From Lobosporangium transversale (taxonomy: Eukaryota), in the NCBI RefSeq assembly GCF_002105155.1, contig NW_019028990.1, positions 372,001-436,000 on the forward strand: DNA of 64,000 bases. Reading direction: 5' to 3'. A model generated the notes under the pieces. That model was given only the letters and a program-made list of their open reading frames with translations. It made no database searches and was not told where the DNA came from. Below, piece after piece: positions 1-64,000 of this stretch (positions are counted from its first letter, which is position 1; the number at the start of each line of letters is the position of its first letter). The translations under genes and the position numbers were made by a program.

Positions 1-476
1 ACGAATTCATATACTTGATACGAATAAATATTTGCCTAAAAGAGTGCAAGGAGAAGTCTGTCTTCATTAACGGTTTCGCAGCTGATTCTGAAAAATCCAG
101 GAACAGCGAAACAGCTGCAATCAGCGTGGCATATCATGTGACTACTATTTGCAGATTCAGGACAACAAAAAATGTTTTGAAACACCGAATGACTGCTTCC
201 CAAGTTTTTTTTTTTTTTTTTTTTTTTCTGATGTGGACATAAAAAACTTTCTTTATCTCTTCTCTTTGGATTTCTTCCTTCATCCTCACCTTTCTCTCTT
301 TCCCCCGCCCTTTGCTTTCACTTTATCCTTTATTCTCGCCATTTCCTCTTCTCCACAGCCCTTGTGAAAGCAATATCTCTCATCTGATCTCTTTTTACTT
401 TATTTTTATTTTTTTTATTTTGTTTAAAAGATCAACCTCCCCACTCATCCCCTTTATTATAATAGAATAATTCATA

Positions 477-3400
477 ATGCCTTCTGTAGAGATGCAAAAC
501 GGCACTACTGTCGACTTGGATGAGCTCTCTAACTTGCTCTCGCAACTTTACACTGCCCCCACTTCCGAAGAGTGTGATACTATCGCCAGAGATCTCTCTG
601 CCAGGGTTCAAAAGGAAGGATTCATCACTCTCAAGACCAAGAATATCCTTTCTAATCTTGAGACAGAAGCAAAGAACAAAAAATCTGGTCTTGCCCGTGA
701 AGGTGCACTGATCGGTCTCTGTGCATTGGCTGATGTCCTCGGCCGTCCTTCTGAACCATTTTTGCTCCCATTGCTGCCTATGATTCTTGACCTTTATGCG
801 GATAAAGGTCCTGTTGTCCAGGATGCTGCCTCTAGAGCTGCCCAGGCCATTATGGCCAACATGCCTTCCCAGGCTGCACCCATCCTGTTGCCCATTCTTT
901 TTCAGAGCATTGGAGGGCCTGGTAAGAAGTGGCAGACCAAAGTTGGAGCCCTCCAACTCTTGGCTGATCTCTCGAACGCTTCCCCTATTCAAGTTGGTAT
1001 TGCTCTTCCAGAAATTATCCCCGTTGTCAAGGACTGTCTGTCTGACACTAAACAAGAGGTAAGACTCGACTACATTACACATATTACATCAAAATAGTTT
1101 AAAAAGTTATTTGTGTCCTCGTTCAATGTATTATTTTCAGTACCGACCTGCATACCCCTGTTGTGCGGTTACACACCCATGCCTCAGTCGCATGCTTTCC
1201 TATTGGAAGATAATTCGTCCTACCTCCCAATTCCCTCATCTATTTATCAGTTGTCAGTGTCTGTGCCCTGTCCGTTACTCCTTTTGTTCTATTTGCTATT
1301 ATCCAAAAAAAAAAAAAAAAAAAAAAAAAAGGAGGCATGGATGTAAACAAATAATTATTTATATTTTTGCACATCAAACATTACCACTTGCTTGCATTTG
1401 CTGACTTTGATTATTGTTCCCGCAAAAGATAAGGCGAATTGAAACTAACCACTGTCATGTGTGAACCTTGAATTAGGTCGCAGACCAAGCTATGAAGACC
1501 ATGTTACGTGTTTGCAACGTCGGCGGTAATCCCGATATTGCTCGTCACCTCAAGGATCTTTGCGACTGCATGGCTCATCCTGAGAAAGTCCCTGTTGTCA
1601 TGGAGAAGTTGTCTGCAACCACGTTTGTAGCCGACATGAACGGCCCTGCACTCGCCATCATGGTCCCACTCTTGGTTCGTGCCATGAACGAGCGTTCATC
1701 CCACATTCAGCGTCAGACCACCGTCATCGTCGATAACCTTTGTAAGCTCGTCAAGGACCCTGCTGAGGCCGGACAGTTCTTGCCCGATCTCTTGCCTGGT
1801 CTTGAGCGCATCATTGATATTGCTGCCGTCCCCGAGATTCGTGCCCTTGCTACCGCCGCCAAAAACACTCTCATCAAAGCCGGAGGCGCAGTCAAGGTCG
1901 ATTCTTCCACTCAAACTGACTCGATTGTTCCATCAGAAGCTGAAGCTCGTACTATTCTCAACAAGGCCATCGCAAAGTATGGATTCTTTCCTTCGTTCTT
2001 TGACATCGTCAAGGGTCATGTCTCTCAATTGTCTGTTGTTTTGGTCAAGGAAGAAAATTTGTCTCCTCGCGAGTGGGTTAGCATTTTGGCTCCTTATCTC
2101 ACTGTGTTCATGACTTCTGCTGACGCTAATGCTGCCGTCAACGCGATCGTGGAACACTATATTGAGCTGGATCGCAAACTCAATGGCGATACGAATGTCG
2201 AAGATGATGAGGAGGGTGAAGAGCTCTGCAACATTGACTTTTCGCTTGCTTATGGTGGTATGATGTTGCTGAACCACACCAAACTTAAGCTTCACCGTGG
2301 TCATCGTTATGGTCTTTGTGGACCTAACGGAGCTGGAAAATCTACTTTGATGAGGGCTATCTCTCTCGGAAAGTTGGACGGTTTTCCTTCGCCTGATGTG
2401 CTCCGCACAGTATTCGTAGAGCACTCACTTCAGGGAGATCAGGGACAAATGGCGATTGTAGACTTTGTTGCCTCGGATGAAAAGCTTGCGCAGACACCTC
2501 GTGAGGATGTTGTCAATGCTCTCTTAAAGGTCGGATTTACGGAGGAGATGCAAAAGAATCCTGTTGCATCATTGTCCGGAGGTTGGAAGATGAAGCTCGA
2601 GTTGGCCCGCGCCATGTTAATGAACGCTGATATTCTCTTGTTGGACGAACCTACTAACCACTTGGATGTCGCCAATATCAAATGGCTGGAAGAATACCTC
2701 ATCAGCCAGACCAATGTCACATCGATCATCGTCTCACACGACTCTGGATTCCTCGACAATGTGTGCACCAACATTTTGCATTACGAGCGCAAGAAGCTGA
2801 AGATGTATAAGGGTAATCTTTCCGAGTTTGTCAAGGTCAAGCCTGAGGCAAAGTCCTACTACACCTTGGCAGCTACTTCTGTCAAGTTCGAGTTCCCCAA
2901 GCCCTCGTTCTTGGTTGGAGTCAAATCCAACACCAAGGCCATTATGAAGATGACCAATTGTACCTTCACATACCCTGGTGCTGCGAAGCCCTCGTTGTAT
3001 AACGTATCTGTTCAGCTCTCACTGTCGTCTCGTGTGGGTGTTATTGGACCCAATGGAGCTGGAAAGTCGACAATGATCAAACTCTTGACTGGTGAGACCG
3101 TTCCTCAGGAGGGTACTGTCTGGAGACATCCTAACCTTCGTATTGGCTACGTTGCACAGCATGCTTTCCACCATTTGGAGCAGCACTTGGAGAAGACTCC
3201 GAATGCTTACATTCAGTGGCGTTATCAAGGTGGTGCTGATCGCGAAGTATTGGAGAAGGCCACAGTCGCCATGACGCCCGAAGAATTGGAGCAGATGGAG
3301 ACCTGGGTTATTGGCAACGATGGAAGCAAGCGCCAAGTGGAGCAAATCATGGGCCGTCAGAAGCTCAAGAAGTCATACCAATATGAAATCAAATGGAAGA

Positions 3401-4023
3401 ATCATGTTCACAAGTTCAATACATGGATGCCACGTGAGAAGTTGCTGGAGCTCGGGTTTGATAAGTTGGTCCGTCAATTCGATGACCGTGAGGCCTCACG
3501 TGAAGGTCTTGGATACCGTGAGTTGTCACCATCGGCTATCCGGAAGCACTTGGAGGATGTGGGATTGGATGGTGATATTGCGGATCACAATATGATCAGC
3601 GGATTGTCTGGGGGTCAAAAGGTTAAGGTCGTGATTGCAGCAGCTATGTGGAACAATCCCCATATGCTTGTCTTGGACGAGCCTACTAACTACTTGGACC
3701 GTGAGGCTCTTGGAGGATTGGCTGTTGCTATCCGTAACTGGGCTGGTGCAGTCATCATGATTTCCCACAACGACGAGTTCTTGAGTGCTCTCTGTCCCGA
3801 GACCTGGACTGTGAATGCTGGTCGTCTTACGATCAATGGCAAGACTGCGGTGCAGGAAAGCAATTTTGACGATACTGAGAAACCGATTGTGGTGGTGAAC
3901 AAGAAGAAGAAGAAGTCCAGGAACGAAATTAAGGCCCAGGAGGTTCGTCGCCGTCTTCGCCACTTGGAGTGGTTGGCATCCGACAAGGGCACTCCCAAGC
4001 CCGCAGATACCGACTCGGACTAA
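477..4023 (+). CDS. YEF3: Translation elongation factor 3 (eEF3), 2 exons (477-1058, 1477-4023), ~1042 aa
   Basis: HEAT-repeat N-terminus. Two ABC cassettes (GPNGAGKST twice, LSGGWKMK, LSGGQKVK, LLLDEPTNHLD, LVLDEPTNYLD). Chromodomain-like insert (YQYEIKWK) and basic tail. GT..AG intron 1059-1476 keeps frame. Confidence 0.95.
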
Positions 4024-4896
4024 AAAAAAAGTCAAAGATTTACTCATAGACGTATACAGTACACAGCGTTAGATACCTCCGCATTTTTTTTATATTCATC
4101 ATTCTCATTGCATATCATCATATCCTGTTTACTTCATTCCCAATCATCATTGTTCAAAGAAAATTGTATAAATAAATTCATTTAATGGGTTGTTTTAAAG
4201 TTGATTACAGAAAAGTGGCAAACGAATGGTTTATTTTTTACGAGCTCAATTAGGGAGTAAAGGGGAGACTTTGAGAAGTCTGCTGAAGATTGTAATACTA
4301 AGATCGTCCATGAACGACATCCACTACATTTATTTCTAGACTTACAACTCGCTTCTGAGGAAGAATAATTTTTTTTTTTTTTTTTTTTTTTAATTAACAG
4401 TGGTAGTAGTAGTAGTACCTTTTTTAGGGAGTATGCTTGTCCCTTGCATGTGTGATTCAAGAGGGATGCCTCAATTGAAAAATGTGTGTATGGAGTTACC
4501 CTGCCTAGAAATATATAGTAGCCAATGATCTCCTCTCTTACTTTCTCTTTTGACTAAATAGATTCCTAAGTGCCATTTTATATTTCTTTCCGTGTGTGTT
4601 CTATTTTCATATTTTTATTTAGTTTAAAAAAAGAGTCGCGTACAAAAGTTATTTCAGTAAGCGATATCATAGGCATTTTTTTTTTTTTTTTTTTTTTCAC
4701 AAGTCGAGGTGGGGAAGTAATTAAGGAGAGTAAGGAGAAAGAGAGTGGGTGGGCGGAAAAGAGCGAGTGAGCCACATGGTGTCATTTTGCATATGAAATT
4801 GACTAGAGCATTGGGCCTTTAACGTTCATGCTGTCTGACATTCATTCATTCACTTTTCCTTTTTTTTTTTTTTTTTTCTTGATTCATCACATTGTC

Positions 4897-7800
4897 ATGA
4901 ATACTACAACGTCGCCAGATATTTCTGGGAACGATCCACAGCAACTGTCGTATGAATATGACGAACAGGCAACGGTTTGCGCGATCGAAACCTTTGCTGA
5001 GCACTGGACGGAGGCGCAGACCTTCTCGGTCGCCACATTGGCCAGCTGCGCCATCACTGCACTTGAAGCCTCGCACGTCGATACCCTACCCTGGAAACAT
5101 GCATTCCTGCGCTCACTCTTTCGTCATTTAGGGATCCATTCACGTCAAGAGCAAGAGATGTTATTGCTCTTACAAGAAAATGGATCCTATCAGGATTGTA
5201 ACCTCCAGGTTCTGGCAGAACCACTCATGCCAATCACCCATTTCTCTAACAACTTCGGACCTCAACCTGAACCTGGACAGGGACAAGGAAAAAGGTCATT
5301 CGAAAGCTCCGGAGTTTCCTCCTCCGTCTCATCTCCACCAACATCACCTACAAAACCAAGGAGGAGTTTACAGCAGCAACGAATATATGGAGCCAATTCT
5401 GTATCATCGCCACCCACGTCTCCCACGCACGGATCATTTCAAGGCCAAAGTCACCATAATGCTGATCAAAATGTGGAGATTGATATTCGAACAGAGATCA
5501 TCAACGATCTCTTATACATCGGCCTTGGGTTCGAGCCCTCGAGCAAAAGTCGTAAACAGGTCCCTATCCAGACATTGGCTCAAGACCTTGCTGGACTTGA
5601 ATTGGATGTTGATTTGAATAAAAGCAGTAGCAGTCATCAATACCAACATCATCAACAAAGACAACAACAAGTACAGTCATCTGATTTATATACTATTGGA
5701 GCCACAGATTTAGAACCATTGCAACCGTATCAGCAGCCACAAAATGATTCGCCACCTCCTAACCTGGCACCACGACAAATAATCCAACATCACCAACAAG
5801 ATCAACTGTATCACGAAGAGCTCTTGGGAGTGACACCGCCTCAACTTCCACCCAGGGCGCCCAGTAACAACAGCGGGTCTTCTTCTTCTTCTTCACCCTC
5901 ACTTTCATCTTTGAAAACGAAATCCCCAAGCAACACGGCAGCAAAGGGACGAGTTCAACCATTGGAATATGATGCTCGTGCTCGTGCAGTGATCTTCAAG
6001 ATGTGTAACTACCTTCTTCTGTCATATGATACTTTTATGACGGTTGAAAAACGAATTGCACAACATCTTTATTTTTATCAGCAGGAACTGATTGATGCCG
6101 AAAAAAGGGAACTAAAACGTCAAGAAGATGAGAAACGTGGTCATTATCATCATCAACAACAACAGCAACAACAACAGCAACAACAACAACAACAGCAACA
6201 GCAACAACAACAGCAACAGCAGCAGCAGCAGCGACAAACAGGCAATACAGGGCCCGGAGCAAAAGTCGGAGCATTTTTTAATAATCTGATAGGCAGCCGT
6301 GGGAGCGATCAAAGTCCTAGTCATAAAAGTGTCAGTAACAGCAGCGGACCTGTGAACCAACATGGAGTTGCTATGCAGACACAGGCGCAATCCTCGATGC
6401 AAGAATTGGAAAAGAAGAAAAAGACTTGGAGATATGTAGCAACAGGGTTGTCGATTGCGGCGGGTGCGACCGTGATTGGTTTGACAGGAGGATTGGCAGC
6501 ACCTTTAGTAGCTGTGGGTGCAGGAGTGATCTTGGGGTCTGGAGCTGCTGTCCTAGGTACTACTGCCGGCATTGCAGTAATGGCTTCGTTGTTTGGGCTG
6601 GTAGGACTCTCTTTTTTTTTTTTTTTTTTTTGTGCAATTGAAAAGATAAAAAGAAAGAAAGGAAATAATAATAATAACCAAAGCTCATTAAATGAACACA
6701 AGGCAGGAGGAGGGTTAGCTGGATACAAGATGCATAGAAGGACGAAAGGTAATTTCTTTAAAAGAAGAAAGGGGGTCGAGAAAAGTCTTTTTCTTATTTA
6801 TCTTCGCTTTCTTCCAATGATCGTTAATTAACATTCAAATAAAATGCCTGTTATTTTAACTGGATAGATCTTAAAGTACTGTCGTTTACACCTATTGTAG
6901 AGGATCCGACACTCCCTCAAATCCCTTCTCTTCATGTAAATCACGAATGGAGACATGGTTATTACTGCCTAGGCTTCTTAATGCTTTAGAGATGTCTTAA
7001 TCTTTTTACTTTCTTTTTATTTTATTTTATTTTATTTTATTTATTTTATAGATTGCGATAGTTATTTCTGGCTATCTATTTGATGAGTCTGAAGTGATTG
7101 ATGCATGGCAAGATACTGCACAGCATGCACTACATGGCACCGATGTATTTCATCTGACGTTTGAACCACAAGAGTTGGTGGCACTCGGTAATGCATTTAA
7201 GGTGTTCTTGGCCACTGAGGCTGTCCGTGTGGTATCGACTCAAGTGATCCAACAGACAGTGTTTGCTGCTTTGGCTAGTGCATTGGTTCTTCCCTTTGGA
7301 CTGATGCGTGCTGGTGATTTGATTGATAATCCATGGTAATGTAAATCAATCAATCGATCGATCGATCAATCAGTGATGAAAAAAAAAAAAAAAAAAAAAA
7401 AAAAATACTAATACCTGATGGAAGATACATGTAGGGTTGTGGCAATGGACCGTGCACGCAAAACTGGCTATGTTTTAGCAGACATTCTACAAGAACGTGT
7501 TCAGGGCAATCGACCGACAACCTTGATCGGATACTCGACAGGTGCAGTCGTCATCTGGGAATGTTTGTTGGAACTAGCAAAACGTAAAGAGCATGGTCTT
7601 GTTAACTCTGGTAACGTCGTCATTGAAAGTTGATTCGCAAAAAAAAAAAAAATTCTATAAATATGAATGAATATAAGATAGGAGAATTGATCCTTTGTCT
7701 TTTTCTTTTATATATATAAATGTATATATATATAAAGTGGTTCTATTGGGTGCACCGATCAAGACGGATATGACAGAAAAATGGCAGGCAGTAACGTCGG

Positions 7801-8021
7801 TGGTGTCCCATCGGTTTGTCAATGGATATTCCAAAAAGGATGTCGTTCTAGGCTCCATCTTCCGTCTTCATGCCCTTGGTTTAGAAGTGGCAGGTCTTCA
7901 ACCAGTTCTGGTCGATGGATGCTCTAAAATCGAGAACGTGGACCTGTCAGATATTGTGGGAGGCCATCTTGAATACCGAGAGAATTTGAATATGGTCATT
8001 TCTCTCTTGGGGGTACTCTAA
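4897..8021 (+). CDS. DUF726 / TMCO4 (Mil1-like) membrane protein with alpha/beta-hydrolase-like domain, multi-exon
   Basis: Motifs YDARAR, ATVIGLTGGLAAP, LIDNPW, RPTTLIGYSTGA (GxSxG), VLLGAP, RFVNGYS, IENVDLSDIVGGHLEY, spread over ORFs joined by GT-AG introns. Contains a polyQ tract. Confidence 0.88.
6153..6232 (+). repeat. CAA/CAG polyglutamine microsatellite inside the DUF726 gene
   Basis: Run of caa/cag codons seen directly. Confidence 0.9.
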
Positions 8022-8348
8022 GAAAAAAATAAAAATAAAAAAAAAAAAGTTGATCTCAACAACAGTAAACAGAGGCAACGAAAGATAAATGCAAGATAAA
8101 AAATAAATAAATAAATAAAAGAAGCCTAAATGGGCTTAATCGCATCTTAATGGTTCAAAGATTTGTTATTAATTAAGTTTATTTTGGATTGTTTGTTTGT
8201 TTTTTCAGGAGAGGAATGAAATGCCTGTGGCTCCCTTGTCTAGCTAGCTTTAAAAAGTCTAGATCTGTTTTACAGCAGTTTCTTTTTTAATCAGATATAT
8301 ACAGAGATAGAGATAGAGATAGAGATAGAGGACCCTTGAAGGATGGAG

Positions 8349-8388
<40 letters not shown>

Positions 8389-8487
8389 GATGATGATGTT
8401 TAATTCTCATTTTATTCTATATACTAGGATATAATATTAAATATATTACTTCTAACAAATCAAAACCGCCAAAAGTATTTTAGTATT

Positions 8488-9687
8488 TTAGAGCATGAAG
8501 AAGCCAACGACTGCGGACATTCCCAAGACCCAGGCAGTGGCCTTGTTCAAGGCAGCAGAAGAATCTTTGTTGGCAGGAGTCGATGGTGAAGGCTTGCTGC
8601 TGGCAGAGGGGCTGGTACCGGCGGCTGGGGGAACAACGGGGGCAGTGCCGGTGGGGACGGGAGCAGTTCCGGTGGAGTTGGTGCCAGGAACGCCGGGAAC
8701 GCCTGAAGGAGTTGGGAGAACGGATGAGCCAGTGGCTGGGGGAACAACTGGAGGGACAACAGAGCCATCCAAGTAGGACTTCTCACCGATACATTCCTCC
8801 ATGGTGACGAAACGGTAACCCTTTGACTTTACGAAATCAATGAGGACAGCGGTCAAGGAATCGACCGAGAACTTGTGGATCTCGTGTTGGAGGATGATGA
8901 AGGAATCTGTTGCGGGGTTGGAGTTACCGATACGGTCCCTGATCTCCTTCATGGAATCAGTGACGGGGTCGGAGCTCTTGGTGAACTTCCAGTCATGAGT
9001 ATCAGCATTCCAGTGTGAGACGACCAAGCCCAAATCCTTCATGGTCTGCTTGCAGACCTCACTGTCGCAGCGACCCTCGGGTGCACGCATGTAACGGGGA
9101 CGAACGTTAGCATACTTGAACATGATATCGGAGGTATCGGAGATCTCCTTCTGGATCTCTGACGCGCTCAAGGAATCCAAGTTGCGATGGTTAAAGGTGT
9201 GGGAGGCCAACTGATGACCATCTGCCATAATCTTTGGGAGTGCATCGCCATATTGTGCAACCATCTCACCACTGTTATGTTTTTATAACAAAAAGAGAAT
9301 AAAAAAAAAAAAAAAAAAAAATGTTTTATTAGTTTGGATTTTCTGGAAAGTTTTAATGTGAGCATGGGCATGAGCATGAGCAACAGAGTAAAAATTGAAC
9401 TCGCCACACACACATGTAACACATGCAGGTCCCAAAGTGAAACAAAATAAAAAAATAAAATAAATAAAAAAAATTCCTTACATGACGAAGAAACTGGCAA
9501 CAACACCCTTGGCCTTCAAGGTTGCAAGGAGAGCAGCGTTGTAAGGACCTGGGCCATCATCAAAGGTATAAGCGACGACACCAGGCATTTTGCAGGTATC
9601 AATTCTGGTGGGCTCGTCATAGGCACCAGCAGCGACCATGGAGGCCATGAACAAGGCCGAGCAAGAAACGAAGGTTGAGATCTTCAT
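8488..9687 (-). CDS. Polysaccharide/chitin deacetylase (CE4, NodB domain), secreted and probably GPI-anchored. 2 exons (9687-9482, 9271-8488), ~329 aa
   Basis: Signal peptide, TFDDGP, HTFNH, RAPEG, DTHDW and ILQHE motifs, Pro/Thr/Ser-rich stalk and hydrophobic C-terminus. Confidence 0.92.
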
Positions 9688-11437
9688 GTTTGTTAGATAT
9701 TAGAGTAAAAGATGAGAGATTAATGTGTAGTTTACAGTAGCTGTGAAATGCGTTGCGAAGGAGAGAGAGAGGGTTACGGAAAGGAGGAGGAAGGGAGAGG
9801 TAAAGGTTAAAATCTGGAAGGGGGATCAGACAAGATTGAGAGGATGAACAAAGAAGAAGAAGAAAAAAAAAAAAAAAGAAAAAAAGAGGAATAGGGTGTA
9901 CCTTTTATAGATGCCATCTCAAAGGAGCTCAAACTAGTGGCATGTTGATAAACATCTGTGGATGAAATTCTTTATTTGCGTTTTGTTTGTTTGTTTGTCC
10001 TAAAAAAAGCTCTGTTTGGGTGAACATGAAAAAAAAGGACCAGAGCCGTTGGCTGAAAAAGTAGGAAAGGGAAAAAGAAAGTGGGCAGTGTTGTTTGGTT
10101 GGTATATCACTGTAGTTGCTCTCATTTCAATTCAATTTTTAAAGTTCCTGGTAATTGCTTAAAATAAAAACTATTCCTCTCCAGAGGCACATTAGGATCT
10201 GAAGGCGTATTGGTAATAACAATTGAGCAATAACCTTGAGCAGCCCATGTTCAATCTAATACCCGGTAAAGAAAAAAAAAAAAAAAATGCGTTGGCAAAA
10301 GAAAGAGCCCAAGCAACTCTTCATAAACATTTACAGTAAATGAAAATGGTAATAAAAAGTAAACATGCCAATGAATAGTGAAGAGGTCCTCAAAGTTGCG
10401 TAAAGCTCGTAAAACTCTTCTCTCCCAGTAATGGACGTCTATCTTGATCCTTGATTACCTTCCTCCCCCCCATTCCCCTACCCTTCACCCTTTTTTTTTT
10501 TTTTTTTTTTTTTTCCTTTCTTTTTCTTTTCTCACCTTCATTCTCTTTTCGCTCAATAACTTCGTTAGTGTATGATAAGACCATTAGAAAATGGTATGAG
10601 CGCTTCTTTTTTTTCATGCCCGCATCTTTCTAGATTGGAAGCACGTGTGAGCATCCCGCTTTGGTCAACTTGTTCTTCATCTGGCTCTTACCCCTTCCTT
10701 CCTCTCTTTCTCCCAATGCTCTTTTCAAAGATTCACACACTTTTTTTTTTTTTTTTTTCTATCAGCTAGTCTTACATGCATACCTTTATTATTGTTATTA
10801 TTATTATTATTATTATTATTTCTTTTGTTCTTTTATTCCGTCAAAGTAAATATGCATGGCTCGAAATAGGCAGACAGAGATAAAAAAGACAAAAAAGAAA
10901 ACGGAGACACGAACATTGAATAGATATAATAAATATATATAGTATAATATTAGTGTTAATCTATACATATTTGTATATAGTTAGTCTATAGAATATTTAT
11001 ATGAAAACACTAATGGTTATTGCTAGACTAGGCTGATCACCTTTATGATCGATACAACTGAATAAGACAGGGCAAGGAGAGGTACCTGGACCACAATTGT
11101 CCATTCCTTACTCAATAGTTCTATATTTGTTTTAAATACAAGGGCCAATTGGCTGGCCTGTGAACAAATAAACCAGTTTACGCCCAAATAATTTTTTTTT
11201 TAAATATCAGCAAGACACAAGACAGACATTCTCTGAATTCGATTCTCATAATTGCACGCCACACTCCATAATCATTTAAAAAAAGATTAACGAAACTAGT
11301 TCCGTCCTAAATATAAAACGTCTTATGAACACAAACACCCATCACTGGATACACATCCTCCTTGGGCTGTGGGTCATTTGGTACTCATCTGCCCCCCCCC
11401 CCCTTCCTTCCTCTACTATGGACTGTGAGGTTGTAGA

Positions 11438-11470
<33 letters not shown>

Positions 11471-11541
11471 CCTATTGGCTGTACAATGTTCAATGTTTAT
11501 CTCTGCCATAGTGGCTGTGTGTATGTTGTTCTTGTTCTGTT

Positions 11542-12244
11542 TTAATCTTCATCGCCCTCATCCTCTTCATCGCCACTACCAACGTCCCTATATGTGGTTG
11601 TCTTTGACTTTGCCGCTCTTGATGCCATCCTGTAATAGGAAAAATACTTTGTCAGAACACTCTACTGATAATAAACAATAGAGAGTATGGCTCTTTTTAT
11701 TTTATTTTTTTAACAATCTTACCTTCTTGATGGCTCTTCTTTCACACGTTCAATTTTGCTCTTCTTTGTTCGTTTGACTCGTGTGTTCGCAGACGCTCCA
11801 GGCTTTGCACCATCTGTATCCTCAATGCCATCCATTTCCATTGACGCTGATGGTGACCTCGAACGACGCTTGGATGCTTGGCCCATTTTCTTTTCTATGT
11901 CAGTAACACCTTTTGACTTGCGTTCTGACTTGTGCTCTCGTGCATGTACCCACTCCAAAGGCAGATAATACTTGCTTGAGACCTAAATATTGTAAATAAA
12001 ATAGAATAAAATTGTAAATGAATTGATTAAATCAAAGCAATCAATCAGAACCTTGGGGTCAGTGCACCAATAATACCGGGTTTTTATTTCTTTTACCTCG
12101 TGAGTTAATTCATCACTACCAAGAGGAACAAAGAGCTCGCGTGGAAGATTCACTTTTCCAGGGTAACTGCTCAGAGTCCAGTTGTGCGCACGGCTCTTTT
12201 CTTGAATCACATACTGTGCCAAGTCACTCAGCACATATAAATTC

Positions 12245-12280
<36 letters not shown>

Positions 12281-14715
12281 ACGTACACATGGTACACACA
12301 CGTGTGTTTGTTAAAGAATGAAAAGAAGCATTCAGGACTCTTGAACCACACCTGCTGATCGACTCGACAAACCTTTGTGGGTTCATTAGCGTTAGTAAAT
12401 CGGACCGTCTTCAAGAGTGCGGCGATGTGGTAAATTAAAGAAATATTTTCCGAATTGGCCATGGTTTCTAGATAAAACTCGATATATCTTTGTTTGAGAT
12501 CACACACAGTATTAAAGAACCCAATGTCAGTTTTTGTCCTTTAAGAAAAAAGTGCGTTCCTTCTCCCCCCTGACATATCAAAAATAACTCACTTCACACT
12601 CAGGTTCAGATCTTCTACCGTATGCACCTCATCTGACACCAAGGAATTACTATCGTCCGCTGCAGTCTTTAACATAAAATCTGGGTGGTTTGCCAAAAGG
12701 TGCAGTAACCTTGCAATCGTCAGTTCATTCAGCATCAACTTATTTTCGGCTATGGAATAGAAATAAAAAAAAAAAAAAAAGTAATTTTAGTCCAAGATCA
12801 ACAGTGCATATTGATAACCTTATTAAAGTGGTATTTTATTTTTATCACACTAAAGATAAATAATAATAATAATAAACTTACCAGTATCTTGTATCCTTGA
12901 TTGTTGTACCAGAAATCCGCGAACATGCAGCCTCCATTCAAGCTCAGGCTCATGAGCTGCCAGAAACAAAAAGGACAGATACCGGATATGTAGCTCCTTG
13001 GTTCGAAGGTACTTCATGATACGAGTCGCCAACCCCTGACGGACGCGATATACTGGATCCTGAACAATAAGCGACAGTCGCATAAAGTCAGGTGCCGTAA
13101 CCATCTTCTCATACAAAGGCCTGCCACGTGTAAGCTTGAGTACTGATCGCGCAGCGTTCAATCTGAGATGACTCTTTAACACGTCACTGCCGAATCAGAA
13201 AACATTATAGTTAATGATACTGTACCATCATAACGCGAAAAAAAAAAAGAAAAAAAAAAAAAAGCGGGAAATATTATTTCGTCTTACTTTGTATTTTTTT
13301 CTTCTACAATCTCTCCTTCTTGATTTAAAATAGTCCAGAGTAACTTGAATACAGGACGAACGACTTCCTGCGCTGCTGTAGGGTCACTCTCTGCTAACGC
13401 AATGGTTCTATTAACCAGCACCTTAAGGCCCATAATCTATAGCCAATTGAATACCATCAAGAGTTAAAAATGGCAATAAGGCAGACATGCTACCTTGTAG
13501 TCTTGCTTGCATCCATCTTACCTTGGATAAAGAATATTCATCTAGCTCTTCTTTTTCGACCCAGTCTCGTCCTACTTCAAAGGTAGTCTAGATCAAATAG
13601 AATAAGCTGAAAAATTAGACTATGACAACAGACAAGTCATATTAACGTCTTTTCTATTATTATTGTATTTGTTACCTCCTGTTCTGATGTATTTGTCATC
13701 AGTAGTTTCCTGACAACGAATGAAGTCACAGAGCTGTTGATCCTCTCCAATGCCTGTGGCGAGTACAAGGTAAGCTGCGACAGCACAGCGAGATCTCTCA
13801 ATAAGCCCGCAGATTGCACACTCAGTCTTTCGTTGATAGTTTCTGCAATGTCCTTACATTCCGAATCACTATTGTTAAGGCTAGCAAGGACAATAGCAGC
13901 ATCTCTTGCTTGCTCAACTGTACCAGAGCCTATAAATGAATGAAGTGTCTCCTTGGCCTTGACATCGGTAGGGATAGATTTTGGGAATTGTTTTGCAAAC
14001 TCTGCCAATGTTTGTAAGAGATCTGAGGCACCAGTAAAGTCACGTTGGTGAAGCAATGCCATGATCTCCACCAGATGATCCTTGAAGATAGCAGGGAAAA
14101 TAAGAGAAATGGATCGAAGCAACTCTCCAGAGGCCTGTCCGTGCTCTTCACTCTCACCAATATTCTTCACCAATTCAGTGAGGATCTCAGAATTGATCAG
14201 TATAAGAGTAATGCGTTGGATAAGAATGGAGAACATCTCAGCTGCTGCCGGTAATACACTCTCAATACACGACAATGCTTCTCTCTAATAAATAAGCAGT
14301 ATATATTAGTAGTCTACTTTTGTATACTAATGATAAAAAAAGCATATTAAAATGCCTCTGATTTACTTACAGCTGCATTCTTTAGGTCTTTCAAAGGAAG
14401 TCTTGAATCCATACAGTTAGAGAACAATGATTCACATTTATCGTCGTGGACTTGCACGTACTTGTACAGAAGTGACGAACTTTTAGAAGGGTCTGGTAGT
14501 CGATCTAGACAAAGCCAGTTTTCGTCAGTTTGAAAGACTTCATTTATATGCTAATCAATGTGTTTTCGCGATTACTTACCACAAAGGACCTTGATTACCG
14601 TTCTCAACTTCTTATCATAGTCTTCTTGGACGTCACTTTTAGCTGAAGACTAGCAGCAAACATTAGATTAACAGATACATAAATTCATATGCCAGTCATG
14701 TTCATTTCATTTCTC

Positions 14716-14749
<34 letters not shown>

Positions 14750-16353
14750 CCCCCTGTTGAAATGATATTAGGTACCTCTCGCGATCTCAAAAGCTGCAAG
14801 AATGCAGTCATACATGTTCTCGCACTATCAAAGAAACAGTATTTGTGAGTATAACCAGGGTCTTCCTGAATCCAGGTCGCAAAGTAGTGCAGCACCCAAC
14901 TTACTCGACACTTCTACGAAGTACGGAAAGGAACCCTGTACGGCCTTTGTCATCCAGAGCTGTAAATGTAATAAGGAGTCGCTGTGCCCTGGATGAGGGG
15001 CTCCCGTGTGGCGGAAACAATTTTGTAAATACCGCGTTGTCGACATAAGCGCTAGGGATTTTTTTAATTTTTTTGTGAGTATAAAGCAATAATGTCATTT
15101 GCCTTAATATAAATCATTGTATGTCATATTTGCTTACAATGTTTCATTGTCGTTAACATAGACCGCATGCAAGATTGCGGACGGCATCCAACCAAACTGT
15201 GAAATGCTTGTCTGAGTCCCGACTTCACTAAAAAACACCAAATAAAGTCTTTGGATTGGGATGTTGTCCGAAATATAAAAAGGTAAACAAAAGACATTGC
15301 TTTATCCAGAGCTAAAGCTTACATTTCTGGATATGCTTGATTATAAAGAACAGAAAGGGTTTGGATTGCTTCCCTTGATACCGATTTCTATCATGAAAAT
15401 CAATTTTTTTTTTAAGCCCGTGCCTAGTACGTGTCCAAAAGGAAGGCTACTCATACACATTAGAATACACGACATACTTTCTTGTCTCTGCAACGATGAC
15501 CGACTTGAATCAACGTGTTTTTTTGTATGTGATGTAAACTCGTCTCATAGTCAAATTCTCCAATGGTTTTGCAGGCCACTGCTCGGACTTTTTCATCCGG
15601 ATCGACTAATTTTTCAGAAAGTCCCTCTAAATGATCAAAAGCGATAAAAGAAACGCTATGTCAATGAAATATACTCACCCACTCCTTAGATTGTCATGCC
15701 ATGGGTCCATCGCTGAATTTATTGATCGCTTACCACTCAATTCTTTCGAAAGAGAGCCATGTGCTTTAATAATATTGACCAGTGATTCAATCCAGACGAT
15801 TCTTACTTGAGGAATCTTGTCATTGCGTCTATAAATATTTAAAATTGAAGGTCATGAGTTCCACTTATGGATGTATGTAAAGGAAACCATACAAGTACTT
15901 GTCTAATGCGCCCTTTACCTCTGCAACCATGTTTTCCATGTAGATTCGTATTGTGTGACTAATTGTGAAGTTTTCTCCGCAAACATTTCACCCAGTGATT
16001 TCGTGGCTAAGATTCTGATGGTAACATCTGTAAGCTAATAACTCAGAATGTTTGATTTTTTTTTTTTCTCACGATTAGCTTTATATACAAGCGATATTGG
16101 CAGAAGAAGTACCAAAAAAAGGGGGAGTTTTTTTTTATACCTTCAGCTCTTCCTCTAGTTGTGGGATAACATTTAGTAATAAGGCCGATGCTGCTTTATT
16201 CAGCTCGATCACCAATTGATGGACGGTCTTGAAGTCTGCCAATTCTTTAGCAGAAAGCTCTCCATTCCCTGCAACCGAAATGATGTCAGAGAAATACTAC
16301 AATGATGGAAATCATACGTCAGCATCACGTCCAAGCCAACATGCAAAGAACTG

Positions 16354-16386
<33 letters not shown>

Positions 16387-16572
16387 CCTCAACAGCAATG
16401 CGAGTCAGCATGAATTTTCCTTACTTGGAAAACATATCTTTGGAGTTTATCTGCACAGTTGTTGCCCAAATCACACGCTAGCCGGTAAGCCGCTGGGTTA
16501 TCGAACTAGAAACCAGCAAGAGCAAAGTAGTTAGTGAAGACGAAGCATCAAGCATAACCACTATTAAGGATG

Positions 16573-16606
<34 letters not shown>

Positions 16607-17572
16607 TAACTAAGCTGCCATACCTTTTGTTTATGAAGAAATTGGGCTAAAATGATATCGACGATTTCCTGTGGTAATTGCTCAGCCTCGTCAATAATAT
16701 GTTGAAGAAGTTCTGACATACAAATCTGTACATTTTTTGCTTGTTGCGGGCTAAAATAGTAGAATAGATCAGATGTTTTGTAGTAGTTTGTTTAGAGTTG
16801 TATCAAGTTTTCGCTTGGTCTCTATGGGATGATTCGCTTTTGCTAATACAAAACAATAGAGAACAAAAAACTGACCGAACGCTGTCAAAAATGCCCCTGA
16901 ATAGATCAATCATAAGATCCTTTGCATTCCTCAATTGGGTGATCAACACAATGCTTTTGACTGCAGATAATGACTCCAATAAGTAATAGTACATGCCAAA
17001 ATATGGACTTGAAGTCGTCGCAATATTCCTCAATTCGTTTACAAATAGTTCAAAGATGGCCTAAAAAAAAACAAAATAAGAAAAAGAATAATGGATGCAT
17101 ATAAGTTTGTGATAGCTTGACGATCATTACCGTCTTGTGCAAAAAAAAAAAAAAAAAGGGAGAGGGCTTTGTCCAACCTTGAGGGTATTATTGGTGTAAG
17201 GTGCATCCGGAGCATATAGACGAAGCATATCAGCAATACAACATGCGGTGTAAATTCTCACACCTTTATCTTTATGATTGATCAAGGGAGAGTCTGCTAA
17301 CTGTTTCGTAACCGACGAAAGTGATTTAGTATTGACAGTCTCCTGTTCCATGCTTTTCAGCTCTGCTTGAAGTTCCTATGATAAAAGAAAGTGAGAATTA
17401 ATGAAAAAAAGAAAAGAAAAAAAATCCGTATTAGAACCATTAAGTTGTTTTTCTCTTAACCTTGAAGACATTCATCAATGAATTCGGAATTTACTTTTAA
17501 CTTCTTGACGAGGTCAGTCGCGCTCCCTGCCAACCTCTGCTTAAATTGCAAGTCTTGATTTGATGTCACCAT
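11542..17572 (-). CDS. PDS5: Sister chromatid cohesion protein Pds5, many exons
   Basis: Exons encode LVKKLK, LINHKDKGVRIYTACCIADMLRLYAPDAPY, YYYLLESLSAVKS, LVDPDEKVR, HLRLNAARSVLKL, QDPVYRVR and ENISLIYHIA. ATG at 17572, TAA at 11544-11542. Confidence 0.93.
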
Positions 17573-17602
17573 GGCTAAAGTAGAGACGGTCGATGGTCAA
17601 AG

Positions 17603-17633
<31 letters not shown>

Positions 17634-17660
17634 CCTGATATCCGCCTTCAAGCTCAAAGG

Positions 17661-17768
17661 ACGCGTAAAATTGGTGGCCAAACGAAGTAGTCTTGTTTGT
17701 TTCCCTCATTAATTAAAAGGCAGTCCTCTGTGATCAAAAATAAAAACAACCGCCCAATACCAACGCGT
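17661..17768. promoter_or_regulatory. Two ACGCGT (MCB-like) boxes in the divergent PDS5 / tau95-N promoter
   Basis: ACGCGT at 17661-17666 and 17763-17768 within a 253-bp intergenic region. PDS5 is an MBF/G1-S target in yeasts. Confidence 0.5.
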
Positions 17769-17825
17769 AAGTACATGGAGTTATAAAAAAAAAGAAGCCC
17801 CATTCAACATTGTCTACATTACACT

Positions 17826-18943
17826 ATGAATACAACGCCAGAAGCAGAACCAGCTACAATAGAACAGGTGCCAGAAAGAAAGATATTTTCTATCGAATTT
17901 CCAGGGCACGTTCAGAACCTCGACAAGGCTATAGAAGCCCTAGGTGGTGAAAAGGCCATTACGAATGTTCGTTTTTATTTTTCTGCGTAAAGGACATCCA
18001 CGCGCTCAACTGTATCTAGAATAAATTATAATTTATTTGTACTATCACTTTCTGGTGTTTCCTTCCCCTTCATTGGCCCATGGAAAAAAAAAATAATCTA
18101 GGCATATCATGGAGGTGCTCCACTTGATCTGCGGTATAGAACCAAAGATCCCTTCTCAATACCAATTCATGGACAGACCATATCGACCGGAAACTTTTTA
18201 CTAAAGGCAACTCGGCGATATAAAGTCAAGTGTCAGCCAGGATCAAAACGGACACTTCCGCCATATCGTGCACCAACTGAGGCCGATGTTCCATATAATG
18301 AAGACGAAGAGCCAGAGTATAGTTTTGAGATAGTCGGTTCTATTCCAAAAACCACTCGCTTCGCAGGACTTGCAGATTTTCAGCATATCGTCGATCCAAG
18401 GGACCCAATCGTCCAAATCAAGTCAGATCTTCAGAATGTTGAGTGTAATGAATGGTTACTAAAAAAAAAAAAAAAAAAAAATATGCATATTTCTATACAA
18501 AGGTCTTCCCTACCTCATCATTGGCATGTCTACTAATCAAACTCATGCACTGCTCCTATCTTTAAAAAAAAAAAATGTCTAGATGAACATCTCATCTCAC
18601 TCCAGGTTGATAACAAAGATGCAACAGAGAATGTCATGACCATGCAAGTACTTCCTCCATCTGCTATCTCCAAAACAACCATTCCTAATGCTTACAGGTT
18701 AGTCGGAAGAAATGACCTTTTGTGTTCACTGCTTCGGTCAAATATATGATTATATGTAGCTTTTTGTATCTTTATACCTCGCTAATCGCTTTTTTTTTTT
18801 TTCCCCTTCTCATTTTCCCGACTTAGATACAAGGCTAGAGACAGGGACGATGTAAGTTGCTAATTGTTTGGGTGCCATTCAAGATCCTATATGATATAAT
18901 TTGATGGTGAGACATCTTGATATTAAATGTTGCATCTTTTTTT

Positions 18944-18992
<49 letters not shown>

Positions 18993-19112
18993 ATGATGGA
19001 AATTAGGGCGTCAAGGGCATTCGAGGGAGGAAACCAAAATCAAAGCATAATGCTCGACCACCAAATGCCTCAACATCCATGAATCCTGATAGTAATGAGA
19101 GTGATGGACTGT

Positions 19113-19114
<2 letters not shown>
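17826..19114 (+). CDS. TFIIIC tau95 (Tfc1/Sfc1/GTF3C5) N-terminal-domain-only protein. 5 exons (17826-17966, 18102-18444, 18583-18697, 18827-18851, 19007-19114), ~243 aa
   Basis: Not in the ORF track. Manual splicing gives SIEFPGHVQNLDKAIEALGG...LDLRYRTKDPFSIPIHG...TGNFLLK...TRFAGLADFQ. All introns are GT-AG and frame-consistent. Confidence 0.8.
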
Positions 19115-19143
<29 letters not shown>

Positions 19144-19226
19144 GTCTTTGTTGGGGAACAGGTAAAATAATAAAAATAATAATATACAGACTTTTTCAAG
19201 AGATGCTTTATTAAGGGATTACAGGG

Positions 19227-19325
19227 TTACTGAGGTTGTTGTTGTTGCTGGTGCTGGCTCTGTGGAGAAAACAATGGTGAGAGTAGGTTCATAATTTGCT
19301 GGCGCTGCTCACTTGCTGCATTAGG

Positions 19326-19360
<35 letters not shown>

Positions 19361-21232
19361 GCTGCTGCTGCTGCTGTTGTTGTACTTGAGCTTGGAGTTG
19401 CTGTTGCTGTTGCTGTTGTTGCAACTGTTGCTGCTGCTGTTGAAGGCGCAAGATGGTCGCTTGTGCTTCCTGAATCTGCCGTTGATAAGCGGCCTGTTGT
19501 TGTTGTTGTTGCTGATAGAGTTGTTGTTGTTGTTGCTGCTGAAGTAAAAGTTGTTGCTGGATTTGTTGCTGTCGTTGAAACTGAAGCATGGCTTCTTGTT
19601 CTTTCAACATTTGGGTTTGAACTGGATTTTGATGTTGTGAAGTGCCCATCACGTCCTGAAGCTCTCGTTGTTGCTGCTGATACCATGGAACTGTATTAGG
19701 CCCTGCATTAGTGTGATGACCAGGGCGCGAAGCAACTCCTGGACGTTGCAAAATTTTATATCCATCTTCTGGCTCATCATATCGGGGATTACGAGGCAAT
19801 GGAATGGGCTTTCGACGGTTGGAGGGACCCGAAGGAGTAGTGGATGACGATGATAGTTTAGGTGCATCATTCATGGCCGACGATGAAGCAGAGATATTGG
19901 CGGCCATGCCAGGGGCTTTCCGCTCCTTTGCTCCCCGCTTCTGAAAACGCTGTTGCTTTAACATCCGTTTATGCTCCATTTCCTTTTCATCATCGGAAAA
20001 CTCCAACTCCACCTCATCCACTTCTTCATCAAATTTGTTGCTGGCATCGCTTCCTCTTAATGCCTTGAGCGGTTCCGTGAATACGAATGAGCTGTATTCT
20101 GGTACAGAGTAAACGGTACAGCCTATGGTGCAAAGAGCTGGAATCTCACTAGCATTGTTGAATCGGATAGAGTATAGCGGTCTTGCTACTGGACCGAAGG
20201 TTTCAAAAATCTAGCAGAGTAGAATTGCAGCATTGTATTTAGATTAGCTAGAGGTTTATGAAAAGGAAAAAATAAAGACAGAAAGAAGGAAATGATAATA
20301 ATAATAACATACCTCTCCAAGAACCTCGCTTCCAGACTCGTCCTTCGGCTTCTTAATTGCAGTGATGGTCCCAGCATCTAAGACACGGACCTCGCCGCTG
20401 GATGCAGCCTGGACCACCAATACGCTGTCTACAATGGACATTATAGTGCCTATTGGCTCCAAAGTCGTATCCGGCCCTAGAACAATATCAGGTTTTTTGA
20501 CCACAGGAAGCTGAATAATTTCATTGGCGGTATGCAATACCTCTGCAGGCACTGCATCCTCTTCATCATCCATAGCGTCGATTTCAATCAATGCCTTCTC
20601 TCGCTCTTCGATCGTCATTGCTGAATATCTCGCGCTTACATCAACATCTGAATCTGAGTCTGAGTCTGATGAATCCCTAATATCATAAGATGTAGAGAAG
20701 CCATACATGTCAATATAGTTGATGCATTGAGTAAAGAAAAAGATAATAGACAGGCCAGCATTAAGGCTCTCTTTACTTACGGTTCGTCATCATCATCATT
20801 ATCACTCGACTCTAGGTCACTTGATTCATAACCATCCTCTGTGTCTTTCCCAGCTAAAGCAGCATCAATTCTTCCTTCAGTGGAATTCGTATTTTCTGTG
20901 GCTGTTAACGGTTCTACTTGGTCCATAGAAGAATCTTGATCTGATGAATGTTTTGGCTCTATGGCTGACTGCGGTGGAGTAAATGCTGGAACGGTGTGTG
21001 CTTCCTGATTAGCTATAGTTGTAGGCCCTGTAGGTGGTTTCTCAGAAGCTACAGTCATATGGCTGTCAAGATCCATTTTATTATTTGTTATTGTGGGTTG
21101 AACGTGTTCTATTGGTTGAGTAACTTGCGTCGGCTGTTCAGATACAGGATGCTGAATATTGACATGCCCTCCTTCCATGACTGTATCCTCCAGAACTGAG
21201 TTTTGTCTCTCACTTGTTTCCATGTCCATCAT
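19227..21232 (-). CDS. NAF1: H/ACA snoRNP assembly factor Naf1 (Gar1/Naf1 domain) with long polyQ C-terminus, 3 exons
   Basis: Acidic N-terminus, IGTIMSIVDSVLVVQA, LGEV..FGPVARPLYSIRFN, RGSDASNKFDEEV..ELEFSDDEKEMEHKR. Confidence 0.9.
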
Positions 21233-21435
21233 ATTATATGTAATTGAATATTTGTAATGTAAGGCGGAAGAATAGGAGAAAGAGAAGGACAAGAGATTTT
21301 TTTTTTTTTTTTTAATGACTGCTACTAGATGTGGCTTTCAGAGACAACACAGATACACGTGATAAACCATCAAGGCTTCACACTGTGAGCGGAGAACACA
21401 TGGATCTTAGTCTCTTCGGCATCAATCCATTCATC

Positions 21436-21885
21436 ATGCTCGCCATTAAACTCGCGCGCCACGGCGTTAAAAACACTCCCTTCTTCCATATTGTGGTTCT
21501 GCAAAGTCGTTCCAAGCCTACGAGGAAACCCATTGAGCAACTCGGCACTTTCAACCCGATTCCCGATAAGGATGGTACCAAAGCAGTAACACTGAACTTT
21601 GAACGCGCAAAGTACTGGATCAGTGTCGGAGCAAAGCCAAGCGATACAGTTGCCCGTATTCTCACCAAGGTACTGTGATGGAGCATTCTCTTATAATGCT
21701 TGCGCTTATATCCTGGGGTACAACACTTTACAATAGAAGGAAACGCTTGATTTTATCAGACTAACACTTTTTCACTCCACACTGCCCATAACACATAGGC
21801 CGATATCATCCCGCCAAAGCCCAGGCCTGGCATGCCCAATCCTAGCAACTCTACCCCTATTAGACCACCTACTCAATCTGCATAA
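21436..21885 (+). CDS. MRPS16: Mitochondrial ribosomal protein S16 (bS16m), 2 exons (21436-21669, 21799-21885)
   Basis: MLAIKLARHG...PFFHIVV...KPIEQLGTFNPIP...LNFERAKYWISVGAKPSDTVARIL. Confidence 0.92.
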
Positions 21886-22322
21886 TTTCATCATAGAACA
21901 TCCGTACATTACACTTGTTTTTTTTTTCCCCTTTTTTTGTTTTTTGTTCATTCTTTCACTTGTATTAAAATCAATTGCTATCACAACGGATCAACGGATG
22001 CTCAAAGGAAGAAACAGAATCTGGATATTATTAATTTCTAAAGGAATTGACGTGATCTTGAATAAGTGGTGGAGGGCATCCCTTCCAAAGGCTCATGATA
22101 TCTTGAAGTTGATCCAGGGGTATGATGGTTGTACCATTTTTGGAAAGTACAGACTTGGTTGGTGGCTTCTAAAGGGCTTCTTGGATCAAGATTATTTGTA
22201 TCGTCTGTTGCCTATGTGAATGTTTTATCAGTGAGCACTATTGAAACAGATGAATGCTGCATTTGCCTCTTTCGCACGGCTCTCGTTTCTCTACAAGAAA
22301 CTAAAGTATTTGCGAGCGTTTT

Positions 22323-22441
22323 TGTAGGCTCGTCACCAGCCAGCCTGAGGACGAAGTTCACGTGCACATGCACGTACTCAAAGGCAAATGTGGCTTGCTC
22401 TTGCAGACACTTCTCTCTCAGGCTGGGGACCAAGCTTGACA
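22323..22441. repeat. 119-bp imperfect terminal hairpin (TGT...ACA) at the element end
   Basis: tgtaggctcgtcaccagc(cagc)ctgaggacgaagt pairs imperfectly with acttctctctcaggctggggaccaagcttgaca. Perfect core ccagcctgag/ctcaggctgg. Internal acgtgca-ca-tgcacgt palindrome. Confidence 0.7.
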
Positions 22442-22834
22442 TTTTGGCTGGAGGTCTCTTTTTTTAAATTTGAAAAAGTTTCCAAGTCGAAAACACGCCG
22501 CAGGAAAGGCTCTTTTTTTCTGCCATTCTCGCTGCAGAAAATGGCTTTTTTTTTTTCAAAGTCCAGACTAGGATATTGATTTGATCGAGAACGAACGAGG
22601 AATGAGAAAAAAGAATGGTATATTTCGCGTAAAAAGAGTCATCATGCTCTAATTAATCAATTATTTACCTTTAATTAAGATAGTGTGCTTAATAAGGTCA
22701 GAGAGATGGAAACGAGGATTGTGGAGTAGATCAAATGTTAGAATAATAAAATGTTAGAATAATAGATGGCAATGCAGATGATGGAAACAAGAGACGATTG
22801 GTAAAAATGAGGCTAGTGATTTGGGTGTGTGTGT

Positions 22835-23390
22835 AGGACCGTTTAAAAAGCGCCATCCGTTTGTCAAAAGGGCAAGTGGATAGTGATGGCTTCGTTCATA
22901 AAGGATGAACGATTGTAAAGGATACTCAATAGATGTGGTATTTTCATTACAGACAAAATTCCTTTCACTTGATTGACATTCGACTCTTTTCTTCATGCTT
23001 GAACCTCGGCGATCCTCCTGCATATGCGGTATTGATGCGAGTTTTTATGACATGCTGTCCCGCATGTTTTAAATATCTAGGTGTTGCCTTAACACTCTGA
23101 TCGTTGTTGATAACGAGCTCCTAAACTTTAAGCTTGACGTGTATGTCGCCTGGGACCATGGAACGGAGGAATGTGATATTGTCACTTTTCTCCGAGGTTT
23201 GATCGGTTTCTCTTCAAGCATGATCCAGTAAATATTATCAATCATCTCCTTGAATGATGCTTGCTTGATCGGATGCTCCTCTGATGTGACCTGGAATGGC
23301 TTGTCGGGCCCCAACACACAACTTATGGGTGGAAAGATAGGAATAGACAATAGAAACAACTTGCCACTTGCTTGAGAAAATTCTGATGCA
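22835..23390 (-). pseudogene. Decayed 3' fragment (REase part plus 3' flank) of a paralogue of the CRN gene
   Basis: GPDKPFQVTSEEHPIKQASFKEMID versus intact GPNELFQVTVSEKHPIKQAPFKEMID. Nucleotide similarity to ~25200-25830 continues past the stop codon. Frameshifted. Confidence 0.85.
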
Positions 23391-23894
23391 GCTGCGGCAA
23401 TCCGCTTGGTGTGGTCACTTCTCCTTGCTCAGGTTTATTGAATAGCGATATTTTAATTTATCTATTAGTGCTATATTACAAAACTGTGTCTGTGCCATTG
23501 TCATAAACAATGGCGAGTAAAAAGAAGTAAAAGAAGCGATCGCTACTTTTTCCTTGGTCCCTTATCCCTGCTTGACCTATTGGGCTTGTCGTCCTCCGCT
23601 TGCACTTTTTCTTTTATTTGATCCGCTGGGTTTGCTCAGCTCTTCCTTATTTTCCATAGCTGTAGCTTTATCGACAATTCACTTGATGTCCTCCTTGCCT
23701 GTGGTTCTTTGGGCTTGCTTCCTTCTCCCTCATCCCCCACAACTCGGGTCAATTCTGACTTCTTGAAGGACTCCCTTGCACTTTCAAGGAAGTTCAACAA
23801 GCTAATATTGAGTACGTCGTTTCTATTCGTTTGTCTTTGATGACAGGGGCTTCTTTGACTTTAGCTACCGAATAATCGTCCTGTTCGTGATAAG

Positions 23895-24775
23895 ACAACA
23901 TGATAAGGCAGCGTGATAAGTAAGGCCTAAACAACAGCAACAAGGATATGCCATTCGAGCAAAAGCCGAGAGAAGACGGTGATGAGAGGTGTTCTTTGAT
24001 GCAATTATGGCAAGTTGTATTGTGGGCATCCTTAATTCTTGACCTTATCGCCGATTTTTGATTGTACGGAACCAGGATAATATTTACCCTCCGATTCTAG
24101 TACAAAGACGATATCTGGTCCAGATGGGTTCTCTTTTGGAAACAAAAAAGAGCGAGATTAACTTGGATTCATGTATTGAGTCTTTGTTACAGTGAGTATC
24201 CAAGAATTCGTTCATTGTTATAATTCTGGAAGATTGAAATTAAACAAAGCGGGACTGAAATACTCAAAATGTGTGCCCTTTGTGCCAGACGTAGGGGAGT
24301 CATCGAGAACTTCTCGATATTCCTTGAAGCTTTGCCAGTTCTCTTAACCCAAGCAGGATCATAAATACAAAAGCCTATCCCGCAAGGAACTATGCAAATT
24401 CGTGCTAAATTCTCTGATAAACCCTCCAATCCATGAAAGAATGCTGATAATATTGGTCGCATAGTGTCGTCGTTATTAATAAACTGGTATTTAGCCTCCC
24501 CTCCCCACATCCTGCGCCTCGTTCAAAACAACCAAAAACATAGAGTTGCTTTGATGCCGCTCCGAAAGGACCCTGATTAGATTGTCGAACCAATCTTGCA
24601 GGAGCTTGTCAAGGCAATTAAAGCCAACTCCACCAAGCAATTCTGCTACTTTTGTGAAGAACGCTAGGAATAAATCTGTCCTGGATGGAACCGAGTTTCC
24701 TCAATGGACTTCTCCAAGGACCTGTGGACACACTTGCAATAGCATCCATTGGCTAGGCGTCATTCTACCTTCGGA
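23895..24775 (-). pseudogene. Decayed second-family CRN-type NTPase+REase cassette (mirror of 31920-32800)
   Basis: Reverse complement of 31920-32800. See that entry. Confidence 0.65.
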
Positions 24776-25363
24776 CAAGTAAAAAGGGTAAATTGGCCGA
24801 ACATACAACTAATATGATCTCATTGGCCACAGGTTGCCATCCCGTGCACGCGCACCATGGGGCTAAAACGACATTTATGTCTTTAGAGTGGAGCTGTCAT
24901 CCTAGCTCCCGGTAAACGTTTTGGCGCCCTGGATGATGATAATTGATAGGTCTTTCGCAAGTGGCAAGCATCCAGATGACAAAGCATACGAGAAAGGATA
25001 ATTTCCTATGCCAGCTGTCCTGGTGATAATAATATGGTTTTGGGTCTCATCATCAGACTCTCACTGGGTTCTCCACAGGATTCTTCATCTCTATCCGTTT
25101 TTACAAAACTCTTTGATAATAGTATCACAAAATCCTGCCTTTTCTTGCACACAAGATCGCATAATGATCACAGCTTTATAGTTCTAAATGCCCCAGTAGA
25201 AGGGAGGACGGATTAAACCGCTCTATTTATTCGTCTAGAAGGTAAGTGGATAATGATGGCTTCATTCATAAAGAATGAACCATTGTAAAAATTTCTCAAG
25301 GAATGGGTATAATGCTTTTTTTTAAAAAAAGACAAAATTTCATCCACTTGATTGGTATTCGAT

Positions 25364-27880
25364 TTAATTCTTCAGATTCGTACCGGCTGATCCTCCTGAA
25401 TATGCAGCTTCGATGTCGATTTTTATGACACGCTGTCTTACATGTTTTAAGCATTTATATGGCTTCTTGACGACCGTATTTCTGGCGGTAAGAAAGTTCT
25501 GAACTTTAAAATCGTTATATACGTCTCCTGGCACCACAAAATAGAGGAAAATATCATCACTTCCCTTCGACTTTGATCGGTCTCCCTTCGACTTTGATCG
25601 GTCTCCCTTCGACTTTGATCGGTCTCCCTTCGACTTTGATTGGTCTCCCTTCAAGCAGGGTCCAGTAATACAATCAATCATCTCCTTGAATGGTGCTTGC
25701 TTGATCGGATGCTTCTCTGATACTGTGACCTGAAATAGCTCGTTGGGTCCCAATGCAAAATCAATGCACGGAAATTTAGAATGTTCTGGTACAAACAACT
25801 TGCCAGCTGCTTGAGTGAGCCCTGATAATTCCTCTGAAGTCCGGATAAACACCTCTTCTGGATTTGCTGGAAAATCAAGAACTCCTGTTTCACCTGACTG
25901 GAGATCCCTAAAGGGAAATCTAATATCACCATGTCGAAATAAGCGATGAGCATAGATTTCAAACAGTGGGCCTTTAGCTATATCCTCTCCGCCTATGACA
26001 AGTCTCGCCAACACATCGACCCAAGTGTTATCTTTTATTTTGTCCATAATCTGTGATTCGACCCAACGAGATGCCCATACCAGGTGGAAGTGGAGGTGGT
26101 CAGAAGTAGGAACTCTATGGAGTAAACGACTAAATCCACTCGCATCTTTTCCTCGTGCAAAGAGCCTTAGAAGATTTGCTGGTTTCTTGAGTGTACTAAT
26201 GGCATCATTGACGCGGAATAACGCAGCTTCTTTAGCACGCTCAGTATTATTTTGATTTTTGGATAGTACATTGGCTGGACACTGTAGAACCTGTCTTGGC
26301 ACGCCCCCCAAGTAGTAAAAAAGCTCCTCCAAAAATGCTTCACTCACTACATGAAAAAACTTTACATTGGTTCTACATTCCTTAAGCTCAGCCAGACTCC
26401 AGAGTGACATATGATAGTAGTTATCTGGTGTATTTTCCTTGGTGAGTTCATCGTAATGCCCATAGAGAGTTCTTGGCGATGCTGAAAATATCGTCCTGGC
26501 TTTACCTGGTTGAGGATTTTTACCACTATCAACTAAATACCACGTTTCACGTTGGTCAAGGAAATCTTTGAAATCTACTCTCTCCCCATAACGTTGGCAA
26601 GTTGTTCCTCCATAAACATAACAACTGGTATGCTGCTCCTCTTGGAAAATAATAATCGGTGGATTTTCCTCATCGTGTTCGGCAAGGAGGCGGATGGCAA
26701 AATAGACCAAAAAGGCTGACTTCCCAATTCCAGGCGTTCCAGTGATAAAGAGGCGGTTCAAACGAGGTACTTCATGACGGGTACTTAATCCGGATGTAAT
26801 ATGGTCATAAAGCTCTTTATACTCATCTCTGATATAAAGATGCCTTGTTCCGGCAACAGGGAAGACACAACCCTCAGGGGCAGTCAATATTTTGGAATCC
26901 TTGATACCACCAGAATTTCGGAGCTCGCGAGCCACGCTAATAATGCTGTAGTAAATACTATCTACTGCTGTCTTCCCCATGTACGAAAGCAGCTTGACCC
27001 TCTCTTTCGAGTTTAGACGCGAGATGGCAGGCCTACCATCCACTATCCCTTTCGTTACAAGTCCTGCTTCTGTAATCGCGTCCATAAGAGTATCTCTATT
27101 CATGCTTGGACGAGCTTTTTTAGAGGGTGACTCTGATAAAGGAGATAGAGTGATCAAAGTCAATATTTTTGATTTATTGCACATCACTCTAAAATGATCA
27201 ATAACCAGATTCTCGGCCAAAAGCACTCACCAGAATCTCCATCTTGTTTTCTTTTCTGACCTAAGTATCAAAAGCGAATAATGAGAAAGAACGTTGAGTT
27301 ATCAAGACACAAACCAAATGGTGATATTATGCACATGGCCGTTTAAGATACAAACCAAGCTTCATCAGCTGAAAATATCAACAATCAGTCCATCAAGAGC
27401 CAAGGATATACCTCGCTGTGGTGGCTTGACAAAAACATGGATAGTTTCCTTTGGAAGTTCAGAGTTGAATATGTCCCCAAGCTCCCTTGATGCGACTGTA
27501 AGAGCCTCTTTTGACTCGATTTCTGACTCAAAGATGGCCTCGCCTTTGTCAGGGATGGAGACCTTGTAGAGGGTGAGATCTTTGGACTTAATGCTTGGAT
27601 CCACAGTAATATTGGGGTAGATTGCTTGCTTGAGCATCCCGACCGATTTATCGCAGAAAATCTCTACTGGGAACGACGTTGCTTCTCCCTCGACAACGCA
27701 GTTCAGCTGCAGCAGTGGGATGGCGCGCTTTTTTCGTTGTGGGCGCTGGTTTACTCTTTTTCGTTTATTGAGTATGGAGGCATCCTCAGGCTTATTTGCA
27801 GTCATTTTTATTTGTGCTTGGCTCTCTGTGGAATCATTTGCAGCCATGTTTTTTTGTGTTGAGCTCCTTGTGGTGGCCAT
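25364..27880 (-). CDS. Crinkler (CRN) family protein: ubiquitin-like header + P-loop NTPase + REase-fold nuclease. 3 exons (27880-27412, 27260-27231, 27132-25364), ~755 aa
   Basis: Header LQLNCVVEGEATSFPVEI...LKQAI...LTLYKVSIP...TIHVFVKPP. Walker A GTPGIGKS, Walker B-like WYLVDS, GGVPR, GPLFE, PCIDF...FQVTVSEKHPIK. Canonical splice sites join the 171-aa and 620-aa ORFs. Confidence 0.88.
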
Positions 27881-28237
27881 TGAAAATTAAGATGAGTGTG
27901 GTTGAAATGCAGGGAGAATGATGGGTAAATAGGCGAAGGTATATTCTATACTCTTTCACCCGTGGTCACGGTATGGAAACAATAATGAAAAATGTGTAAG
28001 GCAAAAAAAAAAAGAAGGAAAGGAAAAGAAAGGCAATAAATGAAGGCTTGGAATGAATAAAAGAGGTAAGTGGTGAAATATGAAAAAAGTGAAAAAAAAG
28101 GTAAAGGAGAGTGCGAAAATGAAGTGAAGCAAAGGAAAGAAGGACTTTATTTCAAGGTTAGGCGACGTGTGAGAAAATATTTTTTTCAAATCAGCCACGT
28201 GCCATTTTCTGGGTCATTGTGACGTAACAATCTTTAG

Positions 28238-28415
28238 CAGAGAGTCAAGCTTGTCACTCTTTTTGGTTAGTCCTTTTCAATTATAAGAATTTTGTTAAGT
28301 AAACCATTTATATTTGAAAGAGTCTAGCCAAAAAGAGCGACAAGCTTGACCCTCTGGCGCAAAGAACTCATTTCTCAGTCTCGTCACCAGCTTGAGGACG
28401 AAGTTCATGTGCACA
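28238..28415. repeat. Branched palindrome centre: 119-bp hairpin (28238-28356, 21-nt loop) plus 59-bp hairpin (28357-28415) related to the element terminus
   Basis: cagagagtcaagcttgtcactctttttggttag... pairs with ...ctagccaaaaagagcgacaagcttgaccctctg. 28380-28415 ctcgtcaccagcttgaggacgaagttcatgtgcaca matches 22329-22368. Confidence 0.8.
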
Positions 28416-28814
28416 CTAAAGATTGTCACGTCACAATGACCCAGAAAATGGCACGTGGCTGATTTGAAAAAAATATTTTCTCACACGTCGCCTAACCTTG
28501 AAATAAAGTCCTTCTTTCCTTTGCTTCACTTCATTTTTGCACTCTCTCCCTCTTCCTTTGCCCTTTTTTTTTCACTTTTTTCATATTTCACCCCAGTTTT
28601 GCTCCCATCAATTTTGCTCTTTTATTTATTCCAAGCCTTCATCTATTGCCTTTCCTTTCTTTTCCTTTCCTTTCCTTTTTTTTTTTTTTTGCCTTACACA
28701 TTTTTCATTTTTGTTTCCATACCGTGACCACAAGTGTGAAAGAGTATAGAATATACCTTTGCCTATTTACCCATCATTCTCCCTGCATTTCAACCACACT
28801 CATCTTAATTTTCA

Positions 28815-31331
28815 ATGGCCACCACAAGGAGCTCAACACAAAAAAACATGGCTGCAAATGATTCCACAGAGAGCCAAGCACAAAAAAAAATGACTGCAAA
28901 TAAGCCTGAGGATGCCTCCATACTCAATAAACGAAAAAGAGTAAACCAGCACCCACAACGAAAAAAGCGCGCCATCCCACTGCTACTGCTGAACTGCGTT
29001 GTCGAGGGAGAAGCAACGTCGTTCCCAGTAGAGATTTTCTGCGATAAATCGGTCGGGATGCTCAAGCAAGCAATCTACCCCAATATTACTGTGGATCCAA
29101 GCATTAAGTCCAAAGATCTCACCCTCTACAAGGTCTCCATCCCTGACAAAGGCGAGGCCATCTTTGAGTCAGAAATCGAGTCAAAAGAGGCTCTTACAGT
29201 CGCATCAAGGGAGCTTGGGGACATATTCAACTCTGAACTTCCAAAGGAAACTATCCATGTTTTTGTCAAGCCACCACAGCGAGGTATATCCTTGGCTCTT
29301 GATGGACTGATTGTTGATATTTTCAGCTGATGAAGCTTGGTTTGTATCTTAAACGGCCATGTGCATAATATCACCATTTGGTTTGTGTCTTGATAACTCA
29401 ACGTTCTTTCTCATTATTCGCTTTTGATACTTAGGTCAGAAAAGAAAACAAGATGGAGATTCTGGTGAGTGCTTTTGGCCGAGAATCTGGTTATTGATCA
29501 TTTTAGAGTGATGTGCAATAAATCAAAAATATTGACTTTGATCACTCTATCTCCTTTATCAGAGTCACCCTCTAAAAAAGCTCGTCCAAGCATGAATAGA
29601 GATACTCTTATGGACGCGATTACAGAAGCAGGACTTGTAACGAAAGGGATAGTGGATGGTAGGCCTGCCATCTCGCGTCTAAACTCGAAAGAGAGGGTCA
29701 AGCTGCTTTCGTACATGGGGAAGACAGCAGTAGATAGTATTTACTACAGCATTATTAGCGTGGCTCGCGAGCTCCGAAATTCTGGTGGTATCAAGGATTC
29801 CAAAATATTGACTGCCCCTGAGGGTTGTGTCTTCCCTGTTGCCGGAACAAGGCATCTTTATATCAGAGATGAGTATAAAGAGCTTTATGACCATATTACA
29901 TCCGGATTAAGTACCCGTCATGAAGTACCTCGTTTGAACCGCCTCTTTATCACTGGAACGCCTGGAATTGGGAAGTCAGCCTTTTTGGTCTATTTTGCCA
30001 TCCGCCTCCTTGCCGAACACGATGAGGAAAATCCACCGATTATTATTTTCCAAGAGGAGCAGCATACCAGTTGTTATGTTTATGGAGGAACAACTTGCCA
30101 ACGTTATGGGGAGAGAGTAGATTTCAAAGATTTCCTTGACCAACGTGAAACGTGGTATTTAGTTGATAGTGGTAAAAATCCTCAACCAGGTAAAGCCAGG
30201 ACGATATTTTCAGCATCGCCAAGAACTCTCTATGGGCATTACGATGAACTCACCAAGGAAAATACACCAGATAACTACTATCATATGTCACTCTGGAGTC
30301 TGGCTGAGCTTAAGGAATGTAGAACCAATGTAAAGTTTTTTCATGTAGTGAGTGAAGCATTTTTGGAGGAGCTTTTTTACTACTTGGGGGGCGTGCCAAG
30401 ACAGGTTCTACAGTGTCCAGCCAATGTACTATCCAAAAATCAAAATAATACTGAGCGTGCTAAAGAAGCTGCGTTATTCCGCGTCAATGATGCCATTAGT
30501 ACACTCAAGAAACCAGCAAATCTTCTAAGGCTCTTTGCACGAGGAAAAGATGCGAGTGGATTTAGTCGTTTACTCCATAGAGTTCCTACTTCTGACCACC
30601 TCCACTTCCACCTGGTATGGGCATCTCGTTGGGTCGAATCACAGATTATGGACAAAATAAAAGATAACACTTGGGTCGATGTGTTGGCGAGACTTGTCAT
30701 AGGCGGAGAGGATATAGCTAAAGGCCCACTGTTTGAAATCTATGCTCATCGCTTATTTCGACATGGTGATATTAGATTTCCCTTTAGGGATCTCCAGTCA
30801 GGTGAAACAGGAGTTCTTGATTTTCCAGCAAATCCAGAAGAGGTGTTTATCCGGACTTCAGAGGAATTATCAGGGCTCACTCAAGCAGCTGGCAAGTTGT
30901 TTGTACCAGAACATTCTAAATTTCCGTGCATTGATTTTGCATTGGGACCCAACGAGCTATTTCAGGTCACAGTATCAGAGAAGCATCCGATCAAGCAAGC
31001 ACCATTCAAGGAGATGATTGATTGTATTACTGGACCCTGCTTGAAGGGAGACCAATCAAAGTCGAAGGGAGACCGATCAAAGTCGAAGGGAGACCGATCA
31101 AAGTCGAAGGGAGACCGATCAAAGTCGAAGGGAAGTGATGATATTTTCCTCTATTTTGTGGTGCCAGGAGACGTATATAACGATTTTAAAGTTCAGAACT
31201 TTCTTACCGCCAGAAATACGGTCGTCAAGAAGCCATATAAATGCTTAAAACATGTAAGACAGCGTGTCATAAAAATCGACATCGAAGCTGCATATTCAGG
31301 AGGATCAGCCGGTACGAATCTGAAGAATTAA
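28815..31331 (+). CDS. Crinkler (CRN) family protein, second copy. 3 exons (28815-29283, 29435-29464, 29563-31331), ~755 aa
   Basis: Same motifs as the mirror copy, with 3 amino-acid differences near the N-terminus. Introns gtatat..ttag and gtgagt..tcag, both phase 1. The spliced frame reads KPPQR-GQKRKQDGDS-ESPSKKAR. Confidence 0.88.
31043..31133 (+). repeat. 21-bp coding minisatellite (gaagggagaccgatcaaagtc x ~4.3; KGDRSKS repeats). Mirror at 25562-25652.
   Basis: Directly visible tandem copies. Confidence 0.95.
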
Positions 31332-31919
31332 ATCGAATACCAATCAAGTGGATGAAATTTTGTCTTTTTTTAAAAAAAAGCATTATACCCATTCCTTGAG
31401 AAATTTTTACAATGGTTCATTCTTTATGAATGAAGCCATCATTATCCACTTACCTTCTAGACGAATAAATAGAGCGGTTTAATCCGTCCTCCCTTCTACT
31501 GGGGCATTTAGAACTATAAAGCTGTGATCATTATGCGATCTTGTGTGCAAGAAAAGGCAGGATTTTGTGATACTATTATCAAAGAGTTTTGTAAAAACGG
31601 ATAGAGATGAAGAATCCTGTGGAGAACCCAGTGAGAGTCTGATGATGAGACCCAAAACCATATTATTATCACCAGGACAGCTGGCATAGGAAATTATCCT
31701 TTCTCGTATGCTTTGTCATCTGGATGCTTGCCACTTGCGAAAGACCTATCAATTATCATCATCCAGGGCGCCAAAACGTTTACCGGGAGCTAGGATGACA
31801 GCTCCACTCTAAAGACATAAATGTCGTTTTAGCCCCATGGTGCGCGTGCACGGGATGGCAACCTGTGGCCAATGAGATCATATTAGTTGTATGTTCGGCC
31901 AATTTACCCTTTTTACTTG

Positions 31920-32800
31920 TCCGAAGGTAGAATGACGCCTAGCCAATGGATGCTATTGCAAGTGTGTCCACAGGTCCTTGGAGAAGTCCATTGAGGAAAC
32001 TCGGTTCCATCCAGGACAGATTTATTCCTAGCGTTCTTCACAAAAGTAGCAGAATTGCTTGGTGGAGTTGGCTTTAATTGCCTTGACAAGCTCCTGCAAG
32101 ATTGGTTCGACAATCTAATCAGGGTCCTTTCGGAGCGGCATCAAAGCAACTCTATGTTTTTGGTTGTTTTGAACGAGGCGCAGGATGTGGGGAGGGGAGG
32201 CTAAATACCAGTTTATTAATAACGACGACACTATGCGACCAATATTATCAGCATTCTTTCATGGATTGGAGGGTTTATCAGAGAATTTAGCACGAATTTG
32301 CATAGTTCCTTGCGGGATAGGCTTTTGTATTTATGATCCTGCTTGGGTTAAGAGAACTGGCAAAGCTTCAAGGAATATCGAGAAGTTCTCGATGACTCCC
32401 CTACGTCTGGCACAAAGGGCACACATTTTGAGTATTTCAGTCCCGCTTTGTTTAATTTCAATCTTCCAGAATTATAACAATGAACGAATTCTTGGATACT
32501 CACTGTAACAAAGACTCAATACATGAATCCAAGTTAATCTCGCTCTTTTTTGTTTCCAAAAGAGAACCCATCTGGACCAGATATCGTCTTTGTACTAGAA
32601 TCGGAGGGTAAATATTATCCTGGTTCCGTACAATCAAAAATCGGCGATAAGGTCAAGAATTAAGGATGCCCACAATACAACTTGCCATAATTGCATCAAA
32701 GAACACCTCTCATCACCGTCTTCTCTCGGCTTTTGCTCGAATGGCATATCCTTGTTGCTGTTGTTTAGGCCTTACTTATCACGCTGCCTTATCATGTTGT
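31920..32800 (+). pseudogene. Decayed second-family CRN-type NTPase+REase cassette
   Basis: Across frames: SQWMLLQVCPQV, FLVVLNEAQ (Walker-B-like), RPILSAFFHGL...ICIVPCGIG, then FLFPKENPSGPDIVFVLE...VQSK (PD-(D/E)xK-like). Stops and frameshifts. Family assignment is from my recollection of Mortierella CRN C-termini. Confidence 0.65.
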
Positions 32801-33304
32801 CTTATCACGAACAGGACGATTATTCGGTAGCTAAAGTCAAAGAAGCCCCTGTCATCAAAGACAAACGAATAGAAACGACGTACTCAATATTAGCTTGTTG
32901 AACTTCCTTGAAAGTGCAAGGGAGTCCTTCAAGAAGTCAGAATTGACCCGAGTTGTGGGGGATGAGGGAGAAGGAAGCAAGCCCAAAGAACCACAGGCAA
33001 GGAGGACATCAAGTGAATTGTCGATAAAGCTACAGCTATGGAAAATAAGGAAGAGCTGAGCAAACCCAGCGGATCAAATAAAAGAAAAAGTGCAAGCGGA
33101 GGACGACAAGCCCAATAGGTCAAGCAGGGATAAGGGACCAAGGAAAAAGTAGCGATCGCTTCTTTTACTTCTTTTTACTCGCCATTGTTTATGACAATGG
33201 CACAGACACAGTTTTGTAATATAGCACTAATAGATAAATTAAAATATCGCTATTCAATAAACCTGAGCAAGGAGAAGTGACCACACCAAGCGGATTGCCG
33301 CAGC

Positions 33305-33744
33305 TGCATCAGAATTTTCTCAAGCAAGTGGCAAGTTGTTTCTATTGTCTATTCCTATCTTTCCACCCATAAGTTGTGTGTTGGGGCCCGACAAGCCATT
33401 CCAGGTCACATCAGAGGAGCATCCGATCAAGCAAGCATCATTCAAGGAGATGATTGATAATATTTACTGGATCATGCTTGAAGAGAAACCGATCAAACCT
33501 CGGAGAAAAGTGACAATATCACATTCCTCCGTTCCATGGTCCCAGGCGACATACACGTCAAGCTTAAAGTTTAGGAGCTCGTTATCAACAACGATCAGAG
33601 TGTTAAGGCAACACCTAGATATTTAAAACATGCGGGACAGCATGTCATAAAAACTCGCATCAATACCGCATATGCAGGAGGATCGCCGAGGTTCAAGCAT
33701 GAAGAAAAGAGTCGAATGTCAATCAAGTGAAAGGAATTTTGTCT
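33305..33744 (+). pseudogene. Decayed 3' fragment of CRN paralogue (mirror of 22951-23390)
   Basis: GPDKPFQVTSEEHPIKQASFKEMID. Similar to ~30860-31365. Confidence 0.85.
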
Positions 33745-34505
33745 TGATTGATATAAAAGAAAACGAAAGGAATAATAAGGATGAATGAATATAACTCATT
33801 CGGTAAATTTTTTCTTCCTCACTTCCACTTATTGGTTTTATAATAGGCACCCAGAGTGGTCGGAGCTTCAAGAAACTAGCATCAATGCGTTTGGCAATTG
33901 TATTTGAAGCAACCTTCTATAAGAAATGGAAAGGAATACTGGCTGTAACAAGGATAAAATCCAAAAGCGAAGTTGGAGGTACTGCCAAAAGGTTCAAATG
34001 AGGAAGATGAGGGAGGACGGGTCTGGTAGTCGTGAGCAAAATGCACTTTACCAGCCCACGTTCAAGTATCGGTAACCTTTGTAAGAGTAGAAAAATGTCG
34101 ATTCAGACAACGGCACACAGACCACTGGCGGGATCAATAGCAACCTACCAATTCGGCATGGAGAGAATAGGTCTTTCAGTGGGTTTGTTTAACAATATGA
34201 ACTGGTTCTAGGAAGCTTGGATGAACTTTCTAACCACAGAAGCAGATATCCCTGAGAAAGCACGTAGTTTTAAATTAGAAAATATGCGTGTGGACAATCT
34301 TTCACAGTCACATGCTGTTCTTCCACTTGTGACGGATCGTTGTTGTTGTTGGATCTAAAAACATCCTTCAGAGAATCAGAGAAGAAAGAATCAAAGCTGT
34401 GCTTTCTTTTTCTATTGCAATTGTAGTTTGGTTTCTACTACTTTTTTGTCTTTGCCGCCTGTACAAAGACCTTCTTCTCTTTGTAACTCCATTTGATCTT
34501 ACAGC

Positions 34506-34685
34506 ATGGGTTCCACTAATGTTGAGCAAGACATGCTCGACCTCAAAAAGTCGTTGCAGGATGCTCAAACTAAAGGAAACGCATCGGTATGGACATGTCC
34601 CTCCACCTGTTTTTCCAAATTCTTAAGTGTCTCATATGGTTTGTGGGTTTGGGTCGTGTAATAAACTATTTCCAACGATCGAATG

Positions 34686-34716
<31 letters not shown>

Positions 34717-34994
34717 CTCTCTTCAGCTCGGATAGTGTCAATGTCTGCGATCGTATTCTGTAGAATTAATATATTAATAATCGACTATCTTGCTACACTC
34801 CGAACAAAAAACTAGCAAATCATCAGTCTTTTAAAGCAACTCAGCAAGTTTACTGTAACGCCTGCTCTTCTTCGGGTAAGATAGTCTTACTAATAGTAAT
34901 AGAGCGATTTGAAATTTTTAGAAAGTGATAGAGAGAAAGAAAGAAGGAAAGAAAGAAGGAAAGAAAGAAGGAAAGAAAGAAGGAAAGAAAGAAG

Positions 34995-35030
<36 letters not shown>

Positions 35031-36015
35031 TAACTGTTATTGCTTTTTTCTTATATTCTAAATAGAAAACTGAAATGGGTCTTTTCGTCAATAAAATGAA
35101 AACTCATGAAAATTCAGAAGTATCTAGGATGGCCAAGGATATTGTCAAGAGTTGGAAGGCACAGGTTATGAAGGACACTCCATCATCGACAGCTTCCACT
35201 GCTTCAACCAAGTCCGAAAGCACTACATCATCATCAAAGCCCAAAGTAGATACAAAGCCTTCGCCCGCTCAAATTCAAAATCCATCAAGGGAGGGATCTT
35301 CAACAGCAAGCTCACCAAGGACACCGACGGATACACCCAGAAGTCGTACAGTTCGAACGGATGGTATGCGTATTAAAACGACAGGAGATGATGTTCGTGA
35401 TAAGTGTATTGAGATGCTTTATGAAGCTCTCGGATTCAATTCCAATGCAGGTAAAAAAAAAAAAAAAAAAAAAGAATGTTTCACGAACAGAATATCCGAA
35501 GGTTCTTGGAACTCTCCTTATTATTATGATTGCTCTCTCATTTTAAGTATACTTTACTTTTTTACTTATTAATGTGCATAGAGTCAGAACGTTTGCTTTC
35601 AAAGGCCACTAGTATTGAGGCGACTGTGTTCAAGAAGCTCTCAGTAGATAATAAGCCTAGCAAAGACTATAAGTCTAAGATCCGAACCTTCTTTATGAAC
35701 TTGAAAGATAAGAACAATCCAAAGTTGCGTGAAGCTGTGGTAGATGGAGATGTGGCAGTGGAGGACTTTTGTGAATATACGACTCAGGATATGGCTTCTG
35801 CTGAGGCCAAGGCGCGTGATCGAGCGATCGAAATAGAAAATATGAAGAATGCCAAAGGAGCAGAGGAACAACAGGCAGAGACGGACATGTTCAAGTGTGG
35901 CAAGTGCAAGGGAAGGAAGACTCGTTATTATCAGATGCAAACTCGGTCAGCTGATGAACCGATGACAACTTTTGTGACATGTATTAATTGTGGTAACCGC
36001 TGGAAGTTTTCATAA
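34506..36015 (+). CDS. DST1: Transcription elongation factor TFIIS, 4 exons
   Basis: N-terminal domain (KTEMGLFVNK...IVKSWK), central domain (VRDKCIEML, YKSKIRTFFMNLKDKNNPKLR), and Zn ribbon CGKC...QMQTRSADEPMTTFVTCINCGNRWKFS. Confidence 0.96.
34936..34995 (+). repeat. (gaaagaaagaag)n purine-rich tandem repeat followed by polyA in a TFIIS intron
   Basis: Direct observation. Confidence 0.85.
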
Positions 36016-37101
36016 AACAAAGAAGGAAAAACCCCTTCAAGACCAACCCCCAGACGCGACCTCCCATTTCTCTCTGATTATTTGATGATCGTTTTCATTC
36101 TTTTTTGTTTTTTATTTTTTTTATTGATCGATCGGATAATATAGCTCTAATAAAAGGGATATTATGGAAGTCAATCTTCACCCTCTCTCTATTTTAGTCA
36201 TGTATTTTTGTTCAAGATCTATCAAGTGAAAGAGTTATTGTTGAAGAAACAGTAATCTCGGAGAAAACCTGATGTAGCTGAGATAATCGGACGCGATCTG
36301 TGGGGGGATACATGTGGAGCACGTTACGGGAATTAGGTTCATTCTTACAAAGACGCATCTAAAGAACTGAATAAGCGGGAAAACTTTGTAATCTATTTTA
36401 GCCAAGCTACATTTTTTTTTCCCAGTGTAACATTGCTTTTTGGGGAATAAAAAAGCTGTAAGCGGGATGTGGGGCGGTGTTCTGTCCCATGCCTTTCTAC
36501 TCAATATATGTTGAGTGAATGGGGAAATATGAATGCAGCTCTTTGTCATTTAGTACTTTTCTCATTCTTTCAAGTCCCTTCTCATTCTCTTCATTCTTCT
36601 TTTCTTCCTCTTCTCAATCTTTTTTGAATCTTAAAGCGAACAAAGTCCACACCCTTTTTCACCCTTTCAAATTCATTTAACCCTTTCTTTGTTCTCACCA
36701 CAACCAAGCTGTCTTCCTGGACGAGGTCTCTATATCTGAGGTCGTCGCCTTCGTCCTCGTTGTCGTTGCCGTTGCTGCCATTGCCTCGACTGCGACACCA
36801 TCCAACTTTATTACAGCTTCGACCTCAACTTCGGGCTGTTGGGACATACCCTTTAAGGTTCAAGTCAATAACACGAATCTGTTGCGATGCACAACAAAGC
36901 CCATTGCCAGTATCATTAGCATCAGTGAACCAATATCCCTATTATCCTCATCACGCCTTCATTGAAAAGGTGGTTCAAAGAAGAGGCCATCACAACAACG
37001 CACAGCCGCCGTTGCTATTGCTTTCGACTTTACAACAACCCACAGCCACCACCACCACTACCACAGCATTATTTAAATCCATCAATTCCCGAAAGCAACA
37101 A

Positions 37102-37414
37102 ATGGATCAACGTACTGTAACAACAAGTACTCTGGGCGCAGAAAACAGTGTCAATAATAAGGATCATGTAGAAAACACTGATCTGGAACAACACTGTTTG
37201 CTGTTCCCAACATATGCCACAAGACACTCTCGATCAGGTAATGAGGATGGATATTTAGTACACGGACGGGTATTATTTTATTAAATCGAGTGACCTCGTG
37301 CAACAAGTGTTTTGTCTTTTTTTTACTTGCTCAGATTGACATGTGTTGGTGCGCTAGTCCGCGTTGCAAAGTTTAATGTCTTTCTTCGATTTGACTGATA
37401 TGACAATGTCGTCA

Positions 37415-37454
<40 letters not shown>

Positions 37455-39941
37455 TACTATAGGATCGAAAGACCCGCTGGACTGGAACATTAGAGTCCGA
37501 GGATGGGCTTTCTCAAAACGATCAAACCGCAGGAAGCGTCTTGTCATGTGTAAGGCTTGGAAAAAAAATGCATTTTTGCATCATTATTTCTTGATCTATT
37601 GCGATTGTAATGCATAATGATGCTTATTAATAATATCTATAATTTTTTCTCCCTTCAATCACAATATATATAAAGCCATGGCAAGGAAGCTGGCTGGGCT
37701 TACCAAAGATGATAAAGTATATGAGACATTAGAATCACGGTTTGGGATGTTCCTAGCAAATAACACCCAAGGAGTCGAATTCAAAATCCAATGTGTTGGC
37801 GTAGCAAGAACGAGCCATATGGAGTTGGCAGGAGATCATAAATCAAAGGACGAAACAGTTGATGTGCTATTGAAAGAACTGAAGACCCCGGCCGGCGCGC
37901 TTGCAGCTGCAGAAGCTGCAGAAGAAAAGGCTCAATTGAGAAAATCGCTAGAGGAAAACCGAGAGGGTTATATAAAGAACGATCGATCTAATGTTCATCG
38001 TGAGGGCAGCGGTTTTGAGAAATTAGACCGGGCTGTAAACAAAATCAATCAAACCCCGTCAAAAGGGAGCAGTAGTAGCACTGCTAGTTCTACTAACCCT
38101 GCTGCTACTACAGCTTCAGGAGCAAACGGAAACAACAGCTCTCCCTATATTCCAAAAGACGGTACCCCTTTAACCAGAGCGACATCACCTGAAAGTACTG
38201 AAGAATCAATCACCGGACGACTGACTGGTTTTATGAAAGATACATATAAAAGATACAAGCCAGTTGTTATGGCTCAGGTCAATAACGGTACCAACTATGC
38301 ACGAAATCGATCGAGCACCGGAAGTAGCAGCATCAGTTCAAAGAGTTCAGGAAGCGATATTGAAAAGCCCCGTTCCCAGCCTGGAGTCAATGGAGCTGGT
38401 ACTGACGCTAGCATCCTGCCAGGGGCCTCCACTACGTACGAAGAAGACTTGGGATATGGTATATTTCCTACTGTCAAAATCTCATCGCGACCTGGTGGGC
38501 ATTTTGATGGCACCTTACGTGTATCATATAAGGATGTTCAATTGCACCGTATGAATAGTAAAAAGGGCAAGGCTTTTCGTCCTGGCGACCACCCTCGCTT
38601 CCTAAAGCTGCGTGCTCATCACCCAGATATGGCCAGTGAGCCACAGGGCATTGCCAACCTGATTGATCCGGAAGGAGTATCCGTTATTTCGGATATTGAC
38701 GACACGATTAAAGAGACCAACATCGCAGCGGGCGCGAAGATCGTCCTTCAGAATACGTTCCTTAACGAAATGCAAGATGTTCCAGGGATGGCAAATGTCT
38801 ATAAAGAGTGGTGGAAGCAAGGTGTAGCCATCCATTATGTCTCCAACTCACCATGGCAACTCATTCCAAGCCTGTTGGACTTCTTCCACACGCACAAGTT
38901 CCCTCCGGGGTCGGCACATCTACGCCTACACGACAGTGTCTTGAAGTCGTACTTTATGTCACCTGGGGAACATAAGCGTAGGGCTATCAGCGAGATCTTG
39001 ACCGACTTTCCAGACCGCAAGTTTATCCTGATTGGAGACAGCGGTGAAATCGATTTAGAGATGTAAGTGTCGTGTGGGCGGAGTATATGTTCTAAGTATT
39101 TTTATAGGCATGATTCATGATTTTGACTATAGTATTATTATTTTTTTTCTCTTATTTTATTAGTTATACAGAATTGGCACGTAATTTCCAGGGACAGATT
39201 TTCAAGATTTTTATTCGAAATATTACGACGGCGAGGCTTCAGGAGATGAATGCCGAATCGACAGCCGATTCTATAATAGGACCTGATTTCTTTACTCAGC
39301 AAGGCGGTGCTGGGGTTGTGAATTCCTTAAAAGCTAATGATACTCCTAGCGATCTCCCCACGGATGATATTGGACGCGCTTCCTCTCGAACCGATGGAGA
39401 TGCAAGCAAAAGTAGTAGTAGACAAAGCGTGGAGACGGCGTTGGGCAAAGGTGAAACAACGATATCAGACGCTATTGCTGCCAATACAACTACGTCTGTA
39501 GCCACAGACAGAGCTGGCTCCAAGGCTTCAGAAAAGACAGCAACGGGCGATGGGCTTACAGATAAGGCAATATTGGATGAAGAGCCCATGCCTGGCGCTC
39601 CCGTGTGCCATGAACCAGCAGTAACCAAGAGTCCGCTTGAACTCTGGGCTGATCGTGTGGAAGAATGTAGAAAATACTTGCCGGAGGATATGCTGACAAT
39701 TTTTGAAGACGCACAAGCGTTAGGGAAGTGTTCATTAGTCAAGGAAAAGATTCGATATTATCGGGATGCGTTTACCTTGGATGAAGATGATGAGAACGAG
39801 GATGAGGATGATGGAAATGTAAAGGGAGACAAGGCTAACAAGAGCAAGAATGAAGATATGGGTAAAGAGGATCGCGACAACAACGAGCTACCACAGCCTC
39901 AGCCACAGAACAGAAAGATAGAAAAGCTGATTGATGTATGA
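37102..39941 (+). CDS. App1-like phosphatidate phosphatase (DUF2183), 4 exons, with possible non-AUG N-terminal extension from ~36709
   Basis: CLLFPTYA, WNIRVRGWAF, GVSVISDIDDTIK (DxDxT), IHYVSNSPWQL, FPDRKFILIGDSGEIDLE, KIFIR. Confidence 0.87.
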
Positions 39942-40586
39942 AATTAAAACCGAGAGAGAGGGATCTGTGCAACAACAGAATCGGTCGCGTGGCCTGGTGC
40001 GTGCTTTCTTGAGAGGCGATGTTTTGCAGCCCCATTTTTAATGACGATGTATTAGAGTTCAAATCCATGAAAAGGTGTTCCCTTGGATGAGATGTAAAAC
40101 ACATCTTGTCTTGCAGTCTTTTTACATTAGGGTCTTGTTTAAACCCATCATCATTCATAGTCTAATCTATTGCTGTAAACGGAAACGTCACTTTTTTTTT
40201 TTTTTTTTAAGAGTAATAGTAGTAGTAACTAATAGCCACAATACCATAAAAGCAAAATGTAATCAACCTGGAAAAAAGGGAAAGGGGAATGTCAGATTGA
40301 ACCAAGTATCAAACGAAAAATGGTTACAAACCGATGATGCTGATATGAGAAAAGTAGTTCATCAAGTTTTATTTGGATCAAACACCCTCAAGGGAACGTG
40401 CGCACACTATTTCACTCCTCCACTCCCTTTCTCTTTATTCTAATTTTGACTCCTGTCAACTTGCTCCACAATAGCCTTGCTCTTCTAACCAAACAGCATA
40501 TTCTCTTTCTTTTAACTATCTCACGATCTGTCCGCATTCATTCCTATCCTTCAAAAAAAAAAAAATACCCAAGTGGACAGATCGTC

Positions 40587-42041
40587 ATGGTCGCTTTTCG
40601 ATGGACTTCGCCTTTAACACAGGTGATGGCAGTTGGATTCATTTGCTTCTGCTGCCCTGGAATGTTTAACGCCCTCAATTCCCTGAGTGGAGGAGGACAG
40701 CTCGAGTCCAAGGTTGGACAGAACGCAAATGTGGCCCTTTACACATGTTTTGCCATCTTTGGTCTCTTATCTGGAGCGATCCATAATATCTTGGGGCCTC
40801 AATGGACCATTTTTATCGGCTGTTCAACCTATGTCCTCTACGTAGGATCCCTTCTATGTTACAATCATACTCAGAATGGAGCATTTACAATCGCAGCTGG
40901 AGGTATCTTGGGTGTAGGTGCAGGAATGCTTTGGACCGCTCAAGGAGCCATGATGATGGCCTATCCTCATGAACAAGATAAAGGCAAATACATCGGATAC
41001 TTTTGGGCTATCTTCAACATGGGGGCTGTCCTTGGATCCGTCATTGCTTTAGGTATCAACTTTCATGTTATAGAAGCTAAAAGATTAGGTGATGCCACCT
41101 ATGCTGCATTTTTGTCCATCATGGCTGTTGGTACGTTGATTGCTCTGTCATTAGCCTCCCCTCGGAAGGTGACCCATTCTAATGGAGACCATATTCTGAT
41201 ACAGCCGTTTCCAACTTGGTGGGGGGAACTGAAAGCGATCTTTGGACTCTTTTTGGATTGGAGAATGGTGGTCCTGATTCCTATGTTCCTGTCCTCCAAT
41301 TGGTTTTATTCCTATCATTTCTCAACTGTGAACGGTCGTTACTTTTCAATCCGATCTCAATCTCTCAACAATATCCTCTATTGGGCTTCACAGATTGCAG
41401 GATCTTATTCATTTGCTCGTGTTTTGGATTATCAAGGAATCAATCGAAGGAGAAGAGCAGTTTGGGGGCTAGTGATCATCACCATTGCATTTGTGTCTAC
41501 ATGGATCGGAGGGATCTTCTTCCAAAGAACATACACGATCAATGATCCCAAACCAAATCACGATTTTAAGGAAGGACGCTCATATGTGGGTCCTATGTTT
41601 TTGTACATGTTTTATGGCTTGAATGATGCGGCCTGGCAGACTTTTATTTATTGGTTGATGGGTGCATTGTCGAATGATGCGACAGTTCTATCTCGATATG
41701 CTGGATTCTACAAGTGTATTCAATCCAGTGGAGCTGCAATTTCATGGCGGTAAGTGGATGAGAGAACACTTACAAGGAATAGGTCCATTTGCTATCTCTT
41801 TCTTTACTAATGTTTTCTTCGTATTTCCCTTTTTCCTTTTTTCAGGATCAATGCTGTTGGCACCAATTATATGGTCGAATTGATTATTTGCTTTGCCTTG
41901 CTGGCGGCTGCCATCCCCGGCGCACTCTTTCTAGCATTACGCATTAAGGATCATAGCGAGGATGCAACAGATTATCATTCAAATGGAGTAGTAACGCCGA
42001 CTGTCGAACAGAAGCGTGAAGAACCAGGAGTAGTTTCTTAA
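40587..42041 (+). CDS. UNC-93-like MFS transporter (DUF895), 2 exons
   Basis: CFCCPGMFNALNSLSGGG, GMLWTAQG, SNWFYSY, RYAGFYKCIQSSGAAISW. Multiple TM helices. Intron from ~41750. Confidence 0.9.
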
Positions 42042-42290
42042 TACCTTACCCCTCCCACCTCTCTAACTATTAATATAAAAATCACCAACGTACGTTTACG
42101 AGTTTGTATTTTATAAATAAATACGCCACCATAGCGATTGTTCTTTTTAATTTTGGTGGTATTCACTCTTCTTTTCAAAAAAAAAAAAAAAAAAAAAAAA
42201 ACGATTCAGTGATTCAGTCATTCAAATACAGAGAACGAGCTGCATGCATGCTCCCTCTCATTCATAAACAGGAATCAACTTAAAAAACGA

Positions 42291-44365
42291 ATGGGAACAG
42301 GAAGGAGGCATGACATGCAGAACTTGGATGAGCAGGAGAAGATAGAAAGCCGTGTAAACGACGATGGCGAGGACACAGATAAAAACGAGAACGATGGCGA
42401 TGATCATCCGAGCTACTGTGTTATTTGCCTGAATAGCTGCGAGGATCGGACAGTGCTCGAGCCATGTCATCGTAAGTAGCCTCAGTGAAGTGAAGTGCGT
42501 TGAGTTCTCCAATTGATGATTTATTCAAAGGTTATTAATGATCTTTATATATAAAAACAAAAAGATGAATTCTGTTTTCATTGTATCCTTCAATGGTCCA
42601 TGGTGTCGCACTCGTGCCCGCTCTGTGTCCAGATTTTCGACAGTTGTATCCATGAAATCAAGGACGACCACCACTATACAGTTGTAAAGTTACTTTCAAT
42701 GGTGCATGACCGATGATGATGGAATGTTCGATTACGACATAAAAAAAAGAACTAACAAAGCAAAATGGTCGTGCTGGTATGCATACCTTCTTTGACCCTC
42801 CATTATTCTTTCTAGTATCGATTCGAGCCGCTCGCATCTGCGTCCGCGCCCAAGAGTTCTTCTAACTCCTCATCATCACTATCACCGCTATCAACTAATG
42901 TGAGATTACAGCCACAGCCGATGGCGATTCCCTATGGGATTATTCGTCAACTCTATGGACCACCCCAACGAAGAAGAAGGTTCGGTAGAGGCGATAGGGG
43001 CCCTAGTATGGAAAAAACAGAGACAGAAAACGAACGCACAGTGTCTAATCAACAAGAACAGGCATTAGAAAAACGAAGGTATTTTTTTTTAAAAAAAAAA
43101 AAAAATTAAAAAGGAGTGTCCTTAATATTTTAGAAATATAACTAATGCTTTTTTTTTTTTTTTTTTTCTTTTTTTTTTGCTCCGCCTTCCAAAAAAAAAG
43201 ACACGTCTATCGCCATCGCCTCTTCGTTAAACACATGGGTGCTAACAGGATCTCTGGGTTTCAACAGATAACGCCGGAGACCTTTCGAATCCTACCGCAT
43301 AAGCTCGATCGCCTTATTCCTTGGATCCGACGAGAATTACAGGCGATTTTATCGCTCAATACTGGCAATGTTTCTTCTGGTGACGTCAACAATGACAACA
43401 GTAGTAGCAGCAGCAGCAGTAGTAGTAGTAGTAGCCATAGTGACGCTGTTGCGGCTGCCATGAATCGTTATCAGGAAATCAATACAGGTTTGGAATTGAT
43501 TCGAGAATATGTCATTGCAGTGTTGAAACGGTTTGATCTTCAAACCGATCAGGCTCAGGACTTGCTTCGGGATTTCTTACATGAACATACAGCACATTTT
43601 GTTCATGAACTCGTTGCGTTTGCAAGATCTCCTTATTCAATTGAAGCGTATGATCGGTTAGCGCAGTATGATGATCCAGCAGCAATAACAACGGCTACAA
43701 AGACGAGGACGGCGGTAACAACAATGGCATCAGAACATGTAGGGTCAAGACTCAAATCGTCGTCATCATCTAGGCGTCGTCATATTGGCGCTGGTGATAA
43801 TGAGAGTGACTCTGAATATAGGGGACGAAGTCGAGGACGGTATGGGAACGGTTATAGGAATAGGAGCATCAGTAAAAATCAGACCATCTCCTCTGATGGA
43901 GAGAAAATCCCTAGGACATACATAAAAGACAAGCGCCGTAGGGGTAGTAGAGAAGAGGATCATGATTGGCGGACCCAGCCAGGCAGTGAAAGCAGTAGGA
44001 ATAGAAGAAGAAGAACGGGCTCTTATCCGGGGAATCAAAGTAGGAGTAGGAACAGGAGTAGGAATAGAAGTAGGAGTAGAGGCGAGAACAGGGATAGAAG
44101 CATGAGTAGGAGCAGAGAAGAGTCCAGGAACATGTCCTCCTTGAGTGAAAGTAGAAATGAACGAGTGACAGAGTATGAAAAAAGAAGACCGCAACTATCT
44201 ACAACCGAGAGAGGACATGCACCTGCCGATATCAGATCCTTACCACCCATCAACAATAATAATAGTACCAATGATAATCGAGAGTCACTAAATGCCATCT
44301 TGCGGGCCAAGTTGGCAAAAGAGCAGGAGCTGTATAATGCCAAACATAAGAATAAAGCAACCTGA
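42291..44365 (+). CDS. Topors-like RING E3 ligase with RS-rich tail, 4 exons (start codon uncertain)
   Basis: Spliced RING CVIC...PCHHEFCFHCILQW...SCPLC. Also RLIPWIRRELQAIL and FLHEHTAHFVHELVAFARSPYSIEAYD. RS repeats. Confidence 0.82.
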
Positions 44366-45366
44366 CCACACAACAAAAAAAAAAAAAAAAAAAAAAAAAA
44401 AAGACACGGAACGAATGCACACCGATCCTTTGTATAGCCTCCAATGCCTCTGCCCAGTATATCTCATTGGGTCATTTGGACACTTGCTCTACAAGAACCG
44501 CAACATTTTGTGGCTTTGGATGAATGAAGGTGAAAGCGCGTAAATGTACAGCACAGCAACAAGTTTCAACTCAAGTAATGATGCCTCTCTTGTGACTTGG
44601 TTACACTTTTTATGATTGGAGTATAGCCCTTGCACAGCACTTGATAACTTTATACCCTCCAGTGGACAACTCAGTAAACTCTACCCTAGCGGTCGGGTGT
44701 TAGATGTCAGATCGCCACTGTACCGGCTTCTTGTTGGTATCCAATCGCTATTCACTGCTGGACTGGAAGCGAACGCTATGATTATTGATATTGTAATCTA
44801 ATCTGTAAATGTCTTGGTCTCTGAGATCATAGTCCGTAAATGCTATGGTTATTGAGGTATTAGCCTGAATATGATTGATTCATCATCATCATCTCTTCGT
44901 TTCCAACACCGAACTAGAGGGGGCTCGTCCTTTTGTCAATAAGATGCCAACCAACTATTACATGTCATTTGATTTTATAATTTATAGGATGTTATTAAAG
45001 CTTTTCATTTTCAGGGAAAGAATGTAGCAAATGGCAAATAACATTGCTACCTGGTCACAATGCGAGAATATTAGTACAATATAATGATGTAAAAAATACC
45101 TATACATTTACTATGTAGAGGCACTTTCTTTACCTTGTAATAACACAAAGTTCGAAGTTACCACATCTCAACGAACTAAGAGAAAAGAGACTATATTGCT
45201 AGTGTCAGGCCACAGCATTTACTGTCACTCGCTTATTCAATCCTCATCAATCCAATTTTATAGGTGTTTCTTGTTAATATCACTTTGCACCTCAAACAAA
45301 AAGTTTAAAAGATGAAAAGGAGTATCGGATCAGCAAACTACTACACCACTTGTTCCGTGGAGATTC

Positions 45367-45404
<38 letters not shown>

Positions 45405-45802
45405 TCAGTTTAGTGCCTCATTTTCAGCAACTTGATATTGGTAGCATAGTCATGTTAAAGGTCAGCAAGTGACCCCCACACTCTTCACATAGTCTTGGTT
45501 TCCAAATATGAGTGAAGTGAAGGAATGCTTGGGGCTGCCCAAAGATGCAGTCTAATAGCATGCTTAATTCCTATTGGGCCATCTCTGTGCTCATCTTCTT
45601 GAAGTGGTTTAAGGCGTTTGTTTTCATGTAGTAAACTAGACACATGCTCTTATACCAGCAGTGAAATGTCCTTTTCAAAAAAAAAAAAAAAAAAAAAAAA
45701 AGATTTTCAACTTCACGTAAATCTTATCCAAATTAGGGTCAAAGCGGCCGCGCAGATATTTTTTTTTTGTGTAGACTGCATGCATGCATACTGCAAAGGA
45801 GG

Positions 45803-45839
<37 letters not shown>

Positions 45840-46237
45840 TCCAACGTGGATAATGGATCAGTGTCACTCCACACCACGCCTATCAGCTGGAGCAACCCAA
45901 GGAAAAAAAAAAAAAAAATACATACTACATGCCATTTAACGAAGAGCGTTTCCTCTCGACAACCTTTTTTTTTTTTTTTTATTTTTTTTTTATATTGTAA
46001 TGGTCGTTGGTATTAATAAATATCTGACCTTGGCTCGACTTGTCCGCTTACCTTTTTCTTTTCTTTTTTTTTTTTTCTCTCACCATTTACTTTTATTTTC
46101 ATCTGATCCTAAAGTCATCTCTTTCATTCTGTGTTGTGCACTTCAATCCAATTTACTCCAAGAAAGTAAAGACAACATTTCATTCCAATTCCTACGCGAC
46201 TCGAGCAAGAGCTATTTTTCAGTACGTTTCCTCCCAG

Positions 46238-47372
46238 ATGCAGACATCTGACGTTATTACCCCAGCTGCTTCTCCATCGGAGACATTGTATATTTACAAG
46301 GCACCGTCACTGAAGGCATCCAGTCTGGATTCAAGCGTGAAGTATGAGAAGAAGGCGGAGCAAGTCCATATTAATAGCAAGACGCTTGCGCCAGCGCCAT
46401 TACCTGTAGGGCCTACTACACCGTCTATACTAGGGTCGCTCCTAGAGGGCGGTCTCAAGGGTTGGATTGCCGTTCTAGGCTCTTTCCTCATCCATATGTT
46501 CGTGTTTGCACCCACAGAGTTTGCATTCGGTGTGTTTGTACTTCACTACCAAGACGTATTCCCGAGAGCTGCAGCATCTGAGATTGCGTTTGTAGGGACG
46601 ACAGGCTCAGCCATCACATATATTGCAGGGTTTTTGGCTGGGATTGTAGCAGACCGCTTTGGCTTCAGACCTACGGCCTTTGCTGGGACAGTACTCATGG
46701 CCATGTCCCTCATTGCGGCATCATTTTCATCGCAGGTAAGGACAAGCTTGGTTCTGGAGGAAAGAAAAAGCTCACGAGGAGGTGCATGTGGGTAGATAAA
46801 TGTTCATATCACTGAAGATCTGTACACGAAGGAAGGGGGGTTGCATTTGCCCAAATAACAAATGAACCTGTCTCAATTTCGCACCCATGCAGTTCGTGTT
46901 TGTTATCCTTATTTGTCATTTTTTATTATTTTCTCACTCTCCTTTATTTGTCCTTTTGTCTCTCGCCTCCCCCACACCCCCTTTTTTTTTTTTTTTTTTT
47001 TTTTTTTCGAACGGTGTCATTATTAAGCTTTGGCACTTGTATGTGACCCAAGGTCTATTTTTTGGCGTTGGGGCTTCTTTAACCTACTATCCTGCTATTG
47101 CAGCTCCTTCGCAATACTTTGTCAAGAACCGTGGACTAGCCATCGGGATTGCAGTCTCAGGCACAGGGTTGGGTGGCTTTGCTCTTGCCCCCCTTACAAA
47201 TGCACTTATCAGTAAGGTTGATGTATTTTGGACACTACGGATCCTCGCAATCATGATTTTTATTGTGTGGTAAGTACGCATCTTTTTTGTATCTTTGTGC
47301 GTGTACCAAATTGTGGGGGAAGAAGGCGGGTCAGCCTGTTGAAAGAAAAAAAGAAGTTGAACCCCTTGAACA

Positions 47373-47404
<32 letters not shown>

Positions 47405-47748
47405 TGATCCAGTGGTGGGGCCAGTATGATGATTGCGGAGAAAAAAGTAGATCCTATAGAACAGATTGCTAGTCAGATTAAACAAGAAGAGGAGGCTACC
47501 CGCCAAGATCAAGGACGCACCACCTCCACTGTTAGTGTGGAGGAAAAGAAAGATGAAACTTGTGATTTGGAGATGGCCAAAAATGACAGGGTCAAGGTTG
47601 AGATAGAGGAGAAGCCGTCATTCTGGCAGGCTCTCCATATGTTCAAAGACGTTCGGTTCTTGACGTTGACCATGGCAGAAGTGGCAGCCTCGCTCGGTTA
47701 CCTCATCCCATTGTATTACATGCAGAGTAGGTGATCATTTGACGTTCT

Positions 47749-47783
<35 letters not shown>

Positions 47784-48703
47784 CATTTTACTCTCGCCCA
47801 AGAGCAACCATAGGAGCGCACACAACAAGACGCGCATCATTACATGGCAATGCTGAACATCCGTTATTTTATATTTATTATTTTGACGCTTAAATGCTTA
47901 GAGCAACTTGTAACTTTTTTTTTTCTCACTCCTATTTACACTCTTTAGCGTACGCTGTATACATTGGCTTATCAGCAGACGAAGGTGCTTTGATCCTGGG
48001 CCTATCGAATGGGTCGTCCTTTGTAGGGCGTATTCTGCTGGGGATCATTGCTGACAAAGTCTCTAACACAAAGACCTTGTTGTTCTGCTGTTGGGCCACT
48101 GCGTTCTCTGTCGTCGTTTTCTGGCTTAATGCAAAGTCCTTTGGCATGCTTTTACTAATGGGCGTGACCTTTTGCATGTTTGTTGGTAAGTGACTTTGAA
48201 GAATTAAAAAAAAAAAAAAAAAAAAAAACATTGAAACCTCTCTTCATCCTAGCGCATACTGAACTAAAACCTTTTGATTTGTATATCCCAATGTTTCTAT
48301 TACAGGCGCCTATATATCTCTGGTGCCTGTTGCAGTTGCCGAGTCATTCGGTAAGCCTTTTTTAACTTGTGATTTACTTACTTTTTCTTAACAATGATTC
48401 AATAGTTGATTCACTTGCTCACTTCCCTTCTTTTTCCTTTGTTTAACAAAAGGTACTGACACGATCGCGTCTACGATCGGTCTCATGTACGGCGCAGGGG
48501 GACTGGTCATGTGGGGTGGATCTCCTTTGGCCGGATATATTTTAGACTCGACTCTTCCTAACCTGTCCTATACACCTGTGATTGTTACCGCTGGAGTGTC
48601 CATGGTCGTCGGAGCTATCTGTGTGACCGCATGGGCCTACTTCCATTGGCGGGCTAAGCGACCAGTCACCAAGGACGTTCGCTCCAAGGAGTGTTTGCCC
48701 TGA
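46238..48703 (+). CDS. MFS monocarboxylate transporter (MCT/Mch family), multi-exon
   Basis: GGLKGWIAVLGSFL, ADRFGFR, LWHLYVTQG, QYFVKNRGLAIGIAVSGTGLGG, GRILLGIIADK. Confidence 0.88.
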
Positions 48704-49279
48704 AAAGGAACCGAAAGAGATCGGACTTGGAGTCCGCTACATAGTTAAAATACTTTTGTTCGATCGACTTTAACAGCATTGATAATATAACGGCTACTTT
48801 TATCACTTCTACCGGAGTTTTTTATAACTTGCTATTCACTCTGTTGACATGTGCATTGTATGGCTGGATGGTACTAATTTGGGAGATGTCTTTTCTATAG
48901 AAAGGAGCATATATTTACCAATCCAATACGTTGGGAATTTGCGAGGGTGGCAACACCCTAGAGAGCTAATCATATGAAGCTAAAGAGCATAGAGGGGCAA
49001 CCAATGTGTGAGCCCAAGTAGGGTTTATGAGTGTTATGAAAGCGAGACCTAGAATGTATGCCTGGAAAGTAGTAACTACAGAACAACATGTGGACTGTAA
49101 TGGATCTAAAAAAGCCCTCAACTCTTCGCTCTAAACTTCTTCCCTTCTTCTTTCCTTCTTCCTGCTTCCTTCTTCATCTCTTGCTCCAACATTGTCACCA
49201 CCACCAACATCATTATTGTAGACATATCTTTCTTTCTCCTACAGCTGATCCGTCTCTTTCAATCTTTACTCGCACAACC

Positions 49280-50010
49280 ATGACAACTGACGAAGGCGCC
49301 AATAACAGTACGTTTTCAACTATGAATAAAGGGGGTTCAAAATAAGGATGAACATATTCATGTGAATGTTCATTAGAAATTCATTCCTCATTCTGATTTC
49401 ATTGAATCTTGTATGTATAGATGAACTTCTGATTGCAGCATGCAGGGAAGACAACCTGGAAATGCTAGAACAAGTTCTCTCTTCAGACCATTCCAGCTAT
49501 GATATCAATCATACAGACGCCTTCGGCAACTCTGCACTTCATTACGCGTAAACTATCATGTCTCAATTGCTTGGATGACATGTGTAAATCTCTGTGGCAC
49601 CATTTTAGACGGATCGAATTGACCTTTTTTCTTTTTTTTCTTTTTTTTTTTAAACAAATAGTGCAAAATACGGATCACAAGGATGTCTGGAGGTTCTGAT
49701 GTATTATGATGGAATTAACGTCAATGTTACAAACAATTCAGAGGGCGATACACCTTTGCACAAAGCTGCTGGATACCAGGATCCAGAGGTTGCACTCGAC
49801 ATGGTCCAACATCTGATCAAGAAAGGTGCCTCAGCTCAAAGTAAGTCCCTTCTCTCAATCTTGGTCTTGATTTCTTTTTTTTTTTTTTTTTTTTTCACCT
49901 TACTGTCCCCTGATCTGATTTTATGGCCGTCAATTTGTGGTGCGGGAATCATGAGAAGAAAGTTCATGCACAATCAGTTAATGGAGCCAATTTTGATGTC
50001 GGGCTTTTGA

Positions 50011-50048
<38 letters not shown>

Positions 50049-50429
50049 GAAGCAGTAGAGTTTATTTTTAACAAAAAGACTATTTATTAACTTGTAACTT
50101 GCTTTAACTTGCATTCAATGTCCTTTAATTATTAGTTCAGAACAAATTGAAGCAGACACCTATAGATGTTGCGCCTAGTGGCACGCATGATGAAATCAAG
50201 AAGTATTTGGAGAAGGCTATCCTTGGGGCACAGGTTGTAAGTGAGAATTGTGATTGACACAATTGCGATGCTGTTTTTTTTTTTTTTTTTTTTTTTTTCA
50301 CTAAACCAAGGATACGTACAATACTAATGAATATGCTTTTTTTTTTTCTTTTTTTCTTGACAGGATCCACGAGACATTCCACAGAGTGATAACGATGAAT
50401 CAGATGGTGAACCAAGCGATGATGATTAA
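49280..50429 (+). CDS. Small ankyrin-repeat protein, ~5 exons
   Basis: ELLIAACREDN, DINHTDAFGNSALHYA, EGDTPLHKAA, acidic C-terminus. Confidence 0.82.
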
Positions 50430-51756
50430 ATAGAGAAATAGTCTGCATCTTGATTCTTGATCTAGAGAAGGAAAAATAAATTCTAATGCAAAATCCAATT
50501 TGTTCATGGCGTATGTGTGTTTGTTTGGTTTGTTTATTCGCACACAGAGCTAAGGAAGCATAGCGTATTATGCACTATGCACAGAAAAGGATAATGTCCT
50601 CAGTAAATTTTTTTTTTTGGGTAAATATTCATCTCACGATACGATAGAAGAATTTATTTTTGTTCTTTAACAAATTCATGTTGAAGAGAACAACACAACA
50701 TGCTTTGCCTCTTTACGACTTTTAATTGTCCGGAGAAGGTTGCTTCCTGAAATGGCAAGGCAGGTTATGACAATTCATTCTAGCGGCTCATCAAAGCGAA
50801 TGGCCAATGTCACCATTTGAAGTGGAGCACAAAGCCAAAGATCTATTTAGACTGAGTATCCCTTCAAGAAGCAAGTCTATTTGATCCTTTTGAATTTATA
50901 TGAAAAAGTATTGTCTGACCAAGATAAAGTTTGAACAGCATTCATTTTTTTGAGTGCTCTCTTGGCCCAGGGCTAGAAGATTGGGATAGTTATAGATAAA
51001 AGGAGCGTCCAAGCCCATGCACAGCAGCGGGAGTCAAGGTTTGCTGTAAATGAATCAACATCATCAAGTGAATTGATTAATAGGCATACCTGTTGCCATC
51101 TATAGATCTCTAGTCCAGTGCCGAAGAGGCATGATCAAGGCTACCTCGTATAGTTTTCATTTACTTTGTATGAGTTTAATTGGTGCAAGTTGCAAGCAAC
51201 TGTCGCCAGTAATAGCTAGGATTTTTTTTTACTCAAGGCGGAAACGCGTGTGTCCTAGGTGTCCAACCAATGAAGGTGTTTCAATGTTCCAAGTTTTTTT
51301 TTTTTTTTTTTTTTTTCCGTAGCCTCAGAGAAAAAATTTATGCATGCTGGGAGATGGAACAATCTCTTCTCGATGTATGCATGCAATCCATCCAAGCAAA
51401 GCATGCAAATAATGGGCTCAGTCGAAAGTATACTTTGTCCTTCTCTTCTCTTCTCTTCTCTTCTCTTCTCTTCTTCTTTTCTTTCTTTCTCTCCTCACAC
51501 AATAGCGTCTATCGCTCTTGAGACAATCTTTCCTCCCCTCTTTTTTTTTTTTTTTTTTTTCTGGCACGATTCCTCGATCAGACATGTAAGTGCTTACGCT
51601 GGAGTTGGAGAATATGAAAAGAATATAAATAAAAAAATAAAAACATTATTCATCTACAATATCGCCTACAAACACACCACTCTCATGCTTACATAGTTCT
51701 TGTTCTACTGAAATGAATAGATCAAAGCTGAGAAAGAAGAGAAAAGATCGACAGCC

Positions 51757-53613
51757 ATGCTTGGTGGTATTTACCCCTCCTCACGAAGTGTCCTCTCGCC
51801 ATCAATAGCTCTGAAACTCTTTACTATCTACACCGAGAACGCTCGCGACTATGGCAAAGAGATCGCCTTGGAACTATGTCTGGATGCAGTTGCCGTGCTA
51901 TCTCGAATCCATCGGTCTGTGAGGAAGGCTCTTATCACTTCAACTCGCAATGAGGACAAAACGCTATGCCAAAACGTTGCCACAGCTTACTACGACCTTG
52001 CTCGGTCATTTGAGCGTCTGGGTCAGCCAGATGAAGCTCGAAACAATGACCGAAAAGCAGAAAAGTGGGGATACGTTCAAGGAAGGAACGTTGTCCGCCC
52101 AAGGCCACCATCAATTAGTAGCTCTATCAATGACCTCAACGACAAAGACAGCATCAGCTACAACGATACTAAAAGGCGAGAAAGTACCTGTATTTTTAAC
52201 AGCGAACCTGAAAAGCCGACTAAAATAGTAGAACCCACCACAACAGACGGCACCACAATTATTCCAATACATATATTTAGTCGCGATGTAGCTCCTACGG
52301 CCATCAGATATAGCTTGCCAGATGCGGGTACTCGTCTGAATGATATCGGTCAGCTTGTGTATTGTCTCAGTTTGCTTCCTGGTGCGCCTATCCCTACTAC
52401 TGAACTTAGTGGTGAGGAACGAGAATGGTCTTTGGCCATGTCCAAGGACCGAAGCGAGCAAGAGCGGCTATACAACTTGGCTTCAAATGTGATTACAATG
52501 TTCATCAGTGATGGGATCAAGACCGAGGCTACTGTTACTGAAGTTGTGTCTCTAGCTCCAGTTCTTAGTCGTGATCAATTCAAAGCATTGCTCGCGGCTT
52601 TTACCAACGACATTCAGAAGAGCACCGTTTTGGATACCTATTTATTGGAAGGATTGGGTCAGTTGATGCAGCATGCTCCACTCGGCTACCTTGACTCGGA
52701 TGATATTATCAAAATTCTCGATACTCTCACTTTCTGCTTAAAAGAAGTTAATAGTCAATCCGATGACTACCTTCATCATCTATCTACTGCAGTGTCACGA
52801 GCCCTTGATGTAATGGTTGATAATCAAGTCAAAGGTTTAAAACCAGAGCAACTCCATGAGCCATTAGTTTCATATTTGAAGGGTCTAGAAGATAGTTCAG
52901 ATCCCCATCTAATGTATCATGCAGCCTATGCTTTCCAGGCACTTCAATATATCCCAGACGATGGAACAACGGTACAAGCAATGCTTCGACGAAGATCATC
53001 TGTGTTCCGAGGGACAGTTGGGATAGTGAGTGCGGTCGATGATTTTGATGTGTATGCCTTTTTGGATGAATTAAGTATTATCCAGAAAGAGCTTCCGATG
53101 GTGACAGATGTTATTAATTTGAGTCTGCATGTTTATAATGGGGCAGCATCGCTGTATGAGAGTAAAGAGACTATCAGACAGTGTATACAAGAAGGACTCA
53201 GTTTGAGTCAAAAGACAGCATGGTATCCAGCATTGCGTGGGGCTGATGCTCTAATCCAGACTGGCGAGTTCACCAAATTCAAGACTTTTGTGTGTGAGGT
53301 ACCTTGTCGAAGAGAGCCATCCTTCCTGTGGGGGCTATGTCAACGATTGGGGCAGATTGCAGCTGATACTCAATGGCCTACAGATGCCCGACAGGATGCA
53401 GTCGCATTCCTTGGTGAGATCTACAAGAATGACAACGATTGGGGCCATTATGTCCACATTAAGCAATGGATCCTTGCAATATTGAAGAGGTTGATGTGGT
53501 TGTCAAAAGAGAGTCTGCTGGGTGAGTAGAGAAGATGGCTTTAGCTTTGAAAAAAATTTACCCCGTTGTGTGAGAAGTCAGCTAATGATAGTGCATTGTG
53601 ATCCTCCAATTTT

Positions 53614-53651
<38 letters not shown>

Positions 53652-56600
53652 CTGAAAAGTTTTTTGTGGAGGATCTTACTAAGAATGGGGATGCTAACAA
53701 GCAGCAGCTATTTAGTGATTATTTTAAGGATCCTGAGGTTCGACATCCCGTCGTTATCGCACTCCCCCCTTCTACATCTCTATCATTACTCGACCGCGTC
53801 CAAAAGGAGCCTGATATCGAGAATAACCTGCGCCAGCTCAAGAGACAACGAATGCGGAGTAGAGATGACCAGAGCTTTTACATTCCACAGTTTTCTCGAG
53901 GCTCTGCTCGTTCCAAGAATGAAGGCGCATGCTTGCTGATGGACGAGGTAAAGGAATTTCTGAATGGCGATCAAAAAGTGCTACTCGTGCAAGGCACTTC
54001 AGGAGCAGGAAAATCAACATTCAGTCGTACACTAGAGTACAATCTGTGGGAAGCATACCAAAACAAGAACGATAGGATCCCACTCTACATCGATTTACCG
54101 AGCATTGAAAACCCAAATCGAGGTTTGGTCACAAAGCTGCTGCGAAGGTATGGATTCACAGAGGCCCAGATCACTGAGCTGAGAATGACTCGATCATTCA
54201 TCTTGATCTGTGATGGGTATGATGAATGCAGGCAGCACAACAACTTGTATGTCACCAATCAACTGAACCAACCTGGTGAATGGATGGCTCAGATGATCAT
54301 CACCTGCCGCAGTGAGTATCTTCGATCAGACAGCCGAGATTACTTTCAGCCTATGGCCCGAAAGCGCCAAGCAGGCACTTCATTGTTCCAAGAGGTTGTA
54401 ATTGTACCATTCTCGGATGATCAGATCAATAATTATATCAAACAATATGTGGCCATCATGAATCCACCATGGCCAGTCAAAGAGTATCAGCGTGTATTCG
54501 AGGTGGTGCCCGGCCTACGGAAGCTTGTGGAGAATCCTTTTTTCCTATCGCTGTCACTTGAAGTGCTGCCGCGGATGATAGGCCCGAATCAAGACGTCTC
54601 CAAGACAGAAGTCAAGTGTATATCATTTTATGACCAATTCGTGGAGTTGTGGCTGGAGCGAGGCAAGAAGCGAGTAGGCGATTCAATAGAGCCAGAGGAT
54701 AGGAAGATGTTCCAGAAATTGTCGGACGAAGGATTTGAACAGAATGGGATTAGGTACTTGACAAGCTTGGCCGTAGCCATCTATAGACATCAACGTGGCG
54801 ATCCTGTGGTGGACTACTCTTCGTTCAAGCACAAGGGGACATGGAAGGAAGAGTTCTTTAGCAAAGAGAATGGAGCATCCCTTCTAAGAGAGGCATCCCC
54901 CTTGAGTCGCGTGGGCACTCAGGCTCGCTTTATTCATCAATCTATCCTGGAGTACAGTCTGGTGCGAGCGATCTTTGAGCCGCAGCAAGTGATAAACGCT
55001 TTTGCAAGTGGTAGGGGAACAGCATTGACTCCAAACCCTCGTCGGCAGAGTATCAGTTCAGTATACAGCTTCGATTCTGAGAGCAAGGAGGCCAATCCAT
55101 TCCAGGCTGATGAGAACTCTCCATTGGTATGGAAGAACTTTGTGAACGATCCATTTTTCTCACAGTTTCTGGAAGACCGAGCCCGATTGGAACCGCTGTT
55201 CAGACAGCAACTCTATGGCTATATAGAACTCTCGAAGGAGGATAAAAAGTGGCGGACAGCAGCAGCCAATGCGATAACGATCCTGGTTCGAGCAGGCGAG
55301 TCATTTCTTGGAGCAGACCTGAGAGGCATTCAAATTCCAGGAGCGGACCTGAGCGGCGGTATGTTTGGAGGTACCAAGTTACGAGGAGCAGACCTTCGAA
55401 AGGTCAATCTGCAACAAGCTTGGTTACGAGATGCTGACATGAGGGGCGCTCGGGCAGAAGGGATACAGTTTGGTGAATGGCCCTTTTTTACAGAAAGTGC
55501 TAAAGTAAGGACAGGAACATATTCTCCTGATGGCGAGATGCTCGCCATAGCTATCGATGATGGCACAATCAATGTCTACTATACATTGACATGGGAGAAG
55601 CTTCACACTTTAAAGGGTGTTACTGGGTCCATACTTGAATTTTTGCCCGATAACAAACATCTCGTTTGCTTGAGTTCTCATCAAACGGTGGAAATTTGGA
55701 ATGCAATATTAGGCCAATCAGTAAAAGTGATGTATGGCCATAGCGGAGCTATCCATTGTATGGGGTACTCACCAGATGGGACCCAGGTTGCCTCTTCCAG
55801 CGACGATGGCTCAGTTCGAGTATGGAATGCACTGTCTGGTATTTTAATATATGAGCTGAAGGAGCACACTGGCGCTGTATTCAGTTTGATGTATTCACCT
55901 GATGGGAGACAGATTGCAACTGGAGGTAAAGACAAGACCATAAGGCTGTGGGAAACATTATTAGGACAGCCGATTCGGACACTACAGGACCTTAAATATG
56001 AGGTTTACAAGATTGCGTATTCACCTAATAGCCAGGAAATCATTTCTTATGCTCGTAAAGACTACTCGGTAGATGTATGGGATGTCGGGTCGGGCCAAAG
56101 AAGATGGACCTTGGTGCATACTGGTCATGTCGAAGGTGCTCAATATTCGCCTAGCGGGGATTATGTCGCTTCATTCGCCGGTGCGGTGGCGATCCAGTGG
56201 GATATGCACACAGGGGAAGCTATTCATACCTTTGATAGGCACCCCAGTTCGATCACCGATCTAAAATATTCGCCAAATGGGGAAGAGATAGCTACCTGCA
56301 GCAAGGATGGTATAGTGCGGTTATGGGATGCGCAATCGGGACAACTAATAAGCACTCTTCGTGGCCACTCTGGTGTGATTAGCAGTTTGGTGTATTCACC
56401 AAGCAGTCAGCAAATTGCATCGTTTGGTGATGACGGGATGGTGCGGTTATGGAATACACAGCTAAAGCAGACTTGTCCGGACCAGAACAGACATACGAGA
56501 GCGATTAACTGTATCAGAATATCGCCAGATGGGCGGTACGTTGCTTCCTCTAGCTACGATGGCACAATTCGCGTGTGGAATGCACGGACAGGACAGTTTC

Positions 56601-57877
56601 TTCATGTTTTGCAGGATATAAGATCAGCAAACGACATCAAGTATTCGGCTGATGGTCAGTTGATTGGTTCTTGCCATACCTCCTCGTTTTTGCGCCTTTG
56701 GAATAGTCAATCAGGTCAAGTCGCCCATACCATAGAATGGGAAGAAGCACCACTCGATGGATGTTGGGCCATGGATTTCTCACCCGTGGATCATAGAATT
56801 GCATGTGGACATGCATGTGGGAAAGTGAGTGTATGGGATACGAAAACAGGGAATTGTATACGCATTTTACAGAGCCCGAAACTAAAGCCAGGCAAAGACG
56901 TGTTCCGTGTGCTATATTCACCCGATGGCCGTAAAATCGCTTCATGGGAGGTAAATGGCAGAATCAGAGTCTGGTCAGCGGAATCATGGGACCTTTTGTG
57001 TGAATTCCTGAGTCCAAGATCGTGTGGCCCTGCAATGGCGTTCTCGCCTAACAGCGAAAGACTAGCATTTTTTCATGATGACATTAAGCTACGAATATGC
57101 GAGTTAAAGTCGGGAGAAGTCTATTGCGAAATACCGGTTTATGACACTCCAATAGCGATAATCTACTCTTCGTGTGGCCTACAGGTGGCTATTGGAACCG
57201 AAGAAGGGTCAATAAGCCTGGTGGATACGGAAGCAAAAGTAATTACGCATACGCTTGAAGGACATACCAGCCTTATCACCTGCATGGTTTATTCTCCTGA
57301 TGAGCAGTACATCGCCTCTGGCAATTATGACAGGACATTACGACTGTGGAATACAGAAACAGGTCAATGCTTGTATACTATCTCACTCGAGATCGGATTT
57401 GTTAGCGTAATTTTATGGTACGTCTCCGAAGAGGGTTACTTCCTGTTGGTGGGGTGCGATGATTCTTCTCTTGAGATGTATCAGCTTAGGAAAGTGGATG
57501 GTCAACTTCAGCATCACTTGAAGTGGGGCACGAGGCAAAGGGCTCTTAATGTTAGCAACCTGTGTATCTTCGATATGATTGGATTGAGTGAATCTATTAA
57601 ACAGCTCCTGCTGCAGCGCGGAGCAATAGTTGACCCAACACGACGCTCGACGCCCGAAGAAGAAGATAGCTGGGTTAGTACGGTTAGATCAACGGAATCC
57701 AAGGCCAAGTTATATTTGCGCAAAAAAGAACTCAAGTCTAAAGCTACAGAATCAAAACCTGGATCGAGTAATGAACAGCGTCTCGTTAACCTAGTATGCA
57801 AAGGATGCGATGTGATACCAACGGTTGTCTGCGGTTGTACTACCAAAACTACCAAAACTACCAAAACTACCGGATAG
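51757..57877 (+). CDS. NLR-like protein: helical/ARM-like N-terminus + NACHT + pentapeptide repeats + WD40. 2 exons (51757-53521, 53652-57877), ~1996 aa
   Basis: Walker A GTSGAGKS, Walker B FILICDGYDE, ITCRSEYL, FIHQSILEY, AAANAITIL, GADLRGIQIPGADLSGG pentapeptides, many GH...YSPDG...WD repeats. Confidence 0.92.
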
Positions 57878-58105
57878 ACATTCATAGCTAAGTGATTGGA
57901 GGGTATAAAATAAAGACAGTCTTGGACTCTATGTAAAAATTCAAACCAAAGTGTGGCTCATTATTTCATTGAGTCCGCACTTTACTTTTGTATCTTGTAT
58001 TTTCAACTTGTTTCTTCCTAGTTATTAGTCCTTCTAAGTTTTATTTTATTTTATTTTTTTTCTTTCTTTGCCTATGCTCATGTAACAATAGCTTTTGTTG
58101 ATTAT

Positions 58106-58903
58106 TTAAGTTTTCGTCATGGCTTTGAGTTGGAAAGCTTTTGCTTTGGATCCATCGCCTCCTTCCAGTTTTTCAAGCTCAACTACTTTTTCTTTCATAG
58201 CTTCTCTGATATCAGTAATCTCTGAATCCAATGTTTCCTGATCTGAATTACAGGTTATTAGAGAAGGGTTAAAGAGAAGGAGAAAAAAAAAAAAGATTAG
58301 AAACTAATAGACGGACAAAGAAGTTTATTATTTTTGTATTATTTTTATTATATATACCTTTCCTAATCATGGTTTCAATATTCTGCTTGGGCATTTTGAC
58401 AAATAGATCACCCAAGTTGACCCAGACTTTTTTTTCTATTAGCAGGCAAAAGAAAGAAGAGGAAAAAAAAAAAAAGAAAAAAAAAAAAAAAAAAAAAGAA
58501 ATTTAGTATTAAAAGAAGAGGAAAAAAAAAAAAAAAAAGTATGCAACCGTATATTTGTTTCTGAATGTGGTTACCACTTGATAGTTCCTTCTTCAGTTTT
58601 GAGAGTGCTTCTCGGTTACTATTCCGCCTCCGATCATAATCCACAATCTATGAAAAAAGGAAGAAAAAAAAAAAGTTAGGTCCGTTATTACGATGGGGAT
58701 ACAGCATAAGGCAGGAGAAAGGAGAGTCTGCGTTCTGCACACACCAGTTCTTTGTTCGTCAGGATTTCCTCCGCTATGATTTCTCGCTTTTGGAAGTCTT
58801 TGTATTTTATTTTGAGAAAAAAAAAAAAAAAAAAAAAAAAAAAGTCAGACGGGATGTCTATGGCCTATTCACCTCTGAATAATGAAACGATTTCATGCTT
58901 CAT
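58106..58903 (-). CDS. PDRG1-like prefoldin-family protein, ~5 exons
   Basis: Spliced AEEILTNKEL-IVDYDRRRNSNREALSKL-KKVWVNLGDLFVKMPK-DQETLDSEITDIREAMKEKVVELEKLEG. Confidence 0.8.
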
Positions 58904-59165
58904 GTTGTTTTTATTCAAGAGCATGTGCTCTTTTGGGAGGTATTTCCATACTTGACAAAAGCTCCATGGTTATGTATAATGTCTAAGGAAAATGAGATGC
59001 GAGGAAGAATTCTTTTTTTTTTTTTTTTTTTTTATTTAATGGAACAACATGAGTGAGACTGCTCTCCTATCTGCTGCGGATAGATTTCGTAGATGGGAAG
59101 TATATTAATTACCATTTGGACGCGTTTGGGGTTGTTTCACTCATAAAAAAAAATAAAGAAAACTC

Positions 59166-59975
59166 TCAGGCTTGAGTACGAGTCTTGAGATCAACCCAAA
59201 AGTGAAGCCTTTTCTTCACATCTTCAGGACTAGTACGAGGATGAACCATTTCATTTCTCAAAGCACGAATACTCCTCCATTCCTCATAAATTGCTCTATC
59301 CATGTTGATCTCTTTCAGAAACGTCTCCTCTACTTCCTGACGAATCTCACTCCTCCGTCTTGCAAGCTCATTTAAACATTCGACCGTTTCTGCCTTCTCC
59401 TTTTGCTTCAACTGTTCACGACTGCTGCCGTTTTTAGAACCAATGTCTTTGAGACTGTACTTTGATTCTATTGCCTTGATCTTTTCTCGTCTCAAACGAT
59501 CCATACGCTGTTTGGTCTGGCTTTTGACTTTAGAATTAATCCAAGCGAATGCCTCAGAAATGGTGAGTACTATTTTGAATACGCAAGGACAAGCCATGTT
59601 GTTGTTGCCATCAATTCTTTTAATTCTCAAATTCATGTTGTTTTCGTTTTCGCTTCCCTCACGGATCTCGTTGAACTGGACATCATGTTCAGAATCTACT
59701 GTTGTTATTGTTGTTGTTGCTTCTCTATTGTATCCGTAACTGGTACATGTAAGGCCCTTGGCGTAACGAATACAAGTCAAGTTCAACAATGGTGGAGGTT
59801 TCTGTTTAAAGTCTCCTGGGATTATGGTTATGGCTTCAGAATGGACCGTCAACTGGTTATTGGCGTCGTTTGCTTTTGAATGAAAGCCAAAAGCTATCCG
59901 AGTCTTCGAAAGAGGTCGCATTAGGGTGAGGGTCCAGCTAGCTTGTAACTTCGTTCTCGACAAAGCCCAAGACAT
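59166..59975 (-). CDS. Hypothetical 269-aa single-exon protein with C-terminal RNxxxH (HEPN-like) motif
   Basis: ATG-initiated ORF with a basic, acid-poor N-terminus and a helical charged C-half ending EWRSIRALRNEMVHP. Confidence 0.6.
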   Translation of the reverse strand: MSWALSRTKLQASWTLTLMRPLSKTRIAFGFHSKANDANNQLTVHSEAITIIPGDFKQKPPPLLNLTCIRYAKGLTCTSYGYNREATTTITTVDSEHDVQFNEIREGSENENNMNLRIKRIDGNNNMACPCVFKIVLTISEAFAWINSKVKSQTKQRMDRLRREKIKAIESKYSLKDIGSKNGSSREQLKQKEKAETVECLNELARRRSEIRQEVEETFLKEINMDRAIYEEWRSIRALRNEMVHPRTSPEDVKKRLHFWVDLKTRTQA

Positions 59976-60445
59976 GGGAGGAACGAAACTAAAGACCTGT
60001 TCTGTTCTCTTTCCTTTTTCTTTTTTCCTGGTCTATAAATAATGGAACAAATGGAGCCCGATATATTTATTTTATCATCAGTTCGTTGATCAAAGTAGCG
60101 ATTTATCTCTCACATGCTTATAAATTATATCCTCTTGTAAGTTATAAGTTTGGGTATAAATCAATTTAAACTGATAAATAAATTATATCGCCAATAAAAC
60201 AACTAAGAGTCGTTCTTCTAGTCTATCAAACTAACGATCATCATGGTTTGTCAAGAAGCAAGTATAGGAGTTATCATAAGTAGAAGAAAAAGTAAAGAAA
60301 AAAAAAATAGCAATAATAAATAATTAAACGGCTGAAGAAGTAATAATAAATGTAAGCAAAAAAAAGCGATCAACTGCAGAAAAAACCTTAATAATAATAA
60401 AAACTTGAACAACTGGATTATGAATTAAAAAAAAAAAAAAAGCCT

Positions 60446-62191
60446 CTACATGATCGTGCATTTCTCATCTTTGTTCTTGTCCTTGGCATTGGCATCGACA
60501 GGCACACCCTCCAGACGTTGAACAGCACGTTTATCTCCTGCAGCAGCAGCCTTCTTGTACCATCCGATAGCCTCCTCCATGTCCTTGCGTGGGCCAATAC
60601 CAACCTCTGTGAAATAGCCCATCGCATACAGTGCCTTGGACAAGTTCTTTTCAGCTGCACGGTGAGCCCAAATGTATGCCTCAGCATCTGACTGGGGCAA
60701 CACACCCTCTGAGCCAACCAAATACCATGCAGCCAATGCGAAGCAGGCTTCAGGATGTTCCTGTTGCGCCGCCAATGTATAATAATGAATCGACAGTCGT
60801 GGGTCTTGCTTACAGCCCAACTTGCCATATTCCCAGCACTCACCCAATCTGAATGCAGAATCAGCATGTCCCAGTTCAGCAGCCTGAGAGTAAAGTGATA
60901 CTGAGTACTCTGGATCGACAAAAACAATGTTTTCAATTCCACGTTCATGCAACTGAGCCAGCTCGTACAGCGCAAAAGGAAACTCGGGGGTAGCTGCCTG
61001 AGCAGATCGTTTGAGCCATTTGACTCCATCACGAGGCGATGCTGTTAGACCGAGCTCGCCGTACAATGTCACAACACCCAATCTCCACATGGCTCCGGGA
61101 TGATTTGCCGAAGCTGCTTTCCTATTGACGTGATGTTCACGAAGGATTGAAGAAAAAAAAAAAAAAAAAAAAAAAAAGGATTAGGTTCGGCCATATTTTT
61201 CATGCTCTCATGCATTGACCCCTCCTTCTTTCTCAATGGTTTGTTCTTTTACTTCCGCCGGTTTAGACCGTGAAACGTTGGACAATTCGGTGGAATAGAA
61301 GTTAAAAAAAAAAAAAAGTGTGTATATGCGCCATTATGCGGTCATCGTCATGCCCTGAGAAAAAAAAATATATATTACTATTCATTACCTGTAAAACTGA
61401 ACAGCTCTTGCACTATCCTTACGCACACCTAGGCCTTCATCATAGCATTTGCCGGTTCGGTAGGCTGCATCCGGATGTCCATGTTTCGAGGCCTGTACCC
61501 AGAGTGGGAAAGCCTTGTCAAAGTCGGGCTTACCCTTTGCAAAACCCGAGGCATAGCATTCTGCGAGATAATGCTGCGATTCGGCATGTCCATTCGAAGC
61601 GAGTTTGCGCAAGAGCTTCATGGCCTCATCAAAGAGTTCTGCCCGAGTCTGAGCGTCTTCCAAGGCCTTACCAGCGTCAATCATGAACGCAGCAAATTCG
61701 AATTGAAGTTCTGGGTCATTGGTCTTTTTAGCATTCTGACGATAGAGTTCGAGAGTCTGGGTGTAAGAAAGGAGTGTTGCCTTGTGTCCGGGTTTGAGAT
61801 GGTCATGAGAAAGTACCGATTGGTCCTGTGGAAGAAACTCCTCTGGTTGCTGCCCTGGATATTGAGGGTATTGCTGCAATTGCTGCTGAAGGTCCTGTTG
61901 TTGTTGCCAAAGCTGAGCTTGCTCATACTGTTGTTGTTGATACAGCTGTTGGTCACGTTCATATTGCTGTTGCTGCTGAAAAGACATTTGTCCAGGCAAT
62001 GTCTGTGAGTAAGGCTGTTGTTGCCGTTGTTGCTGCTGCAGTTGTTGTTGGTCTTGTGCCTGAGTCACCTGTACCATATCACTGTAAAAGTTCTGTTGCT
62101 GTTCCTGTGAAGCCGTTGAGTTATGTCCATTGGAGGGTTTAGGAGGAGGGATGGGCCCACTTTGGACATTGGATGAAACACTTGCTGCCAT
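60446..62191 (-). CDS. Chitin synthase activator Chs4/Skt5-like Sel1-repeat protein, 2 exons (intron 61388-61122), with CaaX end
   Basis: LELYRQNAKKTNDPELQFEFA, Sel1 repeats (ASKHGHPDAAYR, GVKWLKRSA, AAELGH), C-terminal CTIM prenylation motif. Confidence 0.9.
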
Positions 62192-62231
62192 CACGAAGGG
62201 ACTATAAATGGATGGATGAAATCGAGGATGA

Positions 62232-62271
<40 letters not shown>

Positions 62272-62710
62272 AAAGCGAAAAAGAAAAAGCAGAATGGAGG
62301 AGAGATGGGGAATGAGAAGAGAATGAAAAAATGCTAAATAAATAGATATAACGAAAGATATAAACAAATCAAAAGGCACAGTTTGGAGTGGATTATGCAC
62401 AATCACCAACAATCCAAATCCTTATTTAAATTCACATCCATACGCATTCATTCATATTTAAATATACATATATATATATATATATATCACTTACTCTTTT
62501 CTCTCTTTCACTTACTCTCTCTCTCTTTTTACAATTAGTTGGATGTATCAATTGCCAATATTCATAGCTTTGGACAGCAAGAGATAAAAAAAGAGCAAAA
62601 TAAACGAGCGCACCTGTTGGATCATTGATCGCTCCGTTGTTCTTTTTCATTTTATCGTTGCCTTAAATAAACGTCTCCAATTATATTGCATCTTTCGTAA
62701 AAATACAAAA

Positions 62711-64000
62711 TGTAGGCTCGTCACCAGCCAGCCTGAGGACGAAGTTCACGTGCACATGCACGTACTCAAAGGCAAATGTGGCTTGCTCTTGCAGACACTT
62801 CTCTCTCAGGCTGGGGACCAAGCTTGACATTTTGGCTGGAGGTCTCTTTTTTTAAATTTGAAAAAGTTTCCAAGTCGAAAACACGCCGCAGGAAAGGCTC
62901 TTTTTTTCTGCCATTCTCGCTGCAGAAAATGGCTTTTTTTTTTTTTTCAAAGTCCAGACTAGGATATTGATTTGATCGAGAACGAACGAGGAATGAGAAA
63001 AAAGAATGGTATATTTCGCGTAAAAAGAGTCATCATGCTCTAATTAATCAATTATTTACCTTTAATTAAGATAGTGTGCTTAATAAGGTCAGAGAGATGG
63101 AAACGAGGATTGTGGAGTAGATCAAATGTTAGAATAATAAAATGTTAGAATAATAGATGGCAATGCAGATGATGGAAACAAGAGACGATTGGTAAAAATG
63201 AGGCTAGTGATTTGGGTGTGTGTGTAGGACCGTTTAAAAAGCGCCATCCGTTTGTCAAAAGGGCAAGTGGATAGTGATGGCTTCGTTCATAAAGGATGAA
63301 CGATTGTAAAGGATACTCAATAGATGTGGTATTTTCATTACAGACAAAATTCCTTTCACTTGATTGACATTCGACTCTTTTCTTCATGCTTGAACCTCGG
63401 CGATCCTCCTGCATATGCGGTATTGATGCGAGTTTTTATGACATGCTGTCCCGCATGTTTTAAATATCTAGGTGTTGCCTTAACACTCTGATCGTTGTTG
63501 ATAACGAGCTCCTAAACTTTAAGCTTGACGTGTATGTCGCCTGGGACCATGGAACGGAGGAATGTGATATTGTCACTTTTCTCCGAGGTTTGATCGGTTT
63601 CTCTTCAAGCATGATCCAGTAAACATTATCAATCATCTCCTTGAATGATGCTTGCTTGATCGGATGCTCCTCTGATGTGACCTGGAATGGCTTGTCGGGC
63701 CCCAACACACAACTTATGGATGGAAAGATAGGAATAGACAATAGAAACAACTTGCCACTTGCTTGAGAAAATTCTGATGCAGCTGCGGCAATCCGCTTGG
63801 TGTGCTCACTTCTCCTTGCTCAGGTTTATTGAATAGCGATATTTTAATTTATCTATTAGTGCTATATTACAAAACTGTGTCTGTGCCATTGTCATAAACA
63901 ATGGCGAGTAAAAAGAAGTAAAAGAAGCGATCGCTACTTTTTCCTTGGTCCCTTATCCCCGCTTGACCTATTGGGCTTGTCGTCCTCCGCTTGCACTTTT
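62711..64000 (-). mobile_element. Putative CRN-carrying element, copy C (same orientation as A, runs off the window)
   Basis: Matches 22323-~23610 with about 4 substitutions and a T-run 3 nt longer, by eye. Upstream flank unrelated. Confidence 0.75.
63226..63781 (-). pseudogene. Decayed CRN 3' fragment in copy C
   Basis: ORF 63460-63750 is nearly identical to 23069-23359. Confidence 0.85.

Follow-up and report, generated by a model that had tools for sequence, protein, structure and literature searches.

A young family of multicopy repeats with a sharp TGTAG terminus and an intact Crinkler-type ATPase-nuclease gene in Lobosporangium transversale

The Crinkler-RHS-type (CR) family of proteins that combine an NTPase with a restriction endonuclease (REase) was reportedly described by Zhang et al. 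2016. Tn7 has ends that begin with TGT, and its TnsC and its restriction-fold nuclease TnsA depend on the DDE protein TnsB. Reviews, in the portions available, give the CR NTPase+REase proteins a transposon ancestry and speak of 'mobile CR-effector-like elements' (PMC5289972, PMC11342252). Crinkler-type genes that travel with ordinary elements have been reported in partially available sources: the fish gene AACRNL is moved by hAT and mariner (PMC12957317), Crinklers of P. infestans are associated with helitrons (PMC5289972), and Medea was linked to a composite Tc1 in a title cited in PMC11342252. Two further groups of elements are relevant for their ends, again as given in the accessible text. 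Ginger-type transposons have terminal inverted repeats of 40-270 bp, a 4-bp target-site duplication and an integrase-like DDE transposase, and they have the end pattern TGTNR in common with Gypsy LTRs (PMC2836005). Helitron2 elements have a 5' T and a 5' hairpin, and at the 3' side a repeat of 8-15 bp, 20-30 bp away from the end, with a hairpin after it (PMC3627910). In a literature search that covered few subscription papers, no account was found of an element of the kind described here in Mortierellaceae.

In a 64-kb stretch of L. transversale DNA (the window), a ~6-kb unit, in which one Crinkler-type ATPase-nuclease gene is intact, is present in three copies, A, B and C (Table 1). Like the CR proteins, the encoded protein has a PF20147 header, an AAA+/STAND ATPase and a putative restriction-fold nuclease, but the Lobosporangium gene is part of a young unit that has multiple copies and a terminus exact to the base, whereas the available text of the reviews gives no element ends. 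The likeness to AACRNL, as far as the accessible text goes, is that a Crinkler-like gene multiplies between terminal inverted repeats in a non-pathogen. AACRNL differs in encoding an ADP-ribosyltransferase, in its few copies and in its identified hAT/mariner, compared to an ATPase-nuclease and tens of copies in Lobosporangium. Medea1 of Tribolium and the CRNs of P. infestans also place CR ATPase-nuclease or CRN genes in or beside mobile DNA and in tandem arrangements; according to their partially available descriptions they are tied to Tc1 or helitron, and no such enzyme was found in copies A and B.

The three copies of the unit and the inverted orientation of B, both part of the original prediction, were confirmed by alignment. 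A 22951-28002 aligned in inverted orientation with B 33744-28691 at 99.8% identity, with 9 differing columns that all lie above 27700, and A 22323-23609 aligned with C 62711-64000 at 99.5% identity, with 7 differing columns. The first base is identical in A and C (TGTAG at 22323 and 62711), and the flanks, GCGTTTT and TACAAAA, respectively, are unrelated. B lacks ~630 bp of the terminus, and ~59 bp at its gene-5' end, including the inverted motif, are missing from A. None of the three copies has both of its flanks inside the window. No similarity was found when the left flank of A was compared with the right flank of B. The neighbouring genes had been taken for conserved housekeeping genes and were indeed assigned by Pfam to ribosomal protein S16 and TFIIS, with the S16 intron 21667-21797 supported in run X7. 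The left junction of A showed 0 differences to a 2998-nt contig in 3/3 DNA runs and to a 426-nt contig in X7, which rules out an assembly artefact at this junction. The perfect identity of the A/B arms, the A/B centre and the right junction of B may be assembly artefacts.

Table 1. Positions of the features of the repeat unit and its surroundings in the window.
Feature	Position	Strand	Remarks
Left flanking gene, ribosomal protein S16 (first coding frame)	21319..21678	+	Pfam PF00886, E 3.5e-24
Copy A	22323..28290	- (gene strand)	right boundary approximate
Terminus TGTAG + motif M1, inverted-repeat-like end	22323..22369	+	4-nt insertion (row 22336) absent from most copies
Terminal hairpin	22323..22440	+	fold z -2.9; 18-bp arms, 83%; loop 51 nt, long
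Motif M2 (caagcttg + T-rich tail)	22431..22480	+	diverged direct repeat at far end of A and B
Broken remnant, nuclease end + 3' region of same Crinkler family	22835..23410	-	69-79% to intact gene
Broken remnant, second Crinkler-like ATPase-nuclease family	23797..24749	-	internally deleted near 24297; tblastn with P0028, 66-93% in pieces
Broken remnant with P-loop-like stretch	24855..25207	-	also 3' of gene in homolog P0001
Intact Crinkler gene, 755 aa	25364..27880	-	exons 27880-27412, 27260-27231, 27132-25364
Upstream region of intact gene in A	27881..28237	-	A/B divergence higher in part of it than in the arms
Central 119-bp imperfect palindrome, head-to-head A/B junction	28238..28356		z -9.8
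Copy B	28308..33744	+	inverted relative to A; truncated at 33744
Second M1 copy, gene-5' end of B	28377..28415	+	inverted relative to gene-3' terminus; without outer TGT; deleted in A
Intact Crinkler gene in B	28815-31331	+	counterpart of A gene
Right flanking gene, TFIIS (later exons)	35066..36015	+	Pfam PF07500, PF01096, PF08711
Copy C	62711..64000	-	terminus as in A; unrelated flank; runs past window end

In runs X4 and X6, contig depth relative to flank depth was ~9-11x near 22921, 18x at 23038, 23-29x over the remnants and 28-36x in the Crinkler gene; the ratios, which come from single contigs, are rough, and one strain appears to underlie all three DNA runs. Run X8, under the same species label, contained almost none of the sequence words and is not included. 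Since contigs inside the unit reached ~10-36x flank depth, the family is genome-wide, with an estimated copy number of 20-35, and the raised depth in public runs bears out that it extends beyond the local copies. The amplification covers the non-coding parts of the unit together with the gene. The repeat is a young multicopy family with a sharp TGTAG end and is mobile-element-like. Most genomic copies contain extra DNA at 24297 and 24791-24795 that is missing from A and B, which means that A and B are internally deleted compared to most copies and that the description as an element without transposase is valid only for A and B. A conventional transposase could still be encoded in the extra DNA of most copies. 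Accordingly, the claim that DDE, RT, tyrosine-recombinase and HUH genes are absent holds for A and B, where none was seen, and does not extend to the family.

Hairpins of ~119 bp had been proposed for both ends, which turned out to be wrong: the central hairpin is the A/B junction, and its halves folded alone gave z +1.1 for the right end of A and +0.7 for the left end of B. Independent folding was found only for the left end of A and C (z -2.9). Rfam returned for the central palindrome only microRNA-hairpin matches below threshold and no ribozyme, and a ribozyme at M1 was dropped as a candidate. The motifs proposed to be shared between the ends are present in the sequence. Both ends have an imperfect inverted repeat of ~39 bp in common, with ~70 bp of conserved sequence outside it in B. 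The hairpin at 22323..22440 looks like a miniature inverted-repeat unit whose right end has decayed, and variants of it among the run contigs include forms with shorter loops and forms with a full right terminus. In each of the three DNA runs, 3 contigs continued from the right arm of the terminal hairpin into GAGCCTACA and then into diverging sequence (agreement 0.59), suggesting that some members of the family have symmetric TGT...ACA ends. Taken as a whole, the ends rather resemble imperfect terminal inverted repeats whose subterminal modules have been rearranged. Of the predicted mobile element with defined termini, one sharp terminus stands, given the end with the same first base in A and C and unrelated flanks, while the hairpin-ended architecture does not. 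Compared with Ginger2/Tdd and their miniature derivatives, as partially described, the unit shares the TGTNR first bases at one end, AT-rich flanks and a repeat near the 40-bp lower range (PMC2836005), but its ~39-bp repeat is asymmetric, the B copy being without outer TGT, and A and B contain no integrase-like transposase.

The introns of the 755-aa gene were matched by splice joints in run X7, which was taken as RNA only from its GT..AG joints, no run being recorded as RNA. The N-terminus of the protein is a Crinkler/ubiquitin-like header (PF20147, E 4.2e-16, 60 bits, cutoff 24.6) without a hydrophobic stretch, and basic clusters KRKR and RKKR are present. The P-loop NTPase is of the AAA+/STAND type with Walker A and B (model pLDDT 84, AAA+ structural matches), and in exon-3 numbering K137 of Walker A is kept in 89/97 and D201 of Walker B in 97/100 aligned homologs. 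Structure comparison of the ATPase yielded TnsC (Z 9.7, rmsd 5.6, 235 aligned) and Cdc6/Orc1 (Z 9.6), the TnsC score being tied with those of proteasomal, Cdc6/Orc1 and Clp ATPases. For the C-terminal domain, Foldseek gave no match at E<=0.001, and the best match in the VIA comparison was low (Z 5.2, rmsd 4.2, 121 aligned); restriction enzymes appeared by title in 13 of the best 20 VIA rows, and TnsA was not among the matches listed. The nuclease residues E, D, Q and T are kept in 76/83, 74/77, 72/80 and 73/77 homologs, respectively. On the basis of the model, this domain likely has a restriction-endonuclease fold with putatively intact catalytic residues. All five indels listed for the coding region keep the frame, while four of the five listed elsewhere shift it (12 of 87 rows listed). 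Among the 13 coding substitutions found within 40 listed of 442 rows, 11 change the amino acid, a pattern close to neutral expectation. Crinkler and RHS clusters were among the Atlas neighbours of the protein. Besides the Crinkler gene, neither A nor B showed an intact coding ORF matching a family, in agreement with the proposal that this spliced gene is the only intact one. Instead, the non-coding half of the unit is filled by remnants of at least two Crinkler families, and the Atlas neighbours of the remnant of the second family included Crinkler clusters.

Relatives of the protein were sought more widely. A protein alignment search identified 7 metagenome loci (5 of them <2 kb), the viral matches were two weak ones restricted to the P-loop, and a protein search of prokaryotic genomes gave no locus. 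A search for homologs that are longer and fused gave none among 4977 candidates, which is weak evidence, and none of the 31 long homologs scanned contained a transposase domain. The terminal DNA pattern had 0 matches in metagenome contigs and one match with 2 mismatches in 9 loci. At L001, the only long locus that is Mortierellaceae-like, no similar ends were present within ~2.6 kb upstream and ~1.3 kb downstream, and a distant homolog in L007 adjoins a perfect 26-bp inverted repeat.

The preferred reading, for which the chances are judged about even, is a non-autonomous inverted-repeat DNA transposon that is moved in trans and has the Crinkler gene as cargo. The unit would be moved by a conventional transposase whose gene lies elsewhere or in longer copies; this would probably be a DDE-type enzyme that recognises the TGTAG repeats, and short end-only derivatives would exist. 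A, B and C may be a minor, internally deleted subfamily that spread locally, with A/B arms duplicated or homogenised recently, and the gene would stay intact because a nuclear nuclease benefits the element or the host. This is suggested by the same first base of A and C in unrelated AT-rich flanks, the raised depth over coding and non-coding parts, the M1 copy at the gene-5' end of B inverted to the terminus, the contigs suggesting symmetric TGT...ACA ends, the fit of TGTAG to the TGTNR pattern, the extra DNA in most copies, the precedents of Crinkler-type genes moved by ordinary elements and the 0/31 long homologs with a transposase domain. Against it, the inverted repeat shows asymmetry (its copy in B is without the outer TGT and has ~70 bp outside it, and A has no such copy), no partner transposase was found in the 64-kb window, and a fungal survey has, in its available part, no Ginger among the DNA transposons of Mortierella elongata (PMC5751038). 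Alternatively, the Crinkler protein may be the element's own mobilising enzyme, which is a possible, if doubtful, explanation: its AAA+ domain would assemble on DNA like TnsC/Cdc6, the nuclease would cut at the target or at the terminal repeats, leaving the insertion to be completed by host repair. The frame-keeping indels indicate that the gene matters to the amplified copies, which favours self-mobilisation at least as much as transport in trans, and an intact, spliced, frame-kept gene with a TnsC/Cdc6-like ATPase fits both equally. The gene is moreover the only intact one in A and B, family transcripts are spliced (X7), the cargo is entirely Crinkler-derived, Walker and nuclease residues are kept (in 72-97 of 77-100 aligned homologs), TnsC scores level with Cdc6/Orc1 and other AAA+ proteins as a match of the ATPase fold, and the basic clusters, the non-hydrophobic N-terminus and the inverted repeat in L007 point the same way. 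However, the Crinkler protein has no strand-transfer domain, and in Tn7 TnsA and TnsC depend on TnsB; the near-neutral substitutions, the lack of similar ends near L001 and the published Crinkler-type genes in elements moved by conventional transposons, as far as those sources are available, also argue against it. The resemblance to Tn7-like elements lies in TnsC being among the tied best structural matches, whereas no TnsB-type DDE protein was seen in A/B or fused in the 31 homologs, a eukaryotic header is joined to ATPase and nuclease in one protein, and TnsA is missing from the matches listed. The further step, to a still amplifying family of eukaryotic DNA transposons whose transposase is a Crinkler AAA+ ATPase plus restriction-fold nuclease, a one-protein analogue of TnsC+TnsA without DDE chemistry, is doubtful and is proposed tentatively.

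It is unlikely that the unit is a non-autonomous rolling-circle element of the Helitron2 kind whose Crinkler genes were captured through read-through past its 3' end. The 5' T and a 5' hairpin in which the repeat takes part (although with a long loop of 51 nt), the asymmetric inverted repeat, several gene fragments in the same orientation, M2 repeated near both ends, T-rich sequence in 2/3 readable flanks and a joint in X1 from the promoter end to 22431 at ~4x depth (strand not given), which hints at head-to-tail junctions, would all fit. The repeat, however, is ~39 bp long instead of 8-15 and lies ~70 bp from the end instead of 20-30, neither right end has a hairpin (z +1.1 and +0.7), the C flank is A-rich, the run contigs suggest symmetric TGT...ACA ends, and neither A nor B showed a RepHel sequence. 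Unlikely, too, is an effector or toxin gene family that expanded by recombination, gene conversion and fold-back duplication beside a small inverted-repeat element unrelated to it, without any transposition of the long unit. The 9 A/B differences all lie within 300 bp of the spacer next to ~4.7 kb of identity, the stepwise increase in depth toward the gene means that many copies are partial, and the unit contains an old tandem duplication; these observations fit such a history. The exact common end of A and C, followed by at least 1.29 kb between unrelated flanks and conserved genes, and the amplification of non-coding parts along with the gene argue against it.

Crinkler ATPase-nucleases are thought to have descended from transposon enzymes, and in the available parts of the literature their spread is tied to ordinary transposons or is described without element ends. 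The family described here has, in one fungus, tens of young copies, an end defined to the base and an intact gene that is spliced, which makes the question whether a Crinkler is still a transposase directly testable. If the Crinkler gene is only cargo, the family shows how such genes multiply and shuffle in early-diverging fungi; if the protein does mobilise its own element, the transposon ends (TGTAG) of a Crinkler transposase would already be in hand.

Self-BLAST of the window confirmed the three copies of the ~6-kb unit that were originally predicted. A (22951-28002) matched B (33744-28691) in inverted orientation over 5054 columns at 99.8%, and A (22323-23609) matched C (62711-64000) at 99.5%. 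All nine differences between A and B are located above 27700, and A and C differ by four substitutions and the length of one homopolymer. A and C start at an identical first base, TGTAGGCTCG, and the preceding flanks are AT-rich and unrelated to each other; B ends at 33744. Divergence between A and B is clearly higher in their spacer-proximal parts (28002-28691) than in the 5-kb arms. Gene conversion within the palindrome is one suggested cause, and assembly polishing across the repeats another. The neighbouring genes are those of ribosomal protein S16 and TFIIS, in agreement with the conserved housekeeping surroundings described before, and the nearest named proteins come from Mortierellaceae, the closest being labelled Lobosporangium transversale, and the host probably belongs to this group. 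Between A/B and C, a large NLR-like gene (51721-57877) with ARM-like, P-loop-like and many WD40 repeats was observed. For a 288-aa ORF on the minus strand (59166-60032), all Pfam hints were weak; one of them was to a HEPN-like 2-5A ribonuclease (E 0.048).

As predicted, the Crinkler ATPase-nuclease gene is the sole intact gene found in A and B. Three broken remnants lie 3' of it on the same strand. The P-loop-like remnant is also present 3' of the gene in homolog P0001, and the order of gene and remnant therefore predates A, B and C.

Features of the unit in the window
Feature	Coordinates	Strand or orientation	Identity
Copy A	22323-~28290		
Copy B	28308-33744	inverted	
Copy C (runs off the window)	62711-64000		
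Crinkler gene, copy A (three exons)	25364-27880	minus	
Crinkler gene, copy B	28815-31331		
P-loop-like broken remnant	24855-25207	gene strand	
Broken remnant of a second Crinkler-like family	23797-24749	gene strand	
Broken remnant, copy of nuclease end and 3' region	22835-23410	gene strand	69-79%
Central palindrome	28238-28356		

A Crinkler header was identified in exon 1 (Pfam). In sequencing run X7, and in no other, joints skip 151 nt and 98 nt and are bounded by GT..AG when read on the minus strand; with these introns the spliced gene has 2268 nt and encodes 755 aa without internal stop, the length proposed earlier. The transcripts giving these joints may originate in other copies of the unit. 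The model of exon 3 (pLDDT 84) matches AAA+ ATPases, with TnsC, Cdc6/Orc1, ClpA and proteasomal ATPases tied at Z 9.5-9.7. The C-terminal domain model (pLDDT 81) gave no Foldseek match; its best Z was only 5.2, and 13 of the first 20 rows were restriction enzymes by title. In 100 homologs of at least 400 aa each, the Walker A lysine is kept in 89/97 and the Walker B aspartate in 97/100, and the nuclease residues E, D, Q and T are kept in 76/83, 74/77, 72/80 and 73/77 non-gap rows, respectively. Within the nuclease domain, a 21-bp tandem repeat (25562-25652 and 31043-31133) encodes a low-confidence insert rich in lysine and serine; in homologs, other repeat inserts occur at different places, e.g. 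L001:4057-4269. With 8211 clusters at E≤0.001, the homolog family is large, and its Atlas neighbours are eukaryotic, Crinkler and RHS clusters among them. The N-terminus contains two basic clusters and lacks a hydrophobic stretch; because Crinkler-type proteins often lack a signal peptide (PMC5289972), this does not discriminate between the readings. The protein adds a new member to the Crinkler ATPase-nucleases, which are a known class.

Homologs are encoded by seven metagenome loci. Ends comparable to those of the unit were not found in L001, the sole long close locus. L007 encodes a distant ATPase-nuclease homolog (25% identity) with a perfect 26-bp inverted repeat at the stop codon (L007:2253-2470), a region whose resemblance to a transposon end or miniature element is, as a single case, suggestive. 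Several AAAGTGTC-like repeats follow this inverted repeat. A ~200-bp tandem duplication upstream of the Crinkler genes is common to L001 (1931-2275), L002 and L003.

The left end folds (z -2.9, arms 18 bp), but much less strongly than the central palindrome (z -9.8). The latter consists of the gene-5' ends of A and B face to face, neither of which formed a hairpin when folded alone, so that the earlier claim of a hairpin at both ends is wrong. Motifs common to both ends do exist: M1 (~39 bp) starts at the terminus and has an inverted second copy, without the outer TGT, at the opposite end of B, which is lost from A; M2 follows the left hairpin and recurs at the far ends, diverged and in direct orientation. 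This layout and the unfolded single gene-5' ends point to inverted repeats that are imperfect and asymmetric, with their modules shuffled, rather than to paired hairpins.

Parts of the unit are present in 7/8 listed runs, four of which were compared with 21400-28400. X8 carries the same species label, yet hardly any sequence words of the unit are present in it, and it may represent a strain that lacks the family, another library type or a mislabel. A 2998-nt contig spans the left junction of A with 0 differences in X1, X4 and X6 (depth 112, 9.1 and 10.2), three DNA runs that resemble one strain, possibly the window's own. Relative to this contig, the depth of single contigs within the unit in X4 and X6 was about 9-11x near 22921 and about 18x at 23038; it reached about 23-29x across the remnants and about 28-36x within the gene. 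These ratios are rough and do not equal copy number. This many-fold excess speaks against a repeat confined to the local copies. Four nt of A and C at 22336 are absent from most of the depth, and contigs contain extra DNA at 24297, where homolog P0028 continues, and at 24791-24795; A, B and C thus probably represent a minor, deleted subfamily. In each DNA run, three contigs contain the right hairpin arm, then GAGCCTACA, and then disagree (agreement 0.59), and they are read as putative further termini of a symmetric TGT...ACA type. The depth of variants with a shorter terminal loop is about 10-12x or less. Among 12 listed of 87 indel rows, the seven coding rows represent five frame-preserving events, and in 4/5 non-coding rows the length is not divisible by three. 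Among 40 listed of 442 rows, 11/13 coding substitutions alter the amino acid, which speaks against strong selection.

There is about an even chance that a trans-acting transposase would move an inverted-repeat element, with the Crinkler gene carried along. This draws on TGTAG, which fits the terminus pattern TGTNR (PMC2836005), on the putative symmetry of some ends, on the existence of longer copies and on precedents, since known Crinkler-type genes travel with hAT and mariner (PMC12957317), helitron (PMC5289972) and Tc1 elements (cited in PMC11342252). Mobilisation by the Crinkler protein itself is rather unlikely, although the state and ancestry of the protein fit. No strand-transfer chemistry is known for a pair of ATPase and restriction-fold nuclease domains. 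A transposase domain was found in 0/31 long homologs scanned, and the claim that the Crinkler protein is the element's own transposase is unproven.

Capture of Crinkler genes by a Helitron2-like element is improbable, as the 3' hairpin is missing and the repeat length does not fit the definition in PMC3627910. Recombination without transposition would account for the A/B arms but leaves the end common to A and C unexplained, and is slightly less probable still. The repeat is a genuine mobile-element family, young and with its Crinkler ATPase-nuclease gene intact; as an element, it is a new variation on the known occurrence of Crinkler genes in mobile DNA.

Follow-up and report, generated by a model that had tools for sequence, protein, structure and literature searches.

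How a palindrome of approximately 10.8 kb came to stand in the genome of Lobosporangium transversale, a fungus of the Mortierella family, is the question raised by this locus. The first-pass annotation had proposed a head-to-head dimer left by hairpin-primed replication. We analyzed the whole stretch of 64,000 nucleotides (the window, to which all positions refer) and find that the palindrome is made of two head-to-head copies of a repeated element of about 6 kb. Reads were used in the form of public contigs, and the element copies aligned are those inside the 64-kb window.

The two arms, 22951-28237 and the reverse complement of 28416-33744, align by blastn with 98.9% identity over 5,329 columns, which agrees with the annotated palindrome at 22951-33744 and its arms of about 5.3-5.4 kb. 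The differences are unevenly distributed. The outer block of the left arm (22951-27707, minus strand) is identical to 28988-33744, with 0 differences in 4,757 nt. The inner 530 nt, which hold the promoter, 5' UTR and first codons and form the head of copy A (27708-28237, minus strand), deviate from the head of copy B (28416-28987) by 14 substitutions and 8 indel runs of 2-14 nt. The substitution bias (14 in 530 inner positions compared to 0 in 4,757 outer ones) is significant with a Fisher p of 9e-15, and the arms are least alike beside the hairpin. The perfect blocks are separated by 1,280 nt (27708-28987). A nominally unpaired middle of about 21 nt, annotated as the central loop, does exist at 28287-28307 and can pair partly with itself; to call it the only loop between the arms overstates the symmetry, because 14 substitutions, 8 indel runs and a one-sided piece of 59 nt (28357-28415) lie between the perfect blocks. 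The remark that the arms are not mirror images near the centre was correct for the same reason.

The left arm together with an unshared end of 628 nt forms copy A (22323-28356, minus strand), an apparently full-length, presumably non-autonomous element of about 6.0 kb, whose right boundary we infer to be either 28356 or 28415. Copy B is the right arm (28416-33744, plus strand) and stops internally, 628 nt before the element tail. The end motif is absent at 33744, and no target duplication was found between the outer flanks of the window's palindrome, a comparison to be read with the truncation of copy B in mind. The tail of a third copy, C (62711-64000, minus strand), continues past the window edge and is 99.5% identical to 22323-23609 over 1,290 nt, with 4 substitutions and a 3-nt homopolymer difference compared to A. 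At all 4 substitution positions where C deviates, A and B are the same. A and B are thereby closer to each other (0/4,757) than A is to C (4/659; Fisher p 2e-4), and if the A-C rate is set to its lower 95% bound, 0 differences would arise with a chance of 4e-4. If one moves from the flank into copy A, the summed contig depth rises from about 112 to thousands in run X1 and from 10 to hundreds in run X6; these sums over public contigs are not copy numbers, and allele shares were not used for the head types, the records being filtered. Many variant contigs of the element are also present in the public short-read contigs. The element is a multi-copy family with a sharp tail end shared at 22323 and 62711, and on sequence comparison A, B and C form one close subfamily.

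Each arm carries one CRN (Crinkler/RHS-type) gene, and the two are divergent, as had been annotated. The gene in arm A lies at 25364-27880 on the minus strand (introns approximately 27261-27411 and 27133-27230), the one in arm B at 28815-31331 on the plus strand (introns 29284-29434 and 29465-29562), with 744-755 codons and no internal stop. The Pfam Crinkler header PF20147 is matched with 60 bits against a cut-off of 24.6 (E 4e-16). Contigs of run X2 contain spliced, intron-skipping CRN joints; that X2 derives from RNA is a guess. A decayed second CRN-like copy with stops and frame changes follows in arm A (23010-25207, minus strand; mirror 31488-33685 in arm B), and tblastn matches it in two frames with 38-56% identity to the first CRN. 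In another L. transversale assembly (P0001) a CRN is followed by the same run-on sequence. Genes for Rep, helicase, polymerase or resolvase were not found in the arms, which hold only the CRN and the decayed CRN.

The centre contains an imperfect hairpin of 119 nt (28238-28356, CAGAG...CTCTG), with a folding energy of -31 kcal/mol and a z of about -10 compared to 200 dinucleotide shuffles. Portions of 60-100 nt occur in 4 of 8 X1, 6 of 8 X6 and 7 of 8 X7 contigs listed, all of them 0.6-4.8 kb long and at single-copy depth, and one X2 contig carries the whole hairpin mid-contig between unrelated DNA. The hairpin thus recurs at several single-copy loci elsewhere, in one case complete and solitary, which makes it a dispersed terminal module in its own right and not a fold-back junction.

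Adjacent to it lies the one-sided 59-nt piece (28357-28415, plus strand). Its first part (28357-28378) resembles an end motif in inverted orientation, but weakly and with divergence; the second, M' (28377-28415), repeats the tail motif M in direct orientation (84% over 43 nt, E 1e-5). M' is an element end, since it runs on into tail-like sequence in other public contigs. The comparison of 28357-28380 with reversed M is weak, its score being reached in 58 of 2,000 shuffles. Two X1 contigs and one X6 contig join a head straight to 28357 without the hairpin. The true head-to-head joint is likely 28357-28415. Among the contigs listed for the four runs, 28190-28219 is uncovered, i.e. the joint between head A and the hairpin; such gaps are uninformative, as 28490-28504 is uncovered in X6 and X7 and yet matched by an exact X1 contig.

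In the tail end (22323-22480, minus strand), motif M (22323-22368) overlaps a longer hairpin (22338-22427), and the stretch at approximately 22422-22480 repeats half of the central-hairpin arm, with the palindromic core CAAGCTTG. The stretch 22323-22430 folds with z -3.4, the terminal stem-loop of motif M alone weakly (z 0.4). The match between the central-hairpin arm and 22422-22480, which is inverted relative to the element ends, reaches a score found in 2 of 2,000 shuffles. For Helentron/HLE2 elements PMC4067079, PMC11417382 and PMC5148889 describe short subterminal inverted repeats at both ends (11-18 nt, possibly palindromic), a palindrome or inverted repeat at the 5' end, a stem-loop 8-35 nt and a subterminal repeat 38-60 nt from the 3' end, insertion at TT without target duplication, and an autonomous Rep/helicase partner with the same ends. 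Here subterminal inverted repeats are present at both ends, imperfect and longer than 11-18 nt, and the candidate 5' end (28238-28356) is a palindrome that is joined elsewhere to other DNA of single-copy depth. In A and C the distance of the subterminal repeat from the tail end is about 100 nt instead of the expected 38-60 nt; a common tail variant omits 52 nt (joint 22373-22426, depth 1,339 in X1 and 99.5 in X6), so that the distance in this variant would be about 55 nt. A TT insertion site was not recognized: next to the tail, the flank of A finishes with TTTT and that of C with AAAA, and what borders the hairpin differs from contig to contig. No target duplication is seen in the 30-letter ends that border the solo hairpin (run X2, one case). 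Head-to-tail-looking joints occur in public contigs at a depth of 440 in X1, with a loose end at 28424. Scans of metagenome, genome and viral contigs for the end motifs gave 0 matches.

Judged by these features the ends appear most like those of Helentron/HLE2 elements, with a loose fit. Two other classes were considered and rejected. MITEs of the hAT type have an 8-bp target duplication and ends starting with CAG; around the 119-nt hairpin there is no duplication, neither in the window nor in the X2 contig. Ginger elements have TGTNR at both ends of the terminal inverted repeats and a 4-bp duplication (PMC2836005). The tail begins with TGTAG in A and C, but 28415 inward reads TGTGC, tail variants in contigs lack TGT, and no duplication is seen.

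For the origin of the palindrome we regard it as reasonably probable that two variants of the element already stood head to head at an earlier time, and that the outer 4.76 kb of this pair were later made identical by copying from arm to arm. The element, being non-autonomous, would first have depended for its movement on a transposase that it does not encode, with a rolling-circle enzyme of the Helentron/HLE2 type as the likeliest candidate; this is suggested by the palindrome at one end, the inverted arm copy and stem-loop at the other, the lack of a target duplication and the head-to-tail hints. Then, in opposite orientation, one variant probably inserted within the other's end, which left an imperfect inverted repeat joined in 28357-28415. 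Self-insertion, also in opposite orientation, is reported for fungal Helitron2-type elements (PMC5148889). Finally, intramolecular pairing could have primed synthesis along arm A by fold-back or template switch, with the right flank rejoined at 33744. Divergent inverted repeats are known to fold back in single-stranded DNA (PMC10164571), and a one-off fold-back or strand-invasion repair event is a possible source of the identical outer arms. Alternatively, gene conversion could have erased older differences; template switch and gene conversion are indistinguishable here. The imperfect middle of 1.3 kb would make the structure less unstable than a perfect palindrome is expected to be. The palindrome is probably a one-off rearrangement and not a new replication system.

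One rival reading is that only one copy is real, the second arm or the centre having been created by an assembly jump between near-identical copies, or the identity by polishing. The family is indeed multi-copy with close siblings, none of the contigs listed bridges the whole centre or the right junction (33744/33745), and a collapsed consensus would also yield a perfect identity of 4.76 kb. However, a missed-adapter read cannot produce heads that differ by 14 substitutions and indels of up to 14 nt, and two short adapter strings are absent from 27001-30000. Contigs matching the right-arm head (28520-28594) and the right-arm allele at mirror site 27810 are present in the public short-read data, and one X2 contig bridges the left junction (22322/22323); run X8 was left out, its single-copy flank being uncovered. 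The flank genes MRPS16 (left) and TFIIS (right) show linkage in 3 of the 16 other species labels compared, where they lie 6, 7 and 11 accession numbers apart; they are not close in 12 of the 16, mostly fragmented assemblies, and are far apart in a second D. ornata assembly as well. We therefore agree with the earlier view that the asymmetric centre counts against a read chimera, and consider a misassembly unlikely. Homogenization during polishing may account for the outer identity; copy C, however, retains its own alleles. As 5-10 genes intervene between the flank genes where these are linked, the locus was rearranged in this lineage. That the flanks are halves of one interrupted gene was considered as well and is unsupported, the 17 fragments having no Pfam match above the cut-off.

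If the locus is accepted as real, the head-to-head dimer might be the normal, foldback-like unit of the family, each of its 6-kb arms closing with the tail motif; this copy would then have lost 628 nt on the right. We find this rather improbable. The region 28357-28380 looks multi-copy by summed depth (approximately 430-530 in X6 compared to 10 for single copy), and the contigs in which a head of the right-arm type is joined to 28357 without hairpin would represent a second centre if they continue via M' into a head. These contigs are explained equally well by a second head type, though, head-to-tail-looking joints occur too, and summed depths are not copy numbers. A smaller probability still is given to two sibling copies that inserted independently side by side and were never homogenized; B would then derive from a recent donor that equalled A in its body but had another head, and would have been truncated at insertion. 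The membership of A, B and C in one close subfamily would fit, as would nested and truncated insertions, which are common for rolling-circle elements (PMC5148889); but the donor would have to be identical over 4,757 nt, where the sole visible sibling differs at 4 of 659 positions (p 2e-4), and to have a chimeric head in addition. Least probable of all, in our view, is the hairpin-primed (rolling-hairpin) replication of a hairpin-ended replicon followed by integration of the dimer. It can point to a strong hairpin near the axis and to exact outer arms. A single fold-back at the hairpin should, however, leave mirror arms right up to it, and it is there that the divergence is concentrated, with 59 nt on one side only; the hairpin moreover occurs at other loci of chromosomal depth, and the arms lack any recognizable replication gene. 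For this locus the annotated hairpin-primed origin is largely refuted.

The older pair with later copying resembles several known systems in part. With Helentron/HINE/DINE-1 and Helitron2 (HLE2) elements it shares a palindromic subterminal inverted motif near both ends, a palindrome at one end, a stem-loop (weak here) at the other, a captured gene and the presence of additional end motifs within composites, and a target duplication was not seen (PMC4067079, PMC11417382, PMC5148889). It differs by a terminal palindrome of 119 nt that also occurs solo, an inverted arm about 100 nt from the tail, no evident TT targeting, no Rep/helicase partner shown, and the head-to-head arrangement with identical arms. 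In Phytophthora infestans, too, CRN genes have multiplied as repeats in association with rolling-circle elements, in Helitron-associated, tail-to-head arrays (Haas 2009, as summarized in PMC5289972); this is an oomycete pathogen, whereas we report a head-to-head pair and a bounded element in a Mortierellaceae fungus. In fish, the Crinkler-like AACRNL genes are carried by hAT/mariner ends, so that here too a Crinkler-like gene of a non-pathogen spreads as transposon cargo; they have an ADP-ribosyltransferase C-terminal domain and other ends, and belong to another kingdom (PMC12957317). Fold-back inverted duplications (PMC10164571; ODIRA, PMC4689423) have in common a short or diverged central inverted repeat with an exact copy outward; here two transposon heads would serve as the seed repeat, and what results is a stable interstitial structure of 10.8 kb instead of a dicentric or a triplication.

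With this element, Crinkler genes have a bounded and recently active carrier through which they can expand in a fungus that is not among the known pathogens. In Phytophthora, a connection of CRN genes with Helitrons was reported on the basis of genomic association and tandem arrays (as summarized in PMC5289972). Our literature search, which lay outside Repbase and subscription journals, gave no description of this CRN-carrying element. Its sharp ends, sibling copies and solo terminal hairpin make it possible to find and test the mobilizing enzyme, and to test the still open proposal of a transposon origin for CR proteins. The locus itself records how a large natural palindrome was formed in two steps, its imperfect core being old and its exact outer part copied later.

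The CRN protein appears to be of the Crinkler-RHS (CR) type, with a ubiquitin-like header and an RHS-type P-loop NTPase. The P-loop GTPGIGKS is conserved across 18 sequences, RHSP is matched weakly in 2 of the 18, and the Atlas neighbours of the protein are CRN and RHS clusters (score 0.93-0.97). Header and P-loop are shared with the CR proteins that have an NTPase and a REase C-terminus (Zhang 2016, as summarized in PMC5289972). A structure model (pLDDT 75) gives the C-terminal domain an alpha/beta architecture, in which positions with E, D and Q are conserved. These may correspond to the catalytic pattern of restriction endonucleases; the nuclease fold is putative, and by sequence no solved structural relative was found.

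In this multi-copy unit no gene except the CRN is intact, and a partner transposase was not observed, which keeps a self-moving "Crinkler transposon" viable: the NTPase-nuclease would act on the hairpin ends, with the 119-nt hairpin travelling solo and head-to-head pairing being regular. We give this a slim chance. Among 19 CRN loci fetched from relatives only L001 has long flanks, and its lack of these end motifs counts against the self-moving reading. The four closest relative loci have no end motif (the core word was checked), and blastn matches there are confined to CRN-coding parts. The CRN C-terminal domain is common to Mortierellaceae relatives, and the protein itself is ordinary.

The 10.8-kb head-to-head palindrome described in the first-pass annotation is present in the assembly, its arms (22951-28237 and 28416-33744) sharing 98.9% alignment identity, and is probably a real genomic structure. 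All differences between the arms lie near the centre: the outer block 22951-27707 (4,757 nt) has none, whereas the inner 530 nt contain 14 substitutions and 8 indel runs (Fisher p 9e-15 for this clustering). The 21-nt central loop noted earlier does form the middle of an imperfect hairpin of 119 nt (28238-28356; folding energy -31 kcal/mol, z about -10), but the perfect mirror blocks are 1,280 nt apart, and the 59 nt between hairpin and right arm (28357-28415) are without a mirror partner.

The arms are copies of a repeat element. Contig depth in the flanking DNA is about 112 (sequencing run X1) and 10 (run X6); within the element it climbs to thousands and hundreds, respectively, together with many variant letters. 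Being summed over contigs, these depths show a multi-copy family and give no copy number. Copy A (22323-28356, minus strand) extends beyond the left arm to a sharp end at 22323, the tail, which is common to a third copy C (62711-64000, minus strand). This shared-end region is 99.5% identical over 1,290 nt, and the flanks differ. Copy B, the right arm (plus strand), ends 628 nt before the tail end, with no end motif at its stopping point (33744). Neither a transposase gene nor a replication gene turned up in the arms. Copy C begins approximately 520 nt upstream of a minus-strand Sel1-repeat gene and runs off the window.

Each arm carries one CRN gene (PF20147 match) with its closest relatives in Mortierellaceae. 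Joints in contigs of run X2 that skip introns agree with GT-AG introns and leave a stop-free frame of 744-755 codons; X2 is taken as RNA by guess, and its contigs, which pool the whole family, are no evidence that this particular locus is expressed. A decayed second CRN-like copy lies downstream of CRN, as it does after the relative P0001 from another L. transversale assembly. The first ORFs of both genes (28808-28988 and 27707-27887) differ in four codons, three of them residue-changing and all inside the diverged head zone (the CRN-promoter end). The start may be the second ATG (28848), because an X2 joint suggests a 5' UTR intron spanning the first. A 21-nt tandem repeat of about four copies in the C-terminal domain (25562-25652 and 31043-31133) encodes a KSKGDRS run that is absent or substituted in relatives, and small indels occur in contigs beside it at 25551. 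Three relatives of the CRN in Linnemannia elongata (P0005, P0009, P0019) are all on a contig of equal size (2,138,968 nt) and may form a local cluster.

Contigs compared over 28190-28620 revealed the hairpin at other loci. Between 60 and 100 nt of it, from either side, occur on 0.6-4.8-kb contigs of single-copy depth in 4/8 (X1), 6/8 (X6) and 7/8 (X7) listed records. The complete hairpin lies mid-contig in X2 record 9 (1,503 nt, depth 170), with no target duplication evident in the 30 letters shown per side; this solo hairpin could be a mini-element lacking target duplication within a transcript. In three contigs (two X1, one X6) an element head is joined directly to 28357, skipping the hairpin, and one apparently head-to-tail joint has depth 440 in X1, with a contig loose end at 28424. 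The 59-nt piece contains M' (28377-28415), a direct copy (84%) of the tail-end motif M (22323-22368). M' is an element end, because in contigs elsewhere it runs on into tail-like sequence or begins after unrelated DNA. Positions 28357-28378 weakly resemble the same motif inverted (58/2,000 shuffles), and since the piece holds both motifs, the joint of copies A and B would lie within it. The two ends of copy A appear to be made of the same modules, as the hairpin arm recurs close to the tail (22422-22480; 2/2,000 shuffles).

The element ends work like those of Helentron/HLE2, for which the available text of PMC4067079 and PMC11417382 describes subterminal inverted motifs whose core is palindromic, and a palindrome at one end with a stem-loop at the other. 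Unlike these, the element shows no TT targeting and its spacing is off in copies A and C; for these reasons we do not file it as Helentron/HLE2. Readings as a Ginger transposon (by what the accessible part of PMC2836005 gives as criteria) or as hAT failed. CRN genes are reported to be associated with Helitrons, with tail-to-head arrays, in Phytophthora infestans (PMC5289972, in part), and Crinkler-like cargo within hAT or mariner ends is reported from fish (PMC12957317, in excerpt).

The palindrome was previously read as the trace of hairpin-primed replication. The identities among the three copies do not fit this: A is nearer to B than either is to C (0/4,757 substitutions for A-B versus 4/659 for A-C; p 2e-4), yet the heads of A and B are more diverged than A is from C. 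A single copying event from a hairpin cannot yield this pattern. The palindrome is likely a one-off rearrangement of the CRN-carrying family. One variant would have inserted in opposite orientation into the end of another, a route put forward for Helitron2-type elements of fungi (PMC5148889, portion available), and arm-to-arm copying would then have made the outer blocks identical. If synthesis was primed by fold-back and then switched back to the flank, the exact copy would be accounted for together with the internal cut at 33744; diverged inverted repeats were shown to fold back in single-stranded yeast DNA (PMC10164571, partial text). Gene conversion with a separate truncation would fit likewise.

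That the palindrome is a misassembly we consider improbable. All evidence from beyond the window derives from sequencing-run contigs, protein accessions and metagenome loci. None of the contigs listed spans the centre, but X2 record 11 crosses the left junction, reaching 339 and 87 letters to either side of it, and flank contigs of X1 and X6 reach 30 letters into the element, one below the bridging threshold. The asymmetry near the centre, held earlier to argue against a read chimera, does so: a missed-adapter read would yield two views of one molecule, whereas the arms carry two head types, and variants of the right-arm head are present in contigs. The flanking genes MRPS16 (21436-21890) and TFIIS (35075-36015) are close in 3/16 other species labels with both accession numbers in view, at accession distances of 6, 7 and 11 in Mortierella sp. 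NVP85, Benniella sp. and one Dissophora ornata assembly; against this, they are far apart in a second D. ornata assembly and not close in 12/16 labels, mostly fragmented assemblies. In Entomortierella parvispora they are 56 accession numbers apart on an equal-sized contig. One consecutive pair in L. transversale, whose independence from the window is not assured, was excluded from this count. The window is fungal, and the TFIIS fragment in the right flank matches an L. transversale protein at 100% identity. The three relatives with linkage have 5-10 genes between MRPS16 and TFIIS; here there are none except the element, and because those genes are absent, a local rearrangement or loss has occurred in this lineage.

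A family with unusual hairpin ends and solo hairpins is a more useful result than the palindrome, and no prior description of a CRN-carrying family with hairpin ends was found in the literature searched. Elsewhere in the window, 51757-57877 has an NLR-like layout, in which an ARM_5 ORF precedes one of 1,430 aa that carries a long WD40 array.
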